64,000 nt of DNA from Kiritimatiellia bacterium (GTDB taxonomy: Bacteria > Verrucomicrobiota > Kiritimatiellia > JAAZAB01), in NCBI GenBank assembly GCA_041653875.1, contig JBAZEM010000006.1, forward strand, positions 46,585 through 110,584, written 5' to 3'. The notes under the pieces were generated by a model. That model searched no databases. It was not told the DNA's origin and worked only from the letters and a program-made list of their open reading frames with translations. Positions 1 to 64,000 of this stretch are shown piece by piece. The position numbers were made by a program, and so were the translations under genes. How positions within the stretch are numbered: position 1 is the stretch's first letter; every line of letters starts with the position of its first letter.

Positions 1-55
1 GCCGACGGTATTGAAAGATGCCGACACGGAAAATATTCGTGTTTACGGATAAATA

Positions 56-328
56 ATGTGCCAGATTAAGCGCCGGGCGGTCGGCGTTCTGCTGATGTCG
101 GCCCTCCTGATCGTTCCCGCCGCCGCGGCGCGCAATTTTGCCAGGTCAGCCGGGCACATGTTCTGGTGGGCCATTCTGGTGAGCACGACTTCTGCCATCG
201 CCGGGTTGCTGATCTCGGCCCAGGATTGGGCCCGCACGGCAACCGGTCCTGCCGTTGTCCTTTTTGGTTTTGCCTGGTTTATTGTCAGTTATGCCGTAAC
301 GTCGGCCCGCAGACGGGCTCATAAATGA
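56..328 (+). pseudogene. C-terminal fragment of an ABC-3 (ZnuB/MntB-like) metal permease, an apparent gene remnant
   Basis: The 90-aa ORF aligns by eye to the last two TM helices of ZnuB-type permeases (LLIVPAAAARNFARS...GPAVVLFGFAWFIVS). All three forward frames are closed by stops at about 50-55, so no in-frame upstream portion exists in the window. Confidence 0.4.
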
Positions 329-1500
329 ATGCGCAGGATATGGCGAAAACCAAAAACATCCCGTCTTCCGGCGCAAAGAACAATAATCAGCCCCTGGAAT
401 GGGCCAGAGATATCCGGGTCAATGCCTGGCATGATCCCGTCATGCTGCAACCGGAACCGATGCCGGTTCCTCCGCTGGGCAAGTCGGTGAAGTTTCTGTT
501 GGCGCTGCTTGCCTTGGCTGGGCTTTGTTTTTTTGGTGACCGTCCCGGGGTTCGTTCGTTCTCAATCGTGTTTGTAAGTATTGTTCTGGAAGCGCTTCCT
601 TTCATGCTTGTTGGCGCTTGCGTGGGAGGACTGATAGAGGTGTTCGTCAGCCGCGAGCATTTGACCGCACATCTTCCCCGACGCCCCTGGGCCATGACGT
701 GCCTGGCGGCGGCGATGGGAATTGTGTTTCCGGTGTGCGAGTGCGCCGTGGTTCCCGTGGTTCGGCGCCTGACCGGCAAAGGACTGCCGCTTGCGGCGGC
801 GGTGGCTTACCTGTTGGGCGGGCCGATAGTTAATCCCATTGTCGCGGCGTCAACCATGTTGGCATACAAAATGGACTGGTGGGTGGCTGCCATCCGCTTA
901 CTGTGCGGGTATGCCATTGCCGTATTTGTGGCTCTGGCCATGGGGCGTCTGTTTGCACACCGCTCGGCATTGCTGGTGTCGCCGGGTATGCGCAAACATG
1001 CGCAGGATGATCAAAAAACGGCCGCGCACGGAATCGGGTGCGCGTGTTGCGAGCATGGCGCGCAACTTGTCCCCACGGGCCTGATCGGCAAACTTGTCGG
1101 CGCCTTTCGGCATGCTTCCGACGATTTTATGGCCGTAGCCCACTACCTTGTGATCGGCGCGGCGGTGGCCGCCTTGGCCCAAACGCTTGTGGATCGCCGG
1201 TTGTTTTTGGGATTGTCCGCCTTGCCGATTTTGCCTTCTATTCTGATGATGGGGCTGGCCATCCTGCTGAACCTCTGTTCCGAGGCCGATGCCTTTATCG
1301 CAGCTTCGTTCCGTGGATTTCTATCCTTGCCCGCGCAAATGGCGTTCATGTTGACGGGCCCCATGTTCGATCTCAAACTATTGCTGATGTATCAGACTGT
1401 TTTCTCCAAACGCGCCATCATTGCTCTTTCCGGATTGATTCTGCTGTCTGTGCTTGTTGTCGTGGCAGGGCTGGAGATGCTGGGAATGGGGATGTTATGA
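325..1500 (+). CDS. DUF318-family predicted permease (two CxC/CxxC motifs, multi-TM)
   Basis: Hydrophobic 391-aa ORF with a PVCECAVVPVV motif and a second cysteine cluster (GCACCEHG). Typical of the DUF318 permease family that partners TIGR03943 proteins. The start codon is uncertain. Confidence 0.6.
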   Translation: MNAQDMAKTKNIPSSGAKNNNQPLEWARDIRVNAWHDPVMLQPEPMPVPPLGKSVKFLLALLALAGLCFFGDRPGVRSFSIVFVSIVLEALPFMLVGACVGGLIEVFVSREHLTAHLPRRPWAMTCLAAAMGIVFPVCECAVVPVVRRLTGKGLPLAAAVAYLLGGPIVNPIVAASTMLAYKMDWWVAAIRLLCGYAIAVFVALAMGRLFAHRSALLVSPGMRKHAQDDQKTAAHGIGCACCEHGAQLVPTGLIGKLVGAFRHASDDFMAVAHYLVIGAAVAALAQTLVDRRLFLGLSALPILPSILMMGLAILLNLCSEADAFIAASFRGFLSLPAQMAFMLTGPMFDLKLLLMYQTVFSKRAIIALSGLILLSVLVVVAGLEMLGMGML

Positions 1501-2216
1501 AACTTGTGCGCGATTTGCCTGCCCGCTTCTGGCGTCCGCTTCTGTTGGGAGCTTGGACTTGTGCGCTCGGCAGTTTGTTGCCGGGCCGCGCTTATCTGAA
1601 TTATCTACGCCCGGAATTCGTTGTTTTGCTCGTGCTCGGGCTGCTGGTGCTGCTCGTCTTTATTTTCAGCGCCATCAATGCTCGTCCTAAGGCGTTCGAT
1701 CTTGATCAGGCCACACGGGTATTGATTCTGATCCTGCCGCTGGCATGTCTCTGCATGGCCCGCGGCACGACGCTGGATGCCAATGCGTTTCAACACCGGT
1801 GGACGGGGATGGCCGGAATTAATGGCCGGAGCGATACCGTTATGGATGACGAAACGAGGAATGCCTCCGGATCGGGCGAGGATATTCCTCTGATTAGTCT
1901 ATGCCGGTGGCCCAAAGCCTATGCCGAAAGCACGGTTACAGTCGTTGGCATGCTTCATCGCGATCCGAAAATAGCGGCACAATTCGGGGCCAACACCTGT
2001 GTCCTGTTCCGCTTTGTAATCAACTGCTGTGTTGCCGACGCTGTGCCGGCGGCAATTATTGTTGATAATGGCATTCCGTGCGATTGGCCCGAGAGCACAT
2101 GGGTGCGTGCCAGCGGCCGATTCGCGCCACGCAATGAAAGCGATCGGCTAATTCCTTTTTTACACGCCACACGGGCTAAGCAGGCGCCGAAGCCGCAACA
2201 ACCCTATTTGTACTGA
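1497..2216 (+). CDS. TIGR03943/DUF1980 family membrane protein, partner of the DUF318 permease
   Basis: ATGA overlap with the permease stop. Two N-terminal TM helices, then a C-terminal domain with a FRFVINCCVADAVPAAIIV (CC..AD) motif. The listed ORF 1038..2216 is this gene plus an out-of-context upstream extension. Confidence 0.6.
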   Translation: MKLVRDLPARFWRPLLLGAWTCALGSLLPGRAYLNYLRPEFVVLLVLGLLVLLVFIFSAINARPKAFDLDQATRVLILILPLACLCMARGTTLDANAFQHRWTGMAGINGRSDTVMDDETRNASGSGEDIPLISLCRWPKAYAESTVTVVGMLHRDPKIAAQFGANTCVLFRFVINCCVADAVPAAIIVDNGIPCDWPESTWVRASGRFAPRNESDRLIPFLHATRAKQAPKPQQPYLY

Positions 2217-2533
2217 GCAAAACGGCGTTTACAAAGAGGCGTGGACGTGAATGCAATGGAGAAGAACGGCGCCACGCGTCCATCACGCTTGACGATATCC
2301 GTGAGAATCGGGGGAGCGCTGGCCGCTGTTGTTATAGCGCCAGACTCGACTGCCTGGGCAAGAACGGCGCATGATGCGCGATGGATGTGACGAGTGGCGT
2401 TTCTATTCATGCCGCACCTCCGGATGATATGGTTTGAATTTCGTAATCGTCAAAACAAGTTAAGGCCATAAAAAGGGACTCCGGTCTTTGAGGTCGGAAT
2501 CCCTCTTTATGAAGCTGACAGGAATGGCTATTG

Positions 2534-4276
2534 CTACTTCACCGGGATGCCATCCGAAGCGCCAAAGCCGCCCTCGAGAACGCTGTGGCTCCCCATCAGG
2601 AAGATGCTCCAATCACCGTTATGGAACACGGCCAGGTCGGATTTGCCGTCGCCATCATAGTCCCCTGAAAGCGGGATGCCACCCGGAGCGCCAAAGCCGC
2701 CCTCGAGAACGCTGCCACTGCCCACCAGGAAGATGTTCCAATACCCGTTGCGGAACACGGCCAGGTCGGACTTGCTGTCGCCATCATAATCGCCAGACAC
2801 CGGGATGCCATCCGGAGCGCCAAAGCCGCCCTCGAGAGCGCTGTGGCTACCCATCAGGAAGATGCTCCAATCACCGTTATGGAACACGGCCAGGTCGGAC
2901 TTGCCGTCACCGTCATAGTCGCCTGATACCGGGATGCCATTCGGAGCGCCAAAGCCGCCCTCGAGAATGCTGTGGCTACCCATCAGGAAGATGCTCCAAT
3001 CACCGTTATGGAACACGGCCAGATCGGATTTGCCGTCGCCATCATAGTCACCTGATACCGGGATGCCATTCGGAGCGCCAAAGCCGCCCTCGAGAACGCT
3101 GTGGCTACCCATCAGGAAGATGCTCCAATCACCGTTATGGAACACGGCCAGGTCGGACTTGCCGTCACCATCATAGTCGCCTGATACCGGGATGCTATTC
3201 GGAGCGCCAAAGCCGCCCTCGAGAACGCTGTGGCTACCCATCAGGAAGATGTTCCAATACCCGTTGCGGAACACGGCCAGATCGGATTTGCCGTCGCCGT
3301 CGTAATCATTAATGGGCTGTTTTTCCGCCTGGCTGGGGACAACGGTGAATATACCCTCGGACGAACTTACGTAGATCTTGCCGTCACGAATCCGGACCGT
3401 TTCCATCCGCTCGTCCGAACGGGCCAGCACCGCATATCCCGCGTAGTTGCCATTGGTCACAAACAGACGCTGCAACTCGCTCGCATCGGTGAACGACGTC
3501 GCGGTAATTACCAGGCGTCCCTTATTGTCCACCACCATGCCACTCGCGCCATCTCCCGCGGATAGCGTTGCCCACGCATGGCCGACCGGGCTCAGCGGGG
3601 CGCCCGCGGGATTGGCAATGGCAGCGGAAACTTCCGCGGCGCTCCAGCGGTAAACTGTCGGATTGCCCGAAGAGACGTAGCCTTCCGCGTAGAAGAGATT
3701 GCTGGACGCGTCGAAAGCGATTGGACCGCTTGCGGCGCCGATGGCGCCGAGATTCACCAGCGGGTTGCTCACCAAGTCACCATTCGCGTTCAGGGCGCTG
3801 TAATAGATCGCGGAGTTATATCCCCCCGCGGCCCAGAAATCGGTCCCGTCACGCGTCTCGAGCCCATATATGTCGCTCAGAATTCCTATGTTCGCCGGTG
3901 CGGACGGGTGGGTCGGATCATATCGGTAGTAGTCGCAGGTATAACGGGTGTATGTTCCGCCGTCGTTGAAGTAGATGCGGCCGCCGATTGCGGTCACCCG
4001 ACTGCCGGAGAACGCGTTCGCGTCCGTGTACAGGAGCGATGCATTGACGCCGTTGTAACGGTAAACGGAGATCCCTAAACCATAGTCCGGACGTCCGGTC
4101 GAGTAGTACAGGTTCGAATCTTCGTCCCAGTCGAACGCCACCAACGTCTCTCCCGCATGCGGATTCGCGTAGAACGTTTGCGCCACGTAATTGCTGCTTC
4201 CGATGAACGCAGCGAACGCATGTTCGCCAAGCGCCGCCAGGCACACGCCAATAAACAACCTCAACATTAATTTCAT
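2534..4276 (-). CDS. Secreted FG-GAP/VCBS-type repeat protein (about 7 tandem 42-aa repeats, DYDGDGKSDLAVF...)
   Basis: Signal peptide MKLMLRLFIGVCLAALGEHAFA follows an AAGGAG RBS. The C-terminal half consists of near-identical 42-aa FG-GAP-like repeats encoded by 126-bp DNA tandem repeats. Confidence 0.7.
   Translation of the reverse strand: MKLMLRLFIGVCLAALGEHAFAAFIGSSNYVAQTFYANPHAGETLVAFDWDEDSNLYYSTGRPDYGLGISVYRYNGVNASLLYTDANAFSGSRVTAIGGRIYFNDGGTYTRYTCDYYRYDPTHPSAPANIGILSDIYGLETRDGTDFWAAGGYNSAIYYSALNANGDLVSNPLVNLGAIGAASGPIAFDASSNLFYAEGYVSSGNPTVYRWSAAEVSAAIANPAGAPLSPVGHAWATLSAGDGASGMVVDNKGRLVITATSFTDASELQRLFVTNGNYAGYAVLARSDERMETVRIRDGKIYVSSSEGIFTVVPSQAEKQPINDYDGDGKSDLAVFRNGYWNIFLMGSHSVLEGGFGAPNSIPVSGDYDGDGKSDLAVFHNGDWSIFLMGSHSVLEGGFGAPNGIPVSGDYDGDGKSDLAVFHNGDWSIFLMGSHSILEGGFGAPNGIPVSGDYDGDGKSDLAVFHNGDWSIFLMGSHSALEGGFGAPDGIPVSGDYDGDSKSDLAVFRNGYWNIFLVGSGSVLEGGFGAPGGIPLSGDYDGDGKSDLAVFHNGDWSIFLMGSHSVLEGGFGASDGIPVK
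2545..3300. repeat. 126-bp tandem repeat x about 6-7 (coding; FG-GAP repeats)
   Basis: Recurrence of ccatccgaagcgccaaagccgccctcgagaacgctgtggct... every 126 bp with few substitutions. Confidence 0.8.
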
Positions 4277-4482
4277 TTTCATCGCTCCTTTATCGCAGTT
4301 TTTTCCTTGTTCGCGCCTCATTCCAGTCGGGACAAAGGCGTCGTTGTGTTCACTTCTATGGTTTGCATGCTTCCTGTTTATTGGTCTATGTCACAGCGCC
4401 TCCTTTTCGGTCCAGATCGAATGGCGCGAGGTAATATGGCCATCCTATCCCCGCGCGCGTGCCACGAGAAACTTGAGTCCGG

Positions 4483-6741
4483 TCACTGGCTTTCCACCTT
4501 CTTCATCCATATCGCTGTCACGGCATCGAGATCGAAGCCCGACTTGTTGTTACTCCTTGTCGCGGCTCCCGTCTCCTCGTTGTGATAGACGAGATCACCA
4601 TCGTTATCGATGAGCCAGCGGCTCCCTGTGGACTGGATGCGTACGTAACGGATCCACTCCAGTCCCACCGCCGAGATGTCGAAACTGTCGCCGCCCGACA
4701 CGGCCGGGTCGGTGGGATCCGGGGAATAGCCATCGCTCATGACGGGATTGACGCCGGCAAAACCCGAATTGTAGCAGTAGGGATGACGGAGGTTGAGAGC
4801 GCCGGTGTCGGGATCGTAACGCGGTGAGAAGTCGATCTTGAATTGCCGCCAGTTTATCCCGTCCTGGCTGACAGACACCACGGCCGGCTCCATAAAACGG
4901 GTTTCGGGATCGGGGACTCCGGCCGCGTCGCAAACATAAAAGACGTTCTCGAAGACCGTAAAATCGGCGCCCGGCCCGTCCCACACCACGTTGTCCACAA
5001 ACTCCAGCGTGATCGTGCCGCCGTAGGGGGCTGATGCGCCGCCGTCATCATTGATGGCGGCCCCCAGCGAGACAACATCCGTTGAGCCCCACACGAGACC
5101 CTTCCCGCGGGGAGCGCCGAGGACAATCTGCGGGAGTTCAGCGGACCTGAATGCGTTCGGATGAAGCAGATTCTTGCTCACGACTCTGTCTGCGAACGGT
5201 TCTGTTTCAGGCGGCAGCTTTGCGAAGATCTTAGGCGACGCCGCGGACGTTGCCATCGTTCCGTTACTTTCGAGGAATGCGGCGTAGTAGTGGTTGCCTT
5301 CGCCCACATCGCCGTCAAGATACGAGGTTTCGGGTCCGCAGTATACCGTTGAGCCATCTGACGGCGTCAACGGGGTTCCTGTTGAACTCCGTACAATCCG
5401 GACGCTGAGATCCCCGCTCATCGCTGTCAGAACCCAGCTCAGGGCGACACTGTTGCGGCTCAGCAACGCCTCGAATTTGGATATTGAGGCGGAGAGACGG
5501 GGCAAGACCTCCAGCGCTAATTGCACGTTATCCAGTTGGCCCTCTGCGTCCTGCACCCCGACGCTGATTTCGTAAGTGCCGGATTCTGAGGGCGTTCCCG
5601 AGCAGAGACCAGCTGCGGAGAACTCGATACCAGGTGGGAGAGAACCGCTGATGCCCCAGACGTAGGGCTCCACGCCGCCGGTTGCCTGGAAGGCGAGTTC
5701 GAACGGCTCCGACTCGCGAATGGACGATTGCGGAATATCCAGTATGCTCAGCTCGGTCCTGCAGTGGAGCACGAGTTCCTTCGTAACGTGAAGCTGCGCA
5801 TCGCTCAACCAGAAGACCAGCGGGATATCAACCTTCGGGGAAGAAGCATCGATCTTCCCTTGAAGTTTCCCTGTTTGAGAATCGAGAGCCAGCGCCCCGA
5901 TCTCCTCGAGGTTCCCTGCCGCGCTCCACGCATACGGTGGAACCCCGCCGGCCGCTTGAAGCTGGAAGACGTAATCTTCGCCGGGAAAAGCGGCGGGCAG
6001 ACTCGCGGTCACGATCTCGAGACTTTGCTCCGGCTGAAACGTCAGGACGTATTCCGCCACGTCCTTTGCGCCCCGCCGGTCGGTTACCTGAAGGAAGAAA
6101 TCCACCGTAGTTGGTTCGGTCGGAATTCCGCTGAGTTTGCCGGACTGGCTGTCGAACGAGAGCGACCCCGGCAGTTTGCCGCCCACGACGCTCCACAGGT
6201 AAGGCTGAAAGCCGCTCGTGGCCAGGAATTGGACATCATAGAGTTCGCCAACCCGGCCCGGTGGAAGCGATCCGGTTGTGATATAAACCAGGTTTGTGCC
6301 GCCGCCGGTCGTTGGTATCCATTTCCCTTGCCGATTTATGACGCCGAACTTTTCCCGTATGAGTCTCTCCTTGAGCGCAGCGATATCTTCGGAGGTGACT
6401 TCTTCGTCGGTTAGGTCTTCGGCTTCCTCGTTTTCGTTCAGATTGGCGGCCGCGCCGAAAAGCTCCGGAGCAGAGTTTGTGCTTCCGGGTTTGTCCATAT
6501 GATTGCTATCCGCAAGCCTTTCGCTGTCGCTTATGGCGGCGGCAGATGTCCTGGAGCCATGAGGATAGACGCGCCCGCCGCGGTTGTGGTTACGGGCGCC
6601 CCCTCTCTTGGCGGCAAGGGACCCCGCCTCACGGTTGGACTTTGCTGCGAAAAAACAGACAAGTCCAATTGAACAGGCGATGACCACAAATACTCCCAGA
6701 TAAACCCTTGCCAGGCGTTTTATAAACAGGCCAATCTGCAT
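4483..6741 (-). CDS. Membrane-anchored cell-surface protein with 3 putative Ig (cadherin/dystroglycan-like) domains, an FN3-like region and a C-terminal about 250-aa domain of unknown function
   Basis: Start chosen at ATG 6741 (MQIGLFIKRLARVYLGVFVVIACSIGLVCFF signal anchor). Repeated motifs YLWSVVGGKLPGSLSFDSQSGKLSG, YAWSAAGNLEEIGALALDSQTGKLQG and YVWGISGSLPPGIEFSAAGLCSG. Sits downstream of a cobalamin riboswitch. Confidence 0.65.
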   Translation of the reverse strand: MQIGLFIKRLARVYLGVFVVIACSIGLVCFFAAKSNREAGSLAAKRGGARNHNRGGRVYPHGSRTSAAAISDSERLADSNHMDKPGSTNSAPELFGAAANLNENEEAEDLTDEEVTSEDIAALKERLIREKFGVINRQGKWIPTTGGGTNLVYITTGSLPPGRVGELYDVQFLATSGFQPYLWSVVGGKLPGSLSFDSQSGKLSGIPTEPTTVDFFLQVTDRRGAKDVAEYVLTFQPEQSLEIVTASLPAAFPGEDYVFQLQAAGGVPPYAWSAAGNLEEIGALALDSQTGKLQGKIDASSPKVDIPLVFWLSDAQLHVTKELVLHCRTELSILDIPQSSIRESEPFELAFQATGGVEPYVWGISGSLPPGIEFSAAGLCSGTPSESGTYEISVGVQDAEGQLDNVQLALEVLPRLSASISKFEALLSRNSVALSWVLTAMSGDLSVRIVRSSTGTPLTPSDGSTVYCGPETSYLDGDVGEGNHYYAAFLESNGTMATSAASPKIFAKLPPETEPFADRVVSKNLLHPNAFRSAELPQIVLGAPRGKGLVWGSTDVVSLGAAINDDGGASAPYGGTITLEFVDNVVWDGPGADFTVFENVFYVCDAAGVPDPETRFMEPAVVSVSQDGINWRQFKIDFSPRYDPDTGALNLRHPYCYNSGFAGVNPVMSDGYSPDPTDPAVSGGDSFDISAVGLEWIRYVRIQSTGSRWLIDNDGDLVYHNEETGAATRSNNKSGFDLDAVTAIWMKKVESQ

Positions 6742-6812
6742 CTTTTCGCTCGCAGTCTTATGAAACCGTTGTCTTACAAAAAAATGCCGGCACTTCTCTT
6801 TCACGAGGGCAA

Positions 6813-7062
6813 TAAAAAAGCCTCCAGACTCCCGCCAAAAGAGTCTGAAGGCTTTGAATACAGCACGATCCCTCATTCTCCTTTCAAGCGAAGGAGCCAC
6901 AACGAGCATGAAAAGAAACGTCTCCTGACTTCCGGCTTCAAGCCTACTCCTTCACCTTCCCGTTTGCCTTGCGGCACCCGGTGGTCATTGAAGTTTCGTA
7001 GCCGGTCACAGTGGCGCGACCGTATCCGATTCTCACGGATTTCCGTACTCTCTTCACAAACA
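6813..7062 (-). ncRNA. Cobalamin (B12) riboswitch with intrinsic-terminator expression platform
   Basis: The minus strand reads ...GGAAATCCGTGAGAATCGGATACGGTCGCGCCACTGTGACCGGCTACGAAAC...GGGTGCC...AAACGGGAAGGTGAAGG...CAGGAGACG. This matches remembered RF00174 core blocks (GGUGAGAAUCC, GCC-CUGU-A, GGGAAGG). It is followed by the hairpin GCCTTCAGACTC..GAGTCTGGAGGC plus TTTTTT (6813-6853). A paralogous element lies at 19882-20150. Confidence 0.6.
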
Positions 7063-7379
7063 AACTTTTAATTCCAAAGAACTGACAAGACTAATAACAC
7101 AACCATGCAAGCTGTCAATAAGATTTATAAAGCAATTTTTCAAAAGCGTTGTCTATATTGCCGAGCCATGCTTGTTGACGATATTAAAAAAACACCTTGG
7201 CCAGCTTTAGAATACCCTGGCTCCAATACGCGCAGGGCCAGAATTACCGGGGTCGTTCCGGTAAAGACACGATCCGCTTGCCGTGGCCGGCTTCGTCAAG
7301 CACGGCCTGAAAATCCGAGCGCGGTGTTCCGAATTGCTCTGCGCCGACATTGAACGTGTCGTCCTGAATCCCTGGCGGG

Positions 7380-8021
7380 TCAGGGCAATGTTTTTGCCAA
7401 GAAAGCATAAAAACCTTTTTCGTTCGCGTGGCGGATGATAGTTAATCCAGCCTTGGCAAAAAGCGAGCGCATACCAGTTTCATCCGGCATGCGGTCGTGT
7501 TTGACCGCCATGTGAGAATGCGCATGACGATGGTTCAAAGCTTCCGGCGAATCGAAATGCGCCAGCAGCAGCCAGCCGCCCTTTTTCAGGACGGCGGACA
7601 TGGCGCGCATGGCGCGGAGTTTGTCCTGAAAATGAGGGAAACACGAAAAGCAGAATATTCCGTTGCATGATTTGTCCGGAAGAGGCAGCGCGTTTACATC
7701 GGCCACATGGAACCTGATGCGCGGATCGGGATGCAGGCGGCGGTTGACTTCGATCATTTTATCGGCGCAATCGACTTCATGGATTCTGCCCGCCGGCCCC
7801 AATCGCCGGAGAATGCGCGGCACAAGCACGCCGCTTCCACAGCCGATGTCCAGAATAATGTCGTTTTTTTTAAGGGACGCGAGCGCGAACAAGCGTCGGA
7901 ACTTGCGCTCGAAGCGCCGCCGCCGTTTGGCGCCGGGCGTTTTATACCACATATCCATCCATTTTTCGGCATGGGCGTTGAAAAACGCTTTTTGTCTTTT
8001 AATTGCTGTGTGTTGATGCAT
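7380..8021 (-). CDS. Class I SAM-dependent methyltransferase
   Basis: [11 protein letters not shown] motif I plus downstream MTase motifs. It overlaps the 3' end of the znuB-like gene by 23 nt, so it is in the same operon. Confidence 0.6.
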
Positions 8022-8847
8022 GGTTTTCGACCTTCGGCCGGTTGCGCCGCACCCGGGGCGACAGTAAGAATGCCAGCAGATACATGCCGGACGAAATCAG
8101 CACTACACTGCCGCCGGTGGGAATATCCCAGATATAGGATGCCAACAAACCGGCAAAACAAGCGCCGATGCCGAAGATGGCCGCCAGAATCAGAATAACC
8201 GGCAGACGAAACGACAGTTGGCAGGCGGTATTGGCCGGATTGACCAACAAGGCAAAAATCAGCAGGCCGCCAATCATATCCAGGGAGGCGCCGACCGTCA
8301 TGGCGCCCAGCAAGATGATTCCGTAATAGATCGGCGCTTCCGGAATGCCGCAGGCCGCGGCGAGTTCGCGGTTGAAAAGCGCGGCCACGATTTCTTTGTA
8401 AAACAACGATAGAAAAATCGTCAATCCGAGAAATACTCCGGCCAGAATCCAGACTTGCCCTCCCGTCACCGTGAGCAGACTGCCCCACATCAGATTCAAG
8501 GCGTCCGTTTTTGGCCCGGGTATTTTCGCCATCAGGATGAGCGAAATTCCCATGGTGGCCGAAAATATGATGCTCAGCACAACATTGGACGAAGCCTGCG
8601 CTTTTTCCGCCACCGGTCCCACGGCCAAACCTGCCACGGCGCAGGCAATCATGGCCCAGACCAGCGGGGATTGCCCGGCTAACAACCCTATGATCGCTCC
8701 CAGAAACGCCGCATGGGACATGCATATCCCCAGAAAGGGGATTTGCATCAAAGTCAGAAAGACTCCGATAATCGCTATGCTCCCGCCGCCGAAAACACAG
8801 GCGGCCATTGCATGGCGGAAATATTCCTCGTGCAACAATGCCATCAT
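7999..8847 (-). CDS. Metal ABC transporter permease (ABC-3, ZnuB/MntB-like)
   Basis: Multi-TM protein with the ABC-3 signature. ATGA overlap with the upstream ATPase stop. Confidence 0.75.
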   Translation of the reverse strand: MMALLHEEYFRHAMAACVFGGGSIAIIGVFLTLMQIPFLGICMSHAAFLGAIIGLLAGQSPLVWAMIACAVAGLAVGPVAEKAQASSNVVLSIIFSATMGISLILMAKIPGPKTDALNLMWGSLLTVTGGQVWILAGVFLGLTIFLSLFYKEIVAALFNRELAAACGIPEAPIYYGIILLGAMTVGASLDMIGGLLIFALLVNPANTACQLSFRLPVILILAAIFGIGACFAGLLASYIWDIPTGGSVVLISSGMYLLAFLLSPRVRRNRPKVENHASTHSN

Positions 8848-9599
8848 GGCTGTCCGCCTTTCCGCATTGCCTGCCAATCATGCCGGTCACCGTCAAATTG
8901 TTTTTGTCCGCCGGCCAACACGATTGTCCGTTGGCAGTTGGCGGGCACGGCGGACGCATGATGCGTAATCATCAAAACTGCAAAGCGCTCCTGAAGGTGC
9001 AGTCGCTCAAGTAATTGCAGGCAGTCCTGCCGGGCCGTCGTGGAAAGGTGGGAGGAAAACTCGTCCAGCAGAAGGAGATCAGGCTGCTGACACATGGCCC
9101 GGGCAATTTGAACCTTTTGCCTTTCGCCGCCTGAAAGTTGGCCGATGGGGCGAGCCAGCAAATGAAAAATTCCGGCATCGTGTGCGGCCCGATCCACGAG
9201 GGCCCAGTCGTTGGAATTTAACCGGTGTCCCAGCCCGGCGCGCGCGCAACGGCCGATGGCAATTACATCGCGTACGCTGACCGGCATGGTTTCGTCAAAG
9301 GCAAGCGTCTGGGGCACATAGCCGATCCGCCGCCGCAAGGCGCGCCGGTTCCGCCACGAAGCCTGCTGCCCGAACAGACCAATAATCCCCGAGGTTGCGG
9401 GGATCAGGCCAAGGATGGATCGCAGCAGCGTTGTTTTACCCGCGCCGTTATCGCCCAGAACCACCGCAAATTCCCCGCGATTAACAGCCAGCGATACATT
9501 AGACAATATGCGCCGTCCATGGAGATGAACGGTGAGATTGGAAATATTCAGGCAATTATTCATATGCTCAAATTGCAGTTTAAGGCCGGCTGACGACAT
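8844..9599 (-). CDS. Metal ABC transporter ATP-binding protein (ZnuC-like)
   Basis: Walker A GDNGAGKTTLL, LSGGERQ signature, Walker B LLLLDE. Confidence 0.8.
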   Translation of the reverse strand: MSSAGLKLQFEHMNNCLNISNLTVHLHGRRILSNVSLAVNRGEFAVVLGDNGAGKTTLLRSILGLIPATSGIIGLFGQQASWRNRRALRRRIGYVPQTLAFDETMPVSVRDVIAIGRCARAGLGHRLNSNDWALVDRAAHDAGIFHLLARPIGQLSGGERQKVQIARAMCQQPDLLLLDEFSSHLSTTARQDCLQLLERLHLQERFAVLMITHHASAVPANCQRTIVLAGGQKQFDGDRHDWQAMRKGGQP

Positions 9600-9653
9600 T
9601 CTAACATTCTGCAGAATGTTAGAATGTCATAAAAATAAATTGCCGGTCAATTT

Positions 9654-10496
9654 TCATGGTTCAGGATAATTATAGTTGCACACTGTCATAACATTCTTTT
9701 TTAACGTGGTTTCGTAGCTGATCCGGCCGTTCGCATCGGGTTCCGGAAAGTTGCCGAGCACAACCAGCGGCAATCCCAGTTCGCGCGCCAGAGTCTTGCC
9801 GACTTTGCCGCTGCTTTGCCGATTATCCACGACCAGGCGCGCCCGTGCCCGGCGCGCTTGTTGCATAACCTTCTGAAGATTGCGCAACGAGACATCGTCG
9901 TCACGCTGGAATTCCGCTGCCACGCCGAGTCCCACCCAGGCGACCCAGTCGGCGTTCATGGTTGAACATACTGCCGGCAAAGCCCGGATTTTTTTCGAAG
10001 CCGGCTGCAATTCCGCTTCCAGTGCGTCAATCCGTTTCCAATACGCTGTCAAATTTGCGCGGAATAATGCGGCGTGCTTTGGGAACTTGCTTGTCAGGAT
10101 CGTGGCCATCTGTTCTGCTGCCTGTTTTTGGATTGCTGGAATCATCCAATTGCCTGGGATGACGACGGCGCTCAGCGGCGGGCGGGATCGGTCGTTTTCA
10201 AACACCGCCAGGAATTTTTCCGTGCCGTGGCCAAGGATAAGAACCGCCCCGCGTATTTTTTCGATATTACGGGGGCTGAGCTCAAAATGTCCCGGGCACA
10301 TGCCCCAAGGCACGATCGTTTCTGTCTGGTATAAACCGCCGGCCAGAGTTTCAACCAGCCCGCTTAAATGCGTTGTGGTGCATACCACAATGGGTTGTGT
10401 TGCCGGAACCGGTTCCTTGGCCATGGCCGCCGTTAGACAGGCGGCCATGGTAAGCATGGATAGTCCTGTTTTAGATGCGCATGCGTAAGCCGACAT
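9654..10496 (-). CDS. Metal ABC transporter substrate-binding protein (TroA/ZnuA-like)
   Basis: Signal peptide. TroA-like fold motifs (PGHFELSP, VLILGHG). Confidence 0.65.
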   Translation of the reverse strand: MSAYACASKTGLSMLTMAACLTAAMAKEPVPATQPIVVCTTTHLSGLVETLAGGLYQTETIVPWGMCPGHFELSPRNIEKIRGAVLILGHGTEKFLAVFENDRSRPPLSAVVIPGNWMIPAIQKQAAEQMATILTSKFPKHAALFRANLTAYWKRIDALEAELQPASKKIRALPAVCSTMNADWVAWVGLGVAAEFQRDDDVSLRNLQKVMQQARRARARLVVDNRQSSGKVGKTLARELGLPLVVLGNFPEPDANGRISYETTLKKNVMTVCNYNYPEP

Positions 10497-12441
10497 AACC
10501 TGTTATTCCCGGCATTGGATATCCCGGAATCTGTTCGTAATCCTTGTCGAACAGATTGTCAATACCACCGAAGACTTCCGCATATTTAACGACGGGATAA
10601 GCCGCCTTGAGATTTACCACGTAATAATTGGCCACTTTCCCAATGGCGCCGCCTGCCAGAATGTCGCTGTCATACAAATCGGCAACATACTGGACTTCCG
10701 CCGAAAGACGGAATTTTTTTATAGTGTATTCCGCGATGAAGCTCAACTCATTTTCCGGAACGCCCTGGCGGTTGGTATTCGGATTGCCGGTCTTGGCGTC
10801 GTCAATATCCGTATAGGTGTAGGAAGCGTTCAAACGGCACGGTTCGATCGGCCGGTATTCGACCGCCACTTCGACGCCGCGCGTGTCGAAGGCGCCGGAG
10901 TTCTGGTTGATGGTTTGGGGCGGTGGTGCGGGGTTCGGAACCGTTTGAATCATATTATGCGCCTGCTGATAAAACGGAGCGATTTCCACGCTGGCCACCG
11001 AGCATATTTTCTGGATCAAACCAACGTCGTAACCCCATATATCTTCGGGTTCCAACTTCTCGTCGTGGGCAGGGAAAAGATATAACTCGCTGAACCGCGG
11101 CTGGCGGAAACCGCGCGCCGCTTTGGCGCGCAATATGGTGGACGCGGTCACATGGTTTAACAAGCCGACCGTCGGCAGGAATTCGACGCTGTCACCGCAG
11201 TTGTCGTAATGCCCGCGCAAGCCCAGTGTGTTGACCCACTGGCGCCAGGTCAACTCGTTAAAGACATACACGTCGTTATTCTGCTGAATAAAACTGCCAA
11301 AATCCATGTATTTGGCCGGCATGTTCTTTTTGGCCCAAGCCACCCAGTCATCCTGGGGCCTGGCCCACAAATACTGGTATTCGTAGCCGACCGTGGGCGC
11401 GCATTTCGTGTCGTCGTTTTTAAAAACGGTTCGCGAATACTCGGCTTTGCCCCCGAATGTCTGGTCCTTTGAATGCCAATAATCTGAAATCGTCGGCATG
11501 TTGAACTTGTGGTCCCCGAAAGTGTTATAAGCTATGAACGAAAGCCGCGAATCGTCCCATTGGCCGGTCAGATCGACATTCCACGAGCCGCGCTTGTATA
11601 GCCGGCAATCGTTGTTGGTGTAGAGATTGTTAATTGGCCCCGGATCATGGCCAAGGTCGGCGAAATACTGGCCGGCAGCTTCCAACCGCCAGACATCGGT
11701 TAAATCCTCTCCGAGCCGTAGTGACCCGAAGTCACCGCTGTATTCGCCGTTGGGGCGGTAACCGTCGGTTTGTTTGTGGTCATACGCGGCGTAATAATCG
11801 AAACCTTGGATTTTCCCGCCGTGGCGCGCTAATCCATGCAGAGTGCCGTAACTGCCGTATTGCAGTGAGCCGTCGGTCTCAAAGCCTGGGTCCAGCCTGC
11901 GGCGCGTAATGATGTTAATCACGCCTCCCATGGCGTCCGAGCCGTAAAGCACCGATTCCGGGCCGCGCAACACTTCGATTCTATCCACATTGGCCAAGGG
12001 CAAGGTCTGCGAGACCGTGCAGCCGAAAAGCAACATTTTTTCGGGGCGTCCGTCAATCAGGGTCTGGATTCTGCGCATGTTCGATCCCAGCCCGCGAATA
12101 CTGACATCCTGCCGGCCGTAGATGGCGTCCTTGCGGATATAAACGCTCGGTTCCGCGACGATGGCGTCCATAACGTAGTCGGTGGTCAAAGCTTCGATTT
12201 GATCCCGATCAATCACGCTCACCGCCGAGGTCACGTTTTTCACCTTATTGGTCAGGCGCGAGCCCAGGACTATGATTTCGTCCACCCGCAAGTATGCGGG
12301 AGGTTCTTGCGCTATGCCTGCCGACGAAGCCTCGTTGGTTGCCGCCGGTGAAATGGCGTTGCTCGACACCTGTGCTCCGGCAACGCCGCCGAAGAGCATC
12401 GTGCCCGCGCAGATCAGTGCCCACTGGTTTCTTCTTTGCAT
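10471..12441 (-). CDS. TonB-dependent outer-membrane receptor
   Basis: Signal peptide, TonB box DEIIVLGSR, plug and barrel motifs. Start taken at MQRRNQWALICAG. Confidence 0.75.
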   Translation of the reverse strand: MQRRNQWALICAGTMLFGGVAGAQVSSNAISPAATNEASSAGIAQEPPAYLRVDEIIVLGSRLTNKVKNVTSAVSVIDRDQIEALTTDYVMDAIVAEPSVYIRKDAIYGRQDVSIRGLGSNMRRIQTLIDGRPEKMLLFGCTVSQTLPLANVDRIEVLRGPESVLYGSDAMGGVINIITRRRLDPGFETDGSLQYGSYGTLHGLARHGGKIQGFDYYAAYDHKQTDGYRPNGEYSGDFGSLRLGEDLTDVWRLEAAGQYFADLGHDPGPINNLYTNNDCRLYKRGSWNVDLTGQWDDSRLSFIAYNTFGDHKFNMPTISDYWHSKDQTFGGKAEYSRTVFKNDDTKCAPTVGYEYQYLWARPQDDWVAWAKKNMPAKYMDFGSFIQQNNDVYVFNELTWRQWVNTLGLRGHYDNCGDSVEFLPTVGLLNHVTASTILRAKAARGFRQPRFSELYLFPAHDEKLEPEDIWGYDVGLIQKICSVASVEIAPFYQQAHNMIQTVPNPAPPPQTINQNSGAFDTRGVEVAVEYRPIEPCRLNASYTYTDIDDAKTGNPNTNRQGVPENELSFIAEYTIKKFRLSAEVQYVADLYDSDILAGGAIGKVANYYVVNLKAAYPVVKYAEVFGGIDNLFDKDYEQIPGYPMPGITGYVGLRMRI

Positions 12442-12519
12442 TTTCCGAATTCCTTTCCTGTTGTGTTGTTGAGGCGGCAACCATTGTTTGGCAATATGGC
12501 ATCCGGCCGTCTTGGTCGA

Positions 12520-12552
12520 CGCTATAATACGATATATAAATTAGTATTACCG
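12520..12552. promoter_or_regulatory. Candidate metalloregulator operator: inverted repeat TAATAC-N13-GTATTA in an AT-rich promoter region
   Basis: Lies between the mini-nikR stop and the TBDR start and is the only AT-rich stretch there. Half-sites resemble the NikR/Fur-family GTAT-type dyad. Confidence 0.3.
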
Positions 12553-12587
12553 ATAGACTAAAAAAATACAGCCAACAGAATGGCGTA

Positions 12588-12842
12588 TTATTTCGATGCC
12601 TGGCCGGTAGCGGTGGCAGTCAGGCCGCCGTGCTTGACGCCCCGCAGGGCGATCAGACGATCAGCCAGCGATATGACCCCCACCACGGCGCCTTGCTCGC
12701 TACGCCATTGTTCGTCCACCAGGTTCTTGCGAATCGGGTCGCGCGCGGCTTCCGATCGGTTCTGGCAGCCATGCCGGGTGAGAAACAAGTCGAAGGCGGC
12801 CAGCAGGTCTGACTCCAAGGCGGCGGGAAAACTGGCGATCAC
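12588..12842 (-). CDS. NikR-like ribbon-helix-helix regulator, truncated (84 aa; lacks central metal-binding segment)
   Basis: The N-terminus aligns to the E. coli NikR RHH domain (..DLLAAFDLFLTRHGCQNRSEAARDPIR..). The C-terminus aligns to the NikR end (ADRLIALRGVKHGGL vs ADDVIAQRGVRHGHL). About 50 aa are missing, including the His/Cys nickel ligands. Confidence 0.55.
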   Translation of the reverse strand: MIASFPAALESDLLAAFDLFLTRHGCQNRSEAARDPIRKNLVDEQWRSEQGAVVGVISLADRLIALRGVKHGGLTATATGQASK

Positions 12843-12996
12843 GGTAATACTATTTCTCCTTTCGTGTTAATCTACGATCGAAATACCACCATGTCAAGCA
12901 AGAATATTTTAAAAGCGTATATGCTGTCGATATTTTCATAGACCGAAAGATTTATTCAGATGTCGATCCGCTGTCAAGGCACGGCGCCGAGGTCCA

Positions 12997-13761
12997 TCAG
13001 TTTTTTAGCTGGAAGCGGAAGATAATCAGAGATTCGGATGTTACCGGCTTGCCGTTTCTCCGGCCGGGGCTAAAACGCGCGCGTCTTATGGCTTTGAGAG
13101 CGGCTTGGTCCAGTTCGCGATGGCCGCTGGACTGAACTATATCTGTCCCATCAACCCGTCCATCCGCGCCAACCTGCGCGCGCACCGTAACATTGCCTTG
13201 CTCGCCGCGACGCCGCGCGCCCAACGGATAGACGGGGCGAACACCCGCCGACATCCGGGGCAACCCCTGAATGCCTTTGCTTAATCCATCGGCGTCGGAT
13301 TGCGGCGCGGCGTCATCTCCCGATTGGGTGGAAGACATGCCCGAAGAAGCATTATCCGCCAATTTGGCCTGCGTGAGTTCAGATGGAGTTTCGGCGGTCT
13401 CCTCCGGCTGTTCCGGCGCCGGCCGGGATTCCGAGAGTGCGGCGGATGGATGGGGAAGATCAACCTGAGCCGGCGCTTCTTTTTCCGCCTCAGGCGCCGT
13501 ATAAATCGGCGCTTCAACGGGGGGCGCCGCTTGCGCCTGCATTGCGGCAATCCCGGCGGGAGGCGGAGCGAGGAATGTCATTGCCAGGCTGGATGCGCCC
13601 TGTTGAAAGATTGGTTGCGCCCGGATAGAGCGGCCGCCCCACAGGCCCGCCATGGATAGCAACAGGCCGACATGAAACAACAGCGCGAGCAACAGGCCCG
13701 CGATATAATCGCGCGGATTCGATCCGCATGCGGAACCGTTACACGAATCCCGACGGTTCAT
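12997..13761 (-). CDS. tonB: TonB energy transducer
   Basis: N-terminal TM anchor, Pro/Ala/Glu-rich spacer, C-terminal TonB domain (VRPVYPLGARRRGEQGNVTVRAQVGADGRV...). Start set at MNRRDS (13761). Confidence 0.65.
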   Translation of the reverse strand: MNRRDSCNGSACGSNPRDYIAGLLLALLFHVGLLLSMAGLWGGRSIRAQPIFQQGASSLAMTFLAPPPAGIAAMQAQAAPPVEAPIYTAPEAEKEAPAQVDLPHPSAALSESRPAPEQPEETAETPSELTQAKLADNASSGMSSTQSGDDAAPQSDADGLSKGIQGLPRMSAGVRPVYPLGARRRGEQGNVTVRAQVGADGRVDGTDIVQSSGHRELDQAALKAIRRARFSPGRRNGKPVTSESLIIFRFQLKN

Positions 13762-13826
13762 ATTTAAGGGTGTAGCGGCGGTTCGCAAGAACCGCGCCGG
13801 CTTAAAAAAATTACTGCGCGCTAAAT

Positions 13827-14228
13827 TCACGGTTTTTTCACCTCGAAGGCCACCGCGGCGATGCCGGCCTCCTTCAGCCGCGACAACAGCTCGATGCCGA
13901 CGCCCAGGTCGGCGCCGCGGTCGCCGCCGATCAGCACGGCGCAGGAACCGCTGCGGGCGGCCGCGGCGGTTCTTGCAACGCAAGTTTCCAAGTCGCAGAT
14001 TTCCCGATCCAGGCTGATGGTATTGTCGGCGGCAAGCGTAATACGGATACTGCGTTTTTGACTGCCGGCGTCGGCCACGCCCGCCGGCAAGGCCACTTTC
14101 AGGCCTTTGGAGAGGGTCATGGAAATGGCCGCGTAGATGAAAAACACCAGGATGACGAAGGCAATATCGATCAGATTGACCAACTCAATGCGCGCCTTCT
14201 TGTTTTCGTAGCCGGTGGGTATCCGCAT
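13827..14228 (-). CDS. exbD: ExbD/TolR biopolymer transport protein
   Basis: KKARIELVNLIDIAFVILVFFI motif typical of ExbD. Confidence 0.7.
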   Translation of the reverse strand: MRIPTGYENKKARIELVNLIDIAFVILVFFIYAAISMTLSKGLKVALPAGVADAGSQKRSIRITLAADNTISLDREICDLETCVARTAAAARSGSCAVLIGGDRGADLGVGIELLSRLKEAGIAAVAFEVKKP

Positions 14229-14862
14229 ATTCCAGTCCTTTCTTGTAAGCCACTTCGAACTGGGCGACAAACTGCTCCAATCGCCGCGCTTCGCGCTGGA
14301 TTTTGCTGACCAGCGCGTTATAGGGCACCAGGGTCACCATGGCGATAATAAGTCCGGCGGCCGTGGCTATCAGCGCTTCCGCCAGACCGGCGATTACCGC
14401 GCCCGGATCCTGAATCTCCACGGCGCCCAGAATGCGGAAGGAGCGGATAATCCCCAGCACCGTGCCGAGAATGCCCAGGAGCGGCGCCAGGGTGATGACG
14501 GTATCCAAGGCCGTCAGGCCGTGTTTCATGCGGGCGATTTCATCGCCGGCGGCCACCTCAAGACTGCCTTCCAGGCCGTAGGCATGGTGCTTTAACCCCG
14601 CCGCCAGGATGCGCGTCGCGGCGAAGGGATGGAGGCGCGCTATTCGGATGGCTTGATCGAATTCGCCGCATTCGGTTTCTTGCATAAGCTGGTCCAGCCA
14701 TTCCGCGCGTTGCGCGCTCATGCGCTGGCGCCACCAGAATAGCAGGCGCTCGATCGTGATCGTCGCCGAGAGCAACGAACAGATCATGAGCGGCCACATC
14801 ACCGGGCCGCCCTTGAGAATGACCGACCAGACCGCGCCAGAACCTTCAATGTGCATCATCAT
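14185..14862 (-). CDS. exbB: ExbB/MotA/TolQ proton channel
   Basis: Three TM helices. MotA_ExbB-type sequence. Confidence 0.7.
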   Translation of the reverse strand: MMMHIEGSGAVWSVILKGGPVMWPLMICSLLSATITIERLLFWWRQRMSAQRAEWLDQLMQETECGEFDQAIRIARLHPFAATRILAAGLKHHAYGLEGSLEVAAGDEIARMKHGLTALDTVITLAPLLGILGTVLGIIRSFRILGAVEIQDPGAVIAGLAEALIATAAGLIIAMVTLVPYNALVSKIQREARRLEQFVAQFEVAYKKGLEYADTHRLRKQEGAH

Positions 14863-14865
14863 TTT

Positions 14866-15245
14866 TTAGTCCTTGATACGTAGGAATTTCCCGCCATAGG
14901 CGGATCCGCCTCCGGCAGACAAAACATAGCGGTTCTAACGAACCGCAACTACACCAAAGCGGTGTAGTTGCCGTTCGATAGAACGGCAAAGTCGCGGCCT
15001 TTGGCCGCCTAACTCGATGTTAAGGAAATTCAATCTGATGTAGAGCCGGTTTTATACCGGCTATCCTATGCCGAAGATAGCCGACGTAAAGTCGGCTCTA
15101 CATGAAAAAGCCGCCCCGCTGCGGGGCCTAACTTGATGTATAGGAAATCCAAACCCGCCGGGTCAGGGGACCCGGCCTACAATACTGTAGGCCCGGTGCC
15201 CTCACCGGGCGTTATGAAAAAGCTGCCCCGCTGCGGGGCCTAACT
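14866..15245. repeat. BIME-like mosaic repeat array (hairpin modules separated by conserved linker CTAACTYGATGTAnAGGAAATYCAA)
   Basis: Three linker copies at about 15012, 15135 and 15238. Hairpin modules such as GTAGAGCCGG..CCGGCTCTAC and GCCCCGCTGCGGGGC recur at 32292-32470, 48335-48545 (inverted), 62745-63360 and partly at 30205-30310. Confidence 0.75.
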
Positions 15246-16047
15246 TGTTGTTTCTGCGGTTGGCTTCCTGCGCCGCCTCGGAAATAGCCATGACATAAGG
15301 TTTGCGGGAAACAGGGTTTTTCTCGACCACCACAACCGTTTTGTAAACCTCCTCAATAATCCTGTAATCAAGCACCTCCTCCGGGGCGCCGAATTTGTAA
15401 ATGGCGCCCTTGTCGAACAGCGCCAGGCGATGGCAGTATTCGCCGGCCAGGTTCAAATCGTGCAGCACCATAATCACCGTAAGAGCGAAGTTGATGTTCA
15501 ACCTTCTGATGAGATCGAGGATGCCCATCTGGTGGGTGATGTCGAGATAGGTGGTCGGTTCGTCCAGGAGCAACAACTTCGGTTCCTGGGCCAGCGCGCG
15601 CGCAATCAGGGCTAACTGGCGTTCTCCGCCGCTGATCCGGCTCATGAGCTGGTCCTTGATCCTGAGCGCATCGGTTAACACCATGGCGTTGCAGGCGATC
15701 TGCGCGTCGTTCTTCGTTTCGAGGAAGCGGAAGCGGTCGTAATAGGGTGTCCGGCCCAGGAGCACAAATTCCTCCACGGTCATAAAACCGGATTCGGCGC
15801 TTTGCGAAACAACCGCGATTTTGCGCGCCAGTTCCCGGATTTTCATTCTGCGGATATCTTCGCCCTCCAGACGAATGACGCCGCCCGCCGGTTTCAGCGA
15901 CCGCGTGATGGCCCTCAGCAGGGTTGTTTTCCCGGAGCCGTTCGGGCCGATGATGCCGACGATTTCGCCGGCCGGAACGCGCAGATTGATATTACGGATG
16001 GCGAATCCGGAGTCATAGCCGCAGGTCAGATCGCTTATATCGAGCAT
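15202..16047 (-). CDS. btuD: Iron-siderophore/cobalamin ABC transporter ATP-binding protein (BtuD/FepC-like)
   Basis: Walker A GPNGSGKTTLL, LSGGERQ, LLLLDEPT. Start set at MLDISDL. The C-terminal tail runs into the repeat array. Confidence 0.7.
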   Translation of the reverse strand: MLDISDLTCGYDSGFAIRNINLRVPAGEIVGIIGPNGSGKTTLLRAITRSLKPAGGVIRLEGEDIRRMKIRELARKIAVVSQSAESGFMTVEEFVLLGRTPYYDRFRFLETKNDAQIACNAMVLTDALRIKDQLMSRISGGERQLALIARALAQEPKLLLLDEPTTYLDITHQMGILDLIRRLNINFALTVIMVLHDLNLAGEYCHRLALFDKGAIYKFGAPEEVLDYRIIEEVYKTVVVVEKNPVSRKPYVMAISEAAQEANRRNNKLGPAAGQLFHNAR

Positions 16048-17057
16048 CGGATTTGGCCCTCCCGCCGCCGGCACAATACATAGACAAAAATTATCCCGCC
16101 CAGCAATCCCGTGACGACGCCGACGGGCAATTCCGTCGGGCTGACAACCGTTCGCGCCAATGTGTCGCAGGCGACCAGGAAAACGCCCCCGCAAAGCCAG
16201 GCGGCGGGCAGCAAAATACGGTGGTCGCCGCCCACGAAAAGGCGCATGAAATGCGGAACCACCAGGCCCACGAAGCCGATGATCCCGGCCACAGAAACGC
16301 TCAATCCGGTCATAATTGACGCCAGGATAAAGAGCAGGCGTTTGGCGGTTTCGATGTTGACGCCGAGATGGAAGGCCTCCTCCTCGCCGAGCGCGAGGGC
16401 GTTAAGCTCCAGGCAAAAGAAATAAGAAACCCCCAGGGCGACAACGGAAACAATCACGGCGATTCTTACCAGCAGAGGGTTGGGCTGTTCCAGGGAGCCC
16501 ATGGCCCAAAAGATGATGCCGTGCAAATCCTCCACCTTCGAAATCGCCATGATAAGCGTCATCAACGAAGAGCAGATGAAGCTGATCATTATGCCGATCA
16601 ACAGCAGATTTCGGATGTTAAGGCCGCCTTTGCCGATGCTTAAAAAATACACCGCGAAAATGGCGGCGGCCGCGCCAATCGAGCCGGCCACCGGCAAAGA
16701 CCAGACGCCGCAACTCCGGCCCAGCCTGAAGATGATAGCCAGGCATACGCCCAGCGCCGCGCCGCCGGAAATTCCCATGGTATAAGGCTCAACCAGCGGA
16801 TTGCGGAATAATCCCTGCAAAATGACTCCGGCCAGGCTCAACGCGCCGCCGACCGCAATGCCAAGTAAAATGCGCGGAAGACGAACATCATAGATGATGG
16901 TCCGTTCCATAGTGTCGCCGCTGCGCATTAGCGCCGACAAAAGTCTGGCCGGCGAAATATCGGCCGAACCCAGGCACAGGGAAATGATCCCCACGCCCGC
17001 CAGCAAGCCGCCCAGAATCAGAAGCGCGGCCATCCAATGTGTAAATCTGTTTTTCAA
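16035..17057 (-). CDS. btuC: FecCD-family ABC permease (BtuC-like)
   Basis: About 9 TM helices. FecCD family signature region. Confidence 0.75.
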   Translation of the reverse strand: MKNRFTHWMAALLILGGLLAGVGIISLCLGSADISPARLLSALMRSGDTMERTIIYDVRLPRILLGIAVGGALSLAGVILQGLFRNPLVEPYTMGISGGAALGVCLAIIFRLGRSCGVWSLPVAGSIGAAAAIFAVYFLSIGKGGLNIRNLLLIGIMISFICSSLMTLIMAISKVEDLHGIIFWAMGSLEQPNPLLVRIAVIVSVVALGVSYFFCLELNALALGEEEAFHLGVNIETAKRLLFILASIMTGLSVSVAGIIGFVGLVVPHFMRLFVGGDHRILLPAAWLCGGVFLVACDTLARTVVSPTELPVGVVTGLLGGIIFVYVLCRRREGQIRCSI

Positions 17058-19018
17058 AATGCCGCCTTCACGCCGCCTATCACGCTTGCGCCGGGCATGG
17101 GGTAGCCGTCAAGCAACTGATATTGCTTGTTCAGGATGTTGTCGCCGCGCGCAAATATTTCCACACCCTTGAAAATAGTTTGCGACGCATAAGCGCCCAG
17201 GGTTAAAAAGCCGCCCAATTCCTTGGCATTGGCCCGGTCGGTGTAAACCGAGCCGGTATAGTCGGCGTTCACGTTCAATTTCAGCCCCCATTCGCTCTGA
17301 TAGCCCAGGCGGCCGCCCACTTTATTCTTCGGCCGGTAGGTCAGGGTCTCGCCGTCGTACGCGCCGCTGGTGTCCCGCGCATCAAGCAAGGTGTAGTTCA
17401 GCTCGCCGGAGATTTCTTCGGTGAGCTGCATGCTTAATTCGGTTTCCAACCCCCGCAAGACGGCCTTATTGACATTTTGCGCCGTATATATCCCCTTGCC
17501 GTCGTTATCGTACCAGGCGATCAGGTTTTTCATGCGGCTTTGAAAGAGGGATACTTCCAGCATGCTTTTCGCCCCGAGCTGCTGTTGAATGCCGGCGTCG
17601 CAGCCGATCGATTCCTCGGGCTTCAAATCGGGATTACCCATGGAATAATCGTCCCGCCAATAGAGTTCGTTAACCGTGGGCGCCCTGAATCCGCGGCCGA
17701 TGGAGGCCTTCAAACCGGTGCCTTCGATAATCTTGTAGAGGCCGCTGATCTTCGGGCTGAGTTCAGCGCCCCATTTCGACTGAACGTCGCAGCGCAGGCC
17801 GGGGGTCACGACCAGTTCCTCCAGCAGCGACACCTCGTCCTGCAGGAAACCCGCGCCGGTGAAGAGATCGCGGCCGCCGCCGATGCGCGAGACATCGTTG
17901 GCATCCCTGATATTCACATAGTCGTTTTCCAGGTAAATACCTCCCAGGAGCAGTTGGCGCGCGCCCACCGGCAAAGTCTGCTGAATGTCCAAGCCTGCTT
18001 TCCGGTTCCGGCTGGTGTCGTCGATAAAACTGTCGGGGTCTTTATATTCCTGCCAGTTCTGATTTAAAAAAGCCTTGCTGGTGAGAACCGTGTTTGTTTC
18101 AAATTCGTATTTATGCGTGAGATCGAACCAGTATTGCCGGTCATATTGCTTGGCATTGGGGGTTTCCCAGCTGGTCGAGCCGGGGACGCCTTTGTTCTGC
18201 CGTGAAAAGCCGGAGTTTAGCGTCAGCCGCGATTCCCGGGTCAGGTCATAATCCAGTTTCCCGGCAACATTGTAGCCGTCGCAGGCGCTGTTTTCGCGCC
18301 AGCCGTCGGACGCATTCTGGCTGGCCGTGATCAGGTAGCCGGCGTCGCCTATTTTCGCCCCGTTATTCAATCGGAGAATGCGCGTGTTTTTCGTTCCATA
18401 CGACGCCGCTAAATCGGTTGTAAATTTCTCCGGCGGATCCCGGGTGACGATATTGACCACCCCGGCCATGGCGCCGGCGCCGTAAAGAACCGAGCCGGGT
18501 CCCCGGATCACCTCGATGCGCTCGATCTGGTCAACGGGATACAGGGAAAGATCGGCCATGCCCACCGAGGCAACGTTGACCGGCCGGCCGTCAACCATGA
18601 CCAATACCTGCTGTCCGGAGGAACCACGCAGAGTTATCTTGCTTTCCGCGCCCATGGCGCCGTAGCTGTTGACGCGCGCGTCGGCGACTTCTTCCAGAAC
18701 CTCGCCGACGTTTTGCGCCTGTAATTCCTCGATTCTTTCCCGCGGAACCACCGAAACGCTCACTCCCAAGTCCCGTACCGTCTGGGGAATGCGCGTGGCC
18801 GAAACAACCACGGTATCGGCGTCGACAACCGCCTGGGTGGCAACCGGCGCGGGCTGGGTGGCAGCCGCCACTTGGGTGACAACCGCCACTTGGGCGGAGG
18901 ACTGCTGCGCGGCGTTGGATTCCGCCGCCAAGATATTGGTTGCCATTCCCGCCGCGAGCATGAAATTCATAAGCGTTGTCACCGCCAGCGCGGTTTTGTT
19001 GTCCATGGCTCTATTCAT
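17054..19018 (-). CDS. btuB: TonB-dependent receptor (BtuB-like)
   Basis: TonB box DTVVVSATR, plug domain motifs, beta-barrel. Confidence 0.7.
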   Translation of the reverse strand: MNRAMDNKTALAVTTLMNFMLAAGMATNILAAESNAAQQSSAQVAVVTQVAAATQPAPVATQAVVDADTVVVSATRIPQTVRDLGVSVSVVPRERIEELQAQNVGEVLEEVADARVNSYGAMGAESKITLRGSSGQQVLVMVDGRPVNVASVGMADLSLYPVDQIERIEVIRGPGSVLYGAGAMAGVVNIVTRDPPEKFTTDLAASYGTKNTRILRLNNGAKIGDAGYLITASQNASDGWRENSACDGYNVAGKLDYDLTRESRLTLNSGFSRQNKGVPGSTSWETPNAKQYDRQYWFDLTHKYEFETNTVLTSKAFLNQNWQEYKDPDSFIDDTSRNRKAGLDIQQTLPVGARQLLLGGIYLENDYVNIRDANDVSRIGGGRDLFTGAGFLQDEVSLLEELVVTPGLRCDVQSKWGAELSPKISGLYKIIEGTGLKASIGRGFRAPTVNELYWRDDYSMGNPDLKPEESIGCDAGIQQQLGAKSMLEVSLFQSRMKNLIAWYDNDGKGIYTAQNVNKAVLRGLETELSMQLTEEISGELNYTLLDARDTSGAYDGETLTYRPKNKVGGRLGYQSEWGLKLNVNADYTGSVYTDRANAKELGGFLTLGAYASQTIFKGVEIFARGDNILNKQYQLLDGYPMPGASVIGGVKAAF

Positions 19019-19881
19019 TCTTTGTTTGCTCCTTGTATGATTTCCGGATGGATTCGCTTTAGAAGTTCAGGCAGACCGTATAAAATCAGCCGTGGCGAGG
19101 GGATGGTGATGACTTGGGGGCCTATGTCGTCATAGACGCGGCCGGTTTTGATGGCGGAGATTTTCTCCCATCCTTTTCTTTGCTTTAAGGCCTCTTTGCC
19201 GAAATTTCTGCCCATGTAGGGCAGAATGATCACTTCGGGGTCGCTGTTGATGACAAATTCCGACGATATGCGCGGGAAGGGCTGGGCGATGGCGCCGGCA
19301 ATGTTTTGCCCGCCGGCGGCTTCGATCATTTCGTGGATAAACGACCCCTTGCCGCAAGTGAACAACGGGTCATAGCCGGTTTCCATGTAGACTCGCGGGC
19401 GCGAAGGCAGCGCTGCCGTCAAGCGCCTGGTTGTTGCGACGGTCGCGCGCATGCGTTTGAGCAACGCTGCCGTCCGCGCGGGTTCTTTGAGGATATCCCC
19501 GATCTGCCTGGTTTTGGCAAAAATTTCCGCGATGCCCTGCGTCTCATCCAGAACCACGACGCGCAGACCCAAGGCGGATAATTTTTCGGCGGCGGATTGT
19601 TGCCCCGCAAAACCGGTGGCCAGGATAAGATCGGGCTTGAGCGCGACGATTCTTTCAATGTTGGGTTTGACCCATAAACCGATCCGTTCCGCGCGCCGGA
19701 CTTCTTCCAGGTAATCGGAAGATGTCGTCACGCCGACGATCCGGTCCTGCAATCCCAGTTCGATCAGAATTTCATCGTAGCTGGGAGCAAGGCTCACAAT
19801 TCGTTTGGGCGCGGCGTCTTCGGCAAGGATGCGCGTGCCAATAAAGATCGAAAGACATCCGGCAACGATAAGCTTGGTCAT
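19015..19881 (-). CDS. btuF: Periplasmic binding protein of cobalamin/siderophore ABC transporter (BtuF-like)
   Basis: Signal peptide. PBP type-2 motifs (IVSLAPSYDEILIELG, VKPNIERIVALKPDLIL). The start ATG 19881 directly follows the riboswitch terminator T-tract. Confidence 0.7.
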   Translation of the reverse strand: MTKLIVAGCLSIFIGTRILAEDAAPKRIVSLAPSYDEILIELGLQDRIVGVTTSSDYLEEVRRAERIGLWVKPNIERIVALKPDLILATGFAGQQSAAEKLSALGLRVVVLDETQGIAEIFAKTRQIGDILKEPARTAALLKRMRATVATTRRLTAALPSRPRVYMETGYDPLFTCGKGSFIHEMIEAAGGQNIAGAIAQPFPRISSEFVINSDPEVIILPYMGRNFGKEALKQRKGWEKISAIKTGRVYDDIGPQVITIPSPRLILYGLPELLKRIHPEIIQGANKE

Positions 19882-20150
19882 AAAAAAACCTCCGATACGC
19901 TCGTAGGCGGATATCGAAGGTTTGCGATTGCGGAACCTCATCCTCTCCACCTGCGAGAGAGCGAATCCGGCCTGGCCGGATTCCGATGAGCGTGCAAAGC
20001 AACGTCTTCTGACTTCCGGGTGCTATCCTACTTTCCCCGCCTTCTCCCAACCTGTGCTGGGATGGCTTATGGGATTTCGTCCCCGGTTACAGCGGCGCAA
20101 CCGCGTCCGATTTTCACGGACTTCCGTACGCCTTCCACGCTTGTAAAAAC
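19882..20150 (-). ncRNA. Cobalamin (B12) riboswitch controlling btuF-TBDR-btuCD
   Basis: The minus strand reads GTGAAAATCGGACGCGGTTGCGCCGCTGTAACCGGGGACGAAATCCC...GCCATCCCAGCACAGGTTGGGAGAAGGCGGGG...CAGAAGACG. This is homologous to the element at 6813-7062. It ends in a hairpin plus TTTTTTT abutting the btuF ATG. The context is the classic B12-importer regulon. Confidence 0.7.
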
Positions 20151-20204
20151 TGCGGATCAAAGAACAACGCAATGAGTCAACTATAATCTGCAAGACTTGT
20201 CAAT

Positions 20205-20615
20205 TTATTTGTCGCGGGATTTTATTTGTCTGCCAATTGCGGCAAACTGGTCGCAGGTGTCGGTGGCTTCCACTTCCCGGTTGGATCGGCCGCAGCGTTG
20301 CAGGAAAGGATTGACCACATAATGGGCGCAATGCCGGCAAAGCCGTCCGACGGTTTCGAGCACCTCGCGCTCGCCGAATACCCTGGGCGGCGGCGGCACG
20401 TCCTGGCGCCCGAAGCCCGGCGCGATTTTTTTCGTTTTGAACGGCACTGTGTCTCCGTCGGGAAAAATATGGCCACAGGCGGCGCAGGACAGTTTCTCGC
20501 CTGTGCGTTTGAATCCCTCGTACACAATCTCGCGCTTGAGCAGCGCGTCCTGGCCGCAGGCCGGACAGAGAATTTCAATCGGCCGAACTGGTGTTTTGCG
20601 ATCCGCTTTTTCCAT
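20205..20615 (-). CDS. Zinc-ribbon domain hypothetical protein
   Basis: Two CxxC...CxxC clusters (CPACG..CAACG ; CRHCAH). The strand choice over the antisense ORF 20226..20675 is tentative. Confidence 0.3.
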   Translation of the reverse strand: MEKADRKTPVRPIEILCPACGQDALLKREIVYEGFKRTGEKLSCAACGHIFPDGDTVPFKTKKIAPGFGRQDVPPPPRVFGEREVLETVGRLCRHCAHYVVNPFLQRCGRSNREVEATDTCDQFAAIGRQIKSRDK

Positions 20616-20923
20616 AGGCCATCAGTCTGGGAAAAATGCGTTGTAGTTGTCAAGAATGTAAAATGCGCAGGCTGAGGCGAGCTATTGGCCAACCGTGGCC
20701 GGGCGCGATGGCGCGCGATATTGGCGCGAATTTTTGCGGCGGACGCGCTTCTGCCCTTGACGGCGCCCGTTGTGCCGTCTAAATTATATTCGCGATCGCG
20801 AACGCAACTGTTACGGCTGGCGCGGCGGATCCGCCGCGCGTTCGTGTTTGCATAATCCCGGATATTTCAGCATAATGGGGGCATGGCGCACAATCGGCAA
20901 CCGATGGACGCAAGGAGGAACCA

Positions 20924-21427
20924 ATGGCCAAAATCACGTTCAAAGGCAGTGTGATTCATACGGCGGGGAAATTGCCGGCCCGCGGGACGGTGGCGCCGGA
21001 CTTCAAATTAACGGGCGCGGATCTTGCGGACGTGACGCTGGCCACGTTCGGGCAGAAGACCAAGATTGTCAATATCGTGCCCAGCCTGGATACCCCCGTG
21101 TGCGCCGTATCGGCGCGCAAATTCAACGAGGCGGTCGCGGCGCTGGCGAATACGGCGCTCATTAATATCTCGGCGGACTTGCCCTTTGCCCAAAGCCGGT
21201 TCTGCGAGAGCCAGGGGTTGCGAAATATTGTGACGCTCTCAACCCTGCGCTCGCCGCGCTTCGGCAAGGAATACGGCGTGCAGATCAAGGATGGGCCGCT
21301 GGCCGGATTGATGAGCCGCGCGGTGCTGGTGCTGGACGGCAATAACCGCATTGTCCATGCCCAGCAAGTTCCGGATATCGCCCAGGAGCCGGATTATGAC
21401 GCGGCCCTGGCGGCGGCGAAAGGCTGA
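20924..21427 (+). CDS. tpx: Thiol peroxidase
   Basis: Tpx signature [18 protein letters not shown]. Confidence 0.85.
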
Positions 21428-21592
21428 ATAAGCAAGAGGCGTTCTTTGTTCCTCGTTCTTGGTTCTTCGTCTTTTGGTCGGATTGAAAGCCATTTTTTAT
21501 TGAGCCGATAGCGGGACTGAAGTGCATGTGTTCGTAACGAAGAACGAAGAACGAAGAACCAAGAACAATTTAATTCGAACCAATAAATCCTT

Positions 21593-22207
21593 ATGAAAAC
21601 CCTGGCCTCACTGCTTATTAAAGGGCTGTCGGCGATTTTGCCGATCAGTGTCGTGCTGTTTTTTATTTTTTGGATCGGTTCCACCGCCGAGCATGCGCTG
21701 GGCGGGCTGCTGAAGGCGGTGTTGCCCGAACGCATCTACCTGCCGGGCATGGGCCTGTTGGCCGGATTGATTCTGGCGGTCGGGGTCGGGCTCCTGCTTA
21801 ATCTCTGGCTGTTCCAAAGGCTGGTGGACATGGTCGAAGGCTGGATGGCCCGCGTTCCGCTGGTGAAAACGGTGCTGGGCGGCATCAAGGACTTGATGGC
21901 CTTCCTGGCCAAGGGCAAGAAAATAAATTCCGGCAAAAAATATGTGGTCAAGGCGGACATGGGTAATGACATTCATTTGCTGGGAATTATGACCCGGCAG
22001 GATCTGAATGGGACGGGCTTGGAACCCATGGGCGCGGGGCACTGCGCCGTATATGTTCCAATCAGTTATCAGCTGGGCGGCTATACGATCTATTTGCCGC
22101 GTTCGCGGCTCACGCCGATTAATATGTCGGTCGAGGATGCGCTTCGGTTTGCCATGTCGGCGGGCATGTCCGGCGAGAAGAAAGTGAGCGATTTAGCGAT
22201 TCAGTGA
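21593..22207 (+). CDS. DUF502-family membrane protein
   Basis: N-terminal TM pair plus a conserved DUF502-like core (KxxxGxIKDL..). Confidence 0.6.
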   Translation: MKTLASLLIKGLSAILPISVVLFFIFWIGSTAEHALGGLLKAVLPERIYLPGMGLLAGLILAVGVGLLLNLWLFQRLVDMVEGWMARVPLVKTVLGGIKDLMAFLAKGKKINSGKKYVVKADMGNDIHLLGIMTRQDLNGTGLEPMGAGHCAVYVPISYQLGGYTIYLPRSRLTPINMSVEDALRFAMSAGMSGEKKVSDLAIQ

Positions 22208-22294
22208 ATTAATGATTTAGGAGAAATTGAGATGGTCTATTCTTCAATCGCTAAATCACTTAATCGCTGAATCTCTAAATTTCTTGAGGGTGTT

Positions 22295-22843
22295 ATGATT
22301 AAAATGGGTATTGGCTTCGATGCGCACCGGCTGGTCAAGGGGCGGCGGCTGATTCTGGGGGGTGTGCCTATTGAGCATGTCATGGGTCTGGCGGGACATT
22401 CCGATGCCGACGTGCTTTGCCACGCGCTGGCCGATGCCTTGTTGGGCGCCATTGCCGATGGCGATATCGGCGCGCATTTCCCGGATACCGATCCGCGCTG
22501 GAAAGACGCGGACAGCCTCGATCTGCTGGCGCAGGTGGCGGCGCGTTTGAAGGCCCGCCGGACGCGCATCGTGCATGTGGATGCCACTGTCATGGCCGAA
22601 GCGCCGAAATTGGCGCCCTATCGGCAAGCCATGCGCGAGCGGCTGGCATCCGTGCTGGAAGTGTCGGTGACGGACGTTTCGATCAAGGCCACAACCTTGG
22701 AAGGCATGGGCGCCTTGGGACGCCGGGAAGGCATTGCCGCCATGGCCGTCGCGACGGTGGAGGTGGCAAGACGGACGACAGATGGCAGACGACAGACGCC
22801 AGCCCGGAGAAGAGGGGGGGGACGGACGACAGACGACGGATAA
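22295..22843 (+). CDS. ispF: 2-C-methyl-D-erythritol 2,4-cyclodiphosphate synthase
   Basis: GIGFDAHRL...GHSDADVLCHALADALLGA motifs. The C-terminus is extended about 20 aa by read-through into a GACGACAGACGAC repeat. Confidence 0.85.
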   Translation: MIKMGIGFDAHRLVKGRRLILGGVPIEHVMGLAGHSDADVLCHALADALLGAIADGDIGAHFPDTDPRWKDADSLDLLAQVAARLKARRTRIVHVDATVMAEAPKLAPYRQAMRERLASVLEVSVTDVSIKATTLEGMGALGRREGIAAMAVATVEVARRTTDGRRQTPARRRGGGRTTDDG

Positions 22844-22925
22844 CTGACACCAGTCCTGAAAGGACGAAGGGCGGAAAAACGAAGAACTAAGAACTAAGAA
22901 CGAAGAACCAAGAACGCATTCCCCC

Positions 22926-24410
22926 ATGCCTTTGCACATTTACAATACCCTGACGCGATGCGTGGAAGAGTTCATTCCGCTTCAGGCCCCGCAGGTGCGG
23001 CTTTATACCTGCGGGCCGACGGTCTATGACTTTGCCCATATCGGCAATTTCCGCGCCTATGTGTTCGAGGACCTGCTCCGGCGCACTCTGCGCTTGCGGG
23101 GGTTTCAGGTGACTCAGGTCATGAACCTTACTGACGTGGATGACAAAACCATCCGTGGCGCGCAAGCGGCTAAGGCGGCCTTGCGCGATTATACGCAAAA
23201 GTACAAAGATGCATTTTTTGAGGACCTGCGCGTGTTGGCGGTCGAGCCGGCCGAGCACTATCCGGCCGCCACGGCGCATATCCCCGAAATGATTGCCTTG
23301 ATCGAGACCCTTTTCCAAAAGGGCTATGCCTATCGCTCCGAAGATGGATCCGTGTATTTCAGCATCGCCAAATTCAAGGATTACGGGAAACTCGCGCGCC
23401 TGGATCTTGCCGGCCTCAAGCCGGGCGCGCGTATTGCGCAGGACGAATATCAGAAGGAAAATGCGGCCGATTTTGCTCTGTGGAAAGCCTGGCAAAGCGA
23501 AGACGGCGATGTGGTTTGGGATTCGCCCTGGGGGCGCGGCCGGCCAGGTTGGCACATCGAGTGCTCGGCCATGAGCATGAAATACCTGGGGGCCGGTTTC
23601 GATCTGCACACCGGCGGCGTGGACAATATTTTCCCGCACCACGAGGACGAAATTGCCCAGAGCGAGGCCGCCACCGGCCGGCCTTTCGTCAAGTACTGGA
23701 TGCATTGCGCCCATCTGGTCGTGGATGGACGTAAGATGTCCAAGTCGCTGGGTAATTTTTTCACGCTTCGGGATATAATTGGGCGCGGCTACTCCGGACG
23801 TGAAATCCGCTACGCGCTCATGGCGGTCCATTACCGGCAGGCGCTCAATTTTACCTTTGAGGCGCTCGATGCCGCTCGCGGCGCCCTCGCCCGCCTGGAT
23901 GAGTTCGCGGAACGAATACGATCGCAAAGCGATCGGAAGTCAGAAGTCAGAAGTCAGAAGTCAGAAATCAGCAGTCAGCAGTCGGCAACTAATGCACAAG
24001 CTGATATCGAATCGGCAATCGGCAATCGGCAATCGGAAATCGGAAATTGGACTGCTCCTCACCTGGCGGCTTTCACGCGTGCCCTGGATGACGACCTCAA
24101 TATTTCGCTGGCCCTGGCCGCGCTCTTCGATTTTGTTCATGCCGGCAACAAGCGCTTGGCTGAAGGCGCCTTGAGTCCGGTGGAAGCCGTCCAGGCGCTT
24201 GACGCGCTGGCCCATATCGACTGTGTGCTGGGTGTGCGCGGCGCGGATACCTTGGCCCCGCCGGCGCACGTTGTGCGCCTGGCCCAGGCGCGACTGGAAG
24301 CCCGCCGAAGCAAAAATTGGGCCGAGGCCGACCGCCTGCGCTGTGAGGTCGAGACCCAAGGCTGGATCATTCAGGATGCGGTCGACGGGTTCAAGGTGAA
24401 GCGCAAATGA
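22926..24410 (+). CDS. cysS: Cysteine--tRNA ligase with in-frame low-complexity insertion
   Basis: HIGH motif (AHIGNFRAY), KMSKS (KMSKSLGN). An insertion of about 45 aa is encoded by (CAGAAGT)n and (AATCGGC)n microsatellites at 23930-24050. Confidence 0.85.
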   Translation: MPLHIYNTLTRCVEEFIPLQAPQVRLYTCGPTVYDFAHIGNFRAYVFEDLLRRTLRLRGFQVTQVMNLTDVDDKTIRGAQAAKAALRDYTQKYKDAFFEDLRVLAVEPAEHYPAATAHIPEMIALIETLFQKGYAYRSEDGSVYFSIAKFKDYGKLARLDLAGLKPGARIAQDEYQKENAADFALWKAWQSEDGDVVWDSPWGRGRPGWHIECSAMSMKYLGAGFDLHTGGVDNIFPHHEDEIAQSEAATGRPFVKYWMHCAHLVVDGRKMSKSLGNFFTLRDIIGRGYSGREIRYALMAVHYRQALNFTFEALDAARGALARLDEFAERIRSQSDRKSEVRSQKSEISSQQSATNAQADIESAIGNRQSEIGNWTAPHLAAFTRALDDDLNISLALAALFDFVHAGNKRLAEGALSPVEAVQALDALAHIDCVLGVRGADTLAPPAHVVRLAQARLEARRSKNWAEADRLRCEVETQGWIIQDAVDGFKVKRK

Positions 24411-25054
24411 AACCGCGCGGCAAATTTATCACGTTGGAAGGTCCGGAAGGCAGTGGCAAGTCCACGCATGCCCGCCGGCTGGTTGCGCAACTCCAGGCTG
24501 GGGGTCATTCCGTTCTCGCCACGCGTGAGCCGGGCGGCACGCCCGTGGGTGAAACCGTTCGCCGTTTGCTCCAGCACGATGCCGGCGGCGAGGGCATGTC
24601 CGCGGAAACGGAACTCTTCCTATTCATGGCCAGCCGCGCGCAATTGGTGCGCCAGATCATCGTTCCCGCCCTGGCGGACGGTGTCTGTGTGGTGTGTGAC
24701 CGCTTTGCCGATTCCACGACCGCTTATCAGGGCTATGCGCGCGGGTGTGACGTCGAAAATATCCTGGTTTTGAACGATTTGGCCACCGGCGGCCTGGCGC
24801 CGGATCTCACGATTCTGCTGGATGTGGATGTCAAGGCCGGCTTCGAGCGCCTGCACCATCGCAATTTGCGCCAGGGCGTGGCGAAGGACCGTATTGAACG
24901 GGAAGCACTCTGCTTCCATGAGCGGGTCCGCGCCGGATATCTGGAACTGGCGCGGCGTTGGCCGCAGCGTATCCGGGTTGTGGATGCCGCGCGCGATGAG
25001 GATGCCGTTCAAGCCGATATCTGGGGGTTGGCACTGCATGTCATCGGAATCTGA
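24407..25054 (+). CDS. tmk: Thymidylate kinase
   Basis: P-loop GPEGSGKST, DRF motif. ATGA overlap with cysS. Confidence 0.85.
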   Translation: MKPRGKFITLEGPEGSGKSTHARRLVAQLQAGGHSVLATREPGGTPVGETVRRLLQHDAGGEGMSAETELFLFMASRAQLVRQIIVPALADGVCVVCDRFADSTTAYQGYARGCDVENILVLNDLATGGLAPDLTILLDVDVKAGFERLHHRNLRQGVAKDRIEREALCFHERVRAGYLELARRWPQRIRVVDAARDEDAVQADIWGLALHVIGI

Positions 25055-26084
25055 ACTCGAGCAGGTTTTGGCGTCGCTGCGGCAAAGCATAGCCTCCGGC
25101 CGCCTGGCGCACGCGTATCTGATCGTGGGGGCGCCCCGCGGCGCCGCCGGGGTTCTGGCCGAACGGGTGGTGGAACTGCTCTATTGTACGGCGCCGGGCG
25201 AGCGCCCTTGCGGAGGGTGCGCCAAGTGCCGGCGAATCGCCGCGCATGCCCATCCCGATGTATTGTGGGTGGAACCGCAAAAAAAATCGCGCGGTATTTT
25301 GACGGAGCAAATCGAGGCGGTCCAGGAGCATGTCAATCTGACTTCCTTCGAGGGCGGTTGGAAGGTCGTGGTGTTTATCAATGCCGACCGGCTCAATCCG
25401 CAGGCCGCGAACCGGTTGCTCAAAACGCTTGAGGAGCCGCCGGCCAAATGCCTCTTTTTGCTGGTCACCGATCAGCCCTCGAGGCTCCTGCCAACCGTTG
25501 TTTCGCGATGCCAGCGCGTGACGCTGGCGGCGGGAGATGATGCGTTCGGCGCGGAGTCCAAGGCCATGGTTGTGGATGCGCTGACCGGCATCGAGGAGCG
25601 GAGTGTTGCGGCGGCCGTGGCCCGCTCAAGGCGCGTACTGGCCTTTTTAAAAACGGAGCGCGACAAGATCGCCGAGGCAATCAAGGCCGAGAGCGCGGCG
25701 GACTCCAATCGCGGCGAGCCGGACGCGGAGAAAGTTTCTAAAGACGCGCGGGAGGCCCGGATCGAGGCCCGGTACCGGGAGGTGCGCGCCGAATTGTTGC
25801 GGTGGCTGTTATTGTGGCAGCGCGACGTTTTGCTCCAGGTCTCCGGCGCGGGCGGCCTGATTGAACCGGTGTTTACCGAGAGCAAGGAGCTGATCCGGCG
25901 CTGGGCCGTTGCATTGACTTATCGCCGCGCGTTGGATAACATCCGTACAATTGAAGACATGCGATGGCAGTTGGATCAGTATTTGCCCGAGACCATGGTG
26001 CTGGAACGCGGGTTTATCCGCCTGCTGGCGGCAGGGGCGCCTGCTGGCGGACGCCGGACGACAGACGACAGAATGAACGAGTAA
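25038..26084 (+). CDS. holB: DNA polymerase III delta-prime subunit
   Basis: AAA+ clamp-loader motifs (HAYLIVGAPRG, CxxCxxC zinc module). Classic tmk-holB-PSP1 order. Confidence 0.75.
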   Translation: MSSESELEQVLASLRQSIASGRLAHAYLIVGAPRGAAGVLAERVVELLYCTAPGERPCGGCAKCRRIAAHAHPDVLWVEPQKKSRGILTEQIEAVQEHVNLTSFEGGWKVVVFINADRLNPQAANRLLKTLEEPPAKCLFLLVTDQPSRLLPTVVSRCQRVTLAAGDDAFGAESKAMVVDALTGIEERSVAAAVARSRRVLAFLKTERDKIAEAIKAESAADSNRGEPDAEKVSKDAREARIEARYREVRAELLRWLLLWQRDVLLQVSGAGGLIEPVFTESKELIRRWAVALTYRRALDNIRTIEDMRWQLDQYLPETMVLERGFIRLLAAGAPAGGRRTTDDRMNE

Positions 26085-26130
26085 CGAAGAACGAAGAACT
26101 AAGAACTCGGAACCCCCTGAACACTTAAAC

Positions 26131-26958
26131 ATGCTCCGCTTGCTCCATATTAATTGTGACGATACGCATCCCTGGCGCTGTCTGGCGCCCATGGATTTGG
26201 CTATCGGCATCGGTGACGCCTGTATCGTGGAGGCCGAGCGCGTGTCGGAATACGGGCATGTGATTTCGATCGACGGCGAGACCCCGTCCGCTCCGGAAAA
26301 CCTGCCCCGGCTTCTGCGCCGCGCCACAATGCAGGATCAGGCGATGGCCGGCGAAAATCAGTTGTTTTCCAAGACGGCTTTGCGCTTGTGCCAGGAAAAA
26401 ATCAAGGAGCACCGCCTCGACATGCGGATCGTGCGCGTGCATTATTCCCTCGACCGTTCGCACTTGACCGTCACGTTCACGGCCGATGAGCGCGTGGATT
26501 TTCGGCAACTGATCCATGACTTGGCGGCGGAGACGCATGCGCGCGTGGAGATGCGGCAAATCGGGGCGCGTGACGAGGCCGCCATTTGCGGCGGACTGGC
26601 GACCTGTGGGCGTGTTCTGTGTTGCGCGGGGTGGCTTAAGGAGTTCGACAATGTTCACATTCGCATGGCCAAAAGTCAGGGGCTTTCACTCAATCCGGTG
26701 ACGCTCAACGGCATGTGCGGACGCCTGAAATGCTGCCTGCGCTACGAACAGGCCTGTTATCAGGATATGGCCCGCGGACTGCCGCATGAGGGCTGTCGGG
26801 TGCGATGTCCCGCCGGACAAGGCTGTGTGCTGGAAACGCGGGTGTTGGATCGCAAGGTCAAGGTTGGCCTCGATGACCGGCGGGTTATGGAATTTAACGC
26901 CCAGGATGTATTTGTGCTTGGCAACCAGCCGTCAAACAAGGATAATCGCCAGCCATGA
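26131..26958 (+). CDS. PSP1 C-terminal domain protein (YaaT-like)
   Basis: PSP1 domain. Conserved position after holB. Confidence 0.7.
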   Translation: MLRLLHINCDDTHPWRCLAPMDLAIGIGDACIVEAERVSEYGHVISIDGETPSAPENLPRLLRRATMQDQAMAGENQLFSKTALRLCQEKIKEHRLDMRIVRVHYSLDRSHLTVTFTADERVDFRQLIHDLAAETHARVEMRQIGARDEAAICGGLATCGRVLCCAGWLKEFDNVHIRMAKSQGLSLNPVTLNGMCGRLKCCLRYEQACYQDMARGLPHEGCRVRCPAGQGCVLETRVLDRKVKVGLDDRRVMEFNAQDVFVLGNQPSNKDNRQP

Positions 26959-27407
26959 TAAAGATTCTTGTTTTGAATGGGCCGAACCTGGGTGCGTTGG
27001 GCAAGCGTGAGCCGGCGCTTTATGGCAAGGAGACGCTGGATGATATTATCCGGGGGCTCCGGGATATCTCCGAGACCCTCGGTGTCGAACTGGAACATGT
27101 GCAGAGCAACGAGGAGGGCGCGCTGGTTTCGCAGATTCTGGCCAGCCGGGAAAAGTTCGACGGGATCATTCTGAACCCGGCCGCCTATACGCATACCAGT
27201 TTAGCCTTGCGGGATGCTCTGCAGGCCGTTGCCGTGCCATGCGTGGAAGTGCATCTTACCAATACGGCGGCCCGCGAGGAGTTCCGGCATGTCAGCCTGA
27301 CGGCCGGCGCCTGCCTTGGTCAGATCATGGGATTCGGGGCTTTTGGATATCATTTGGCCCTGACAGGATTGGTTCAATATCTCAAGTCCGGCCGGAGACC
27401 GGGGTAA
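26955..27407 (+). CDS. aroQ: 3-dehydroquinate dehydratase, type II
   Basis: ILVLNGPNLGALGKREPALYG N-terminus characteristic of type II DHQase. Confidence 0.85.
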   Translation: MIKILVLNGPNLGALGKREPALYGKETLDDIIRGLRDISETLGVELEHVQSNEEGALVSQILASREKFDGIILNPAAYTHTSLALRDALQAVAVPCVEVHLTNTAAREEFRHVSLTAGACLGQIMGFGAFGYHLALTGLVQYLKSGRRPG

Positions 27408-27425
27408 CATAATGACGAGGTGACC

Positions 27426-27878
27426 ATGCAACTGGATAAAGTCAAGGAAATCGTTGACCTGATGACCGCCAACGGGCTGGCAGAGTTTGAAATGGAAGAA
27501 AACGGCATGCGTCTGTCCATTAAAAAGGGCGGGGCTGCGCAGATTGTGCAGACGGTGGCCGCTCTGGCGGCGCCCGCGCCCAAGGCCGAGACATTCGCGG
27601 TGCCCGCGCCGGCGGCGCCTGTGGCGGACGATCCGCGCATGGCGTTCGTCAAGGCGCCGTTTGTGGGCACCTTGTACCGCGCGCCGGCGCCGGATGCCGA
27701 GCCGTACGTGACGGTTGGTCAGGAGGTGACGCCGGAGACGGTCTTGTGCATTGTCGAAGCCATGAAGGTCATGAACGAAATCAAGGCCGAAGTCAAGGGC
27801 ATCGTCCGTGAAGTGTTGGTGGAGAACGCCCATGCCGTGCAGTACGGCCAGCCGTTGTTTAAAATCGAAAAAACATAA
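27426..27878 (+). CDS. accB: Biotin carboxyl carrier protein of acetyl-CoA carboxylase
   Basis: Biotinyl-lysine motif EAMKVMNEI. Ala/Pro linker. Confidence 0.85.
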   Translation: MQLDKVKEIVDLMTANGLAEFEMEENGMRLSIKKGGAAQIVQTVAALAAPAPKAETFAVPAPAAPVADDPRMAFVKAPFVGTLYRAPAPDAEPYVTVGQEVTPETVLCIVEAMKVMNEIKAEVKGIVREVLVENAHAVQYGQPLFKIEKT

Positions 27879-28014
27879 GGATGGTTTGACGGTTCACGGT
27901 TGGAAAATTAACCGGGAGAATCGGCTTGCCTGGTCAGAACGCTTCTGGTGGAGCCTGGCAACCGTTGAGCCGTGAACCGCTGAACCTTTTAAACCATCGT
28001 TAATAGGATATGGC

Positions 28015-29388
28015 ATGTTCAACCGTATTTTAATAGCAAATCGCGGGGAAATCGCGTTGCGCATCATCCGCGCCTGCCGCGAGATGGGCGTGAAGACCGT
28101 GGCGGTCTATTCCGACGTGGACGAGCATTCCCTGCATGTCCAATTGGCGGATGAGGCCATTTGCATCGGGCCGGCCCCGGCGCGGGAAAGCTACCTCAAA
28201 ATAGCCAATATTATCAGCGCCGCCGAAGTGGCGGACGTGGATGCCATCCATCCCGGTTATGGTTTCCTGGCGGAAAACGCGCACTTTGTCCAGATTTGCG
28301 AAAGCTGTAACATTACCTTTATCGGGCCCACTCCGGAAAACATCCAGAAGATGGGCGACAAAGCTGTCGCGCGCGAGACCGTGCGCAAGAGCGGCGTGCC
28401 GACAATTCCCGGCAGCGATGGCGTGGTCAAGACCAAGGAAGAGGCGCGCGAGGTGGTGCGCAAGGCCGGCTACCCGGTGCTGATCAAGGCGGCCGCCGGC
28501 GGCGGCGGCAAAGGCATGCGGATTGCCCACAATGACGTAAGCCTGGCGCAGGGATTCATGATGGCCAGTTCCGAGGCGGAGCGGGCCTTCGGCAACGGGG
28601 CGGTCTATATCGAAAAATATGTCGAGAACGCCCGCCACGTGGAAATCCAGATCATGGCCGATCACCACGGCAACGTGGTCCAACTCGGCGAGCGCGATTG
28701 CAGTATCCAGCGCCGGCATCAGAAACTCATGGAGGAGACGCCTTGTCCCGTGCTGACTTCCGATCAGCGCCGGCGAATGGGCAAACTGGCGGTGCGCGCG
28801 GCGGAGGCCATCGGTTACCGCAACGCGGGCACGATCGAGTTCCTGCTTGACCCGGGCGGTCATTTTTATTTCATGGAAATGAATACCCGCATCCAGGTCG
28901 AACACCCGGTCACCGAAATGGCCACCGGTTACGACCTGGTCAAGGAACAGATCAAGATCGCCGCCGGCCAGCGGTTGTCCTTCGAGCAGAAGGAGGTCAA
29001 TCCGCAAGGGCACGTTATCGAGTTCCGCATCAACGCCGAGGATCCGTCCAATAATTTTGCGCCGTCGCCGGGCCGGGTGGAGTGGGTCCATTTCCCGGGC
29101 GGACCGGGCATCCGGGTGGATTCGCATGTTTACAGCGGCTACGATGTCCTGCCGTTTTACGACAGCATGATTGCCAAGCTTGTTGTGCGCGGCGATACCC
29201 GCGAGGAAGCCATTCAGCGCATGTCCGGCGCCCTCGGTGAATTCATGATCGAAGGGGTCAAGACGACCGTGCCCTTGGGGCGCGCGATATTGAACGATGC
29301 CCTCTTCCGCCGCGGGCGCTACCATACGGCCTATCTGGAGCAGTTGTTGAAAGACGGGTTGGGCGGCGTGTCCTTGGCCGGCACTTGA
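28015..29388 (+). CDS. accC: Biotin carboxylase
   Basis: ATP-grasp biotin carboxylase signatures throughout ([14 protein letters not shown]..., [14 protein letters not shown]). Confidence 0.9.
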
Positions 29389-29686
29389 GGCATTGCGCCA
29401 ATAAAATTCCAAATTCCAAATACCAAGTTTCAAATTTCAAGGAAACGCATCAATTACTTATGTAGTCCAGACGTGAAATTGCCGCCGGTTTACACCGGCG
29501 GCTACGTAGCCGCGCCTGTGAAGGCGTGGCTCTTCCAAGACCATGTCCAGTCTATTTCGGGAATGTTAATAAGGCAAAGGAAGGAAACCAAGGTTGATTT
29601 TGTCTTTATTGGGATTTTACTATTCCTTGTAATTTGGAACTTGGAATTTCTTGGATTGCGGGCGCAGCCCGCATAGGAGGAGGGCT

Positions 29687-30130
29687 ATGGAAACGAAACA
29701 ACGGATGTCGGCGGCAAATAACGGAGGCCGCGCCGCCACGGCCGATCAGGACGCCTCGGAGGAACATGGCGAGGACGGCACCGAGCTGGGCGCGGTCCGC
29801 ATTCACAACAGCGTGATTGCCGCGATTGCCCGTCTGGCGGCCCTCAAGGTCCCCGGGGTCGTCGAGATGAGCGGGTCGTTCGCCGAGGGCCTGGCCAGCA
29901 TGGTGGGCAAGGCCTCGTTCGACCGCGGCATCAAGGTGGACATGGATGACCAGAAACTGAATCTGGATCTCCACATTGTGGTCGCCTTCGGCATCCGCAT
30001 CCCCCAGGTGGCCTGGCGTATTCAGAACGACGTGCGCAAGGCCATCGAGGATATGACCGGCAAGAAAATCGGCCTGATCAACATAATCGTGCAAGGCGTC
30101 AAACTGCCGGAACCGGCCGGAAGTGCGTGA
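29687..30130 (+). CDS. Asp23/Gls24 family envelope stress protein
   Basis: Asp23 domain (IHNSVIAAIARLAALKVPGVVEM...). GGAGG RBS. Confidence 0.75.
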   Translation: METKQRMSAANNGGRAATADQDASEEHGEDGTELGAVRIHNSVIAAIARLAALKVPGVVEMSGSFAEGLASMVGKASFDRGIKVDMDDQKLNLDLHIVVAFGIRIPQVAWRIQNDVRKAIEDMTGKKIGLINIIVQGVKLPEPAGSA

Positions 30131-30204
30131 GGCACGGATGATAGACGACGGAGGACGGACGCCAGACCGAGAAGATGGAAGCGGGACGCGGAGTGGCCGG
30201 CGGG

Positions 30205-30310
30205 CCATAACTGTAGCCGCGAGACGATAGGCGCGCGTTTCCGTAGCCGCGCCGATGAGGGCGTGGATTCCTTCGGCGGCCTAATTTGACGGATAGGAAT
30301 TTCAACTTAA
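30205..30310. repeat. Partial copy of BIME-like mosaic repeat (GTAGCCGCGAGACGA module plus linker CTAATTTGACGGATAGGAATTTCAA)
   Basis: Shares the GTAGCCGCGAGACGAC module and the linker with 62745-63360. Confidence 0.5.
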
Positions 30311-30325
30311 CGGAGGGTAAATGGC

Positions 30326-30889
30326 ATGAATCTATTGCATGGTCTGATTAAGAGTGTGCTTTCGGTGGGACTGCTGATCCTGGGCGTTTTGTTGCTGACC
30401 AATCTCGTTGTCGCCTTTCAGACGCCCTTGGGGGTGTTCCTGATCAACGACAAGCTGGGGCAGTTCCTGGTGGGGATTTCCGCCGTTTTCCTCGTGCTCC
30501 TGTACTGGCTGACGGGCGTTCCGATTAAGGACGAGCAGTTCCTCACGTTCGAAAACGAGGGCGGGGCGGTCAGCATCAGCGTGAAGGCGATCGACGATTT
30601 TCTCGCCAAGCTGGCGGACGAATTCGCGGGTATCATCCGGCTGCGCGCCGATGTGGCCGCCTCGCGCGATGGACGCGTCGAGGTGCGCCTGGACGTGAGC
30701 GTCAGGGCCGGCACCAAGGTCCAACAGTTGTCGCAGGTTCTTCAGCAACGGGTTCGGGAAAGCATGCGCGACAATCTCGGCATTGCCGAAATTCATTCCG
30801 TCAAGGTGAACGTGAGCTCCATTGTCGCCGCCGAGAAACCGGCCGCCGGCCATGCCGCCGACCGCGCCGACTGGCAGTCTGACGCCTGA
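30326..30889 (+). CDS. Alkaline shock response membrane anchor protein AmaP-like
   Basis: N-terminal TM helices plus a DUF322-like C-terminus. Paired with the Asp23 gene. Confidence 0.6.
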   Translation: MNLLHGLIKSVLSVGLLILGVLLLTNLVVAFQTPLGVFLINDKLGQFLVGISAVFLVLLYWLTGVPIKDEQFLTFENEGGAVSISVKAIDDFLAKLADEFAGIIRLRADVAASRDGRVEVRLDVSVRAGTKVQQLSQVLQQRVRESMRDNLGIAEIHSVKVNVSSIVAAEKPAAGHAADRADWQSDA

Positions 30890-30992
30890 CGCCTGACGAC
30901 GGACGACGGACGACGGACGACGGACGACGGACGACGGACGACGGACGACGGACGACGGACGACGGACGACGGACGACGGACGACGGACGACA
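30890..30992. repeat. Heptamer tandem array (GACGACG)n, about 13 copies
   Basis: ctgacgcctgacgcctgacgacggacgacggacgacgg... directly after the amaP stop. Related GACGACAGACGAC motifs occur at 22770-22850, 26040-26075, 30140-30190 and 34810-34860. Confidence 0.85.
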
Positions 30993-31064
30993 AGCAGGAG
31001 CGAATGACCGACTAACGAATGTCAAGTTTCTTTCTTCATTCTGCATTCTACATTCTGCATTTCT

Positions 31065-32288
31065 TCAGAACGTATGCACCAATAGGCCGTCGCGGAGTTT
31101 GGGCTCGAACCAGGTGCTCTTGGGCGGCATGCACTGACCGGCGTCGGCAATGGTCATCAATTGGTCCACGGTCGTGGGCGCCATGGAAAAGGCCGCGGCG
31201 GAGCGGCCGGTCTTGACGCGCTCTTCCAGTTCCAGTGTGCCTCGAATGCCGCCGACAAATTCGATGCGCTTGTCCGTGCGCGGATCCGCGATTCCCAGGA
31301 TGGGTGCCAGTAGATCGTTTTGCAGGACGCTGACGTCCAGCGCGGCCACCGGATTAGCCTTCGGATCGGGCTTCCAACTCATTTCGAACCAACGTCCGCC
31401 CAGGAACATGGCGGCATGCGCAGGTCCCGGCGGGACCGGGCAGGCGTTGGCCGTCAGCGCGAAGCGTCGGCGCACGGTCTCCAGGAAGGCGGTTTCCGTC
31501 AAACCGTTCAAGTCCCGCACACAGCGGTTATAGGGCAGGATCTTGAGCTGGCTGGCGGGGAATAACACGGCGGGGAACCAGTTGTAGTCTTCCCGGCCGG
31601 TATGCTTTGGGTTGGCGGCGCGCAGGCGCTCGGCCACGCGCATGGCGGCCGCCGCGCGGTGATGACCGTCGGCGATATAAACGCAAGGCACGCGTTCGAA
31701 TGCCCGGGCTAACGCCGGGCTTTCGGTCACGCGCCAGACAGTGTGGCGGACGCCATCCGCCGCCGTGAAATCATAAAGCGGCGCCTGGGCTTCCGCGATT
31801 TGCACGAGCGCATCTACCGATGATTCGTCACGATAGGTCAGGAACACGAGGCCGGTGTGTGCGCGCAGTTCCAAAATGTGCCGGCAGCGGTCGTCTTCCT
31901 TGTCCGGCCGCGTTTTTTCATGCTTCTTGATCCGGTCGGCCGCATAGTCGTCAACGTGGCAGACGGCCGCAATCCCGCGCTGGGCATGGCCTTCCCGCAC
32001 CTGGCGGTAGATATAAAGCGATGGCGCGCTCTCCTGAATCAGAGCGCTGTTTTGCTTCAACGCCGAAAAATTTGACAGGGCTTTGGCATAGACGGCATCG
32101 GAGTAGGGCGGGGTGGTTTCCGGCAGGTCGATTTCGGAGCGGGTGACATGCAGGAAACTGAGCGGCTGATTGCGGGCCAAGGCGGCGGACTCGGCGCGGT
32201 CCACCACGTCATAAGGCACGCTGGCAAGCTGGGCCGCCGCCGATTCGACCGGCCGCCAGGCCGGGAAGGGATTAATGCGCATACTCAC
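31065..32288 (-). CDS. DUF1015 family protein
   Basis: 407-aa protein with the conserved DUF1015 N-terminal block (...SVPYDVVDRAESAAL...). Confidence 0.65.
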   Translation of the reverse strand: MSMRINPFPAWRPVESAAAQLASVPYDVVDRAESAALARNQPLSFLHVTRSEIDLPETTPPYSDAVYAKALSNFSALKQNSALIQESAPSLYIYRQVREGHAQRGIAAVCHVDDYAADRIKKHEKTRPDKEDDRCRHILELRAHTGLVFLTYRDESSVDALVQIAEAQAPLYDFTAADGVRHTVWRVTESPALARAFERVPCVYIADGHHRAAAAMRVAERLRAANPKHTGREDYNWFPAVLFPASQLKILPYNRCVRDLNGLTETAFLETVRRRFALTANACPVPPGPAHAAMFLGGRWFEMSWKPDPKANPVAALDVSVLQNDLLAPILGIADPRTDKRIEFVGGIRGTLELEERVKTGRSAAAFSMAPTTVDQLMTIADAGQCMPPKSTWFEPKLRDGLLVHTF

Positions 32289-32291
32289 CTC

Positions 32292-32470
32292 GTCGGTTCG
32301 ATTGCTGGTTTAATGTGTAGGAATTTTCCGCCGGAGGCGGTCCCGCCTGCGGTGGACAAAACCAAGCGGTTCTATCGAACCGCAACTACACCGGCTCGTT
32401 GTAGCGCCGTTCGAGAGAACGGCAAAGTCGCGGCCTTTGGCCGCCTAACTTGATGTACAGGAATTCAATA
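32292..32470. repeat. BIME-like mosaic repeat copy
   Basis: TGTAGGAATTTTCCGCC plus GCGGTTCTATCGAACCGCAACTACACC hairpin plus GTCGCGGCCTTTGGCCGCCTAACTTGATGTACAGGAATTCAA. Confidence 0.75.
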
Positions 32471-32577
32471 CCAAATTGGCGCGCGCCTGTCATTTTATTA
32501 ATGCAATCGCCGCGGGTTTGATTATAGTATGGCTCATTTCCAATGAATCGCAGCAACGCGGGCGACGAGAAATTGCC

Positions 32578-35190
32578 ATGAAAGAAAAATATCCGTTCGA
32601 TGAAATCGAGCCGAAGTGGCAGGCCTATTGGCGTGAGCGTGGCTTGTTCAAGGCGGACCTGGACAAGGCCGCTAAAAAATATTATTGCCTGATGATGTTC
32701 CCTTATCCCTCGGCGGCCTTGCACGTTGGGCATGGGCGCAATTACATCATCGGCGACGCCGTGGCGCGTTACAAGAAAATGCGCGGATTCAACGTGTTGA
32801 CGCCGATGGGCTGGGATGCCTTCGGCCTGCCGGCCGAGAACGCCGCCATCAAAACCGGGACCCATCCCCGGATCACGACCCTGGCCAATATCGCCACCAT
32901 GAAGCGGCAGTTGAACGCCTGGGGCTGTTGTTACGACTGGGACCGCGAGGTGACCGCCTGCCTGCCGGACTATTACCGCTGGACGCAATGGCTGTTCCTG
33001 CAGTTTTTCAAGCGCGGCCTGGCCTATAAGGCGTTTGCGCCGGTCAACTGGTGTCCATCCTGCGTGGCCGTGCTGGCCAACGAGCAGGTGATCGACGGCA
33101 AATGCTGGCGGTGCGATTCGCCGGTGCAGGAGAAACGCCTCGAACAGTGGTTTTTCAGGATCACCGACTATGCCCAGCGCCTCTTGGACGATCTGGACAA
33201 GCTGGCCGGCTGGCCGGAACGGGTCAAGTTGATGCAAAAGAACTGGATCGGACGCAGTGAAGGCGCGCGGATCGAGTTCCCGTTGGCGCCGCGCCGCGAC
33301 GGCGGGAAGGATTCCATCTCCGCCGTGGCCTGTTTCACCACGCGGGTGGACACGATCTTCGGTTGCACCTATATGGTGCTGGCCCCGGAATATCCGGAGT
33401 TGCCGGAACTGGTGAAGGGGTTGCCGGAAGAAGCGGCGGTCGCGCAGTTCGCCGCCCAGGCCGTCAAGGTTGCCGCCGTTGACCGCGCCGGCAACACCCT
33501 CGATAAAAACGGCGTGTTCACGGGGCGGTTCGTGGTCAATCCCTATACCGGCGAGAAAATTCCGTTGTGGGTCGGCGATTACGTCATTATGAGTTACGGC
33601 GCCGGCGCCGTGATGGCCGTGCCGGCGCACGACACGCGCGATTGGGCCTTCGCCAAAAAATACGGTTTACCCATCAAGCTTTCCATCCAGAACGCGGAGC
33701 GGACGCTTGTCATTCCCGATCCAATCGGGAATCCAGTTTCAGAAAGCTCGGATCTGGATTCCCGCTTTCGCGGGAATGACACCGCGGGTAAACCGAAATT
33801 CATGACGGATGCTTACGTCGAGGACGGCGTCACGGCAAATTCCGGCCAATTCAGCGGGTTGCCAAGCGGCCAGGCGCGGGCGCGGATGACGGCTTATGCC
33901 GAGGGGCAAAAGTTTGGGGGCGCTTGCGTGACCTACCGCCTGCGCGACTGGCTGATCAGCCGCCAGCGTTATTGGGGCGCGCCGATCCCGGTCGTTTATT
34001 GCAAGACCTGCGGCATTGTGGCGGTGCCGGAAAAGGATTTGCCTGTGCTCCTGCCGGACACCGTGGAGTTCAAGCCCACGGGCGAATCGCCGCTGAAGCG
34101 CGACGCGAACTTCATGAACACGACCTGCCCGAAGTGCGGCGCGAGCGCCCAGCGCGAAAGCGACACCATGGATACGTTCGTCGATTCGAGCTGGTATTAT
34201 CTGCGCTATCTTTCCGCGCGCGACGACCGGCAGGCCATCCGGACCGAGGTGTGCAACCGGTGGCTGCCGGTGGACCAGTATATCGGCGGCATCGAGCACG
34301 CCATCCTGCATCTCATGTACGCGCGGTTTTTCACCAAGGCGCTCTTCGACATGGGTCTGGTGGGCTTCGACGAGCCCTTCGCGAACCTGTTCACGCAGGG
34401 CATGATCTGCAAGCGCAGCGAAAAGGACGGCCAGCTTTACAAGATGTCCAAGTCCAAGGGCAATGTGGTGAGCCCGGACGAACTGATCCGCGAATACGGC
34501 GCCGACACTGTGCGGCTCTATACGCTCTTTATCGGGCCGCCGGAAAAGGATGCCGAGTGGAACGACCAGGGCATCGAGGGCGCCTTCCGGTTTCTCAAGC
34601 GCCTCTGGCGCTTCGTATATGAGCGGCATGACGTTCTGCAAAAGGCCGCAACCTTCGCGCCGGAATTGGCGTCCATGAGCGTTCCGGAGCGCGATCTCTA
34701 TCGCAAGGCCCATGAAACCATCCGGGTCGTTACCGGCGGACTGGATGGCGCCTTCCATTTCAATACGGCCATTGCCCAGATCATGGAGCTGATGAACGAG
34801 GTGGAGCGTTTCTGCCCTCAGTCGTCTGTCGTCTGTCCTCCGTCGTCTGTCCTCCGCCACGCCGTTGAAACGATCGTTCTCCTGCTTTCGCCCCTGGCCC
34901 CGCATATTGCCGAGGAGTTATGGGTGGAGTTGGGGCATGCGCCCGGCGTCTTGCAGGCCGCCTGGCCCGAGGCCGATCCCGCCGCACTGGCGCGCGACTG
35001 CGTGGAAATCGCGCTCCAACTCAACGGCAAGTTTCGCGGCACGATGATGGCGCCGGCCGGGGCCGACCGTAAAAGCCTGGAGGACACGGCGCTGGAGCAG
35101 CCGCAGATTGCCAAGGCGGTCAAGCGCGAGCAGGTGGTCAAGATGGTGGTGGTCCCGGACAAGCTGGTCAATATTGTGTTTAAGGCATGA
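32578..35190 (+). CDS. leuS: Leucine--tRNA ligase
   Basis: Class I aaRS with HVGH and KMSKS motifs, CP1 editing domain, zinc knuckle CxxC. An in-frame hairpin-rich insertion lies at 33711-33800. Confidence 0.9.
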
Positions 35191-35301
35191 GATAAGTCGC
35201 CAAAGGCGGCAACTGTTTCATGTAGCCGCGGGCGTGAGCCAGTGGCCGCCGGAAGAATCCACGCCCTCACGGGCGCGGCTACCCGGATTGAGATTCCGAT
35301 C

Positions 35302-35505
35302 ATGACTATCCCTGAATCATCCGAAAATGAGGGCAGTCTGTGGCGACGCCTGCCGCGGGCCTGGTTTTACCTGACGCCCAACGAGCGGCTTTCCATCGCC
35401 GTGATTCTCGGCTTGCTGTTGTTGGGCCTTGGCGCCCGCTACTGGCGCCTGAGCCATGCAAAATCGGAACTTGTTCCCTCGCCGGCGGTCGCGATTAAAA
35501 AGTAA
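35302..35505 (+). CDS. Small membrane protein, hypothetical
   Basis: 67 aa with a single TM helix (LSIAVILGLLLLGLGA). Confidence 0.3.
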   Translation: MTIPESSENEGSLWRRLPRAWFYLTPNERLSIAVILGLLLLGLGARYWRLSHAKSELVPSPAVAIKK

Positions 35506-35684
35506 ATCAACCATAAGGAACAGTTCCGTTTTTACCGAATCCAAACCTGAAGTGCCTGCTCGGTCCGTCGTCTGCGTCCTTTTATTGCATAACCGGTAAA
35601 TAAAGTTTGGCCGTTGCCATATCTCGCGAAGCTGATACGATAATTGCCTTGAATTCAGCCGGTCAATTTAACCAACGGGAACCC

Positions 35685-36944
35685 ACCATGACGATCGACA
35701 AAGCGTATTCATTGGCTCGCGAACAGTATGCTGTCCATGGGATCGACACAAACAAGGTCCTCAAGCAGTTGGCGGAAATTCGCATTTCGTTGCATTGCTG
35801 GCAGGGTGACGATGTGGCCGGTTTCGAGCCGCCTCGCGGTAATCTTGGCGGCGTATTGCCAACCGGTAATTATCCGGGCCGAGCGCGAACCCCGCAAGAA
35901 CTGCGCGCCGATCTGGCCAAGGCGTTGAGCTTGATTCCCGGGCGGCATCGCGTCAATCTCCATGCCATCTATGCGGAAACCAAGGCCCGGCCGGTCGAGC
36001 GTGACGAACTGGCGCCGGAGCATTTCGCCGATTGGGTGGCCTGGGCGCGCCTGCACAAACTGGGATTGGATTTCAACGGGTCTTTCTTTTCTCACCCGCT
36101 GGCCGAATCCGGGCGCACCTTGTCCCATCCGGATCGGGCCATCCGCCGGTTCTGGATCGACCACGCCCGCGCTTGCCGCCGGATCGGCGCGTTTATGGGA
36201 CGCCAATTGAAAACGCCCTGTGTGACCAACATCTGGATCCCGGATGGCTCCAAAGACACGCCGGCGGACCGCAAGGGGCCGCGCGAGCTGTTACAGCAGT
36301 CGTTGGACACAATCTTCAAAGAGTCATACCGTCCGGCTTATAATCTGGATGCGCTGGAAGGCAAGCTGTTCGGCCTGGGGTCGGAGTCCTATGTTGTCGG
36401 CTCGCACGATTTTTATCTGGCTTACGCGGTGGCGCATCGCAAGCTGTTATGCATGGATATGGGGCATTTCCATCCCACCGAATCGGTCGCCGACAAGTTG
36501 TCGGCCGTGCTCACCCAGTTGGATCGTGTGCTTTTGCATGTCAGCCGCGGTGTGCGTTGGGACAGCGATCATGTGGTGACTCTCACGGACGATCTCCGCG
36601 CCTTGGCGGAAGAAATCGTGCGCGGCGATTATTTGCGGCGTGTCCATATCGGGCTGGACTTTTTCGATGCCAGCATCAATCGGGTTGCCGCCTTAGTAAT
36701 TGGCGCCCGCGCCATGCTCCAAGCCCTGTTGATCGCGCTGTTGGAGCCCTCCGCCGCTCTGCGTCGGATGGAACGCCAGGGGGATTTCACGGCGCGGCTC
36801 GCCTTGATGGAGGAACTGAAAGGTCTGCCGTTTGGCGCCGTCTGGGATTATTACTGTTGCCGCCAGGATGTGCCCGCGAACCAGGCCTGGATGCGGGAAA
36901 TCAAGGCCTACGAAGTCGCGGTGCAATCCAAGCGCTGTCCGTAG
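35685..36944 (+). CDS. rhaA: L-rhamnose isomerase
   Basis: The N-terminus MTIDKAYSLAREQYAVHGIDTNKVLKQLAEIRISLHCWQGDDVAGFE matches the RhaA signature SMHCWQGDDVSGFE. Confidence 0.8.
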   Translation, partial: TMTIDKAYSLAREQYAVHGIDTNKVLKQLAEIRISLHCWQGDDVAGFEPPRGNLGGVLPTGNYPGRARTPQELRADLAKALSLIPGRHRVNLHAIYAETKARPVERDELAPEHFADWVAWARLHKLGLDFNGSFFSHPLAESGRTLSHPDRAIRRFWIDHARACRRIGAFMGRQLKTPCVTNIWIPDGSKDTPADRKGPRELLQQSLDTIFKESYRPAYNLDALEGKLFGLGSESYVVGSHDFYLAYAVAHRKLLCMDMGHFHPTESVADKLSAVLTQLDRVLLHVSRGVRWDSDHVVTLTDDLRALAEEIVRGDYLRRVHIGLDFFDASINRVAALVIGARAMLQALLIALLEPSAALRRMERQGDFTARLALMEELKGLPFGAVWDYYCCRQDVPANQAWMREIKAYEVAVQSKRCP

Positions 36945-37010
36945 CGGGTAACATGCCCGCCCTCCCTTGGGTTGCGGGCGCTTAGCCCGCCTTAAGGCCT
37001 TTTCTTTGTT
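36945..37010 (+). terminator. Terminator-associated inverted-repeat element (GCGGGC-loop-GCCCGC plus T-tract)
   Basis: Follows the rhaA stop. A near-identical inverted copy lies at 62640-62700 and a related core at 44950-44990. Confidence 0.55.
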
Positions 37011-37110
37011 GACACGAGCGCTGAATAAGTCTATTTTTCGCGTCTGTGTCGTTTCACCATAGTTCGGCAACTCTTTCATAAAAGGGGTTGCCCAAGAAAG
37101 GAATGATCGC

Positions 37111-38424
37111 ATGAAGATCGAGTTTTCGAGCAGACTGATCGGGTCGGTTATTGCCGGAGTGCTGTGCCTGGGCGGGATCGTGTCCGCCGCCGATGCCGCC
37201 AAGAAGGTCGAAGCGGCCGAGAAACCCGCTTCCGCCGCCCCGGCGGCCGTTGCGATGCCCATGGTCATGCCGGCCCCGGCGGCGGTCGTTGCCGCCAGTA
37301 ATGCCCCGGCAACCGTCCTGGTCCAGGTCAACGATAAGACCATTACCCAGGGCGATGTTGACGCTGAAATCGGCGAAATTTCCAAAATGATGCAGAGCCG
37401 CGGACGTTCGGGCGACCAGTTTGCCATGATGCTGCCGACCATCAAGCCGCAGATCGTCGACAGTCTCGTGGTGCGCGCGCTGTTGGCTGATGAATTCGCG
37501 AAGAAGAATATCACGGTCGGCGACGACGAGATCAACAAGGAAATCGAGAAAATCAAGACGACCTTGCCCAAAGGCAAAAACCTCGAAGAACTCCTGAAAA
37601 GCAATGGCGTCAGCGACAAATCCTTCCGGGCCGACATCATGGAGCAGCTCAAGTTGAGCAAACTGCTTGGGATCGGCGAGCCGACCGATAAGGATTTGAA
37701 GGATTTTTACGATAAAAACAAGAGCCGGCTTTATGAAATGCCGGAGACCGTGCGGGCGCGCCATATCCTGATTGCCGTGAATGCCACGGACGACGCCGCC
37801 AAGAAGGCCGTCAAGAAGGAGAAAGCCGAAGCCTTGCGCAAGCAGCTGATCGATTCCAAAGGCGCTAATTTCGAGAAACTGGCCCAGGATAACTCGGATT
37901 GTCCGAGCAAAGCCATGGGCGGCGACCTGGGCGAGTTCCGCAAGGGCCAGATGGTGCCCGCCTTCGAAGTCGTGGCCTTTGGCCTGAAGACCAATGAAAT
38001 CAGCGCGGTGGTCGAAACGGATTTCGGTTACCACGTGATCCAAATGACCGAGCACAATCTTCCGCGCACCGTTGCGTTCGATGAAGTTAAGTCCCAGATT
38101 ACCGCGCAATACAAGGGCCGCCAGTTGCAGGAAAAGGCGGGTCCCTTCATTCAGGAACTGCGCGACAAGGCCAAAATTTCTTACCAGAATGGCGCGGAGC
38201 CGGTCAAGCCGATGATGATGCCCCCCATGGGCGGCGCGCCGGATGAAGAATCGGGTGTGACAACCAAGCCGGCGGATAAGAAGGCTGATAAAGAAGGCGT
38301 GCAAACACCCCCGGCGGAAAAAGCGCCGGCCAAAGATGCCGGCAGCGCCACGAATAAAGCCGTGGACAAAGCCACAGACAAAACTGCCGACAAAGCCCCG
38401 GCCAAGGAAGAGCCTAAGAAGTAA
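37111..38424 (+). CDS. PpiC-type peptidyl-prolyl cis-trans isomerase (SurA/PrsA-like) with Lys/Ala-rich C-terminal tail
   Basis: Signal peptide, SurA-like N-domain, parvulin domain (GGDLGEFRKGQMVPAFE...FGYHVIQ). Confidence 0.75.
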   Translation: MKIEFSSRLIGSVIAGVLCLGGIVSAADAAKKVEAAEKPASAAPAAVAMPMVMPAPAAVVAASNAPATVLVQVNDKTITQGDVDAEIGEISKMMQSRGRSGDQFAMMLPTIKPQIVDSLVVRALLADEFAKKNITVGDDEINKEIEKIKTTLPKGKNLEELLKSNGVSDKSFRADIMEQLKLSKLLGIGEPTDKDLKDFYDKNKSRLYEMPETVRARHILIAVNATDDAAKKAVKKEKAEALRKQLIDSKGANFEKLAQDNSDCPSKAMGGDLGEFRKGQMVPAFEVVAFGLKTNEISAVVETDFGYHVIQMTEHNLPRTVAFDEVKSQITAQYKGRQLQEKAGPFIQELRDKAKISYQNGAEPVKPMMMPPMGGAPDEESGVTTKPADKKADKEGVQTPPAEKAPAKDAGSATNKAVDKATDKTADKAPAKEEPKK

Positions 38425-38442
38425 CAATTCAATCGCTAATGC

Positions 38443-38492
38443 GAAGGCGCAAAGACGCGCAGGGAACCCTCGCGTTTTTGCGCCTTTTTTGC
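38443..38492. terminator. Bidirectional intrinsic terminator between convergent ppiC-like and ychF genes
   Basis: GGCGCAAAGACGCGCAGGGAACCCTCGCGTTTTTGCGCC hairpin flanked by T/A tracts. Confidence 0.5.
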
Positions 38493-38513
38493 ATTGTCAG
38501 ACTAATTTGACGT

Positions 38514-39563
38514 TTACACATTGAACCGGAAGTGGCAGATGTCGCCATCCTCGATCACGTAATCCCGGCCCTTGACCTGCGCTTTGCCGTGGGCCTTGGC
38601 TTCCGCTTCGCCGCCGGCGGCGACAAGGTCGTCGAACTTGATGACTTCCACGCGGATGAAACCCCGCTCGATGTCGCTATGCACCTTGCCGGCCGCCGTG
38701 GGCGCCGTGGAGCCCTTGCGGATGGTCCAGGCGCGCACCTCGTCTTTGCCCACAGTGTAGAACGACATAAGCCCCAAGGCGTCGTAAGCCGCCTGGTTCA
38801 GGCGGTCCAGGCCGGAAGCCGCGAGCCCCAAGTCTTTGAGATACGCGTCGCGCTCGGCCGGCGCCAGGTCCATGATTTCCTGCTCAATGCGGCAGGAGAC
38901 CGTGAACACCGCGTCGCCGGCGTGGCCCATGACTTGGTTCAAGCGTTCCTCGTCCATATTAAAAACCCAGAGCACCGGTTTGAGGATCAGCAGGTTGAGA
39001 TTTCGGATGGGCTCGAGTTCGTGGGGTGGGAGCGCCAGGGGCGTCCATTTCATTTCGGTTTCGATCGTGGTTTTGAGTTTGGCGAGCGTCTGTTCTTCCT
39101 GGGCTTGTTGGGTTGTTTGCCCGGCGCGTTTTTCCTTGGTCAACCGCTCAAGGCGCTTTTCGATCAGTTCCAGGTCGGCCAGGAGCAACTCCGCTTCCAG
39201 CGTCAGGCGGTCGCGTTCCGAATCCACGGACCCGGCGGGGTGATAGACTTGGTCCGACGTGAAAGCGCGGACAACCACGCATAATAAATCGCAGCGCCGG
39301 GCCGCCTCCAGCCATTCCCGTTTGGCGTCGCCCGGCGCCATATCCGGACAAAGCGCGATAAGATTTTCGGCGTACTTTGTTTTTTCCGGCTTGAAAATCG
39401 CGGAGAGCGCATCCACGCGCGCGTCGTGGATGAGGGCGATGCCTTCCAGTGTTTCACCCGGCTTGAGCGCCGGGAATCCGGCCGGCCCGCGCCCGCGTCC
39501 GGTCAACAGCTTGAAAAAAGTTTTTTTCCCGGATTGGGGAAGGCCAAGCAATGCTACTTTCAT
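38514..39563 (-). CDS. ychF: Ribosome-binding ATPase YchF
   Basis: G1 motif GLPQSGKKTFF. TGS domain at the C-terminus. Confidence 0.9.
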   Translation of the reverse strand: MKVALLGLPQSGKKTFFKLLTGRGRGPAGFPALKPGETLEGIALIHDARVDALSAIFKPEKTKYAENLIALCPDMAPGDAKREWLEAARRCDLLCVVVRAFTSDQVYHPAGSVDSERDRLTLEAELLLADLELIEKRLERLTKEKRAGQTTQQAQEEQTLAKLKTTIETEMKWTPLALPPHELEPIRNLNLLILKPVLWVFNMDEERLNQVMGHAGDAVFTVSCRIEQEIMDLAPAERDAYLKDLGLAASGLDRLNQAAYDALGLMSFYTVGKDEVRAWTIRKGSTAPTAAGKVHSDIERGFIRVEVIKFDDLVAAGGEAEAKAHGKAQVKGRDYVIEDGDICHFRFNV

Positions 39564-39663
39564 AAGGATCTCCGATCTATTAAGTATGGGAGTATGGGAG
39601 TATCGGAGTAAAGCATTGGCTCTGCACTCCTATACGCCGTTACACTCATACGCCGTTACGCCC

Positions 39664-41292
39664 TTACTTTTTCCTGTAAATCTTCAGCGTTGTGCCGGCC
39701 TGCCCAAAAGAGGGCACGTTGGTCATGGGCGTATAGCGGTCTGTCACAATCTCGGTGAACAAAGCCATGTCTTCCTCCGTCAGGGGTGTCACTTCCGGAG
39801 ATTGGATGGCCAGCGCATAACCGCTCAGGGCGGCTATGGGCGCCTCCGTTGTCCGGAGCAGGCGCTCGAAGCCGGCGCGATTGAACACGTGCAATTTGGC
39901 GGCCTGATCGTCGCTGAGGGCTGGGAAATAACTGAACTGCCCCATTTCCAGGCCGCGCGGAACTTGCCGGTTGGCTTCCACGGCTATGTAAGGGTCTTGT
40001 GTCAGCAACAAATCGACCGGTTGGGTTTCCTGCCGGATCAGGGCGGCAGTATCGCGCAGTTTCTGGAGCGGCGAACGGTCCTTGATCAGCCACCAGATGC
40101 GGTCGCGTCCCTGGATGAACCAGTCCTGGTTTAGCGGCGAAGATCCCGCGGCGCCCAGTGATGCGATCAGTATGGCGAGCGTCAACCACAAGGCGCCGCG
40201 CCGGCCGACAAGTCGAATAGCCGCATTGGCGATGGCGACGGCCAGGAGCGGGAAAACGAACACCTGATAATCGTCGTACGGGAATGGCGCCAGGAAATGA
40301 ATCAGTGTAATGGCGGCGATGCTCAACCATAGGATTCGCATCAAAACAGGTGTGATCGTCGCCGTTGGAGCGGCCATCGCCGTTGGAGCGGCCATCGCCG
40401 CTGGAGCGGCCATCGCCGCTGGTGTGGCCATTGTCGCAGGGGCGCGGGCTTGAGCCCATTTGGCGAAGACAATAAAGATGCCGACAATGAATGCGACAAA
40501 ATAAGCCTGAAGCAGGCGCGATAAAAAGCCGATCTTAAAAGCAAGCGTCATCAGGCCGTCGCCGGAATGACGCAGGGCATGATATTGCATAATGCAATAC
40601 AGGAAGGATTCCGGCGCCAGGATCAGGAACGGCAGAAAAACCAGTCCGGCCATGGTCGCTGCGCCCAGCCCGAAATAGAGCCAGGCCAGGGATGGCGCGC
40701 TTCGGCGGGACGCCAGCAGGCATAGACAAACGATCGGCAGGATGACGCCGGCGGAGACGCGTGTGCCGGCGGCCAGCGCCATGAACGCGCCGGCTATAAG
40801 CATCAGTCCTGCGCGGCGGCGCGTCCAGCCCCCGGCCAGCGCCAGGAATCCCAGCATTAAGAGCAGGGCCGTGAGCGAATAGGTTTTAACGACTGTGCAG
40901 AAATAACTTTGATAAACATTGACGACGATGAGAATGAACGTGGTGAGCGCCGCGCCGGCGCGCAATTCCGGATTTACCAGTCGGGCCGCCAGCCGGGCGG
41001 CCAGAACGGCGGCCACGAGGCCCAGCAGGGCGGTTATCAGCCGGCCGCCGGCCAGCCCTCCCACGGCGATGACCGGCGCGAACAGGGCATACACCAGCGG
41101 CATCACCGGTCCCTGGGTGAAGGCGAAATCGATGTACGGCCATTGGCCTGCGGCAACCAGCCGGGCGGCGTACAGGTACCAGCCTTCATCCTGATTCAAA
41201 TCGCCCAGGTACAGGTTGGCGGCCGAAAGGACGATGGCGATCAGGAAAGCTACAATGCTTGTGCCGATATAAGCGCGTTTATACGATGTCAT
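39664..41292 (-). CDS. Polytopic membrane protein, GT-C-type glycosyltransferase-like (ArnT/PMT/DUF2029-like), with in-frame (MAAPAA)n repeat
   Basis: More than 10 TM helices. 21-bp tandem repeat at 40370-40450. Confidence 0.5.
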   Translation of the reverse strand: MTSYKRAYIGTSIVAFLIAIVLSAANLYLGDLNQDEGWYLYAARLVAAGQWPYIDFAFTQGPVMPLVYALFAPVIAVGGLAGGRLITALLGLVAAVLAARLAARLVNPELRAGAALTTFILIVVNVYQSYFCTVVKTYSLTALLLMLGFLALAGGWTRRRAGLMLIAGAFMALAAGTRVSAGVILPIVCLCLLASRRSAPSLAWLYFGLGAATMAGLVFLPFLILAPESFLYCIMQYHALRHSGDGLMTLAFKIGFLSRLLQAYFVAFIVGIFIVFAKWAQARAPATMATPAAMAAPAAMAAPTAMAAPTATITPVLMRILWLSIAAITLIHFLAPFPYDDYQVFVFPLLAVAIANAAIRLVGRRGALWLTLAILIASLGAAGSSPLNQDWFIQGRDRIWWLIKDRSPLQKLRDTAALIRQETQPVDLLLTQDPYIAVEANRQVPRGLEMGQFSYFPALSDDQAAKLHVFNRAGFERLLRTTEAPIAALSGYALAIQSPEVTPLTEEDMALFTEIVTDRYTPMTNVPSFGQAGTTLKIYRKK

Positions 41293-41405
41293 GGCGTTCG
41301 ACCAAGATCGGGAGGGTCGCGCTTTTGCGCGACCGTTTTTCGATTGGTTTTGAAATTAGCCCATTCAGCTTTGTGCCTCTGGGCCTGTGTGCCTTTGTGC
41401 CTTCA

Positions 41406-42659
41406 TCATGGTCTTTTCGACTCCGGCTTTCCGAATAACTCGCCCAGGGTGTTTTTGATGTCAAGAGGATGTTCCGGTTTTACCATGCCGGCGCTCTCCG
41501 CGTTCGGCGCATTGCTCTTGGCCTGAGAATCGGTGGACTTGTCTTGCATGTCCCTGACCGCTTGGGATGTCGCGGCGGAACGGTTCTGGGCATCCAGGAC
41601 GCCGTTGATGATCGCGTCGAACGTGTCCTTGCTGGCCATGGTTTGCGTCAAGGCTTCCCGGATATCGATTTCCGGATTGGTCAGGGTGCCTTTGATGGGC
41701 ACGAGCGCCTTGAACGCTTCGGGGAACGGAATGCCGCCGAATTGTTCCTGTTGTTTGCGGGTGAGTTTGACCTTGTCGAATGTCAGATGCAGAACGGATT
41801 TTTCCGGGTCGAACACGCCTTGCTGGCAGTAAAGCGTCATGGTTCCGGAGATCCGGCCTTCTTCAAACCCGCACCGCGCCGCCAGCTCCCGGAAATTTTT
41901 AAAATCGACCGTCTGAATGGACCCGGTCAGGTCGAAGCTCAGCAGGGTGGGGTCGTTGATCGGGGCGATCCGGCCGTTCAGGTCGAACGCGCATTTGCGG
42001 TCGGTGGTCAGAATGTGGCCCAGCAGGTTGATCGTTCCGGACATTACGTCGTTTCGCCCGTGATTGGCGATATCTTTCAGGCGCGCCTGCATATCGAGGC
42101 CCAGCCGGAAAGGAGGCTCGCTGATTTTGTGATCGACATACTGCGCCGAGGTCGTGATCTCCATTTGTTGGATTGCGAAGTCGGGAATTTTTTTAACGCG
42201 CACCCGGGGGTCGCCGGGGGCGGGCGGTCCCGCCTCGCCGGGCGGCGTGTTCGACATGGCGGCATGAATGGCCGCAAGGGCCGGCTCGATGTTAAGTGCG
42301 CCTTCCCGGTTGCGAACCACGCTGAGCGCCGCATCCCGGATCGTGGCTTTCTCGATTTTGGCAATGCCTCCGCGGAATAACGCCGGCAGGCCGATCGTCA
42401 ATTTGAACCGTTTCATGGCGATCATGCTCTTGGTGTCGAAGTCCGGCGGGTTGATTACCTGTATGCCGTGAACGGAGAGCGATCCGCCCAGCAAATTGAC
42501 GCTGACGCGCTCCAGGGTGACATCCAGGTTCCAGCGTTCCTTGGCCATTGGCAGGACCCATTGACGCAGGGAATCCGTCAGCCCATAGGCCAGGAACAAT
42601 TGCAACCCGATCACCCCGGCCAGAATGAGAGCAAGAACGACGATAGCGGCTTTTTTCAT
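41406..42659 (-). CDS. AsmA-like/DUF748 outer-membrane biogenesis protein
   Basis: N-terminal TM anchor followed by an extended beta-rich periplasmic domain. Confidence 0.45.
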   Translation of the reverse strand: MKKAAIVVLALILAGVIGLQLFLAYGLTDSLRQWVLPMAKERWNLDVTLERVSVNLLGGSLSVHGIQVINPPDFDTKSMIAMKRFKLTIGLPALFRGGIAKIEKATIRDAALSVVRNREGALNIEPALAAIHAAMSNTPPGEAGPPAPGDPRVRVKKIPDFAIQQMEITTSAQYVDHKISEPPFRLGLDMQARLKDIANHGRNDVMSGTINLLGHILTTDRKCAFDLNGRIAPINDPTLLSFDLTGSIQTVDFKNFRELAARCGFEEGRISGTMTLYCQQGVFDPEKSVLHLTFDKVKLTRKQQEQFGGIPFPEAFKALVPIKGTLTNPEIDIREALTQTMASKDTFDAIINGVLDAQNRSAATSQAVRDMQDKSTDSQAKSNAPNAESAGMVKPEHPLDIKNTLGELFGKPESKRP

Positions 42660-42772
42660 GGCAAAAGTCTCCTCTTTGCAAAAGTATGGGAGTATGGGCG
42701 TATGGGGGTGAGGGTGTCCCGCATAAATTTTTCACGCCCCTACACCCATACTCCTACACACCCATACGCTTC

Positions 42773-44056
42773 CTACATCTCCGCCAGTATGGTTTTAAAA
42801 CGCTCGCCGTCCTTGGCGGTTGTTCCCGGCGAGAGCCAGGCCATGCTGACCGTGCGCTCGCGGAAAATGGTGTCCGCCAGTTTTTGGATGTCCTCGGCCT
42901 GCACGGCCTGGATTGCCGCGATGGCCTCTTCGGGCGCCATGACCGAGCCGTAATTCAGGATGTGATCGCCCATCCACATCATATGGCCCGTCGGGTTTTC
43001 CAATCCCAGGCGCATGTGGCCGATGACGTATTCCTTGGCGCGCGCCAGTTCCTGCGGGTTGACTGTCTCCTGTTTCAGGCGCTTGACTTCGCGCGCGATC
43101 AGCTCCAGCGCCTTTTCATGGCGTTTGCGATCCAGGCCGGCGCCGATTACCAGGGCGCCGGTTTCGGCGAACAATTGCATGCCGGAATGAATGGCATACG
43201 CCAGTCCATGTTTTTCGCGCACGACCTGAAAGAGGCGCGAACTCATGTTTTCGCCCAGGATCACGTTCAGCAGTTTCAGCGCGTAGCGCCGCTTGTCGAA
43301 CCGTCCGAATATTCGGAAGCCCAGCGCCATCTGGGTCTGCTCGATGTCCTTGGCTCTCAGGTTGAGGCGCTCCTGGGGCACCGCCGGTGTGACCAGCGGG
43401 TAGGTGGGCTCGCGCGCGCCCGCGATTCCGCGGGTCAGTTTGGCCACATGGCGGACACACTCCTCGTGGCGCACGTGGCCGGCGAAAATAAAAACGGTGT
43501 TTTCCGGCACGTACTTCTTTTTTTTGAACGTCAGAATATGGTCGCGCGTCAGTTCGCGCAGAGTTTCGGGATAGCCGATCAGCGGGCGTCCGAGTTCGTG
43601 GTCCTGCCATAAGGCCGCGCTGAGCATTTCCTGCACCACCTGTTCCGGCTGGTCGCGGTACATCATGATTTCCTCGATGATGACGCCGCGTTCCTTCTCG
43701 ATATCCGCGGGCGCGAAGCGCGGATGGCGGTACATTTCCGTCAGAATGTCCAGCGCTTTCCAGGTGTGGTCATCGCCGGTGCGCGCGTAGTAGCAGGTCA
43801 GCTCCTCCTGGGTGAATGCGTTGCAGAATCCGCCGCGGCCCTCGATGGCCTGCGAAATGTCGCGCGCCGACAGGCGCTCGCTGCCCTTGAACAACAGGTG
43901 TTCGATGAAGTGACTGATGCCCGCCAAGGCGCGTGTTTCGTAGCGCGCGCCGACGCCCACCCAGACGCCGAGCGCCACGCTCTGCAAGTGTTCCATGGCG
44001 GAGGTCGCCACGCGCATGCCGTTGGCCAGGCGCGATTCGTGAATTGCCATCATCAT
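42773..44056 (-). CDS. M16 family zinc peptidase (pitrilysin-like)
   Basis: Inverted zinc motif HFIEHLLF...E. Confidence 0.8.
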   Translation of the reverse strand: MMMAIHESRLANGMRVATSAMEHLQSVALGVWVGVGARYETRALAGISHFIEHLLFKGSERLSARDISQAIEGRGGFCNAFTQEELTCYYARTGDDHTWKALDILTEMYRHPRFAPADIEKERGVIIEEIMMYRDQPEQVVQEMLSAALWQDHELGRPLIGYPETLRELTRDHILTFKKKKYVPENTVFIFAGHVRHEECVRHVAKLTRGIAGAREPTYPLVTPAVPQERLNLRAKDIEQTQMALGFRIFGRFDKRRYALKLLNVILGENMSSRLFQVVREKHGLAYAIHSGMQLFAETGALVIGAGLDRKRHEKALELIAREVKRLKQETVNPQELARAKEYVIGHMRLGLENPTGHMMWMGDHILNYGSVMAPEEAIAAIQAVQAEDIQKLADTIFRERTVSMAWLSPGTTAKDGERFKTILAEM

Positions 44057-44143
44057 TATGTCTTGCTCTCCAATGCGGGCTGTGCTCGCAACCCAATCCG
44101 GCCCGGCTGGAGGCCGAGCCCTACCGTTACCTGCTTCTGTTTT

Positions 44144-44902
44144 TCACAGGTAGGGGCCAGCCTCCGGCTGGCCCGTCCTTTGCCTTCCTGATTGCAATTC
44201 GGCCAACGATACCGTGCCTTCATACAGGGCTTTGCCCACGATCACGCCCGCCAAATTCGGTTTGCCCATGGCCGCCAGGGCGGCCACATGCGCGGCCGAG
44301 GCCACGCCCCCGGAGGCGATCACCCGGCAGGCCACCCGGTCGCAAAGCGCCGCGACCGCCTTCGTGTTCGGCCCCGTCAGCATGCCGTCCTGGGCGATGT
44401 CCGTATAAATCATAGTCCGGACGCCCAGAGTCTCCAGGCGCGCGGCCAACGTCAGGGCATCCGTCCCGGTCGTTTCGGTCCAGCCCTTGATCGAGACCCG
44501 GCCGTTGCGCGCGTCGAGTCCGACCGCCACGCGTTCGCCGAAACGTTCCACCAGGCGCGCGAGCGTTTCCGGCGAGGTCCAGGCCCGCGTGCCGAGCACG
44601 GCGCGCTCCACGCCCCGCGCCAGCAAGTCCGCCACCTGGTCATCCGTGCGCAGTCCGCCGCCCACCTCGACTGGAATCCGTATGGCCCGCGCGATTTTTT
44701 CGATCAACTCCGTGTGTACGGGCAAGCCTTGAAAGGCGCCATCCAAGTCCACAACGTGCAGCCAGGCGGCGCCGGCCTTTTCCCAGAACCTGGCCATTTG
44801 CACGGGATCATCCGAATAGACCGTTTCATCGGAGGCAATTCCCTGGCGCAGGCGCACACAGCGCCCGCCCTTCAAATCAATCGCCGGAATAATGGTTATC
44901 AT
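44144..44902 (-). CDS. hisA: 1-(5-phosphoribosyl)-5-[(5-phosphoribosylamino)methylideneamino]imidazole-4-carboxamide isomerase
   Basis: MITIIPAIDLKGGRCVRLRQG N-terminus and (beta/alpha)8 motifs. Confidence 0.85.
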   Translation of the reverse strand: MITIIPAIDLKGGRCVRLRQGIASDETVYSDDPVQMARFWEKAGAAWLHVVDLDGAFQGLPVHTELIEKIARAIRIPVEVGGGLRTDDQVADLLARGVERAVLGTRAWTSPETLARLVERFGERVAVGLDARNGRVSIKGWTETTGTDALTLAARLETLGVRTMIYTDIAQDGMLTGPNTKAVAALCDRVACRVIASGGVASAAHVAALAAMGKPNLAGVIVGKALYEGTVSLAELQSGRQRTGQPEAGPYL

Positions 44903-44919
44903 ATATAAAACGTTCTTGG

Positions 44920-45030
44920 TTCCTGGTTCTTAGTTCTTTGTTTAGCGGGCAAATTCTTTGGGTTGCGGGCATCGCCCGCCTTAGATTAACGAAGAACCAA
45001 GAACCAAGAACGAAGAACCAAGAACAGTTT
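44920..45030. repeat. Long hairpin with (GAACNAA)n arms flanking a GGGTTGCGGGC..GCCCGCCTTA core
   Basis: Arms gttcttggttcctggttcttagttctttg / cgaagaaccaagaaccaagaacgaagaaccaagaac. A similar structure lies at 21440-21590. The motif recurs at 22870-22920 and 26080-26110. Confidence 0.7.
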
Positions 45031-45635
45031 CAGAGCGTTCCCTTGCTGGACGGGATGCCCGTCTCGCGCGCATCCCGCGCCACAGCCTCCCGCAATGCGC
45101 GCGCCAGGGCCTTGAATATCGATTCATAGGCATGATGCGGCTCCCGTCCGTAAAATTGCTCCACGTGCAGGTTCATCCGCGCCTGGACGCAGAAAGCCTG
45201 TAAAAACTCCTCGATCAGGCTCACATCGAAGGCCATGATTTTGCGCCGTTTGTTGGCGACCGCATAGACGAGATAAGGGCGCCCGCCCAGGTCCACGACC
45301 ACGCGGCTCAAAGCATCGTCCATGGGAATGGTGGCGCAGCCGTAACGCCGGATGCCGCGCCGGTCGCCCAGGGCCTGATCCAGCGCCCGGCCCAGGCACA
45401 GGCCCAGGTCCTCCACGGTGTGATGATAATCCACGGCCAGGTCGCCGCGGGCGCGCAGACGCAGGTCCATCAGCGCATGCCGCGCAAAAAGCTCCAGCAT
45501 GTGATTTAGAAACGGCAGGCCGGTGTCCACGTCGAAACGGCCGCGGCCATCCAGCGTGAGCGTAAGCTCAATCTGCGTTTCACGGGTGGCGCGCTTGATG
45601 CAGGCGGTTCTTGGTTTCATAATGCGCCCGATCAT
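45030..45635 (-). CDS. hisB: Imidazoleglycerol-phosphate dehydratase
   Basis: IGPD motifs (RETQIEL, HHTVEDLG). Confidence 0.85.
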   Translation of the reverse strand: MIGRIMKPRTACIKRATRETQIELTLTLDGRGRFDVDTGLPFLNHMLELFARHALMDLRLRARGDLAVDYHHTVEDLGLCLGRALDQALGDRRGIRRYGCATIPMDDALSRVVVDLGGRPYLVYAVANKRRKIMAFDVSLIEEFLQAFCVQARMNLHVEQFYGREPHHAYESIFKALARALREAVARDARETGIPSSKGTL

Positions 45636-45859
45636 AACAAAATTATCGGCGGGTGCGAGCGCATTTTATAACGAACTTTTCAGCGATGGAGCAATTTTGC
45701 GTTTTGCTCAACCAACGAACACGGTATAGCAATCTAACGAGTTGTTACGTGATTTCAAGGAAAGATCGGCGTGAAAACATGGGCGTGTAGCGCACAAGGA
45801 GCGCGAGAATCACGGCGGACGGAACTGAATATTGGCGCAAAACGACAATTCGGGCGCGT

Positions 45860-46525
45860 ATGGCCAGACCCGTATTGTCCGGCCTCGGCAGGCAACAAGC
45901 GATGAGCGATGAAAATAAATCAAAGTTTTTTTGTCATAATGCGTCTAATATGATAAAGAACACTCTTATGATAACGTCCGATTCCAGCGACGAGGAACTT
46001 ATTGCCGACTTCAAGCAAGGGGGCGACCGGGCTTGCTTGGAGGCGGTGATTAAACGACATGTCGGGAAAGTAAGGGCCATGATCTATCATATGGTTCTGA
46101 ATGACGCCGATGCCGACGATCTGACGCAGGATGTTTTCATTCGTATGGTCAATGCAATCTGCGGATTTCGGGAGGCATCCAGTTTTTCTACCTGGCTGTA
46201 TCGCATTGCCATGAATACGACGGTCGGTTTTCTTAGGAAGAAACAACGGATGCCTGTGGCAACCGAATCTGATTTGACGGTTTTGGTGGATGGCGCGGCT
46301 TTGCCGCACGATAAAGTGTCGGCCGATGAAACCGATGGCTTGATCGCCAAAGCTCTGGCGTCGCTCAGTCCCCGCCTAAGGGCGGCGATCAGTCTGACGG
46401 CGATTCAAGGCTTGGAAGCGGCGGAGGCGGCGCGGATCGAAGGTTGCGCTTTGGCCACGATGTACTGGCGCATTCATCACGCCAGGCGTCTGCTAAGGAA
46501 GAAGTTGGAGGGCCTGCAAAAATGA
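45860..46525 (+). CDS. ECF-type RNA polymerase sigma-70 factor
   Basis: Region 2 (DADADDLTQDVFIRM..FSTWLYRIAMN) and region 4 (LEAAEAARIEGCALATMYWRIHHARRLL). The true start is probably internal (at about 45902-45970). Confidence 0.7.
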   Translation: MARPVLSGLGRQQAMSDENKSKFFCHNASNMIKNTLMITSDSSDEELIADFKQGGDRACLEAVIKRHVGKVRAMIYHMVLNDADADDLTQDVFIRMVNAICGFREASSFSTWLYRIAMNTTVGFLRKKQRMPVATESDLTVLVDGAALPHDKVSADETDGLIAKALASLSPRLRAAISLTAIQGLEAAEAARIEGCALATMYWRIHHARRLLRKKLEGLQK

Positions 46526-47289
46526 AAAAAAACCAGCTTAATGAAACCCTGCGTGCATGGGCGCGCCGGCGGGAATGCGGCGAGCAACGCTTGCAGGCAT
46601 TGACGGACGCCATCATGCAGTCGCTGCCCCGCCATCCATGCGTTTTTGAACCGGAGGATGCTCCGGCCATGCGGCGCCTTAACTTGTGGCCCAGCGTTAC
46701 ATATATCGCAATGGGAGCGGCGGCCATGCTGGCGATCGTTCTGGGGATCAACCTGGCGCGGCCTCATACGGCATTGCCGATTTCCTCGTCCCTTGGATTG
46801 CCCGCGAATTATGCCGTGTCCAAAGCCGTGGTTATAAGGGAAATGAGCCGCCTGTTTTCCGGGCAATTGCGCTGGGTGGCGGAAAACAACGGCGACATTA
46901 AAGTCGGCATAGATTCCGAGACGAGCGCGCGCGAAGGCGATTCGACATCCGCCTGGATCCAAACGGTGGTTGTCACCCGGCGGGCCGGCGAATCGACCTG
47001 GCGTCCGGTTTGGAGCACGGCGGTCCAAGTTCACAACGATGAACAGGTCGAATTGACCTTGCCCGCTGATTCCGAGGGGCGCTTAATGCTCTGGGCCTAT
47101 GCCGTGGACAAGGACAAGTGGGCCGTCGATTCCTTGTGCGCTTGGACCACCCCGGTGCGGCTGTCTTCCGAAAGCAGTGAAATCATCGAAACCGGCAAAT
47201 ACCAGGAGATCGCCGCGCTGAAGACCGATAACCGGGAATATCGAGTGTTTCAAACGGTGCTCAATATGAAACCTGACCGGAATTCGTGA
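46522..47289 (+). CDS. Putative anti-sigma factor (single-pass membrane protein)
   Basis: ATGA-coupled to the sigma gene. Central TM helix VTYIAMGAAAMLAIVLGI. Confidence 0.5.
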   Translation: MKKNQLNETLRAWARRRECGEQRLQALTDAIMQSLPRHPCVFEPEDAPAMRRLNLWPSVTYIAMGAAAMLAIVLGINLARPHTALPISSSLGLPANYAVSKAVVIREMSRLFSGQLRWVAENNGDIKVGIDSETSAREGDSTSAWIQTVVVTRRAGESTWRPVWSTAVQVHNDEQVELTLPADSEGRLMLWAYAVDKDKWAVDSLCAWTTPVRLSSESSEIIETGKYQEIAALKTDNREYRVFQTVLNMKPDRNS

Positions 47290-47290
47290 C

Positions 47291-48283
47291 ATGAGAACGA
47301 TCGGCCTTATGCTGGGATTCTTGCTGGTATGCACCGCGGCACAAGCCGCGCCCAAGCTTGCGATAGTCGTGCAAGAATCTTGGAACGATGTGTTTGGCGG
47401 CAAGGAGGCGGTTTTTCATGTCCTGGTCGGCGCCCGGGAAACCACTCGGGGACGTCTGGCATGGCGCTACGCGGCGGGGGATAAGACCATTGCCCGGCAG
47501 GAACGCGAGATCGATGTGGCGCCCGGCCGATCGCAGAACGTGGAAATCCGCCTGCCCGTGCCGGAGGTGAAAGCGGGGGTTATTCTAAACACAACGCTGT
47601 CAGTTGCGGTGAATGAAAATGGCGCCGCGCAGGCAACGGCAACCCTGGAAAAGACCCTCTGGGTTTTTCCGCCGGATCCGTTTGCCGGCCGCGCGGAATG
47701 GCTCAAGGAGCAAAACTTCTGGCTGTTCGATCCGGAGCGGAAAACGGCGGAGCGATTCGAAAAGTCCCATATCCCGTTTAAACGCATATCGGATGTAGGC
47801 GCTTTTCAGGATGTTCGAAATGGCGTCGTGGTCATAGGCGAGGGGGTCTCGTTCAAGGTCTATCGGGGGCTTTGGGATCAATTGATGGCGGTGGCATCGA
47901 GCGGTGTTCCCGTCCTGTGCCTTGCCCCCGCGGAGGGCAGTGTCCCACTGCTGGCGCCGGATGAATCGGCCTTTCCCGCGCCGGCAAGTCTGAAACTTGA
48001 AAAGGCCGCCATCATTCGAAAACTTGACAAGCGCTTGGATGCCGAGGCGTGGCCGCCGGACGGCCTGATCTGCTTGCGGACATTGACCGTTCGCGGCGAA
48101 CGAGGCGCTGTGATTGGCGAAATGGCGCCGCCCGCGGCGGGCGGCTGGCCTTGGATCGAAATGAGCGGCGGGTTGCCTCGCGGACGGTTGATTGTCTGTT
48201 GTTTTGCCGTTATCAAGAAGTGGGAGACCGGTCCCGCGCCGCGATTCCTGCTGGAGCGTGTTCTGCAATATATGTCCGAGTAA
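47291..48283 (+). CDS. Secreted hypothetical protein
   Basis: Signal peptide MRTIGLMLGFLLVCTAAQA. Abuts the anti-sigma gene. Confidence 0.5.
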   Translation: MRTIGLMLGFLLVCTAAQAAPKLAIVVQESWNDVFGGKEAVFHVLVGARETTRGRLAWRYAAGDKTIARQEREIDVAPGRSQNVEIRLPVPEVKAGVILNTTLSVAVNENGAAQATATLEKTLWVFPPDPFAGRAEWLKEQNFWLFDPERKTAERFEKSHIPFKRISDVGAFQDVRNGVVVIGEGVSFKVYRGLWDQLMAVASSGVPVLCLAPAEGSVPLLAPDESAFPAPASLKLEKAAIIRKLDKRLDAEAWPPDGLICLRTLTVRGERGAVIGEMAPPAAGGWPWIEMSGGLPRGRLIVCCFAVIKKWETGPAPRFLLERVLQYMSE

Positions 48284-48334
48284 AACAAGATCGCGTCACA
48301 CCATGACGCGCTGCAAAAGTCCGCGCCGGTCATG

Positions 48335-48545
48335 TTCGAGTTGGGCCTTCGGCAACTATGCCGTTCTATCGAACGGCCTCTACACCGGACGGCCTGTCTG
48401 AACTCGACCAGGGGTGTAGTTGCGGTTCGATAGAACCGCTGTGTTTTAAATTTCCTATGCATTAAATTAAGCGCCGAAACGGGGCGACTTTTTTCCATGT
48501 AGAGCCGACTTTATGTCGGCTATCATAGCCGGTGTTCCGCCGTCG
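48335..48545. repeat. BIME-like mosaic repeat copy (inverted orientation)
   Basis: Reverse complement carries TAGGAAAT plus the GCGGTTCTATCGAACCGCAACTACACC hairpin. The plus strand carries the CATGTAGAGCCGACTTTATGTCGGCTATCATAGCCGGTGTTCCGCC module. Confidence 0.75.
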
Positions 48546-48596
48546 GTGCTGGGTTGCGGGTTCCCGCGTCGGACAATCATTATAGGAGGAGTGAGA

Positions 48597-49016
48597 ATGA
48601 AAACAATCGCAGTCGCTCTTGGATCGATCGTTGCCTTTGCTCTGTGCGCCATCGGCCAAGACGCCAATGAAACATCCGTTGCAGGAATGCCGCCCGGAAT
48701 GTCGGGATCTTACGGAACCGAACAGGCAATCGTCCTCAAAGTTTTCGCGGCCGAAGATGGCGAGGCGCGTTTCCGGGCCTATCAGGTGAAATGGAAGGAT
48801 CAAGACGTAATTGTGTCGGATATGATGGGCGCAACTAACTTCAAGGAAGGGGACAAGATTACATTTATGGTCCAAAACATCCAGATGCCGGTGGGCGGAA
48901 AGAAACTGAGAATGCTGCAATTCATGATCATGGACTTCAGTTCTTTCATGCCGAAACAAGGCGGGTCGAACCAGGCGGCGGAAGGTATCGGCGCGGAAAC
49001 CATGCCGCAGCCTTAA
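48597..49016 (+). CDS. Small secreted hypothetical protein
   Basis: Signal peptide MKTIAVALGSIVAFALCA. GGAGGAG RBS. Confidence 0.45.
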   Translation: MKTIAVALGSIVAFALCAIGQDANETSVAGMPPGMSGSYGTEQAIVLKVFAAEDGEARFRAYQVKWKDQDVIVSDMMGATNFKEGDKITFMVQNIQMPVGGKKLRMLQFMIMDFSSFMPKQGGSNQAAEGIGAETMPQP

Positions 49017-49055
49017 CGCGGGCCTTAACCAAACCAAGAAAAGGAGATCGAAACC

Positions 49056-50027
49056 ATGAAGACGATAACGAGCGTACTTATGAGCGGCATGATGTGGCTG
49101 GGCGCGGCCGGATTATCGATCGGCGCTGAAACCGGTGAGACGGTCAAGCCGGAAAAGACGCCGATAGTCTATCCGACGGCCATCTTTGCGTTCCAGGAGC
49201 GCGGTTCGGGCGTCAAGGACTATGGCGCCAAGGCGGCGGACATTCTCTTCGCGTCCCTGGCGGCGAATCCGGCCTTGTGCCTGGTGGACCGGGCGGACCT
49301 GCATAAATCGCTCCAGGAGCATGAACTGAACCTTTCCGGGATCGTGACTCCGGATCAGGCCGTGCAGATCGGCAAATTGACCGGTGCCCGGATCCTGGTG
49401 ACCGGCTCCGTGGTGGACGCGGATAAGACCATCTATGTGATCGCCAAGATCATCGGCACGGAGACCAGCCGCGTGTTGGGCGAGTCCGTGAAGGGCAAAT
49501 CGAGCGACGATCTCGCGCCCTTAATCGAGCAATTGGCGAAACAGGTGGCGGACACCATTGTCAAGAAAGCCGATCAATTGGTGGCCAAAGAAGTCAAGTT
49601 GGAAGACCGGATTGCCGCATTGAAAACCAAGTTGGGCGATGCCAAGCGACCGGTGGTTGCGATTAACGTCCAGGAGCGCCATGTCGGCCATATCACCATC
49701 GACCCGGCCGCCGAGACGGAATTGACGTTATTCTGCAAGGAAACGGGCTTTGAAGTTTTGGATAAGTCCGGGGACGCCAAAAAAGCCGACATCAGGCTGG
49801 AAGGCGAAGGGTTCAGCGAGTTTGCCATGCGCCACGGGAACTTGGTCAGCGTCAAGGCGCGCCTGGAGGTCAAGGCCATCGACCGCCAGACCGACAAAGT
49901 GATTGCCACGGACCGCCAGACCGCCGTGGTGGTGGACTTGACCGAAGAGATTGCCGGCAAATCCGCGCTCCAAAAAGCCGCGTCCGAGATCGCCGAACGT
50001 TTGTTGCCCAAGATCGTCAATAAGTGA
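49056..50027 (+). CDS. Secreted protein with CsgG/TolB-N-like alpha/beta domain and coiled coil
   Basis: Signal peptide. Motif ...LVDRADLHKSLQEHELNLSGIV...AVQIGKLTGARILVTGSV resembles the CsgG/LpoB/TolB-N fold signature. Paralogs at 56510 and 63691. Confidence 0.45.
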   Translation: MKTITSVLMSGMMWLGAAGLSIGAETGETVKPEKTPIVYPTAIFAFQERGSGVKDYGAKAADILFASLAANPALCLVDRADLHKSLQEHELNLSGIVTPDQAVQIGKLTGARILVTGSVVDADKTIYVIAKIIGTETSRVLGESVKGKSSDDLAPLIEQLAKQVADTIVKKADQLVAKEVKLEDRIAALKTKLGDAKRPVVAINVQERHVGHITIDPAAETELTLFCKETGFEVLDKSGDAKKADIRLEGEGFSEFAMRHGNLVSVKARLEVKAIDRQTDKVIATDRQTAVVVDLTEEIAGKSALQKAASEIAERLLPKIVNK

Positions 50028-50053
50028 GAAGACAGGGCTGACGGGAGGCATCT

Positions 50054-51946
50054 ATGGCCTATATCTATTTCAAATGCTCGTGCGGCAAATCGCTGGCCAT
50101 CGATGAGCGCGGTGTTGGCCGAATTATCGAGTGCGTCGATTGCGGCAAGCGGGTGACGGTCCCGGAATGGGAATATGCGTTTACCTGTTCGGAGTGCGAC
50201 GCAACGTTTGGCGCCGCTTCCGGCATCGCCGATGATTGCGCGCGGTGCGTTATTTGCGGGGACAAGTTTATCGTTCCCAGGAATAACGCTCCGTCGCAAA
50301 ACGATCTTGAAGGCGCTTCGATCGGCGAACAAACCGATCGTCCCGTAAACGAAGTCAAACTCCCGGCTTCGGGCGCTGCGCCGAATTCTCCGTTGCCGCC
50401 GGCGGCTTCATCCCGGAAATTGGTTTTCCCCGCGATCGACTGGGCGCGCCTTCAAGTCATGCTCTATCGCTTAACGTCCGTGGTTGTCGTGGTATTCATT
50501 GGGGTGACAGGGTTAAGCTGGTTTGTTTCCAAAGTCTTCCAATCGAACGAAGGACTATCCCGTGAAATCGAACGCAGTTCGAAACAAGGCGACGTGGCGG
50601 CGTCCGTTGCCGTTCTGGAGTCGGCCATCAAGCAATACCCGTTGGCGTTCGCCGGCGGGCGCCGCGCCAGGAAGTTGTTGGCGGATAACAAGACGATCGT
50701 TCAGGATACGACCAACTTGTCCGCCGCGCTCGTGCTGGCCAGGAAAGATACGAATGGCGAGTCCGCCGCCGAGCGCCTGGCCAAAGCCATAAAGAAATAT
50801 CGTCGGGCAGCCAACCGCGCCGAAGCCGAAACACTGGAAAAGAATATCCAGGCCCAGCTGAACGATTCGTGGGTGCTTTCCCTGGCGCTGAGAAACGGCC
50901 GGGCGACGGCCGATGTTCCCGCCCGGATCGAATTATTGAAAAAGGCCCTGACGGAGTGTCCTTGCGCCACCAACCGCGCCGACGCGGAAGCGATGATTGC
51001 CGCCGCCGGACAGCAATTACGGGAAACTGCCGGACTTGACCAGGCCATCCAACACGCCCGGAAGGAAGGCGATCCCTCTGAGAACGCCAAACTGCTTGCC
51101 GATGCGCTGGCCAAATATCCCCAAGCGACAAATCGGGAAGCCGCGTTGGGATTGTTGAAAAATTTACAGACGCAGGCAGGTGGGCAAGTCAAGGATCCCC
51201 TCTTGCAGGCGATTGTCAGCGCCAGGGCGCAAGACACCTTTGCCGCCGCCATCCGGGTGCTCACCGAGGCTTTGAAAATCAACAAAGATTCTCCCTATCG
51301 GGTCGAGGCGGAGCAGGTGTTGGCCGTTTATCAGAAACAATCGCTCGAAAGGACGACGGAACAAAAATCGGCCGTGACGGATTACATCGAAGAAGCCACG
51401 GATGCGTTGGCAAGCAGCGGATATGTCTTCCTGCCGCCGAACAAGGCCTTGGCCGGCGCCGGCGGAGTGTTGAGCTTATACGATAGTCCCTTGGCCAATA
51501 AAATTATCGCGATGAATTATGGCGTTGAGGTCAGACTTCGTAAAATCGCGGGCAAAAAAAATAAAGACGGCGCCGGCGGTCCGCCCCCGGCGGATTCCCT
51601 GCATTATGTTCCACGCCTGATTCTTTCGGCGAAAAACGGGGAAATTCCTCGGGGAAATATCGTTGTCATCGAGTATTACCTCGCCGATTATCAGGACAAG
51701 GCCGCCGGGCAAAGAGCGAAGGTCGAGCGCATCACGTTCCCGAAGATATCCAAAGGGCAGGCCCTGGCGGTGGATTGTCGGGGGATTGAGTGCAGTCCGC
51801 CGGTCAAAGGCGCCGCGTCAAAAAAAGAGGCCGGCAATAAATTGTACGGCATCATTGTCAGCGTGTACGGCAAAGGCAGTGAATTGCTCCTGCAGAAATG
51901 TTCAATGGCCAAACTGGTCAAGGAATGCAGTGTGCAGACCTATTGA
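50054..51946 (+). CDS. Zinc-ribbon (two CxxC pairs x2) transmembrane protein with about 45-aa helical repeats (KYPxATNR motif)
   Basis: N-terminus CSCG..CVDCG and CSEC..CVICG. One TM helix. Four repeats containing K(K)YxxA(T/A)NRxEA. Confidence 0.5.
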   Translation: MAYIYFKCSCGKSLAIDERGVGRIIECVDCGKRVTVPEWEYAFTCSECDATFGAASGIADDCARCVICGDKFIVPRNNAPSQNDLEGASIGEQTDRPVNEVKLPASGAAPNSPLPPAASSRKLVFPAIDWARLQVMLYRLTSVVVVVFIGVTGLSWFVSKVFQSNEGLSREIERSSKQGDVAASVAVLESAIKQYPLAFAGGRRARKLLADNKTIVQDTTNLSAALVLARKDTNGESAAERLAKAIKKYRRAANRAEAETLEKNIQAQLNDSWVLSLALRNGRATADVPARIELLKKALTECPCATNRADAEAMIAAAGQQLRETAGLDQAIQHARKEGDPSENAKLLADALAKYPQATNREAALGLLKNLQTQAGGQVKDPLLQAIVSARAQDTFAAAIRVLTEALKINKDSPYRVEAEQVLAVYQKQSLERTTEQKSAVTDYIEEATDALASSGYVFLPPNKALAGAGGVLSLYDSPLANKIIAMNYGVEVRLRKIAGKKNKDGAGGPPPADSLHYVPRLILSAKNGEIPRGNIVVIEYYLADYQDKAAGQRAKVERITFPKISKGQALAVDCRGIECSPPVKGAASKKEAGNKLYGIIVSVYGKGSELLLQKCSMAKLVKECSVQTY

Positions 51947-52014
51947 ACCGGCAAATGAATGGGCCATTCGTTTGTGAAATATGCGGACATTTTGGAATAT
52001 ACGAGGAGACAACG

Positions 52015-55000
52015 ATGAGTAGGCTGATCGTCAGGATGTTATACTCAACGGTTCATCGTTGGAACTGTGCCATGCGCGTCACCTTGCATTTTTCACTCGC
52101 ATTCACTTGGCGGCATTGCGTTGTCCTTGTCTGTATTATGGCCGTTGTGGCGGTTGTCGCCAAGGCCGATACGCACTATGTGTCCCTCGCGGGAACGTCA
52201 GCCTCCCCTTATACGAACTGGGCGGAGGCGGCTAATTCGATCCAGGCGGCCGTGAACGTTGCCGGCGACGGGGACGAAGTTGTGGTGGCTGACGGGGACT
52301 ACATCCTTTCCGAACAAATCGTCATCGCCAAGGGAATCACGGTCCGGAGCGATCTCGGGCGTTCGATGTGTCGGATTGACGGCGACAATGTGTGCCGATG
52401 TATTTGGCTTGCCCACAGTAACGCCGTAGTCAGCGGGTTTACCATTACGCGGGGCTTGGCCGGCCAAGGGGGCCAATCTGACGGCGGTGGGGGGATTTAT
52501 GTTGACCGGGCCGGCACGGTGCGCGACTGCAGCATTGCCGATAATATTTGCTCCAATATCTACGGCGTAATGTGTGGCGGAGGAATATATCTTTCGGGTG
52601 GAGGGACAATCCAAAATTGCCTTGTGTCAGGCAATATAGCCGACAGTAGCGTAGCATCCGAGGGCGGCGGCATTTACATGTCTGGCGGTCTTGTCGAAAA
52701 TTGCCTTGTTATCGGCAATATTAATCGGCCGACAGGTTCGGGATGGGGCGGCGGCATTTATCTTGAAACGGGCATCGCGAATCATTGCACGATCGTGAAT
52801 AACAGCGGCGTATATTCGGGTGGCGGCGTATATCTGAAGTCCGGCGTCGTCGTCAATTCCATCGTTCTTTACAACCAGGCGACAGGATATCAGGAGTGTC
52901 GTATAGTTGGCGGCGGGTCGGTTTCATTCACCTGTTGCACCTGGTATGATGGAATGTCATACGATGCCGGCAATGTGTATAATAAAGACCCGCTTTTTGT
53001 CGATTATACGAACGGCGACTTCCATCTGCAGGAGGGCTCCCCATGCATCGATGCTGGGGCGACAACGGATGTTGTGACGGTGGACTACGAGTATGCGACC
53101 CGTCCTTTGGACGGCAATGTGGACGGGAATTTTCGCGTGGATATGGGCGCATTCGAATACCGTGTGACAGACCTGCGTTGCAGTGTGGCGGTGAACACCA
53201 ACCAGGGCTTCGATCCATTGCCGGTGCGATGCGAGTGCTTTACGGGCGGGACAAATCTCGATGGCCTGTATTACCGGTGGGACTTCGATAACGACGGCCA
53301 TATCGATCTTGCCGGCCCGGATTTGGCGGTGGTGACGAATACCTACACCAATTGGGGCTGGAAGACGATCACGGTGATGGTGAGCAATGTGGCGGGAGAA
53401 GCAGCGTCAGCGGCATTGACGAATGCTGTCAAGGTCGGTCATCCGTTGGTCTATGTCTCCCCCTCCGGCTCGAGTGTGTTTCCTTATACGAACTGGACGA
53501 TGGCCGCAACGAACCTGAATTCGATTGACGATCTGTTGGTGGATGGAACTGAGGTTGTCGTAACGAACGGCCATTATGACCTTTCTCAGGAATTTTCCCT
53601 GAATTTTGCCGTCACTTTAAGGAGCGTGAACGGCTGGAGGCAAACGACCTTGGATGGCAACGATATAACCCGTTGCGTTCGGCTTGCGCACTCTGGCGCC
53701 GTGGTTGACGGATTTACGCTGACCCGCGGTTCCGCTTTAAGTGGCGGCGGCGCCTATCTCAACGGCGGTACGGTGCGGAACTGCTGGATTCACGGCAATC
53801 GCGCTCGCAACGGTGGAATTTCCGGCGGCGGCGGCGTCTGTATGTACGGCGGAAGATTGGCAAACTCTTTGATTACCGGCAACAGTGCGGCCTCAAGTCC
53901 GGTCAACGAAGCCAATACGCGCGGCGGCGGCGTTTGGCTGAATAATGGCGGCATTGTCGAGTTCTGCACTATTATGGCTAATTCCATTTCATCCGGGCGA
54001 GGAGGTGGCGGGTTGTACGGAGGCGGTTCAGCATCCTCCGGGGGCACCCTCTACAATTGCATAATCTGGGGAAACACGGCGCCGACCGGCGCGAACATCG
54101 GTCAATGGAATAACTGCATCGGCGCTTATTACACGTGTTCGACTCTGACAGGTTATATGGCGAGCATGGAGGGGAATATCACAAACAATCCGTGCCTGAG
54201 CGCCGACTGGCATCTTCTGGCCGGGTCGCCGTGCATCAATGCGGGAACGAACCTTTCCACTGCGCCTATGGACATGGAAGGGATATCGAGGGACCTGGCC
54301 GGAAATCCGGACATGGGTTCCTTTGAATACAACGGAACGACCTATCCGCCAATGATTACGGATCATCCTCTGTCGCAGGCCAAAAACCCGGGGTCAACGG
54401 CAACCTTCAGTGTGGCGGTGGTGGGGATCGCGCCGCTGTATTACCAATGGCAGAAAAACGGCGTGAACATTGCATCGGCGAACAGCACGAACTATATGAT
54501 CAATCCGGTAATGGACTGGAGTGCGGGGGGATACCGTTGTCTGGTAAGCAACGCGGCAGGTGTTGTGGAGAGCGCGGTGGCGGTGCTGAACGTGAACGCG
54601 CCGGTGGCGATCGCGACTCAGCCGCAATCGCGCGCGAACAATCCGGGTTCGTCGGCGAGCTTCACTGTGGCGGCGACGGGGACCGCGCCGCTGTGTTACC
54701 AGTGGCAGAAAAACGGCGCGAACATTGAATTGGCGAGCAATACGATCTACATGATCGATTCGGTGGCGGCTGGTGACGCGGGGGCGTACCTTTGCCTGGT
54801 AAGCAACGTAGTCGGGGTGGTGGCAAGCGCGGTGGCGGTGCTGAGCGTAAACGCGCCGGTGGCGATCGCGACTCAGCCGCAATCGCGCGCGAACAATCCG
54901 GGTTCGTCGGCAACCTTCACTGTGGCGGCGACGGGGACCGCGCCGCTGTATTACCAGTGGCAGAAAAACGGCACGAACATCGAATCGGCAAGCAATACGA

Positions 55001-56415
55001 TCTACACGATCGATCCGGTAACGCTCGGCGACGTGGGGACATACCGTTGCCTGATAAGCAACGTGGTCGGTGTTGTGGAGAGCGACGCGGCCCTGTTGGG
55101 CGTAAATAATCCGGTGGCAATCACAACTCAGCCGGAATCGCAAACGATCAATCCGGGCGCATCCGCGAGCTTTACGGTGGTGGCGACGGGGACCGCGCCG
55201 CTGTGTTACCAATGGCAGAAAAATGGAGTGAACATTGGTTCGGCTAACAGTGCGACCTATATGATTGCTTCGGTAACGGATGGTGACGCGGGGGAGTACC
55301 GTTGCATAGTGAGCAACATGGCCGGCTCGGCCACAAGCGCCGTGGCAGTTCTGACCGTGCAAAAGGCGCTGCCGCCTCTTGCCCCCACGGGCGTGTTCGC
55401 CAGTGACGGAGAATACACCGACAAGGTGCGCGTAACCTGGAATGCGGTAGGCGAGGCAACCGGCTACCAGGTCTGGCGGAGTGCAAGCAATAACATCGCG
55501 ATCGCCTCCAACCTGGCAACCACCGCAACGACAACCTACGACGATCTGAACGCCGCCACGATGCCCGGAACTGTTTTTTATTACTGGGTGAGGGCCGTAA
55601 ACGCCGCGGGCGCCGGCGGTTTCAGCACAAACGATCCCGGCTATGTGAGACCCGCCATCGGGCCGACCATCAAGGCCAATGGCACGGTGGGGGATGTCGC
55701 CGTCAATTATCCGGACGCTATGGAAATCACCATCGAAATTAACGAGATCAACAATGAGGGGGCGCCTGCTGATTGGTGGGTTCTTTCGCTGGCCGGATCG
55801 TCCTGGTACTACTTGAATAATGCAGTTGAGTGGACGCCGTTCGATGGCGACCTTTCTAATTGTCATCCGCTGTACCAGGGCGGTTTATTCAATCTGCCGT
55901 CCACGCTGTTGCCGGTGTTGAATATACCCGGCTTGCCGGTTAGTTCATATTCGTTCTGGTTCGCGGTCGATGCGCAGATGGATGGAATTCTGAACGTGGA
56001 TGGGCAGATCCTGGTTGATTCAGTGAATGTCACCATGCTTTCGACGTTGCCCGCGCCCCGTATTAAGGCCAATGGCGCAACTGGTATTGTCAACGTCAAT
56101 TATCCCGATACTGTGTCAATCGCCGTGGATCTGACTGCCAGGGCTTATGCCGGTGTACCTGTCGATTGGTGGGTGCTTCTTTGTGCCGGCTCGTCTTGGT
56201 TTTATATGGATGGCACGGTGGGCTGGACGCAGGCTGGTGTTTTGCGGCCGGTGTACCAGGGTGCTTTGGGCAATCTGCCGGCCGTTGAAGTGTTGAATGT
56301 TCCCGGTTTAGGAATTGGCTCATATACGTTCTATTTTGCTGTCGATCTGCCGATGAATGGGATTCTGGATTTGGAACAGGTTTGGGTAGATTCGGTGACG
56401 GTAAACGTTCGGTAA
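52015..56415 (+). CDS. Giant surface protein: two right-handed beta-helix (pectate-lyase-like) modules, PKD domain, 5 tandem Ig-like domains, FN3-like and C-terminal repeats
   Basis: GGAGAC RBS. NxxGGGIY beta-helix rungs. PKD motif YRWDFDNDGH. Five 83-aa Ig repeats encoded by 249-bp DNA repeats at about 54360-55360. Confidence 0.75.
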   Translation: MSRLIVRMLYSTVHRWNCAMRVTLHFSLAFTWRHCVVLVCIMAVVAVVAKADTHYVSLAGTSASPYTNWAEAANSIQAAVNVAGDGDEVVVADGDYILSEQIVIAKGITVRSDLGRSMCRIDGDNVCRCIWLAHSNAVVSGFTITRGLAGQGGQSDGGGGIYVDRAGTVRDCSIADNICSNIYGVMCGGGIYLSGGGTIQNCLVSGNIADSSVASEGGGIYMSGGLVENCLVIGNINRPTGSGWGGGIYLETGIANHCTIVNNSGVYSGGGVYLKSGVVVNSIVLYNQATGYQECRIVGGGSVSFTCCTWYDGMSYDAGNVYNKDPLFVDYTNGDFHLQEGSPCIDAGATTDVVTVDYEYATRPLDGNVDGNFRVDMGAFEYRVTDLRCSVAVNTNQGFDPLPVRCECFTGGTNLDGLYYRWDFDNDGHIDLAGPDLAVVTNTYTNWGWKTITVMVSNVAGEAASAALTNAVKVGHPLVYVSPSGSSVFPYTNWTMAATNLNSIDDLLVDGTEVVVTNGHYDLSQEFSLNFAVTLRSVNGWRQTTLDGNDITRCVRLAHSGAVVDGFTLTRGSALSGGGAYLNGGTVRNCWIHGNRARNGGISGGGGVCMYGGRLANSLITGNSAASSPVNEANTRGGGVWLNNGGIVEFCTIMANSISSGRGGGGLYGGGSASSGGTLYNCIIWGNTAPTGANIGQWNNCIGAYYTCSTLTGYMASMEGNITNNPCLSADWHLLAGSPCINAGTNLSTAPMDMEGISRDLAGNPDMGSFEYNGTTYPPMITDHPLSQAKNPGSTATFSVAVVGIAPLYYQWQKNGVNIASANSTNYMINPVMDWSAGGYRCLVSNAAGVVESAVAVLNVNAPVAIATQPQSRANNPGSSASFTVAATGTAPLCYQWQKNGANIELASNTIYMIDSVAAGDAGAYLCLVSNVVGVVASAVAVLSVNAPVAIATQPQSRANNPGSSATFTVAATGTAPLYYQWQKNGTNIESASNTIYTIDPVTLGDVGTYRCLISNVVGVVESDAALLGVNNPVAITTQPESQTINPGASASFTVVATGTAPLCYQWQKNGVNIGSANSATYMIASVTDGDAGEYRCIVSNMAGSATSAVAVLTVQKALPPLAPTGVFASDGEYTDKVRVTWNAVGEATGYQVWRSASNNIAIASNLATTATTTYDDLNAATMPGTVFYYWVRAVNAAGAGGFSTNDPGYVRPAIGPTIKANGTVGDVAVNYPDAMEITIEINEINNEGAPADWWVLSLAGSSWYYLNNAVEWTPFDGDLSNCHPLYQGGLFNLPSTLLPVLNIPGLPVSSYSFWFAVDAQMDGILNVDGQILVDSVNVTMLSTLPAPRIKANGATGIVNVNYPDTVSIAVDLTARAYAGVPVDWWVLLCAGSSWFYMDGTVGWTQAGVLRPVYQGALGNLPAVEVLNVPGLGIGSYTFYFAVDLPMNGILDLEQVWVDSVTVNVR

Positions 56416-56509
56416 TTTGGGATGGAATCCTGACAACAAATACAGCAGTTTCGGGGGCGGCAACGTTGACATGGTTGTCCCGGCTCTCTCGCTTGAGTAT
56501 GGATCAATC

Positions 56510-57517
56510 ATGAAGTCTCGAAACCAAAAGCTTTTCGCCCTGTTACTGATCCTTGCCGGAATTGGAATGGGGTATCTATGGCCGGCCGAAGCCGGCGCGG
56601 CGGGGACGGCGCAGATCAGTCTGAGCGGGGCGGTCTATCATGGCAATGAGCCGGATTTGGGGTTGACTGACTTTTGGTTGGCCACTTTGTCGAAACAGGC
56701 AACCATTAAAGTGCTTGAGCGCGCAGATATGCGCGCCATTCTGGGAGAGCTTTCCCTGGCGGGGGTGAGCGACGACTCAGCGCGCCAGGTCCGGTTGGGC
56801 CGATTGCTGGGGGTCGAATATTTTGCATGGATTAAAGCGTCGGACGAACAGGCCCTTTTGGAAGTTGTCGAGGCGGCGACCGGCCGGGGTGTCACGGTCG
56901 TTCCTGTGCGCTTCGCCAAGGGGCATTTCGCCGATATCCTGCCAAAATTAGCGGAGCAAGCGGCTCAGGCGGTTAGCAAGCCACCGCCAGCTCCATCGCA
57001 GGTCGCGCCATCGCTTGCGTTTTCGAACCCCCGCTTTTCCACTTCCAACGAGACTGTGCAAGCGGCGGTGGAAAAAGTCATGGCCGATTTATCGGGCGCC
57101 TGGGCCGGTTCCGGCATTACGATGCTGCCGCGCCGTTTTGCGGCGGATGCGGTACAGGAACGCTGGCGGCAGGAAAAGGGACTGGTGGAAGACACCTCGC
57201 AAGGCCAGGCATTCCTGGGCGCCGATTACATTCTGGGCGTTGCCGTTGACGCCACGAATCGGATCGAATTGATCATGGTCGAAACGGTAACTGGGCGCCG
57301 GCTCGGGAAAAAGGAAATGCCTCTTGAGGTGGCGCGGACGACTGAAGGATTGAAAACCATGAAGGAATGGGGGTTGGACCGATTGAAGCCGCTCATGAAG
57401 ACTCCTTCCATCCTTCCTCCTGCCGCAGTATGCATTAGCCGATCTGGGACCGGAAATCCTCGCTCCTTTAACAAACGGCGACGCGGAAGCCATGCGGCGA
57501 ATAGAGGATCGCGTTAG
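56510..57517 (+). CDS. Secreted CsgG/TolB-N-like domain protein (possibly N-terminal part of a frameshifted fusion with the Sel1 gene)
   Basis: Signal peptide. Motif LERADMRAILGELSLAGV...VRLGRLLGVEYFAWIKAS. The last about 35 aa in this frame look non-proteinaceous, while the +1 frame reads through cleanly into the next ORF. Confidence 0.45.
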   Translation: MKSRNQKLFALLLILAGIGMGYLWPAEAGAAGTAQISLSGAVYHGNEPDLGLTDFWLATLSKQATIKVLERADMRAILGELSLAGVSDDSARQVRLGRLLGVEYFAWIKASDEQALLEVVEAATGRGVTVVPVRFAKGHFADILPKLAEQAAQAVSKPPPAPSQVAPSLAFSNPRFSTSNETVQAAVEKVMADLSGAWAGSGITMLPRRFAADAVQERWRQEKGLVEDTSQGQAFLGADYILGVAVDATNRIELIMVETVTGRRLGKKEMPLEVARTTEGLKTMKEWGLDRLKPLMKTPSILPPAAVCISRSGTGNPRSFNKRRRGSHAANRGSR

Positions 57518-58382
57518 TCTGGCTGCTCAGGAATACAATCGCGTTGCCCTAACCATTGTTCGCGAAGCTAAAATAGCGCTGGGACAGGATATCGGCATTA
57601 TCAAATCCCCCCCGAGAGACCTTTACGAAGACACGGAGAAGGATTGGGTGATGGCTGTGGAAAAAAAGGCTGTGGACGGCGACCTATTCTTTATAGTGAT
57701 CGCGGGGGTGCTTTGTTACAATGGATACGCTAATGTCCCTGTTGATCGACAGAGGGGCATAGCATTGTGGCAAAAGGCCGCAAACTCAAACTGCGGGCTG
57801 GCCAAGTTGCGGATGGGGCAATGCTATGTAAATGGGGAGGTGCTCCCTCATGATTTAAAGAAGGCGGCGGTGTATTTTCGCGAAGCCGGCGAATTGGGAG
57901 TGCCAATTGGGTGGGATAACCTCGGATGTCTTTATAATGGCTGGCAGGGATGGTCTCCACGTGACCTTAATAAAGCCATGGATTACTGGGCAAAGTCCGC
58001 TCAAATGGGTTATGCCAAGTCGCAATTCAATCTCGGTTTTTATTACTGCAATGGAGATGAGGCTTTTCCTGTCAACAAGGAACTGGGGATTCAATGGATG
58101 CGGGCCGCGGCCTCCAATGGGCACACGCGCGCCATATCGTATCTTGCCGACTATGTCGATAAAAAACCTGCCCCAAGAACATTGCCGTCCGTCATTGAGG
58201 ATAAAAGCGCCGAGGTCGTTTCAACCTTCATTGAGTTCGATAAAATCAAGGAAAACGTTGCGGGAACGAAGGTTTCTGCGGTGTGTTTTGTGGATTCCTA
58301 CGATCCAGCTAAACCCGGCGGAAGTAGTACCCCGTCCCAAATGTCGCGGCCGGTCAAAAACGGACGATTTTCGCCGGTTTGA
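57492..58382 (+). CDS. Sel1-like repeat (SLR) protein
   Basis: Repeats of A..W..KAA.QG...AQ..LG..Y..G type (GIALWQKAANSNCGLAKLRMGQCYVNG; AMDYWAKSAQMGYAKSQFNLGFYYCNG). Confidence 0.6.
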   Translation: MRRIEDRVSLAAQEYNRVALTIVREAKIALGQDIGIIKSPPRDLYEDTEKDWVMAVEKKAVDGDLFFIVIAGVLCYNGYANVPVDRQRGIALWQKAANSNCGLAKLRMGQCYVNGEVLPHDLKKAAVYFREAGELGVPIGWDNLGCLYNGWQGWSPRDLNKAMDYWAKSAQMGYAKSQFNLGFYYCNGDEAFPVNKELGIQWMRAAASNGHTRAISYLADYVDKKPAPRTLPSVIEDKSAEVVSTFIEFDKIKENVAGTKVSAVCFVDSYDPAKPGGSSTPSQMSRPVKNGRFSPV

Positions 58383-58384
58383 AA

Positions 58385-58930
58385 ATGGATCAAAAATATG
58401 ATTATGTTGCCGTCAAAGGCGATAACATTTTCACAGGTAGGGCGAACCCTCCGGGTGAGCCGTTCTTCATCAAACGGCTCGGCAGGGACGCCTCGCCCTA
58501 CCATTTCGGCAATCCTATAAGAAAGCCATACCGAGCAAACCAGATAAGAATATCTTTTAAAAAAGGTTCCGAACTATATCCATTTTCAAACCGGCCATTT
58601 CAGGTAGAATTAGAACGGCGTTTGCACCAAATGCTGGACATTTACCTGGCCAGGCTCAGGACGCTCAAGCGCCGGCCGACGGAGACTGCCGGCGTCAATA
58701 CGGTGAACCCCGCAGACGTGAAAATATTCATCGTTGAGGGCCGGGAGGACACGCGCGCCAAAGTGCGGGAATTCGACAACCAATATCAACTGAAAACATA
58801 CGACGGCTCTATCCCGGTCATATATGTTTTTAATTCGGGACGATGGGTTAAAACCTACACCTACAGCCGCGATCCCGGCCCGAATGGCCTGGAGTTGAAG
58901 GCGCTGGTGGAAAGCTTGCTGGCAAAATGA
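58385..58930 (+). CDS. Hypothetical protein
   Basis: ATG at 58385 immediately after the upstream stop. No recognisable motif. Confidence 0.4.
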   Translation: MDQKYDYVAVKGDNIFTGRANPPGEPFFIKRLGRDASPYHFGNPIRKPYRANQIRISFKKGSELYPFSNRPFQVELERRLHQMLDIYLARLRTLKRRPTETAGVNTVNPADVKIFIVEGREDTRAKVREFDNQYQLKTYDGSIPVIYVFNSGRWVKTYTYSRDPGPNGLELKALVESLLAK

Positions 58931-59115
58931 AGCAATGGCTTGTTTATATTGGCATCTTGCTGGTGACAGCGGCGGTCACATATGCCGGTGACGATTCGGC
59001 TATCCGGATTGCCGTACTGGCCGAGGATGTGTCGCCGGAAAGTCGCGCCTTGACCGACCTGCTAACGGCCGACCTCTTCCAAGTCAAATACGTTTTGAAA
59101 ACATTCGGAGATTAA
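58927..59115 (+). CDS. Small secreted hypothetical protein
   Basis: ATGA-coupled. Signal-peptide-like N-terminus. Confidence 0.3.
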   Translation: MKQWLVYIGILLVTAAVTYAGDDSAIRIAVLAEDVSPESRALTDLLTADLFQVKYVLKTFGD

Positions 59116-59119
59116 ATTC

Positions 59120-62100
59120 GTGAAGTTACAAAATCCATCTCTTTTTGGACTGCTTTCGATCCTTTTGGGACTGGGCATGGCCGCAGGGTGTTTCCCTCCA
59201 AGGAACGCAAATTCCAAGACCACCGAACAACCGGACGTGCCGCGCCCCTTGGTGATTGTCGAGCGCGGCGAGATGGATCCTTCCGGAAGTGAAGGGATTT
59301 TGCTCCGTGAATTGGGACGCCAGGCGGTGATGATCGCCGCCCGCGAGGGGTTGGGCGCCCGCACGTGGGACATGACGCTCATGGATACGGCGCCAAGTCC
59401 GGCGGCCACCAACGCGTTAACGGTTCGGCTGTGGATGTCGGCCACAACCAACGGTTTCAAAATCGGCCTAAAGTCGGTCGGCGCCAATGGCGCGACCGCT
59501 CAGTTGCTGGAGCGAACGATCGAGACTCCGGCGCGGCAGTTCCTGGACTATGAAACGCTCATTGCCAACCTTGAAGCCATGTCGCGCTCCACGTTTGTCG
59601 ATGCATTGAAATCGGCGGGCATTGCGCCGGTCGTGATCCCACAGTCAACAGGTCATGTGCGGACGGCATCATCCGGAAATGACGCTTTATGGGGCAGTAT
59701 GGACGTCTTTACTCACTGGGCGGCTCTGCGTGCGCTTCATAATGAGATTCGCATTCAGGGGGAATCGTCCGCCAATCTGGCGGAACTGGCGCGGGGTTAC
59801 GCCAATATGGCGCAGATGACCCGTTTTTGCTGGAACTCGATGGATAAGGCGTGCATGGCGCGAGCCTTGCTCTATGCCCAGCGCCTGATGGCTACCCGGC
59901 CGGAAATGTCCATGGCCAGGGCTTATCGCGCTTATGTTCGGGCATTGTGTGAAAGGCATGGGCCGGCCTTGGAAGATATCGACGCTGTGCGCAAAGCCTG
60001 TGGCGGCCGGACGAATGACCTTCCGGCATGGTTGGACATCCTGGCGTCCTATTGCCGATATCGAACGGCAGTCCTCAATGACCGGGCCGAGAAGGAGCCG
60101 AATAATCAACTCTTGTCGTTACTCCGGGTCATGGCTGTTCGCAACGCGAGGAGCGAGACAGTCCGGTTAAACATAATCCAGGATGCCCTGAAGAAGGCGC
60201 CGTTGTGTTCTGTCCTGTATGACGACTGGTGCGCCGTGCCGGGGGTATCGGTGGGGCACCAGGCGACAACCATGTCGCCCGTCGCATTTGCTTCGACCCT
60301 GTGCCAAATAATTAGCAGAATGAAAATCCTGCCGAATGAGATACGCGAGCTGGCGCTGCAGGGCGAAAAACAGCGACATGATCGGCGAGGCTCTGCGGGG
60401 TCGGACGTGGACGCTAAACTGCCTGGTTTTCAGGACGCGGCGATCCGAACCAACCTGGTCCATAACTTGTATGCCATCGGCGAGAAAGACTCGCGGGAAC
60501 CCTCCGTAGCCATGTTAGGAGCGCTGATCGAGAGTGCCTCGTTCGTTCAAATCCAACGCCGTTTTTATTTTATGGCTGATGTGTGGGGTCTTCCTTCGGA
60601 AGAAATAAAGACGCTTATGCCCGCCGTCAAGCCTTACATTGCCTCCCATCCCTATCGGGCGTTCATCGAAAGCTATGCGTTAAATCCGCAACGCGACAAG
60701 TCGGTCTATACCCAATCGATGGCTGGGTTGGTCGTGATGGATATGAAGCCCGCCATGGCGCCCATCGTCAAAGTCCGCCCCCCTCTCGACATCAACGCTC
60801 AGTCCGATCAAATCGCCGGCGACCTGGAATCCCGGATTTTAAAACAAGCGTCCCGGAAGGAACCGGACAATGCCAGGGAGTTGCAGCGGGATGTCGCCGA
60901 ACTGGAATTGATCAGTCCGTTTTCTCCGGTGGCCGTGACCGCCCGCATCAAGATCGATTGGGACCAGTCGGCGAATCGCGTGGCGGCGTGGGAAGCGTGC
61001 GCTTCGGAACAGCCGGATATTGCCCGCGCCCTGGCTTTGAAGTACCGCGAACTTGAGCGCTATCGAGAGGCGGAACGTTTTTTGCATTTCTGGGCAGATC
61101 AGACGCGGGACTACTCAGCCTATTATGCGTTGGCGAATAACTTTTCGCGGCAAGGACAGACTAACGAGTGGTTGGCCACGATGGAAGACGCTCTGAAAAA
61201 TGTCCGGGATACCGGTCTCGATCATGCCGATATTCGGATAAAAATCGCCCTTTATTATATGCGGCTCGGGCAATGGTTAAAAGCCGTTCCTTATGCCGAA
61301 ACAGCCGCCAAAACATGGGCCGCTCGGGCCATGACCTGCGCCGCGCAATGTTATGAAGGCGCGGGCCAATGGGCGCAGGCCGAGCAGTGGGTCCGCCGAA
61401 ATGCGGAGCGCTATGACGGGGAGCGCCTGAAATGGTATTGCTGGTGCCGGCGCACGGGGCAGGGGAACGCGTCCGCCGCGCTGGCCTTTGCGAACAAGTA
61501 TGCGGCAACATTCGAGGCCAGCGAACAGACCAAGGATCGATATTGGGCGGCGGCTTTCTATCAATTAAGCGGCGACACAAACAAAGCGCTTGAAATATGG
61601 TCGAAAGCTTACACGCAACATCGCCATCCTTATCCCGGTCTCCACGCCGTATTGTTGCTGTCCCAACTGAATCGGTCCCATGAACGGGATGCTTTGCTTA
61701 AAAAAATAGTGAAGCGCGCCGATTCGCGCACAAGTCAGCGAAGCGATTTGCCCGCCCTGAATGCAATGGCCGTGTTGTTCCAGCAATATTTGGGCGGGGC
61801 CGACCGTCTGGATTTCGATGAAAAGGCGGCGGATATCGTCGCTTATAGCGACGATGCCGATGAGCGCGAATATTTGTGCTATTTTGCCGGATATTTCTAC
61901 GAATTAATGGGCGAGCCGGAATTGTCGGTTGCATACTACGAACGCGCCGACGATCTTTTTTTGCCGTATATGCAGCCGGTCTATCTGGCCGGCGCCGCCC
62001 GGCAACGACTTAAGGCCGGCGGCAAAATGGCGGGACGGCCGGGCGCGAACCTAAATCGCCCAGGCAAATACGACAGCGCCATAGAGTTTGCCCGGAAGAA

Positions 62101-62635
62101 GATATCCATGATGGAATCCGAGTTCGGCACGAACCATCTCGATGTGGGGGATGCGGTGTATGAACTGGGCAATCTCTATTACAAGCAAGGCCAATACGCG
62201 GCGGCCGGGCCGCTCTACCAACGTGCGCTGACGATCTGGGAGAAGGCGCTCGGCGCCGGCAATCGCGATTTGGCCGTTCCATTAAGGGCTTTGGGATTGG
62301 TCTATTATAAACAAGGCCGGTATGCTGTGGCTGAACCGTTCTTCCAACGTGCCTTGGCGATCCGGGAGAAAGCCTTGGATCCCAACCACGTCGATGCGGC
62401 CGAGTCGTTGCGTGACCTTGCCCGTCTATATTACAGGCAAAAGCGATACGCGGCGGCCGAGCCGCTCTACCGCCGCGCCTTGGCGATTTTGGAAAAAGCC
62501 CGCGGCCCTGACCATCCCGATGTGGCAAGGGTTATGGAAGACATGGCGCATCTCTATGGCAAGACCGGCGACAAAACGAAGGAACTCGAGTACAAAGAAC
62601 GTGCCGCCAAAATCCGTGAAAAATCGCGTAAATGA
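59120..62635 (+). CDS. Large lipoprotein with C-terminal TPR (TPR_10/12, kinesin-light-chain-like) repeats
   Basis: GTG start. Lipobox LGLGMAAGC. C-terminal repeats LGNLYYKQGQYAAAGPLYQRALTIWEKALG x4. Confidence 0.65.
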   Translation: MKLQNPSLFGLLSILLGLGMAAGCFPPRNANSKTTEQPDVPRPLVIVERGEMDPSGSEGILLRELGRQAVMIAAREGLGARTWDMTLMDTAPSPAATNALTVRLWMSATTNGFKIGLKSVGANGATAQLLERTIETPARQFLDYETLIANLEAMSRSTFVDALKSAGIAPVVIPQSTGHVRTASSGNDALWGSMDVFTHWAALRALHNEIRIQGESSANLAELARGYANMAQMTRFCWNSMDKACMARALLYAQRLMATRPEMSMARAYRAYVRALCERHGPALEDIDAVRKACGGRTNDLPAWLDILASYCRYRTAVLNDRAEKEPNNQLLSLLRVMAVRNARSETVRLNIIQDALKKAPLCSVLYDDWCAVPGVSVGHQATTMSPVAFASTLCQIISRMKILPNEIRELALQGEKQRHDRRGSAGSDVDAKLPGFQDAAIRTNLVHNLYAIGEKDSREPSVAMLGALIESASFVQIQRRFYFMADVWGLPSEEIKTLMPAVKPYIASHPYRAFIESYALNPQRDKSVYTQSMAGLVVMDMKPAMAPIVKVRPPLDINAQSDQIAGDLESRILKQASRKEPDNARELQRDVAELELISPFSPVAVTARIKIDWDQSANRVAAWEACASEQPDIARALALKYRELERYREAERFLHFWADQTRDYSAYYALANNFSRQGQTNEWLATMEDALKNVRDTGLDHADIRIKIALYYMRLGQWLKAVPYAETAAKTWAARAMTCAAQCYEGAGQWAQAEQWVRRNAERYDGERLKWYCWCRRTGQGNASAALAFANKYAATFEASEQTKDRYWAAAFYQLSGDTNKALEIWSKAYTQHRHPYPGLHAVLLLSQLNRSHERDALLKKIVKRADSRTSQRSDLPALNAMAVLFQQYLGGADRLDFDEKAADIVAYSDDADEREYLCYFAGYFYELMGEPELSVAYYERADDLFLPYMQPVYLAGAARQRLKAGGKMAGRPGANLNRPGKYDSAIEFARKKISMMESEFGTNHLDVGDAVYELGNLYYKQGQYAAAGPLYQRALTIWEKALGAGNRDLAVPLRALGLVYYKQGRYAVAEPFFQRALAIREKALDPNHVDAAESLRDLARLYYRQKRYAAAEPLYRRALAILEKARGPDHPDVARVMEDMAHLYGKTGDKTKELEYKERAAKIREKSRK

Positions 62636-62639
62636 TACG

Positions 62640-62700
62640 CCTTATCTTTAAGGCGGGCTAAGCGCCCGCAACCCAAGGGAGGGCGGGCATGTTGCCCGCT
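62640..62700. terminator. Inverted copy of the terminator-associated repeat found after rhaA
   Basis: Reverse complement of 36946-37000 with 2-3 mismatches. Directly follows the stop of the TPR gene. Confidence 0.55.
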
Positions 62701-62744
62701 ACGGACAGCGACACGCTGTCCCTCCCAAAAACATACACGCAAAA

Positions 62745-63360
62745 ACGTGTATCTTTACGGAAAAGGTGCTAAGGGAACAACTCGGGTAGTCAGGAGTCGG
62801 AATAACTTGATCTACAGGAATTTTCCGCCATTGGCGTATCCCTGGCCGAGCTCGGGCAGGACGCCTCCGGCGGACAAAGTTGTAGCCGCGAGACGACCCG
62901 CCTGCAACGCTTCGCGTAGCGATGCGGGCAGGTAGGCTCGCGCAATTAGCCGAAAACGCCAGGCTTCGCCGGAGCGCTTCGCCCAGGCGAGTCGGCCTAA
63001 ACGTCCGACGGCCTGCCCGCAATGCTACGCATAGCGTTGCAGGCGGGCTACAGTTACAGTAACAGTCGCGGCCTTCGGCCGCCTACCTTGATGTTAAGGA
63101 AATTCAACCCAGGTAGAGCCGGTTTTTCCTCCATAGGCGGATCCGCCTCCGGCGGAACACCGGCTATAATAGCCGACATAAAGTCGGCTCTACATGGAAC
63201 AGTTGCGGCCTTTGGCCGCCTAACTCGATGCATAGGAAATCCAAACCCGCCGGGTCAGGGGACCCGGCCTACAATACTGTAGGCCCGGTGCCCTCACCGG
63301 GCGTTATGAAAAGCCGCCCCGCTGCGGGGCCTAACTCGATCTAATAGGAAATTGTATTTT
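62745..63360. repeat. BIME-like mosaic repeat array (largest copy; at least 4 linker motifs)
   Basis: Linkers at about 62800, 63095, 63215 and 63330 with 115-120 bp spacing. Modules shared with 14866-15245 and 48335-48545. Confidence 0.8.
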
Positions 63361-63690
63361 TTGAGAATTTGCGTCTGGACTAAGAAAAATGATTTATTGG
63401 TAGGGCTCGGTTGCCTGCCCGCCATAGCCCCGGGCGACGGCGGGTCCCTGCCGAGCCGTTTGTGGAAGAACGGCCCACCCGGCCGTCGTCGCGCCGAAGT
63501 GACGCTATGCCGGGCCGCGAAGGCGGAAGGGTGGTCCCTACCTTGCGGAAGTCCGCGGAGCGCGGTTTTACGCGCTCTGCGATAAGTGCACCATTTTGAT
63601 GAGTGAAAGCTCTGTAAATACGGGGCGCGGCGATATGGTATATGAAATTATTCATTTACGAGCCCTAAGCATAAATATGTCCGGACAATT

Positions 63691-64000
63691 ATGATCTCTT
63701 TAGTACACCGCCGTCGATCATTTCTGCCTCGGCCTTGGCGCTGGGCCGTTCCGGCGTTTTTCTTGCCGCTGGCCCTGATGCTGACCTGCATTCCGGCCGG
63801 CGGGGTTGAAACAACGGTGGCCGTCCTTAATTTCGCCAATACGCATGCCGGCGCTGAAAAAGACCAACAGCGCTGGTTATCCAAAGGGCTGGCCGACCTG
63901 TTAATCGGCGACCTCTCGCTTTCCAAGCAACTCCGCGTCGTCACGCGGGAGGACATGCAGGTGCTTATGCAGGAAGCCGAACTCATCGACAAAGCGATCG
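63691..64000 (+). CDS. Partial (5' end) secreted CsgG/TolB-N-like domain protein, third paralog
   Basis: Manual translation: signal peptide then VAVLNFANTHAG...LSKGLADLLIGDLSLSKQLRVVTREDMQVLMQEAELID. It runs off the window end. Confidence 0.45.
   Translation, partial: MISLVHRRRSFLPRPWRWAVPAFFLPLALMLTCIPAGGVETTVAVLNFANTHAGAEKDQQRWLSKGLADLLIGDLSLSKQLRVVTREDMQVLMQEAELIDKAI

What the first reader, a model, noticed from the sequence alone, without database searches (positions are those of the whole stretch)
7380..12842. Mini-NikR (84 aa, metal-binding core deleted) heading a TBDR / ZnuABC-like / methyltransferase operon with a TAATAC-N13-GTATTA dyad
The regulator keeps the NikR ribbon-helix-helix DNA-binding domain and the extreme C-terminus. 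About 50 residues are missing, including the His/Cys nickel ligands. It may be a metal-blind repressor, a degraded gene, or a new minimal RHH regulator class. The operon mixes an outer-membrane receptor, a TroA/ZnuA-type ABC importer and a SAM methyltransferase overlapping the permease gene. That combination is unusual for metal uptake. TonB-ExbB-ExbD lie immediately adjacent.
Basis: partly seen in the sequence, partly recalled or inferred. Interest (0 to 1): 0.65.

Follow-up and report, generated by a model that had tools for sequence, protein, structure and literature searches.

The report
Decayed NikR heading nickel-uptake operon
The 84-residue "mini-NikR" is a broken copy of an ordinary nickel-sensing repressor, found in one Kiritimatiellia strain only, and it sits in front of a conserved but uncharacterised nickel-uptake gene cassette that keeps its normal NikR binding sites.

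Summary
An 84-aa NikR-derived ORF (12588-12842, minus strand) lacks 53 internal residues, including all four nickel ligands. A perfect TAATAC-N13-GTATTA dyad (12525-12549) follows it, then genes for a TonB-dependent receptor (TBDR), a ZnuA-like binding protein, an ABC ATPase, an ABC-3 permease and a SAM methyltransferase. TonB-ExbD-ExbB lie next door.

The "new minimal regulator class" reading is not supported. Every relative is a 133-139 aa full-length NikR. The short form occurs only in near-identical contigs of one Kiritimatiellia strain. It arose by an in-frame 159-bp deletion between CTGGC microhomologies. Since then it has gained residues never seen in 95 NikRs (P6, A7, A33, P36), lost the conserved Arg4, changed ATG to GTG, and evolved at omega about 0.46 against about 0.12 in the clade. 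It is most likely a decaying, nickel-blind remnant.

The dyad is the clade's conserved NikR box, the known "reversed" delta-proteobacterial type. A second box overlaps the nikR ribosome-binding site.

The five-gene cassette recurs behind full-length NikRs or NikR boxes in other Kiritimatiellia. Its ABC-plus-methyltransferase core also occurs in a Deltaproteobacteria MAG. Its binding protein has a remodelled Cys/His/Asn site. This cassette is the more interesting part.

The parts
12869..12897 (-). nikR promoter-like site, TTGACA-17 nt-TAGATT
   Evidence: Consensus scan scored 10 of 12 matches. The same TTGACA...TAGATT arrangement is conserved upstream of nikR in relatives.
12845..12869 (.). NikR box A. 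Read on the minus strand it is TAACAC-N13-GTATTA. It starts at the last base of the -10 hexamer and spans the Shine-Dalgarno sequence, ending 2 nt upstream of the GTG start. It is the presumed autoregulatory operator.
   Evidence: One mismatch to the dyad. Homologous boxes (TTAATAC-N13-GTGTTAC) sit at the same position in at least 12 related loci.
12588..12842 (-). Mini-nikR: an 84-codon ORF with a GTG start. It is a NikR RHH domain fused to the last 26 residues of the C-terminal domain, and probably a decaying remnant.
12664..12668 (-). Deletion junction: a single CTGGC left from two CTGGC direct repeats that flank the lost 159 bp in the full-length allele L058.
   Evidence: blastn of the window against L058 shows both flanks of the L058 segment ending or starting in CTGGC.
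12525..12549 (.). NikR box B, a perfect TAATAC-N13-GTATTA (GGTAATAC...GTATTAT on the minus strand). Its centre is about 96 nt upstream of the TBDR ATG. It is the operator of the uptake operon.
   Evidence: It is conserved in front of transporter operons in L004-L012, L017, L058, L059, L014 and L061/62.
10471..12441 (-). TonB-dependent outer-membrane receptor (656 aa, Plug plus beta-barrel domains).
   Evidence: Pfam PF07715 and PF00593. Orthologs are 86-95% identical in L014, L072 and L073.
9654..10448 (-). Periplasmic ZnuA/TroA-fold (cluster A-I) substrate-binding protein with a non-canonical ligand set.
   Evidence: Pfam PF01297, E = 4e-23. Invariant C51-P-G-H54, N100, C161/M164 and N233 replace the PsaA-type H/H/E/D ligands.
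8844..9599 (-). ABC transporter ATPase.
   Evidence: Pfam PF00005.
7999..8847 (-). ABC-3 family (ZnuB/AztB-like) permease.
   Evidence: Pfam PF00950, E = 6e-45. NCBIfam AztB-like match below cut-off.
7380..8021 (-). Class I SAM-dependent methyltransferase (213 aa), overlapping the permease gene by 23 nt. It is the conserved last gene of the cassette; its substrate is unknown.
   Evidence: Pfam Methyltransf_25/11/23. Homologs of 46-80% identity occupy the same position in L059, L060, L062, L063, L064 and L065.
12997..14862 (-). ExbB (14185-14862), ExbD (13827-14228) and TonB (12997-13761). They are adjacent and are the likely energiser of the TBDR, but no NikR box precedes them.
   Evidence: Pfam, gene calls, and no box at up to 2 mismatches.

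Best explanation
The 84-aa ORF is a lineage-specific, decaying allele of a canonical 137-aa nickel-responsive repressor, NikR. An in-frame 159-bp deletion between two CTGGC direct repeats removed residues about 59-111. That segment holds most of the C-terminal metal-binding and tetramerisation domain and all four Ni ligands. The remaining RHH domain has since accumulated damaging substitutions. The protein therefore can no longer sense nickel, almost certainly cannot form the obligate NikR tetramer that bridges two half-sites, and probably binds DNA poorly or not at all (inferred). The two dyads are the clade's conserved NikR operators. Box A overlaps the nikR ribosome-binding site, which implies autorepression. 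Box B precedes the transporter operon. The operon is an intact NikR-regulon cassette predicted to import nickel or a nickel chelate. The TBDR would carry it across the outer membrane, energised by the adjacent ExbB-ExbD-TonB. A divergent cluster A-I binding protein and an ABC-3 permease with its ATPase would carry it across the inner membrane. The translationally coupled cytoplasmic SAM methyltransferase has an unknown substrate. With the local repressor crippled, the cassette is either constitutively derepressed or controlled in trans by a second, intact NikR paralog elsewhere in the genome (inferred). Shown here: the deletion, its uniqueness, the relaxed constraint, and the conservation of the operators and the cassette. 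Inferred: loss of function, the substrate, and the present mode of regulation.
For: (1) Uniqueness. Searches of 5.8 billion proteins, 1.84 billion representatives, GTDB genomes and JGI metagenomes find the 84-aa form only in cluster P0001/P0166. The contigs carrying it differ at 3 positions across about 12 kb of the locus. All clade relatives are full-length at 133-137 aa, apart from two frameshifted copies, L083 and L088. (2) Mechanism of loss. L058 is about 85% identical at the nucleotide level, including the promoter and both boxes. It carries the extra 159 bp flanked by CTGGC repeats. (3) Lost ligands. H77, H88, H90 and C96 correspond to EcNikR H76, H87, H89 and C95 and lie inside the gap. 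NikR is an obligate tetramer with His3Cys sites (PMC11672702). (4) Decay of the remaining sequence. There are 8 private changes at columns invariant in 10 close full-length relatives, against 0-2 for each of those relatives. P6, A7, A33 and P36 occur in 0 of 95 diverse NikRs, and S4 replaces an Arg present in 92 of 95. The start codon is GTG where every relative examined has ATG. (5) Relaxed selection. The window branch carries 13 nonsynonymous and 10 synonymous changes (omega about 0.46). The L058 branch carries 2 and 7 (about 0.10), and the clade median is 0.12. The probability of the window-branch split under omega = 0.12 is 0.0014, and it is not clearly different from neutral (P = 0.053). 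(6) Family scores fall below threshold. NCBIfam NikR gives 65.8 bits against a cut-off of 105, while relative P0003 scores 174.7. NCBI annotates the protein as 'hypothetical protein'. (7) Operators. Box A and box B are conserved in position and sequence across relatives. They match the reversed NikR signal GTAACAC-N13/14-GTGTTAC of Rodionov et al. 2004 (PMC545781). (8) Cassette. NikR(137/138 aa)-TBDR-ZnuA-ABC-ABC3-MTase is found in L059 and L064. The cassette with a NikR box but no adjacent nikR is found in L061/62 and L014+L060 (in the latter MAG a full-length nikR lies about 5 kb upstream), and without an adjacent nikR in L065, where no box scan was run. Full-length NikR directly upstream of the orthologous TBDR is found in L072 and L073. 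(9) Two NikR copies occur in related MAGs: VSJD01 (L008 and L010) and JBDRSI01 (L012 and L016).
Against: The ORF is still open. It keeps a good promoter, a Shine-Dalgarno sequence and its operator. The deletion is in frame, and omega about 0.46 is below 1, so some residual constraint or function cannot be excluded. With only about 23 substitutions on the branch, the absence of stops or frameshifts is only weak evidence either way. R4S is shared with the full-length allele L058, so part of the divergence predates the deletion. No second NikR of this genome was seen, because only 64 kb of it is available. The nickel substrate is inferred from the operator and neighbourhood alone. The AlphaFold model was low-confidence and uninformative.
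Confidence: 0.77

Rival explanations
1. The mini-NikR is a functional, metal-blind minimal RHH regulator. As a dimer it still recognises the TAATAC/GTATTA half-sites and represses nikR and the uptake operon constitutively or weakly, independent of nickel.
For: The ORF is intact and in frame, with a conserved promoter, Shine-Dalgarno sequence and both operators. RHH homology is retained. Branch omega of 0.46 is below 1. Small RHH proteins of this size, such as CopG, Arc and MetJ, are known repressors (own knowledge).
Against: The conserved Arg4 is replaced by Ser; it aligns with the beta-strand Arg that contacts bases in E. coli NikR (own knowledge). Pro appears in the beta-strand (P6) and in the middle of helix 2 (P36). 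These residues occur in 0-1 of 95 NikRs. The tetramerisation domain that lets NikR bridge two half-sites about 2 helical turns apart is gone. The form is present in a single shallow lineage only. A constitutive repressor of a nickel importer would be counter-productive while the importer genes are maintained intact.
Confidence: 0.12
2. The mini-NikR acts as a dominant-negative or anti-repressor. Its RHH half pairs with the RHH of a full-length NikR paralog and poisons the tetramer, keeping nickel uptake on.
For: RHH domains are obligate intertwined dimers (own knowledge). Related MAGs carry two NikR copies whose loci use the same box. The mini gene keeps its NikR-controlled promoter.
Against: There is no direct evidence, and no paralog from this genome is in hand. 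The core substitutions L36P and V33A would also weaken heterodimerisation. The form has no evolutionary persistence beyond one strain.
Confidence: 0.05
3. The short gene is an assembly or sequencing artefact, and the organism really has a full-length nikR here.
For: Metagenome assemblies can collapse sequence between short repeats. The junction lies at a 5-bp repeat.
Against: An identical 84-aa gene appears in contigs from two JGI samples assembled independently, with a third contig on record. It also appears under three NCBI protein accessions and in Logan and ENA assemblies. A 5-bp repeat is far too short to mislead an assembler. The many additional point substitutions are independent of the deletion.
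Confidence: 0.02

Closest known systems
Canonical NikR (E. coli 1Q5V/2HZV, P. horikoshii 2BJ1, H. pylori 2CA9)
   Same: The N-terminal RHH domain and the last beta-strand region are homologous (E = 2e-11 to 2BJ1). The gene lies next to a nickel-uptake operon with a two-half-site palindromic operator. Close relatives are bona fide NikRs (P0003 against 2BJ1, E = 2e-36).
   Different: It lacks 53 residues of the metal-binding and tetramerisation domain, including the His3Cys site. It scores below family cut-offs. It has lost the conserved beta-strand Arg and carries prolines in the strand and in helix 2.
Delta-proteobacterial NikR box (Rodionov et al. 2004, PMC545781): GTGTTAC-N13/14-GTAACAC, and the reversed form GTAACAC-N13/14-GTGTTAC in Desulfotalea
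   Same: The half-site family (GTAAYAC / GTRTTAC), the 13-nt spacer, and the location upstream of nickel transporter operons and of nikR are all shared.
   Different: The orientation is the 'reversed' one, with T preferred at the variable position (GTAATAC...GTATTAC). The host phylum is Kiritimatiellota.
Helicobacter NikR regulon with TonB-dependent nickel uptake (FrpB4/FecA3 plus ExbB-ExbD-TonB; H. mustelae NikH plus CeuE/FecDE)
   Same: A NikR-controlled TonB-dependent outer-membrane receptor is combined with an ABC importer and a TonB system for nickel acquisition (cited in PMC11247825).
   Different: The inner-membrane system here is ABC-3/ZnuABC-type rather than FecDE or NikABCDE type. 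A dedicated SAM methyltransferase is part of the cassette. No NikR box precedes exbB here. The local NikR is defective.
Cluster A-I metal-binding proteins (PsaA, ZnuA, TroA, MntC, YfeA)
   Same: The fold family is shared (PF01297; profile hits to YcdH, PsaA, AdcA and ZnuA at E = 1e-18 to 1e-12). The partner ABC-3 permease and ATPase are also shared.
   Different: The canonical ligands are not conserved. The PsaA H67 region reads C-P-G-H, H139 is replaced by an invariant Asn, E205 by a variable residue flanked by near-invariant Cys and Met, and D280 by an invariant Asn.
Sporadic internally deleted NikR-like ORFs in metagenomes (P0027, P0030, P0034, P0091, P0148, P0165 and others)
   Same: They are short (83-110 aa) proteins in which a NikR RHH domain is joined to C-terminal NikR sequence.
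   Different: Each has different deletion boundaries and is a singleton or two-member cluster. The one examined (P0030) sits in an unrelated, non-transporter context. Together they do not form a family.

Membership tests
NikR (nickel-responsive RHH metalloregulator) | N-terminal ribbon-helix-helix DNA-binding domain homologous to NikR | tested here: met
   phmmer residues 4-59 against 2BJ1 5-60, whole-sequence E = 2e-11. NCBIfam NF003381 E = 4e-18. However, 4 residues are never seen in 95 NikRs.
NikR (nickel-responsive RHH metalloregulator) | Complete C-terminal ACT-like metal-binding and tetramerisation domain (Pfam NikR_C, PF08753) | tested here: not met
   Only profile positions 50-76 of 77 are matched, at 17 bits against a cut-off of 22. 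A 53-residue gap appears in the alignment.
NikR (nickel-responsive RHH metalloregulator) | High-affinity square-planar His3Cys Ni(II) site (EcNikR H76', H87, H89, C95) | tested here: not met
   All four positions (H77, H88, H90, C96 in clade numbering) lie in the deleted segment. They are conserved in 68-73 of 95 homologs.
NikR (nickel-responsive RHH metalloregulator) | Conserved Arg in the RHH beta-strand (clade R4, aligned with E. coli NikR R3) | tested here: not met
   Ser at position 4, where Arg occurs in 92 of 95 NikRs. The base-contacting role of this Arg is from my own recollection of the 2HZV structure.
NikR (nickel-responsive RHH metalloregulator) | Score above the curated family threshold | tested here: not met
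   NF003381 gives 65.8 bits against 105, and TIGR02793 gives 37.8 against 175. Relative P0003 scores 174.7 bits on NF003381.
NikR (nickel-responsive RHH metalloregulator) | Two-half-site palindromic operator at regulated promoters | tested here: met
   Box B at 12525-12549 and box A at 12845-12869. They are conserved in relatives and match the published signal.
NikR (nickel-responsive RHH metalloregulator) | Nickel-dependent tetramer binding to DNA | not testable with these tools
   This needs EMSA or SEC-MALS. The AlphaFold monomer model was uninformative, with mean pLDDT 55.
Proposed 'minimal RHH regulator class' (mini-NikR) | The same short architecture is conserved in several diverged lineages under purifying selection | tested here: not met
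   It occurs in only one strain. Other short forms are singletons or two-member clusters with different boundaries. Branch omega is elevated.
ZnuABC/TroABC-type (cluster A-I, ABC-3) metal importer | PF01297 binding protein, PF00950 permease and ABC ATPase in one operon | tested here: met
   E = 4e-23, 6e-45 and 4e-32 respectively.
ZnuABC/TroABC-type (cluster A-I, ABC-3) metal importer | Canonical His/His/His(Glu)/Asp metal ligands in the binding protein | tested here: not met
   The profile alignment to PsaA and YcdH shows CPGH, Asn, a variable residue and Asn at the four ligand positions. All NCBIfam Zn/Mn equivalogs score far below cut-off.
TonB-dependent receptor | Plug domain plus 22-strand barrel domain | tested here: met
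   PF07715 at 5.9e-23 and PF00593 at 3.4e-31. No specific NCBIfam equivalog is reached.
Class I SAM-dependent methyltransferase | Rossmann-fold methyltransferase domain with the GxGxG SAM motif | tested here: met
   Methyltransf_25/11/23 at E about 1e-19. LD.GCG.G is invariant. The best named family, DVU_1556, scores only 61.5 bits against a cut-off of 155, so no specific family is assigned.

The most novel reading that the evidence does not exclude
The domain-deleted NikR is retained because it is useful. It would be a natural metal-blind RHH module that binds NikR half-sites weakly, or heterodimerises with a full-length paralog to blunt nickel repression, so that the TonB-dependent nickel cassette stays on in a nickel-poor habitat. 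A separate point: the NikR-box-controlled TBDR/Cys-type ZnuA-like ABC/methyltransferase cassette would be a previously undescribed nickel or nickel-chelate uptake system in which the imported ligand or metal complex is methylated.
Probability: 0.1. Interest if true: 0.55.

Novelty: new variant of a known kind. Interest (0 to 1): 0.3.

Why it matters
The headline idea of a new class of minimal metalloregulators does not hold. What is here is a snapshot of a metal sensor being lost by microhomology-mediated deletion while its operators and target operon remain intact. This matters mainly as an annotation caution: "CopG family nickel-responsive regulator" here is a remnant. It is also a small natural experiment in regulator loss.

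The more useful product is the comparative result. Kiritimatiellia share a well-defined NikR box. They also share a conserved NikR-regulon cassette made of a TBDR, a ZnuA-like ABC importer with a remodelled Cys/His/Asn site, and a dedicated SAM methyltransferase. The cassette's ABC-plus-methyltransferase core is also present in a Deltaproteobacteria MAG. I could not find this cassette described. It is a concrete candidate for a new route of nickel or nickel-chelate acquisition in anaerobes rich in Ni enzymes.

Tried and rejected
(1) AlphaFold2 of the mini-NikR with alignment A1 gave mean pLDDT 55 and a C-terminal tail below 50. This was too poor to interpret or to use in a fold search.

(2) Rfam found no RNA element in the nikR-TBDR region, only two cobalamin riboswitches elsewhere in the window.

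(3) The sigma-70 consensus scan found the nikR promoter but no convincing promoter around box B.

(4) My first 'small156' ORF upstream (20222-20692) was the wrong frame. The real gene is the Cys-rich 136-aa ORF at 20205-20615. Synteny was re-checked with the right frame.

(5) I first took L072/L073 (TBDR 94.7% identical) for the closest sister. A sliding identity profile shows that the TBDR gene is a recombinant tract of 94-98% identity in an approximately 82% background. TBDR dS is therefore not a valid clock for nikR.

(6) A Fisher test of the window branch against the L058 branch alone is not significant (P = 0.12), so the binomial test against the clade-wide omega was used instead.

(7) A literature search for DVU1556 found nothing, and Rodionov et al. 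2006 (PMC1317602) is not held.

(8) The methyltransferase profile against the PDB gave only generic class I methyltransferases, with no clue to the substrate.

(9) The JGI metagenome scan did not return the window's own contig, so it could not test for a full-length allele in the same samples.

(10) I looked for a NikR box in front of exbB or the B12 transporter. There is none at up to 2 mismatches.

Full report
**What is there**

All genes described here lie on the minus strand, in this order:
- a Cys-rich 136-aa gene (20615-20205)
- a cobalamin riboswitch (20149-19982) followed by genes for a BtuF-like protein, a TonB-dependent receptor (TBDR), a FecCD permease and an ABC ATPase (19950-15202)
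- ExbB, ExbD and TonB (14862-12997)
- a sigma-70-like promoter, TTGACA-17-TAGATT (12897-12869)
- an 84-codon NikR-like ORF with a GTG start (12842-12588)
- a perfect TAATAC-N13-GTATTA dyad (12525-12549)
- the TBDR (12441-10471), a ZnuA-like binding protein (10448-9654), an ABC ATPase (9599-8844), an ABC-3 permease (8847-7999) and a class I SAM methyltransferase (8021-7380, overlapping the permease gene by 23 nt)
- a second cobalamin riboswitch (7083-6898)

**The regulator is NikR with an internal hole**

- phmmer against the PDB aligns residues 4-59 to P. horikoshii NikR 5-60, and residues 55-81 to NikR 109-135.
- Pfam sees only the last 27 positions of NikR_C, below threshold.
- NCBIfam's NikR equivalog gives 65.8 bits against a cut-off of 105. 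A close full-length relative scores 174.7.
- Aligned with its relatives, the protein lacks exactly 53 residues.
- The alignment of relative P0003 with E. coli NikR shows that the missing block contains H77, H88, H90 and C96. These are the counterparts of the His3Cys nickel ligands H76, H87, H89 and C95.
- NikR proteins are obligate tetramers held together by this C-terminal domain (PMC11672702).

**The short form is unique to one strain**

- The word-indexed search of 5.8 billion proteins found one short cluster (P0001) and sixteen relatives of 133-137 aa.
- The exhaustive HMMER scan of 1.84 billion representatives gave the same picture.
- P0001/P0166 comes from the window's own contig, from a second JGI sample, and from three NCBI MAG proteins annotated as 'hypothetical protein [Kiritimatiellia bacterium]'.
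- The second JGI contig differs from the window at only 3 positions between 14,891 and 2,838. There is therefore no evolutionary depth behind the short form.
- In GTDB genomes and JGI metagenomes, every close relative whose gene is complete on its contig and unframeshifted is full length.
- Other short NikR-like proteins exist in the big library (P0027, P0030, P0034, P0091, P0148, P0165 and others). Each has different deletion boundaries and each is a singleton or a two-member cluster.
- The one whose context I fetched (P0030) sits in an unrelated neighbourhood. These are sporadic decay products, not a family.

**How it arose and what happened afterwards**

- The closest full-length allele is L058, about 85% identical at the nucleotide level through the promoter, the gene and both operators. 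It carries an extra 159 bp bounded by CTGGC on both sides.
- The window retains one CTGGC at 12668-12664. This is the signature of a microhomology-mediated, in-frame deletion.
- The surviving 84 codons have also degenerated. Eight substitutions fall at columns that are invariant in ten close full-length relatives, each of which has 0-2 private changes.
- Against 95 diverse full-length NikRs, P6, A7, A33 and P36 are never seen. C26 is seen twice. S4 replaces an Arg present in 92 of 95.
- That Arg aligns with the beta-strand Arg that contacts bases in E. coli NikR (my recollection of the 2HZV structure). P36 sits in the middle of RHH helix 2.
- The start codon is GTG where every relative examined has ATG.
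- Parsimony counts on the window branch give 13 nonsynonymous and 10 synonymous changes (omega about 0.46). The L058 branch gives 2 and 7 (about 0.10), and the clade median is 0.12.
- The window-branch split is very unlikely under omega = 0.12 (P = 0.0014) and only marginally different from neutrality (P = 0.053).
- R4S is shared with L058, so loosening of this copy may have begun before the deletion.

**The dyad is the clade's NikR operator**

- In the window, the dyad pattern with up to 1 mismatch occurs twice against 0.03 expected. Both copies flank nikR.
- In related loci the same two boxes recur.
  - Box A (TTAATAC-N13-GTGTTAC) runs from the -10 hexamer across the Shine-Dalgarno sequence of nikR.
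  - Box B (GGTAATAC-N13-GTATTAYGG) lies in front of the downstream transporter operon. That operon may be NikMNQO-type (L004, L010, L011, L017) or TBDR-type (L008, L009, L014, L059, L061/62).
- Between the window and L058, the half-sites are conserved while the spacers and flanks vary.
- The motif is the 'reversed' version of the delta-proteobacterial NikR signal GTGTTAC-N13/14-GTAACAC described by Rodionov et al. 2004 (PMC545781).
- No box precedes exbB or the B12 transporter.

**The operon is a conserved cassette**

| Locus | Arrangement |
|---|---|
| L059 | NikR (137 aa)-TBDR-ZnuA-ABC-ABC3-MTase; methyltransferase 73% identical |
| L064 | NikR (138 aa)-TBDR-ZnuA-ABC-ABC3-MTase; methyltransferase 50% identical |
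| L061/62 | Cassette with a NikR box, no adjacent nikR |
| L065 | Cassette, no adjacent nikR; no box scan run |
| L014 + L060 | Cassette with a NikR box, split over two contigs of one MAG; full-length nikR about 5 kb upstream |
| L063 | Deltaproteobacteria MAG: ZnuA-ABC-ABC3-MTase core near a TBDR, a tetrapyrrole methylase and DUF4198 |
| L072, L073 | Full-length NikR directly upstream of a TBDR 94.7% identical to the window's |

- For L072/L073, an identity profile shows that the TBDR gene is a recombinant tract of 94-98% identity in an approximately 82% background. These are related lineages rather than the nearest sister.
- The cassette genes in the window are intact.
- The binding protein belongs to the ZnuA/PsaA fold family but does not keep the canonical ligands. 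The family instead has invariant C51-P-G-H54, N100 and N233, and near-invariant C161 and M164.
- The methyltransferase family (about 213 aa) has the SAM motif plus invariant C124, H130, H155 and H166. It has no specific named family and no informative structural relative.
- I found no description of this cassette in the searchable literature.
- Known nickel TBDR systems are FrpB4/FecA3, NikH with CeuE/FecDE, and CntO. They use other inner-membrane transporters and have no methyltransferase.

**Most likely function**

- Ancestrally, Ni-NikR tetramers bound box A and box B. This repressed nikR and the uptake cassette when nickel was sufficient.
- The cassette would bring nickel, or more likely a nickel chelate given the TBDR and the remodelled binding site, across both membranes. 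It would use the neighbouring ExbB-ExbD-TonB for energy.
- The coupled methyltransferase would act on an unknown cytoplasmic substrate.
- In this strain the local NikR has lost its sensor and tetramerisation domain and has a damaged RHH domain. I therefore rate it a non-functional remnant (0.77).
- The cassette is then either constitutively on or governed in trans by another NikR. Two related MAGs have two nikR copies whose loci use the same box. No second copy of this genome is in hand.
- Rival readings and their ratings:
  - a metal-blind RHH dimer repressor (0.12)
  - a dominant-negative partner of a paralog (0.05)
  - an assembly artefact (0.02, contradicted by independent assemblies)

**Verdict**

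The finding is an ordinary gene-decay event set in a moderately interesting, apparently undescribed variant of a NikR-controlled TonB-dependent nickel uptake locus.

Noticed in passing
window 19982-20149 (-) and 6898-7083 (-): There are two cobalamin riboswitches (Rfam RF00174, 69 and 67 bits). The first precedes a BtuF-like/TBDR/FecCD/ABC corrinoid uptake operon. The second precedes an 808-aa He_PIG/LIC_13355-like protein (6909-4483), which is followed by an FG-GAP repeat protein (4321-2534). These are unusual cargo for a B12 riboswitch and could be surface corrinoid-binding proteins.
   Followed up: partly
window 20205-20615 (-): This is a Cys-rich 136-aa zinc-ribbon-like protein (CPAC...CAAC...CRHC) with no family assignment. 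Copies 74-90% identical sit directly upstream of nikR in 16 related loci, which suggests a functional link to the NikR locus.
   Followed up: partly
window 12997-20149: In relatives, the Cys-rich gene and nikR are about 100 nt apart. In this strain a 7.2-kb block is inserted between them. The block holds the B12 riboswitch, the corrinoid transporter and ExbB-ExbD-TonB.
   Followed up: partly
window 14880-15245, 32317-32469, 48352-48524, 63064-63336: A dispersed intergenic repeat of about 150-270 nt (81-85% identity between copies) contains an internal inverted repeat. About ten of the differences between the window and the second strain (L002) cluster in the copy upstream of exbB. It may be a MITE/REP-like element.
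   Followed up: partly
window 2541-3308 (within ORF 2534-4321, -): The FG-GAP repeat gene contains tandem repeats of about 129 nt (about 90% identical). It carries most of the SNPs between the two otherwise near-identical strains.
   Followed up: no
window 10580-12380 compared with L072: The TBDR gene is 94-98% identical at the nucleotide level to a lineage whose flanking nikR and binding-protein genes are only about 80-85% identical. This implies a recent recombinational exchange of the receptor gene between Kiritimatiellia lineages.
   Followed up: partly
window 9654-10448 (-) and homologs P0245-P0275: This ZnuA-fold binding-protein subfamily has its canonical metal ligands replaced by invariant C-P-G-H, Asn and Asn plus near-invariant Cys and Met. 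It is always found with the methyltransferase-containing cassette.
   Followed up: partly
L083 1290-1436; L088 1329-1740: Two further nikR copies of the same clade are frameshifted. They may be real pseudogenes or read errors. Many unrelated singleton internal-deletion NikR ORFs also exist in public metagenomes (P0027, P0030, P0034 and others).
   Followed up: partly

Follow-up and report, generated by a model that had tools for sequence, protein, structure and literature searches.

Hairpin-rich repeat arrays in a Kiritimatiellia genome are probably composed of gene-less miniatures of the IS91 family

Repeat arrays and unit anatomy

The 64-kb stretch of DNA analyzed here, which is from an uncultured Kiritimatiellia bacterium and to which we refer as the window, contains five clear arrays (A to E) and two degenerate copies of hairpin-rich units, which are joined by a near-constant linker of approximately 28 nt. 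The units are 110-280 nt in length and are present at a density of at least 13 units per 64 kb, with one to three units per array and the arrays scattered. The features are given below; the terms oriIS (for the head of a unit) and terIS (for its terminal hairpin) are those of the IS91 family, with which the units are compared in the following section. The last two entries, both on the minus strand, are degenerate copies additional to the loci given in the original prediction.

14872 to 14875, plus strand: flank CTTG directly 5' of array A, presumed IS91-family insertion target
14876 to 15016, plus strand: unit A1, 141 nt, type M1, fold z = -6.65
15017 to 15135, plus strand: unit A2, 119 nt, type M2, fold z = -5.65
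15136 to 15247, plus strand: unit A3, 112 nt, type M3, last unit of array A
30205 to 30288, plus strand: partial unit B, GTAGCCGCG-type palindrome with terIS-like tail CTAA-TTTG, no oriIS head at its left
30289 to 30305, plus strand: solo oriIS head remnant AC-GGATAGGAATTTCAA, immediately before the RBS of the gene at 30326-30889
32313 to 32452, plus strand: unit C1, 140 nt, type M1, 84% identical to A1
32453 to 32469, plus strand: oriIS head remnant AT-GTACAGGAATTCAAT, after C1
48337 to 48462, minus strand: unit D2, 126 nt, type M1b, opposite in orientation to the other arrays
48463 to 48545, minus strand: unit D1, 5'-truncated M2 unit with terIS hairpin and degenerate tail TTAA-TTTA
62806 to 62809, plus strand: flank CTTG directly 5' of array E
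62810 to 63090, plus strand: unit E1, 281 nt, composite
63091 to 63227, plus strand: unit E2, 137 nt, type M2, tail CTAA-CTCG
63228 to 63338, plus strand: unit E3, 111 nt, type M3, tail CTAA-CTCG
63339 to 63356, plus strand: oriIS head remnant AT-CTAATAGGAAATTGTA, closing array E
35186 to 35300, minus strand: degenerate GTAGCCGCG-type unit just downstream of leuS, head and tail eroded
2436 to 2470, minus strand: possible degenerate solo junction GGCCTTAA-CTTG-TT-TTGACGATTACGAAATTCAA, behind a terminator-like hairpin

The linker, GGCCTAACTYGATGTANAGGAAATYCAA, has four matches in the window when up to three mismatches are allowed (15006, 15125, 63080 and 63217), against an expectation of zero based on 100 dinucleotide-preserving shuffles, and looser scans added copies at 30281, 32445, 48446 (minus strand), 62807 and 14873. 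Successive linkers are spaced by 119, 112, 137 and 111 nt. Self-BLAST identified modules common to all five reported loci at 80-94% identity, and single units folded as single strands are far more stable than their shuffled counterparts (z of -5.1 to -6.7). These data indicate that the repeat family of the original prediction is real, a modular and high-density family of intergenic hairpins that has a constant joint and resembles BIMEs in appearance; the hairpins quoted there are present as described. When Rfam was searched over the window, only two cobalamin riboswitches reached threshold. The arrays themselves gave sub-threshold noise only (no more than 24 bits against thresholds of 50-100), and no Rfam family matches them.

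Unit A1 begins with an oriIS-like head, AT-ACGTAGGAATTTCC, which is followed by two small CCGCC hairpins and a three-hairpin palindromic core (GCGGTTC..., AACTACACC... and GCCGTTC...), and it closes with AAAGTC, GCGGCCTTTGGCCGC as the terIS hairpin and CTAA-CTCG as the tail. Unit A2 has the head AT-GTTAAGGAAATTCAA, a composite palindrome GTAGAGCCGG...CCGGCTCTAC, a terIS hairpin of sequence GCCCCGCTGCGGGGC and a CTAA-CTTG tail; its fold leaves unpaired tails of 19 nt (5') and 10 nt (3'). Unit A3 consists of the head AT-GTATAGGAAATCCAA, a palindrome made up of GGGTCAGGGGACCC, GGCCTAC..GTAGGCC and CCGGTGCCCTCACCGG, a terIS hairpin and CTAA-CTTG. It overlaps the 3' end of an ORF for an ABC ATPase (15202-16194, minus strand), the last approximately 15 codons of which lie inside the unit, so the suggestion that copies can extend ORFs is borne out at array A. 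Unit C1 follows the flank TTTA, and its last bases are CTAA-CTTG. In array D, unit D1 carries 50 nt that are 98% complementary to 63150-63199, and the array ends with the hairpin GCCGAAGGC and CCAA-CTCG of unit D2. Unit E1 combines the head AT-CTACAGGAATTTTCC, CCGCC-type hairpins and a GTAGCCGCG module with a long palindrome (arms 62897-62932 and 63012-63047), followed by GCGGCCTTCGGCCGC, which forms the terIS hairpin, and a CTAC-CTTG tail. Unit E2 contains a CCGCC-hairpin module nested in its first loop (a nested insertion), and the pair E2-E3 aligns collinearly with A2-A3 (80% identity across 275 nt).

All units of one array have the same orientation, 29 of 29 junctions are head-to-tail, and the copies of the D7 family are all direct. 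Assortment is independent, any unit type being able to follow any other. Linker variants to the left of the junction track the left unit, and those to the right of it track the right unit. The head and tail of a unit are unrelated, with a 6-nt GTTAGG-like chance similarity and no longer terminal inverted repeats. The inner palindromes are composite, measure 50-150 nt and differ between unit types; some of them (M2, the GTAGCCGCG type and L033) start with GTAG, and those of M1 and M3 do not. Judged by its sequence, the constant linker is a terIS/oriIS joint, at which the end of one element meets the start of the next. The placement of the copies at convergent or operon boundaries, as originally proposed, holds in part, but locus B lies inside an operon and locus C between divergent genes; loci C and E both lie between divergent or convergent genes.

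Comparison of the linker with IS91-family ends

The IS91 family (IS91, IS801, IS1294 and ISEc37; ISCR) consists of HUH-Y2 rolling-circle transposons that have distinct oriIS and terIS ends, target CTTG and GTTC, and make no target duplication (PMC13181058). In these elements, as in the units, the oriIS terminus (..AATTTCCTATAC on the tnpA-sense strand) adjoins CTTG. Comparison of the right half of the linker, AT-GTATAGGAAATTCAA, with the IS91-family oriIS terminus revealed identity at 18 of 20 anchored positions, both sequences being located directly 3' of CTTG. A generic linker query found matches in approximately 1000 enterobacterial plasmids, and the four matches inspected were all located at the termini of annotated IS91-family transposase genes. 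With a slash marking the junction, three independent IS91 copies read flank-CTTG/AC GTATAGGAAATTGAAAAACC downstream of tnpA (flank-CTTG/AC-GTATAGG in plasmids), ISEc37 reads CTTG/AT CGATAGGAATTAAAACC, and the window and its relatives read CTTG/AT GTATAGGAAATTCAAA. When anchored at the junction, 12 columns are invariant across the PVC units, IS91 and ISEc37. A more distant element, the transposase of which is 27% identical to that of ISEc37, has the same oriIS motif and ends ...GAACTTTCCTATAT/, that is, TTTCCTATAT/. Among the environmental IS91-family transposases P0209, P0210, P0211 and P0239, two elements have related oriIS motifs and none is of the PVC type. Note that the E-values of such short end matches are individually marginal (0.02 when the generic linker is the query, 4 with the copy in the window itself), so that the case for oriIS homology is made by the anchored register and the location at IS termini. 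The inner palindromes of the units are unlike those of IS91 oriIS.

In the left half of the linker, CTAA-CT(C/T)G comes after a small GC hairpin that shows covariation. This half is built like terIS, in which a single subterminal palindrome lies beside the cleavage site, CTCG in IS91 (PMC13181058), and in which the adjoining site may be CTCG or GTTC. The hairpin is 94% paired, with compensatory changes in 3 of 6 pairs, and none of 500 shuffles reached the observed score. Units of the window end in AAAGTC-GCGGCCTTTGGCCGC-CTAA-CTCG or -CTTG; ISEc37 ends in GCAGCCGTCAGGCTGC-CTA-CTCG, and IS91 copies end in GCAGCC-GCCA-GGCTGC CGTG GTTC/, that is, GCAGCCGCCAGGCTGC-CGTG-GTTC. The family thus shares with the units a GC-rich subterminal terIS stem-loop followed by a tetranucleotide of the CTCG/CTTG/GTTC type, the lack of inverted terminal repeats and of target duplication, and the formation of terIS/oriIS junctions in tandem. 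A natural tandem of this kind is found in NZ_CP050863.1, where ISEc37 ends, at its terIS, directly against the oriIS of an IS91 copy; the joint, GCAGCCgtcaGGCTGC-CTA-CTCG/AC-GTATAGGAAATTG, has the same layout as the window linker. On the strength of these alignments, the linker is homologous to the IS91-family terIS/oriIS junction and represents an element boundary.

The outer limits of the arrays were read in the same register. The left boundaries are TCCTTG/AT, AACTTG/AT and TTTA/AT in the window and AACTTG/AT and TTTG/TT in relatives, giving left flanks of CTTG (A, E and L029), TTTA (C) and TTTG (L034). At eight independent loci the array stops directly after CTAACTYGAT. As read from the flanks, target duplication is absent apart from the CT(C/T)G(AT) with which the unit itself ends. 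All outer array ends carry two nucleotides (AT, AA or TT) after the terminal CT(C/T)G, from which the exact nick position may be after CTTG or after CTTGAT.

The units differ from full IS91-family elements (approximately 1.5-1.8 kb) in being 110-280 nt long and in having no transposase gene. They are also very dense, form multi-unit head-to-tail arrays, have an inner part made of unit-specific palindromes, and are found in Kiritimatiellia and anammox Planctomycetes rather than in Proteobacteria. Short derivatives that move with TnpA supplied in trans have precedents in the family: a laboratory mini-IS91 of 89 bp (terIS) plus 82 bp (oriIS) is sufficient (PMC13181058), and miniatures of 229-679 nt transpose in the case of IS801, which has a 17-nt GC-rich stem-loop at its left end (PMC3189936). 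Like the units, the IS801 miniatures are short, keep oriIS and end at a target-like tetranucleotide, and they transpose with TnpA in trans (PMC3189936), as the units would. Unlike the units, they are few in number and are straight truncations of the parent by one-ended transposition that lack the terIS stem-loop, whereas the units have a proper terIS hairpin, foreign inner palindromes, and many near-identical copies and arrays.

Mobility, distribution and search for a transposase

Two related genomes are empty at the sites orthologous to loci B and C, with the exception of L034 at locus C. The locus B stretch 30205-30288 is wholly absent from the orthologous site in two related genomes. At locus C, the relative L035 is empty, and the relative L034 contains a unit with the same head and tail and a different inner palindrome. 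In relatives whose LeuRS is 85-89% identical, the frequency is 0-1 copies per 22 kb, compared to at least 13 units per 64 kb in the window. Unit type M3 (that of A3) was found in 16 distinct contexts at 91-99% identity. In anammox Planctomycetes the frame is the same and the inner palindromes are different. The arrays break assemblies, and many metagenome contigs end inside them. At loci B, C and D, contigs from other samples have arrays identical in kind to those of the window; array A differs among L006, L007 and the window in a manner indistinguishable from assembly chimeras. A search of viral contigs gave no match, a phage collection gave chance matches only, and a literature text search for the literal linker returned only unrelated primers.

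We also searched for enzymes that might mobilize the units. Tblastn with the TnpA proteins of IS91 and ISEc37 found no IS91-type (Y2) transposase below E = 0.4 in approximately 410 kb, which comprised sequence of this organism, its relatives and Scalindua loci, and the Y2 transposase domains PF04986 (Y2_Tnp) and PF14319 (Zn_Tnp_IS91) are absent from the genes of the window. No tblastn match to E. coli RayT was found in 409 kb, nor was an IS200-type Y1 TnpA found by tblastn in 409 kb, the latter being a weak test that used an approximate query sequence. The search for a cognate RAYT, proposed as a check in the original prediction, is aimed at the wrong enzyme under the reading adopted here; the partner to be expected is an HUH-Y2 (IS91-type) transposase.

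Proposed mechanism, alternatives and significance

It is likely that each unit is a non-autonomous miniature of the IS91 family (HUH-Y2, rolling-circle) without a transposase gene. This model is supported by the observed anatomy of the units, by the homology of their two ends, by where the arrays start and stop, by orthologous sites that are empty and by dispersed copies that are nearly identical; from it we infer the enzyme, the strand chemistry and any current activity. On the plus strand of arrays A, B, C and E, the flank CTTG is followed by an unpaired oriIS head of approximately 19 nt (AT-GTATAGGAAATTCAA) and a type-specific composite palindrome; an A-rich spacer with AAAGTC as its last bases then leads to the small GC hairpin of terIS and to CTAA-CT(C/T)G. 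In the proposed mechanism, oriIS would be nicked 3' of CTTG by a transposase encoded elsewhere, the nicked strand would be peeled off or copied with termination at CT(C/T)G behind the terIS hairpin, and the strand would then be circularized and inserted 3' of another CTTG without target duplication. Because the units end in CTTG or CTCG, the insertion target of the family, the target would be recreated with each insertion and the next copy could land directly behind the old unit, producing head-to-tail arrays of one orientation with terIS/oriIS as the linker. A missed termination would co-move neighboring units, consistent with the recurrent M2-M3 pair, and the bodiless oriIS heads (30289, 32453 and 63339) would require secondary deletion or abortive events. 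The cognate transposase gene is predicted to be bounded by hairpin-CTAACTYG upstream and GAATTTCCTATAC/AT-CAAG downstream. As a side effect of this anatomy, terminator-like hairpins with a T run are found on the opposite strand of the units.

The resemblance to BIMEs emphasized in the original prediction could also mean that the inner palindromes are REP or REPIN sequences moved by a RAYT (a Y1 HUH enzyme), with the linker as a BIME-type extra-palindromic motif. Like the REP/BIME systems of E. coli and Pseudomonas, the arrays are abundant, mosaic and intergenic with recurring joints, and several inner palindromes have the GTAG start and the CTAC end that REPs also have. Hairpinned single strands are substrates of both Y1 and Y2 enzymes, and it is probably an HUH enzyme, working on folded single strands, that mobilizes both kinds of repeat. 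The units, however, are arranged head-to-tail instead of alternating and have two different ends, it is the linker and not the palindrome that is conserved across phyla, that linker is homologous to IS91 ends, and the search with E. coli RayT was blank in 409 kb. We therefore view the arrays as look-alikes of BIMEs, and REP identity as very unlikely. Somewhat less remote, but still improbable, is that the units are IS200/IS605-type (PATE-like) miniatures, moved as single strands by a Y1 TnpA and inserted 3' of TTGAT in the manner of ISDra2. The flank and unit end do read TTGAT, the ISDra2 target (PMC2806898), the unpaired tails of 19 nt (5') and 10 nt (3') equal the IS608 distances (PMC3201880), and the units share with these elements the lack of terminal inverted repeats and of target duplication. 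Nevertheless, the end sequences match IS91-family oriIS and terIS and no IS200/IS605 end among those compared, the two end-proximal hairpins of a unit are dissimilar (the left unit-specific, the right a small GC hairpin) where IS608 TnpA binds a similar pair, guide and cleavage site did not covary across 50 copies, and the weak test with the approximate query found no IS200-like TnpA in 409 kb. An ISDra2-like model, which fits the geometry and the TTGAT target, was dropped given that the plasmid matches tie the ends to IS91.

Selection for a host function would be an explanation of another kind, the opposite strand offering a conserved 25 nt, a GC hairpin and a T run that could serve as terminators, insulators or small RNAs. 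Terminator-like sites at 15239-15225 and 15127-15113 (minus strand) are co-oriented with the upstream ABC operon, array D is likewise co-oriented, the hairpin covaries, and the A-rich spacer that gives the T run is missing from enterobacterial IS91. Set against this, orientation relative to genes is inconsistent (B is opposite inside its operon, and divergent or convergent genes flank C and E), terminator-like sites number 3 against 1.4 expected, the elements are missing at the same sites in related species, the Rfam search was negative, and covariation is equally expected of a terIS signal read as single-stranded DNA; we consider this explanation highly improbable. A constant hairpin repeat of approximately 28-45 nt at regular intervals of 110-137 nt is also reminiscent of a CRISPR or other repeat-spacer array, a resemblance that the original prediction had already called superficial. 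The CRISPR-like reading is effectively refuted, as the "spacers" are repeated palindromes common to several loci at 80-99% identity; in addition, no cas genes or domains are present in the window, and the arrays are scattered and contain only 1-3 units.

Several other candidates were examined and rejected. A classical DDE-type MITE is not consistent with the absence of head-tail inverted repeats longer than approximately 6 nt and of any flank duplication except the shared CTTG(AT). The Brucella Bru-RS and rhizobial RIME elements, suggested by GC content, were dropped because LeuRS places the host in Kiritimatiellia. The linker contains GCCTAAC, the inverse core site of an integron attC, but has no GTTRRRY partner and no cassette layout; it matches XerCD dif/pdif sites in its 28-nt length and TGTATA center, but its arms are not inverted repeats and the sites are all co-oriented. 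A scan for a sigma-70 promoter in the linker gave 0 sites against 0.6 expected.

The miniature IS91 elements proposed here have a mechanistic analogy in non-autonomous Helitrons. These HUH-Y2 elements transpose by rolling circle, have near the 3' end a subterminal hairpin that precedes a short terminal CTRR motif by a few bases, cause no target duplication, and have abundant gene-less derivatives that sometimes form tandem end-to-end arrays. Helitrons differ in being eukaryotic, in their Rep-helicase transposase, in their termini (5' TC and 3' CTRR) and in their AT target, so the likeness is one of mechanism only. A more speculative reading, which we regard as doubtful, is that the units constitute an unrecognized class of bacterial repeat, a prokaryotic counterpart of non-autonomous Helitrons that occupies the REP/BIME niche in PVC bacteria, is kept by a single and possibly domesticated Y2 transposase in the way that a RAYT keeps REPs, and has been co-opted for terminators or insulators. 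Under that reading, the frame common to Kiritimatiellia and anammox Planctomycetes would make the family an ancient and broadly distributed one, not a local burst.

A 2024 review of prokaryotic MITEs makes no mention of IS91 or of rolling-circle elements. If the units are IS91 miniatures, a family best known in Proteobacteria as a vehicle of resistance and virulence genes would also include high-copy miniatures that lack genes and occur in Kiritimatiellia and anammox Planctomycetes. There is a practical cost, since the arrays fragment metagenome assemblies and may yield chimeric joins, and the conserved 28-nt junction would provide a cheap marker for such elements and for an adjoining transposase. 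For a phylum that has been little studied, the model would explain in concrete terms how a REP/BIME-like genome feature can arise: an element whose end recreates its own target may pile up into ordered arrays without any host function.

Arrays, units and joints

The mosaic repeats of the original prediction, at 14866-15245 and four other loci, were present as described. These five loci (arrays A to E) are all connected by self-BLAST at 80–94% identity, and units A2-A3 (numbered along the array) are collinear with E2-E3 across 275 nt. The predicted near-constant linker was also recovered, with four matches at ≤3 mismatches compared with none in 100 shuffles. Looser scanning added copies at 30281, 32445, 48446 (minus strand), 62807 and 14873; consecutive linkers are spaced by 119, 112, 137 and 111 nt. 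Additional eroded copies were found, as well as solo copies of the head end (oriIS) that need a secondary explanation:

2436-2470, minus strand, eroded copy
35186-35300, minus strand, eroded copy
30289, solo oriIS head
32453, solo oriIS head
63339, solo oriIS head

Folded as single strands, the units have 18-19 unpaired nt at the 5' end and 10 unpaired nt at the 3' end; between these tails lie, in order, a highly structured core, a spacer rich in A and a GC hairpin of 6-8 bp (z-scores of -5.1 to -6.7). Pairing of the small hairpin is kept while its sequence varies among copies and lineages (94% paired, two-sided changes in 3 of 6 pairs, observed score reached by 0 of 500 shuffles). Unit order is free, each type, as defined by its inner palindrome (M1 to M3), being able to follow each other type (29 distinct junctions, of which 8 are the pair M2-M3). 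Linker variants to the left of GAT/G (slashes mark boundaries) accompany the left unit and those to the right accompany the right unit, indicating that the linker is not a unit of its own but the joint of two independent elements. Arrays are preceded by the flanks TCCTTGAT, AACTTGAT and TTTAAT, and in relatives by AACTTGAT and TTTGTT; they end exactly behind CTAACTYGAT at 8 independent loci. In E2, one module is nested within the loop of another.

An Rfam search of the window at gathering score returned only two cobalamin riboswitches, leaving the arrays without a match. The riboswitches (6898-7083 and 19982-20149, both minus strand; 69 and 67 bits) each precede one TonB-dependent receptor and ABC uptake operon, and between these operons lie array A and the exbB-exbD-tonB genes. 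An oriIS head is found directly upstream of a start codon both at 14863-14877 (exbB) in this Kiritimatiellia window and at 68-100 of the Scalindua locus L020. Read on the gene strand, these heads are ...CCTA..ATCAAGGACTAAAAAATG and ...CCTATATATTTAATTAAGGACTAAAATATG, respectively; beyond the element edge, both continue with an AAGGA ribosome-binding site and then the start codon, a likeness of layout that spans the two phyla.

Identity of the unit ends

A single-strand element of the IS200/IS605 type was favored at first, as ISDra2 inserts 3' of TTGAT (PMC2806898) and IS608 is cleaved at sites 19 nt and 10 nt away from its end hairpins (PMC3201880), both of which fit the units. This model was displaced by a plasmid search with a generic linker, which matched about 1000 enterobacterial records; 4 of 4 matches inspected lay at the ends of genes annotated as IS91-family transposases. 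We consider this search decisive for the identification. Ends of the IS91 family are distinct (oriIS and terIS), with no target duplication; the target is CTTG for IS91 and GTTC for IS801 and IS1294, and a single subterminal palindrome adjoins the terIS cleavage site, CTCG in IS91 (PMC13181058). The left end carries a conserved 17-nt GC-rich stem-loop (PMC3189936).

Three independent IS91 insertions have the end flank-CTTG/AC-GTATAGGAAATTGAAAAACC downstream of tnpA and GCAGCC-GCCA-GGCTGC-CGTG-GTTC/ at the opposite end. One copy disrupts an IS2 orfB, and because the IS2 target sequence continues across the element, this insertion can be placed immediately 3' of CTTG. In the PVC units the sequence is CTTG/AT-GTATAGGAAATTCAAA, identical to IS91 at 18 of 20 positions in the junction-fixed register; by our calculation, such a match would arise by chance with a probability of about 1e-9. 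NZ_CP050863.1 has a junction at which ISEc37 terIS adjoins an IS91 oriIS, GCAGCCgtcaGGCTGC-CTA-CTCG/AC-GTATAGGAAATTG; apart from details, this junction is the same as the linker of the window. Alignment of Kiritimatiellia, Brocadiaceae, Scalindua, IS91 and ISEc37 gave 12 invariant columns, and the terminus of an environmental element with a transposase just 27% identical to that of ISEc37 is GAACTTTCCTATAT/. The tetranucleotides that close the window's units, CTCG or CTTG, are exactly those of the family, and the units agree with the IS91 family at four points of end structure and target.

The likeness to BIMEs that had been proposed holds for the look of the arrays; their units do not alternate in orientation and do not clearly resemble REPs, and no RAYT was found in the 409 kb searched. 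Like REPs, the arrays probably depend on an HUH enzyme. On the opposite strand, terminator-like hairpins with T runs point in the direction of transcription at arrays A and D; since arrays B, C and E show no consistent orientation, any role in termination is a by-product at most.

Distribution, mobility and neighboring repeats

The window's LeuRS gene (32590-35190) encodes a protein identical to that of a 'MAG: Kiritimatiellia bacterium' (85-89% identity in relatives). When one genome per species was scanned for the exact pattern, only five matches were obtained, all in anammox Planctomycetes of 37-43% GC (three Scalindua, one Brocadiaceae, one 'Planctomycetia AMX3'). A metagenome scan gave 23 loci, many at contig ends and most from two samples, at ~59% GC, that carry this Kiritimatiellia organism. 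All lineages share the frame G-N-ATAGGAAATTCAA, about 5 nt, a palindrome, ..AAAGTC, the small GC hairpin and CTAAYTYGAT, with lineage-specific palindromes inside. The literature covered, which was incomplete, yielded no account of arrays of IS91-type miniatures at high copy number, nor of the IS91 family in Kiritimatiellia or anammox bacteria.

Syntenic regions from two relatives, L034 and L035, were set against the window. Locus B is missing from both, as is 29394-29674 (280 bp) between the biotin carboxylase and Asp23 genes, which are separated there by 3-10 bp. Locus C is empty in L035 and holds in L034 a unit with matching head and tail and another inner palindrome. Unit density is 0-1 per 22 kb in the relatives compared with at least 13 in the 64-kb window, and, in 320 kb of sequence from this organism, M3-type units that are 91-99% identical were counted in 16 different contexts. 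The 29394-29674 insertion is edged by inverted heptamer runs and includes a GTAGCCGCG-type piece. Two contigs from other samples (L006 5959-6150 and L007 1-656, against window 14863-15252) are 99.9-100% identical to the window up to array A and divergent beyond: L006 has A1 as its only unit, followed by hprK in place of the ABC operon, and L007 has two units more. These differences reflect either repeat-mediated rearrangement or assembly chimeras at repeats.

Heptamer tandem repeats (AACGAAG, GAAGAAC, GAAGTCA, AATCGGC, GACGACG x14, AACCAAG, AAATTCC), sometimes in inverted pairs, occupy many intergenic regions and form a separate, second class of repeats that has no relation to the IS91-type units; similar AAATTCC/AAATAAC runs occur in Scalindua locus L002 (about 6990-7060). 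A 63-nt inverted pair (98% complementary, 25.6 kb apart) at the 3' ends of rhaA and a TPR gene, one copy lying just before array E, is a member of another dispersed family. Long in-frame tandem repeats within large ORFs probably encode repeat-domain surface proteins.

21536-21566, heptamer repeat
22874-22916, heptamer repeat
23936-23983, heptamer repeat
24010-24047, heptamer repeat
29405-29440, heptamer repeat, inverted partner near 29610-29650
30895-30991, heptamer repeat
44988-45025, heptamer repeat
36933-36995 and 62648-62710, 63-nt inverted pair
58451-58489 and 63444-63482, short dispersed repeat, 39-nt inverted pair at 92%
39582-39617 and 42682-42717, short dispersed repeat, octamer run (GAGTATGG) at two intergenic sites
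2541-3298, in-frame repeat in ORF 2534-4321 (minus strand), 129-nt period, 5.9 copies
54398-55325, in-frame repeat in the 1505-aa ORF 51898-56415, 255-nt period, 3.6 copies

Cumulative GC skew has its minimum at about 16000-20000, where gene orientation turns from mostly minus to mostly plus, compatible with a nearby replication origin or a simple gene-strand bias.

A possible route of transposition

In IS91, 89 bp of terIS and 82 bp of oriIS next to a CTTG suffice as a mini-IS that transposes, and a single-stranded circle of the bottom strand is the active form (PMC13181058); IS801 miniatures of 229-679 nt also transpose (PMC3189936). No Y2 transposase was found in the window or in about 410 kb of related sequence. 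From the established behavior of the family, we infer that a trans-acting transposase of the Y2 HUH type would make a nick after CTTG at oriIS, terminate after CT(C/T)G behind the terIS hairpin and insert the strand 3' of another CTTG. At every outer end an AT-like dinucleotide comes after the terminal tetranucleotide, which makes the precise site of the nick ambiguous. Each unit's own tail tetranucleotide would serve as a fresh target, which would account for same-orientation arrays with a constant joint. Read-through of termination, in this family one-ended transposition, would move neighboring units together, fitting the recurrent M2-M3 pair.

The oriIS/terIS frame encloses a GTCATTCTGAG...GAAGAATC-type palindrome in a Kiritimatiellia relative as well as in Scalindua:

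L004 7010-7100
L001 about 5480-5540
L034 9707-9790

Repeats with the GTCATTCTGAG...GAAGAATC motif are common across many environmental genomes, and some of them may belong to the same kind of element.

Follow-up and report, generated by a model that had tools for sequence, protein, structure and literature searches.

Microsatellites whose unit length is not a multiple of three are not normally retained in the interior of essential genes, and cysteinyl-tRNA synthetase (CysRS) is a housekeeping enzyme that cells generally cannot do without. The stretch of Kiritimatiellia DNA analysed here (64,000 nucleotides, hereafter the window) contains a cysS gene, presumably essential in the source organism as well given the general role of CysRS, in which two arrays of 7-nt units are translated in the middle of the protein. 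The locus raises the question of how such arrays come to be kept within this reading frame, and of whether they represent tolerated repeat DNA or a genetic switch.

The cysS gene and its product

The features on which the analysis is centred are the following:

22874 to 22916, plus strand: array of NAAGAAC heptamers in the leader of cysS (Tandem Repeats Finder, 6.1 copies, 86% matches)
22926 to 24410, plus strand: cysS, cysteinyl-tRNA synthetase of 494 aa (open reading frame list, Pfam, PDB matches, AlphaFold2)
23916 to 24050, plus strand: low-complexity linker peptide, residues 331-375 (AlphaFold2, segment lengths, orthologue alignment)
23934 to 23989, plus strand: heptamer array 1, encoding RKSEVRSQKSEISSQQSA (Tandem Repeats Finder, shuffle probes, direct reading)
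23990 to 24009, plus strand: non-repeat spacer of 20 nt between the arrays (TAATGCACAAGCTGATATCG)
24010 to 24051, plus strand: heptamer array 2, encoding ESAIGNRQSEIGNW (Tandem Repeats Finder, shuffle probes, direct reading)

The product of 22926-24410 is a class I cysteinyl-tRNA synthetase. It contains the Pfam domains tRNA-synt_1e (residues 17-317, E=1e-111) and DALR_2 (residues 382-437), matches the PDB sequences 8QHP, 3TQO and 1LI5, and displays the signature motifs HIGN (residues 38-41) and KMSKS (residues 270-274). C29, C213, H238 and E242 are invariant in an alignment of 80 sequences; through the region aligned to 1LI5, they would be the counterparts of C28, C209, H234 and E238 of E. 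coli CysRS, which we take to be its zinc/cysteine-binding residues. The AlphaFold2 model has an overall pLDDT of 86.8 and matches the structures 1U0B (TM 0.84 by target length) and 8QHP (0.90).

Two heptamer arrays translated within cysS

On direct reading, array 1 is composed of CGGAAGT, three copies of CAGAAGT, CAGAAAT, two copies of CAGCAGT and CGGCAAC. Tandem Repeats Finder (TRF) reports it at 23936-23983 (period 7, 6.9 copies, 92% matches, score 75) with the unit GAAGTCA, i.e., a rotated CAGAAGT. Array 2, reported at 24010-24047 (period 7, 5.4 copies, 96% matches, score 62, unit AATCGGC), reads as three copies of AATCGGC, two of AATCGGA and one of AATTGGA, and this last, degenerate unit holds the codon of Trp375, a nearly invariant residue (at least 90% of 80 sequences). 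Both arrays are interrupted, their longest perfect runs being four and three units, respectively. The 20-nt spacer that separates them is open in two of the three reading frames (the alternative frame gives SRQLMHKLISN), so that paired slips in both arrays can restore the frame. Three-unit probes allowing up to three mismatches, run over the whole 64 kb and compared with 100 shuffles, returned five overlapping matches for array 1 and three for array 2, against shuffle expectations of 0.00 and 0.01; no further copies of either unit were found with them elsewhere in the window.

The arrays encode, in frame, residues about 337-375 of 494; they start at codon 337, about 70% into the open reading frame (ORF), and lie where the catalytic/SC-fold part of the enzyme gives way to its helical-bundle/anticodon part. 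A preliminary description of this DNA had placed translated heptamers between the catalytic core and the anticodon-binding region, which TRF, the ORF and the Pfam assignments bear out, and the peptide that it quoted, RKSEVRSQKSEISSQQS...AIGNRQSEIGN, matches the translation exactly. Its proposal that only some copy numbers preserve the frame agrees with a simulation in which altering the copy number of either array by one unit leaves a protein cut short at 350-420 aa. The same description had estimated the added sequence at about 45 aa. This is the extent of the low-complexity stretch (residues 331-375), but the net insertion over the modal orthologue is only about 28 aa: the segment from NFTF to DDDLN measures 85 aa in the window, versus a mode of 56-57 aa among about 97 related CysRS. 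Structural modelling of the insertion site, as had been suggested, gives an insert of low confidence within a confident AlphaFold fold, with pLDDT dropping from 79 to 42 across residues 331-370 and remaining below 50 at residues 351-371. The insert is accordingly modelled as a disordered element of an otherwise well-predicted CysRS.

At the RNA level, no structure beyond that of shuffled sequences was detected across the cysS arrays (z = +0.14). An RNA hairpin formed between both arrays was rejected on this value and on the lack of complementarity of their units, whereas intergenic array pairs do fold. A programmed ribosomal frameshift site was likewise discarded, since the window cysS is a single in-frame ORF with no excess of RNA structure. 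No Rfam match lies at or near the cysS arrays, the matches in the window being two cobalamin riboswitches located elsewhere.

Period-7 repeats in the window and in the clade

Among short tandem periods, period 7 alone shows a strong excess in the 64-kb window. A strict detector found six period-7 arrays and none with periods 5, 6 or 8-13, and TRF reported about 20 arrays with period 7 or 8, distributed among the unit families CAGAAGT, AATCGGC, NAAGAAC, GACGACR and others. Judged against our own ORF map, over the 64 kb of genome covered, nearly all the arrays outside cysS are intergenic or situated at the 3' ends of genes, the exception being a weak array within leuS. With head-to-tail 7-nt units, a period-7 excess and variation among relatives (see below), the arrays are heptanucleotide long simple sequence repeats (LSSRs). 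Among the loci compared (designated by L numbers), period-7 arrays were found in the window, in L008 and in L001-L003, and none in thirty other loci, L004-L007 (72-82% CysRS identity) among them; judging from the sequences compared, these arrays would be restricted to the clade, with the distant L026 as an exception.

The NAAGAAC arrays end a few to some tens of nucleotides upstream of the predicted starts at 21593, 22926, 26131 and 44902 (minus strand), which lack an obvious Shine-Dalgarno sequence, whereas the arrays internal to cysS do not precede predicted starts. The array in the cysS leader ends 10 nt before the ATG, and its position is conserved in 13 of the 18 relatives displayed, with CAGTGAT-type arrays occupying it in four. 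This leader array belongs to the same repeat class and lies where that class usually does, between genes.

The cysS insert in related genomes

The comparison set comprised 17 related assemblies with CysRS 72-88% identical to that of the window, the closest spanning relative being at 88%. Heptamer-built sequence is present at the same cysS site in all 17, with different units and copy numbers. What the orthologues share is therefore an insertion together with its repeats, and not, as the preliminary description had envisaged as a contrary outcome, the same insertion without them. Relatives differ by whole units, which are homogenised within each lineage and show one-base differences between lineages: CAGAAGT, CAGAGGT, CAGCGGT and CAGAGAT in array 1, and CAGAAAT, CGGAAAT, CGAAAAT, CAGCAAT and CGGCAAT in array 2, while L084 and L086 carry ACATTCG units instead. 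The lengths of the segment fall into series with steps of 7 aa (21 nt, three units), namely 71, 78, 85, 92 and 99; 65, 79 and 100; and 91 and 98. In L082, the nearest relative of the window, the segment has the same length (273 nt) and the order of units agrees almost unit for unit, although the units are split differently between flank and array. In several relatives, array 2 ends in an in-frame ATG. Further away, orthologues at 60-68% identity have a segment of 56-57 aa, and at this same site some distant ones possess in-frame insertions of unrelated sequence, including several GTAG..CTAC (REP-like) palindromes.

These alignments indicate that the insert is old within the clade and not a recent strain-specific event. 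They also support a site that tends to slip on an evolutionary time scale and whose frame is restored by selection. That the site is prone to slippage had been anticipated, and the whole-unit differences among relatives, the homogenisation of units within lineages, the 7-aa length series and two frame breaks confined to the arrays uphold it.

Frame breaks and assembly behaviour at the arrays

The frame is intact in 15 of the 17 relatives; the remaining two, L008 (JBDRSI010000087) and L162 (ERZ27293393 k141_1142332), have lost the frame within the arrays, and the rest of their cysS has no frame break. One of the two breaks amounts to exactly one unit, and that of L162 is a 2-nt deletion within a unit and not the slip of a whole unit. 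The predicted products are an N-terminal protein of 368-385 aa and a separate DALR-domain protein of 123-129 aa, which starts at a conserved W-M ATG just after the arrays. Their C-terminal pieces are 84-85% identical to the window, versus 71-83% in intact relatives. Both sequences come from short-read, MEGAHIT-type metagenome contigs, and the frameshifts may be assembly artefacts and not slippage products, because short-read metagenome assemblies demonstrably mis-join at these arrays. Array types identical to those of cysS adjoin other genes in relatives, as shown by chimeric contigs joined exactly at the arrays (to a murC-like gene in L095 and to a PIN toxin gene in L163). Such arrays disturb metagenome assembly and annotation, yielding split "DALR domain" genes and chimeric contigs.

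Other stand-alone C-terminal CysRS fragments were considered as evidence of splitting and set aside, as only L008 and L162 break at the arrays: those of L163 (P0124), L161 (P0018) and L095 are explained by chimeric joins or contig ends at arrays, that of L164 (P0127) by a frameshift of one base at another place in a long-read contig, and that of L165 by a contig end. An apparent break of L008 in the homologue of the ORF at 27201-27833 proved uninformative as a measure of assembly quality, since this ORF looks spurious. The DUF502 gene of L001 is damaged, an indication that metagenome-assembled genome quality is imperfect. In addition, the contigs of L028, L142 and L149 end at cysS codon ~310, bordering the conserved HYRQxLNFTF block, and no tie between these ends and the arrays was found.

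A linker probably remodelled by slippage, and the competing explanations

We consider it likely that the insert is a lineage-specific hypervariable linker of CysRS, built and remodelled by slippage of heptanucleotide repeats. Replication slippage would both make this linker and continually remodel it, in a Kiritimatiellia clade in whose intergenic DNA the same repeat class would have proliferated, and at a site, the junction of the SC-fold helix and the helical bundle, that is predicted to be a solvent-exposed loop tolerant of insertions group-wide. Given that 7 = 1 mod 3, three units yield seven codons and the unit is translated in all three phases, so that only units free of stop codons in this orientation could persist; the products are hydrophilic heptapeptide repeats (QKSEVRS, NRQSAIG), modelled as disordered. 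A single-unit slip would break the frame and remove the anticodon-binding half of CysRS, so that selection would let pass only net three-unit changes or compensating slips across both arrays. We infer that slippage is the mechanism by which the arrays change, that the linker peptide does not itself serve a function, and that cysS alleles out of frame are harmful. The arrays look like tolerated, slippage-made DNA that carries a frameshift risk, and not like a genetic switch.

The clade-wide retention of the insert and the positional conservation of the leader array argue against a view based exclusively on slippage and leave room for a function of the arrays. Such a function could be exerted by the protein, as a flexible tether spacing the anticodon-binding half, or by the RNA, as binding sites for the very factor that may recognise the heptamer arrays lying just ahead of start codons. 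The insert is found in every clade member down to 72% identity, intergenic arrays keep their position directly 5' of predicted starts devoid of an obvious Shine-Dalgarno sequence, where they recall the TAACTGA repeats, for which a role as regulator sites has been proposed (PMC4679880), and array 2 ends in an in-frame ATG in several relatives. However, neither the sequence of the insert, nor its unit type (ACATTCG in L084/L086), nor its length (65-100 aa) is conserved, many related CysRS have no insert at all, and the region is modelled as disordered. Moreover, the cysS units are unlike the leader units of the window, where nothing else in 64 kb matches the cysS units and no ATG follows array 2. 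On balance, a functional element is rather unlikely.

It could also be postulated that the catalytic half and the helical-bundle/anticodon half are made separately and assemble, so that frameshifts in the linker are tolerated and the arrays pose no lethal danger. This state would be the one captured in L008 and L162, with their separate N-terminal and DALR-domain products, the second initiated at the W-M ATG, and with C-terminal pieces that have not decayed. Artificially split MetRS and IleRS are reportedly functional as two pieces (Schimmel laboratory). A two-chain class I synthetase is known in nature, the alpha/beta LeuRS of Aquifex (PDB 3O0A). A toggling between fused and split forms nonetheless seems improbable: the cases are two, both in MEGAHIT-type metagenome contigs whose assembly is unreliable at the arrays, the frame kept in 15 of 17 relatives argues for selection of the fused form, and the window has no restart codon after the arrays. 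Equally improbable is the specific version in which a one-unit slip reversibly splits cysS, the second half re-initiates at the ATG that follows array 2 in many relatives, and the halves assemble. If the split reading were true, the insert carried in frame by cysS would amount to a module of intergenic type, made of a heptamer array and a start codon, and this would explain both the survival of a non-triplet microsatellite in an essential gene and the undecayed split state of L008/L162.

The preliminary description had also raised the possibility of a phase-variable site, that is, a contingency locus in which unit slippage toggles between full-length and truncated CysRS as a form of regulated bet-hedging. 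A unit that is not a multiple of three within an ORF, the truncation caused by a single-unit change in simulation, and two of 17 related assemblies out of frame within the arrays are what such a locus would show. To our knowledge, however, CysRS is a single-function housekeeping enzyme, generally essential, for which an OFF state has no known advantage. Both tracts are short and broken up, no perfect run exceeding four units, whereas the heptamer phase-variable tract of H. influenzae hmw1 (ATCTTTC) has about 10-16 or more copies (PMC12721329). They also lie ~70% into the ORF, while tuned phase-variable repeats are enriched near N-termini (PMC3315296), and 15 of the 17 relatives are in frame. 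The claim of phase variation is not sustained by these data, and we regard it as very improbable. Finally, that the window arrays were collapsed, expanded or chimeric by misassembly is hardly credible, for although related contigs (L095, L161, L163) break or mis-join at arrays, the window cysS is in frame, its 273-nt segment and near-identical unit order recur in L082, and each array (40-55 nt) is shorter than a read.

Relation to known repeat systems

According to the summaries of Mrazek 2007 given in PMC4679880 and PMC4692102, many bacteria have heptanucleotide units as their most abundant class of long simple sequence repeats, located mostly between genes and ascribed to slippage of the polymerase; the examples cited there (Mrazek, Guo & Shah 2007) include GGGAATC in Xanthomonas, GGGGA(T/C)T in Nostoc and tandem heptanucleotides in Calothrix PCC 7601. 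Like these prokaryotic LSSRs, the Kiritimatiellia arrays are tandem 7-nt units present at many loci, lineage-restricted and mostly intergenic, with slippage as proposed origin; some form inverted pairs able to fold into stem-loops, and length and sequence vary widely among close relatives at the same positions. Unlike them, several unrelated unit families coexist in the genome, and two arrays contribute internal residues to a housekeeping aminoacyl-tRNA synthetase, while non-triplet units are reportedly rare inside genes. No report of heptamer repeats in Kiritimatiellia/Kiritimatiellota was found in the literature searched, and this would be a previously undescribed heptamer-repeat-rich lineage with arrays just before start codons.

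The TAACTGA direct repeats described in marine Beggiatoaceae, in cyanobacteria and in some Bacteroidetes (MacGregor 2015, PMC4679880) form arrays of 2-6 copies a few nucleotides upstream of starts without Shine-Dalgarno sites, a minority of them being read through within ORFs as heptapeptide repeats (LSVISYQ), and their author concludes that they are inserted successfully mostly at the margins of protein structures (PMC4679880). The NAAGAAC arrays of the window resemble them in lying just upstream of predicted starts without obvious Shine-Dalgarno sequences. On the other hand, the window has no TAACTGA unit, its units being different in sequence; the forward TAACTGA unit has stops in all frames, whereas the cysS units are stop-free; and the cysS arrays fall within the protein (residues 337-375 of 494), where two domains meet, instead of at one of its ends.

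With phase-variable loci, the cysS arrays share a unit not divisible by three, in which slippage would shift the frame or alter expression. They differ from the tetranucleotide tracts in surface or restriction-modification genes of Haemophilus and Neisseria and from the hmw1 heptamer in belonging to a housekeeping gene and not to a surface or restriction gene, and in being short, imperfect and late in the ORF, with a frame conserved among relatives.

If the cysS linker is indeed slippage-built, it would exemplify a genome-wide repeat expansion that spills into coding DNA at a structurally permissive site, as well as reading-frame selection that restricts length changes to 21-nt steps, and a non-triplet microsatellite has in this case persisted through a whole clade. 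The junction of the SC fold and the helical bundle of CysRS would be a tolerant insertion point, in line with lineage-specific insertions and natural or artificial splits in other class I synthetases, such as the two-chain LeuRS of Aquifex (3O0A), where the junction of the catalytic and anticodon modules accepts insertions and sometimes a chain break. The known insertions of these enzymes are ordinary peptide, whereas the cysS insert consists of visible microsatellite units and changes in steps of 21 nt.

Two heptamer arrays encode a linker in cysteinyl-tRNA synthetase

The gene cysS is a 494-aa ORF at 22926-24410 and is identified as a cysteinyl-tRNA synthetase (CysRS) by the Pfam domain tRNA-synt_1e at residues 17-317 (E=1e-111), with DALR_2 at residues 382-437. 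PDB entries 8QHP, 3TQO and 1LI5 match its sequence, which contains the HIGN and KMSKS motifs, and its Cys/His/Glu zinc-site residues do not vary among the homologues aligned. The top protein matches come from Kiritimatiellia/Kiritimatiellota metagenome bins, at no more than 88% identity. Within this ORF, Tandem Repeats Finder (TRF) detects two period-7 tracts at 23930-24050, both in frame:

23936-23983, array 1: period 7, 6.9 copies, 92% matches, score 75
24010-24047, array 2: period 7, 5.4 copies, 96% matches, score 62

Read directly, array 1 consists, in order, of CGGAAGT, three CAGAAGT, CAGAAAT, two CAGCAGT and CGGCAAC; it is followed by a 20-nt non-repeat spacer and then by array 2, with three AATCGGC, two AATCGGA and one AATTGGA. 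Both the tandem heptamers and their in-frame placement in cysS, as put forward in a preliminary description of this DNA, are thus confirmed. Three-unit probes, which essentially never match shuffled sequence, revealed no further copies of these units in the 64 kb.

The low-complexity stretch spans residues 331-375, between the last helix of the stem-contact fold and the helical-bundle domain, and HMMER alignments to the E. coli and Coxiella enzymes break there, stopping at query residue 324 and restarting at 376. An AlphaFold2 model based on 80 homologues is confident as a whole (pLDDT 86.8, pTM 0.81) and can be overlaid on known CysRS structures, the tRNA complex 1U0B among them. In this model, helix 311-351 extends into the first array-encoded segment with dropping confidence and residues 351-371 fall below a pLDDT of 50, so the array-encoded linker is predicted to be disordered. 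The segment between NFTF and DDDLN measures 85 aa, versus a mode of 56-57 aa in about 97 related CysRS, which makes the net insertion about 28 aa; the 45 aa first attributed to it correspond to the low-complexity stretch and not to the net gain.

Turnover of the arrays among relatives

The comparison set comprised the cysS locus of 17 related assemblies spanning the site (protein identity 72-88%; L-numbers denote such fetched loci). Heptamer-derived sequence occupies the same site in 17 of 17, so that the insertion noticed in the window is common to its relatives and is not seen in a shared, repeat-free form. Among them, array 1 is built of CAGAAGT, CAGAGGT, CAGCGGT, CAGAGAT or CAGCAGT, and array 2 of CAGAAAT, CGGAAAT, CGAAAAT, CAAAAAT, CAGCAAT or CGGCAAT, while one sublineage (L084, L086) carries other units at the same site, four ACATTCG plus AATNNNG-type units. 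Units differ by single substitutions between lineages and are homogenised within them, a hallmark of the ongoing gain and loss of units. Segment lengths step by 7 aa, that is, by 21 nt or three units (71, 78, 85, 92 and 99; 65, 79 and 100; 91 and 98), and the total length is 273 nt both in the window and in L082, its nearest relative, with a different apportioning of the units to flank and array.

More distant CysRS (60-68% identity) have either a short linker or unrelated in-frame insertions at exactly the same junction, several of which are hairpin-forming, GC-rich GTAG...CTAC palindromes of REP type:

L014, L089, L090/L091, L094, L100: REP-type palindromes inserted in frame at the CysRS junction, with very stable predicted hairpins

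Insertions are therefore generally tolerated at this junction, which collects whichever repeat class is active in each lineage.

The best-supported explanation sees in the insert a disordered linker, generated and constantly remodelled by slippage at a permissive junction and filtered for frame by selection. CysRS is essential in general. Replication slippage, which we infer as the mechanism, would both generate and keep remodelling the linker; the same process would have filled the intergenic DNA of the clade with heptamer arrays, the linker would be tolerated since it sits at a permissive domain junction, and selection on CysRS would pass only in-frame lengths. Polymerase slippage has been proposed for heptamer SSRs (Mrazek et al. 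2007, as relayed in PMC4679880 and PMC4692102). Unit turnover and the 21-nt steps among relatives support, over evolutionary time, the original suggestion of a slippage-prone site. The arrays or the linker may instead serve a function, at the protein or RNA level, but the linker peptide is probably functionless. The units of the two arrays are not complementary, and the RNA structure of the pair is no better than that of shuffles (z = +0.14).

Phase variation, also suggested at the outset, finds no support, as the tracts are short, interrupted, with at most four perfect units, and late in the ORF; we know of no plausible benefit from an OFF state of cysS. SSRs tuned for phase variation concentrate near N-termini, and SSRs in the middle of genes are suppressed (PMC3315296). 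The phase-variable heptamer tract of hmw1 in H. influenzae, which has been studied experimentally, counts about 10-16 or more copies and is located in the 5'-UTR (PMC12721329).

Reading frame and frame breaks

Because 7 = 1 mod 3, every phase of a unit is translated and three units make seven codons. In their present orientation the cysS units contain no stops and encode the hydrophilic heptapeptides QKSEVRS and NRQSAIG. When one unit is changed in silico in either array, the protein ends after 350-420 aa and lacks the anticodon-binding half, in agreement with the early remark that only certain copy numbers keep the frame. Paired changes (-1/+1, +2/-2, -1/-2, +2/+1) restore the frame in simulation, as a second frame through the spacer is also free of stops.

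The gene is in frame in 15 of the 17 relatives. In L008 (GenBank JBDRSI010000087, 87% identical), three TCGGAAA units are found where four are needed, an exact one-unit difference, and the downstream piece is annotated by NCBI as a separate 'DALR domain-containing protein' (P0121). In L162, a 2-nt deletion within a unit of array 1 (CAGAAGT CAAGT CAGAAGT) leaves cysS called as two genes, of 368 and 129 aa. No frame break elsewhere in cysS was found by tblastn in any of the 17 loci; thus the two breaks, both in short-read metagenome contigs, in which assemblers demonstrably fail at such arrays, cluster within about 140 of 1480 nt (Fisher p = 0.009). No decay is seen in the separated C-terminal pieces (84-85% identity to the window, versus 71-83% in intact relatives), and a split CysRS may be viable, in which case frameshifts would be tolerated. 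A wrong assembly of the window itself at the arrays is unlikely, since L082 matches it in frame, length and order of units.

Other metagenome contigs join or end at such arrays: a (CAGAAAT)n array links cysS with a murC-like gene in L095, an (AATCGAA)n array links a PIN toxin gene with the cysS C-terminus in L163, and L161 ends as a palindromic artefact right after the array. The two chimeras show cysS-type arrays adjoining other genes in those genomes, and heptamer arrays are an assembly and annotation hazard in the clade. In L001 (MAG JBDRJR010000110, 3150-3440), the DUF502 gene that precedes ispF is missing about 100 codons from its interior and changes frame; it is either a pseudogene or a misassembly.

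Heptamer arrays across the window and the lineage

The window has about 20 arrays of period 7, a few of them of period 8 (TRF); a strict detector finds six of period 7 versus none for periods 5, 6 and 8-13. On a simple ORF map nearly all are intergenic or at gene 3' ends, the exceptions being the cysS pair and a weak array in leuS, and NAAGAAC, GACGACR and the octamer AGTATGGG recur as units. An Rfam search of the window returned no family at any array. The period-7 excess is lineage-restricted: it is seen in L008 and L001-L003, all with CysRS at least 82% identical, and is not found in 30 other loci, comprising L004-L007 (CysRS 72-82%), more distant Kiritimatiellia and outgroups; L026 is the sole distant locus with an excess.

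Several intergenic arrays are inverted pairs that fold as long hairpins (z -2.9 to -7.5, up to -53 kcal/mol), possibly terminators or processing sites:

21430-21575, 22180-22290, 39575-39670, 42675-42775, 44905-45030: intergenic inverted pairs of 7-mer/8-mer arrays, predicted hairpins

NAAGAAC arrays lie near start codons:

21536-21566, 22874-22916, 26075-26106, 44912-44942 (minus strand): NAAGAAC arrays

They stop 5-30 nt before the predicted starts 21593, 22926 (cysS), 26131 and 44902 (minus strand), none of which has an obvious Shine-Dalgarno sequence. The array position upstream of cysS is kept in 13 of the 18 relatives shown, with a GCATTTCCCC-like motif and then ATG; CAGTGAT-type arrays replace NAAGAAC there in L002, L006, L008 and L084.

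The heptanucleotide long SSRs of bacteria (Xanthomonas GGGAATC, Nostoc GGGGAYT, Calothrix heptanucleotides) are among the closest known systems, and cysS shares their repeat class and behaviour. TAACTGA repeats of Beggiatoaceae and cyanobacteria lie just before start codons and are sometimes read through in ORFs, 'primarily at the periphery' of proteins (PMC4679880); the NAAGAAC arrays, placed before predicted start codons, resemble those of Beggiatoaceae. Unlike known heptamer systems, cysS presents an array pair inside a housekeeping synthetase, at a site conserved through the clade. The literature searched contained no report of such repeats in the phylum of this organism.

A second synthetase with heptamer-derived coding sequence in the window is LeuRS: in leuS (32476-35190), a weak GTCGTCT array at 34811-34858 encodes 13 residues in a loop of the anticodon-binding domain, which adds just some 4 aa compared with the LeuRS of T. 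thermophilus. GACGACR arrays form translated C-terminal tails at the 3' ends of ispF (22770-22830) and of a holB-like gene (26057-26072). The IspF tail, RRTTDGRRQT...RTTDDG, lies past the YgbB domain, which stops at residue 155, and is absent in the relatives L002 and L008; that of the DNA polymerase III delta'-like protein reads RRTTDDRMNE. At 30879-30991, convergent genes are separated by a perfect (GACGACG)x13.9 array, also readable as GGACGAC units, that runs into the 3' end of an Asp23-like ORF. GGA motifs are numerous in it; a role as a CsrA-type sponge would be pure speculation.

Other features of the window are two riboswitches and two long repeats:

6898-7083, minus strand: cobalamin riboswitch RF00174 (Rfam, 67 bits), upstream of a minus-strand gene
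19982-20149, minus strand: cobalamin riboswitch RF00174 (Rfam, 69 bits), upstream of a minus-strand gene
2541-3298: long tandem repeat in a large ORF, 129 nt x5.9, 90% matches
54398-55325: long tandem repeat in a large ORF, 255 nt x3.6, 81% matches

The 129-nt and 255-nt repeats presumably encode protein domain repeats, because both periods are multiples of 3.
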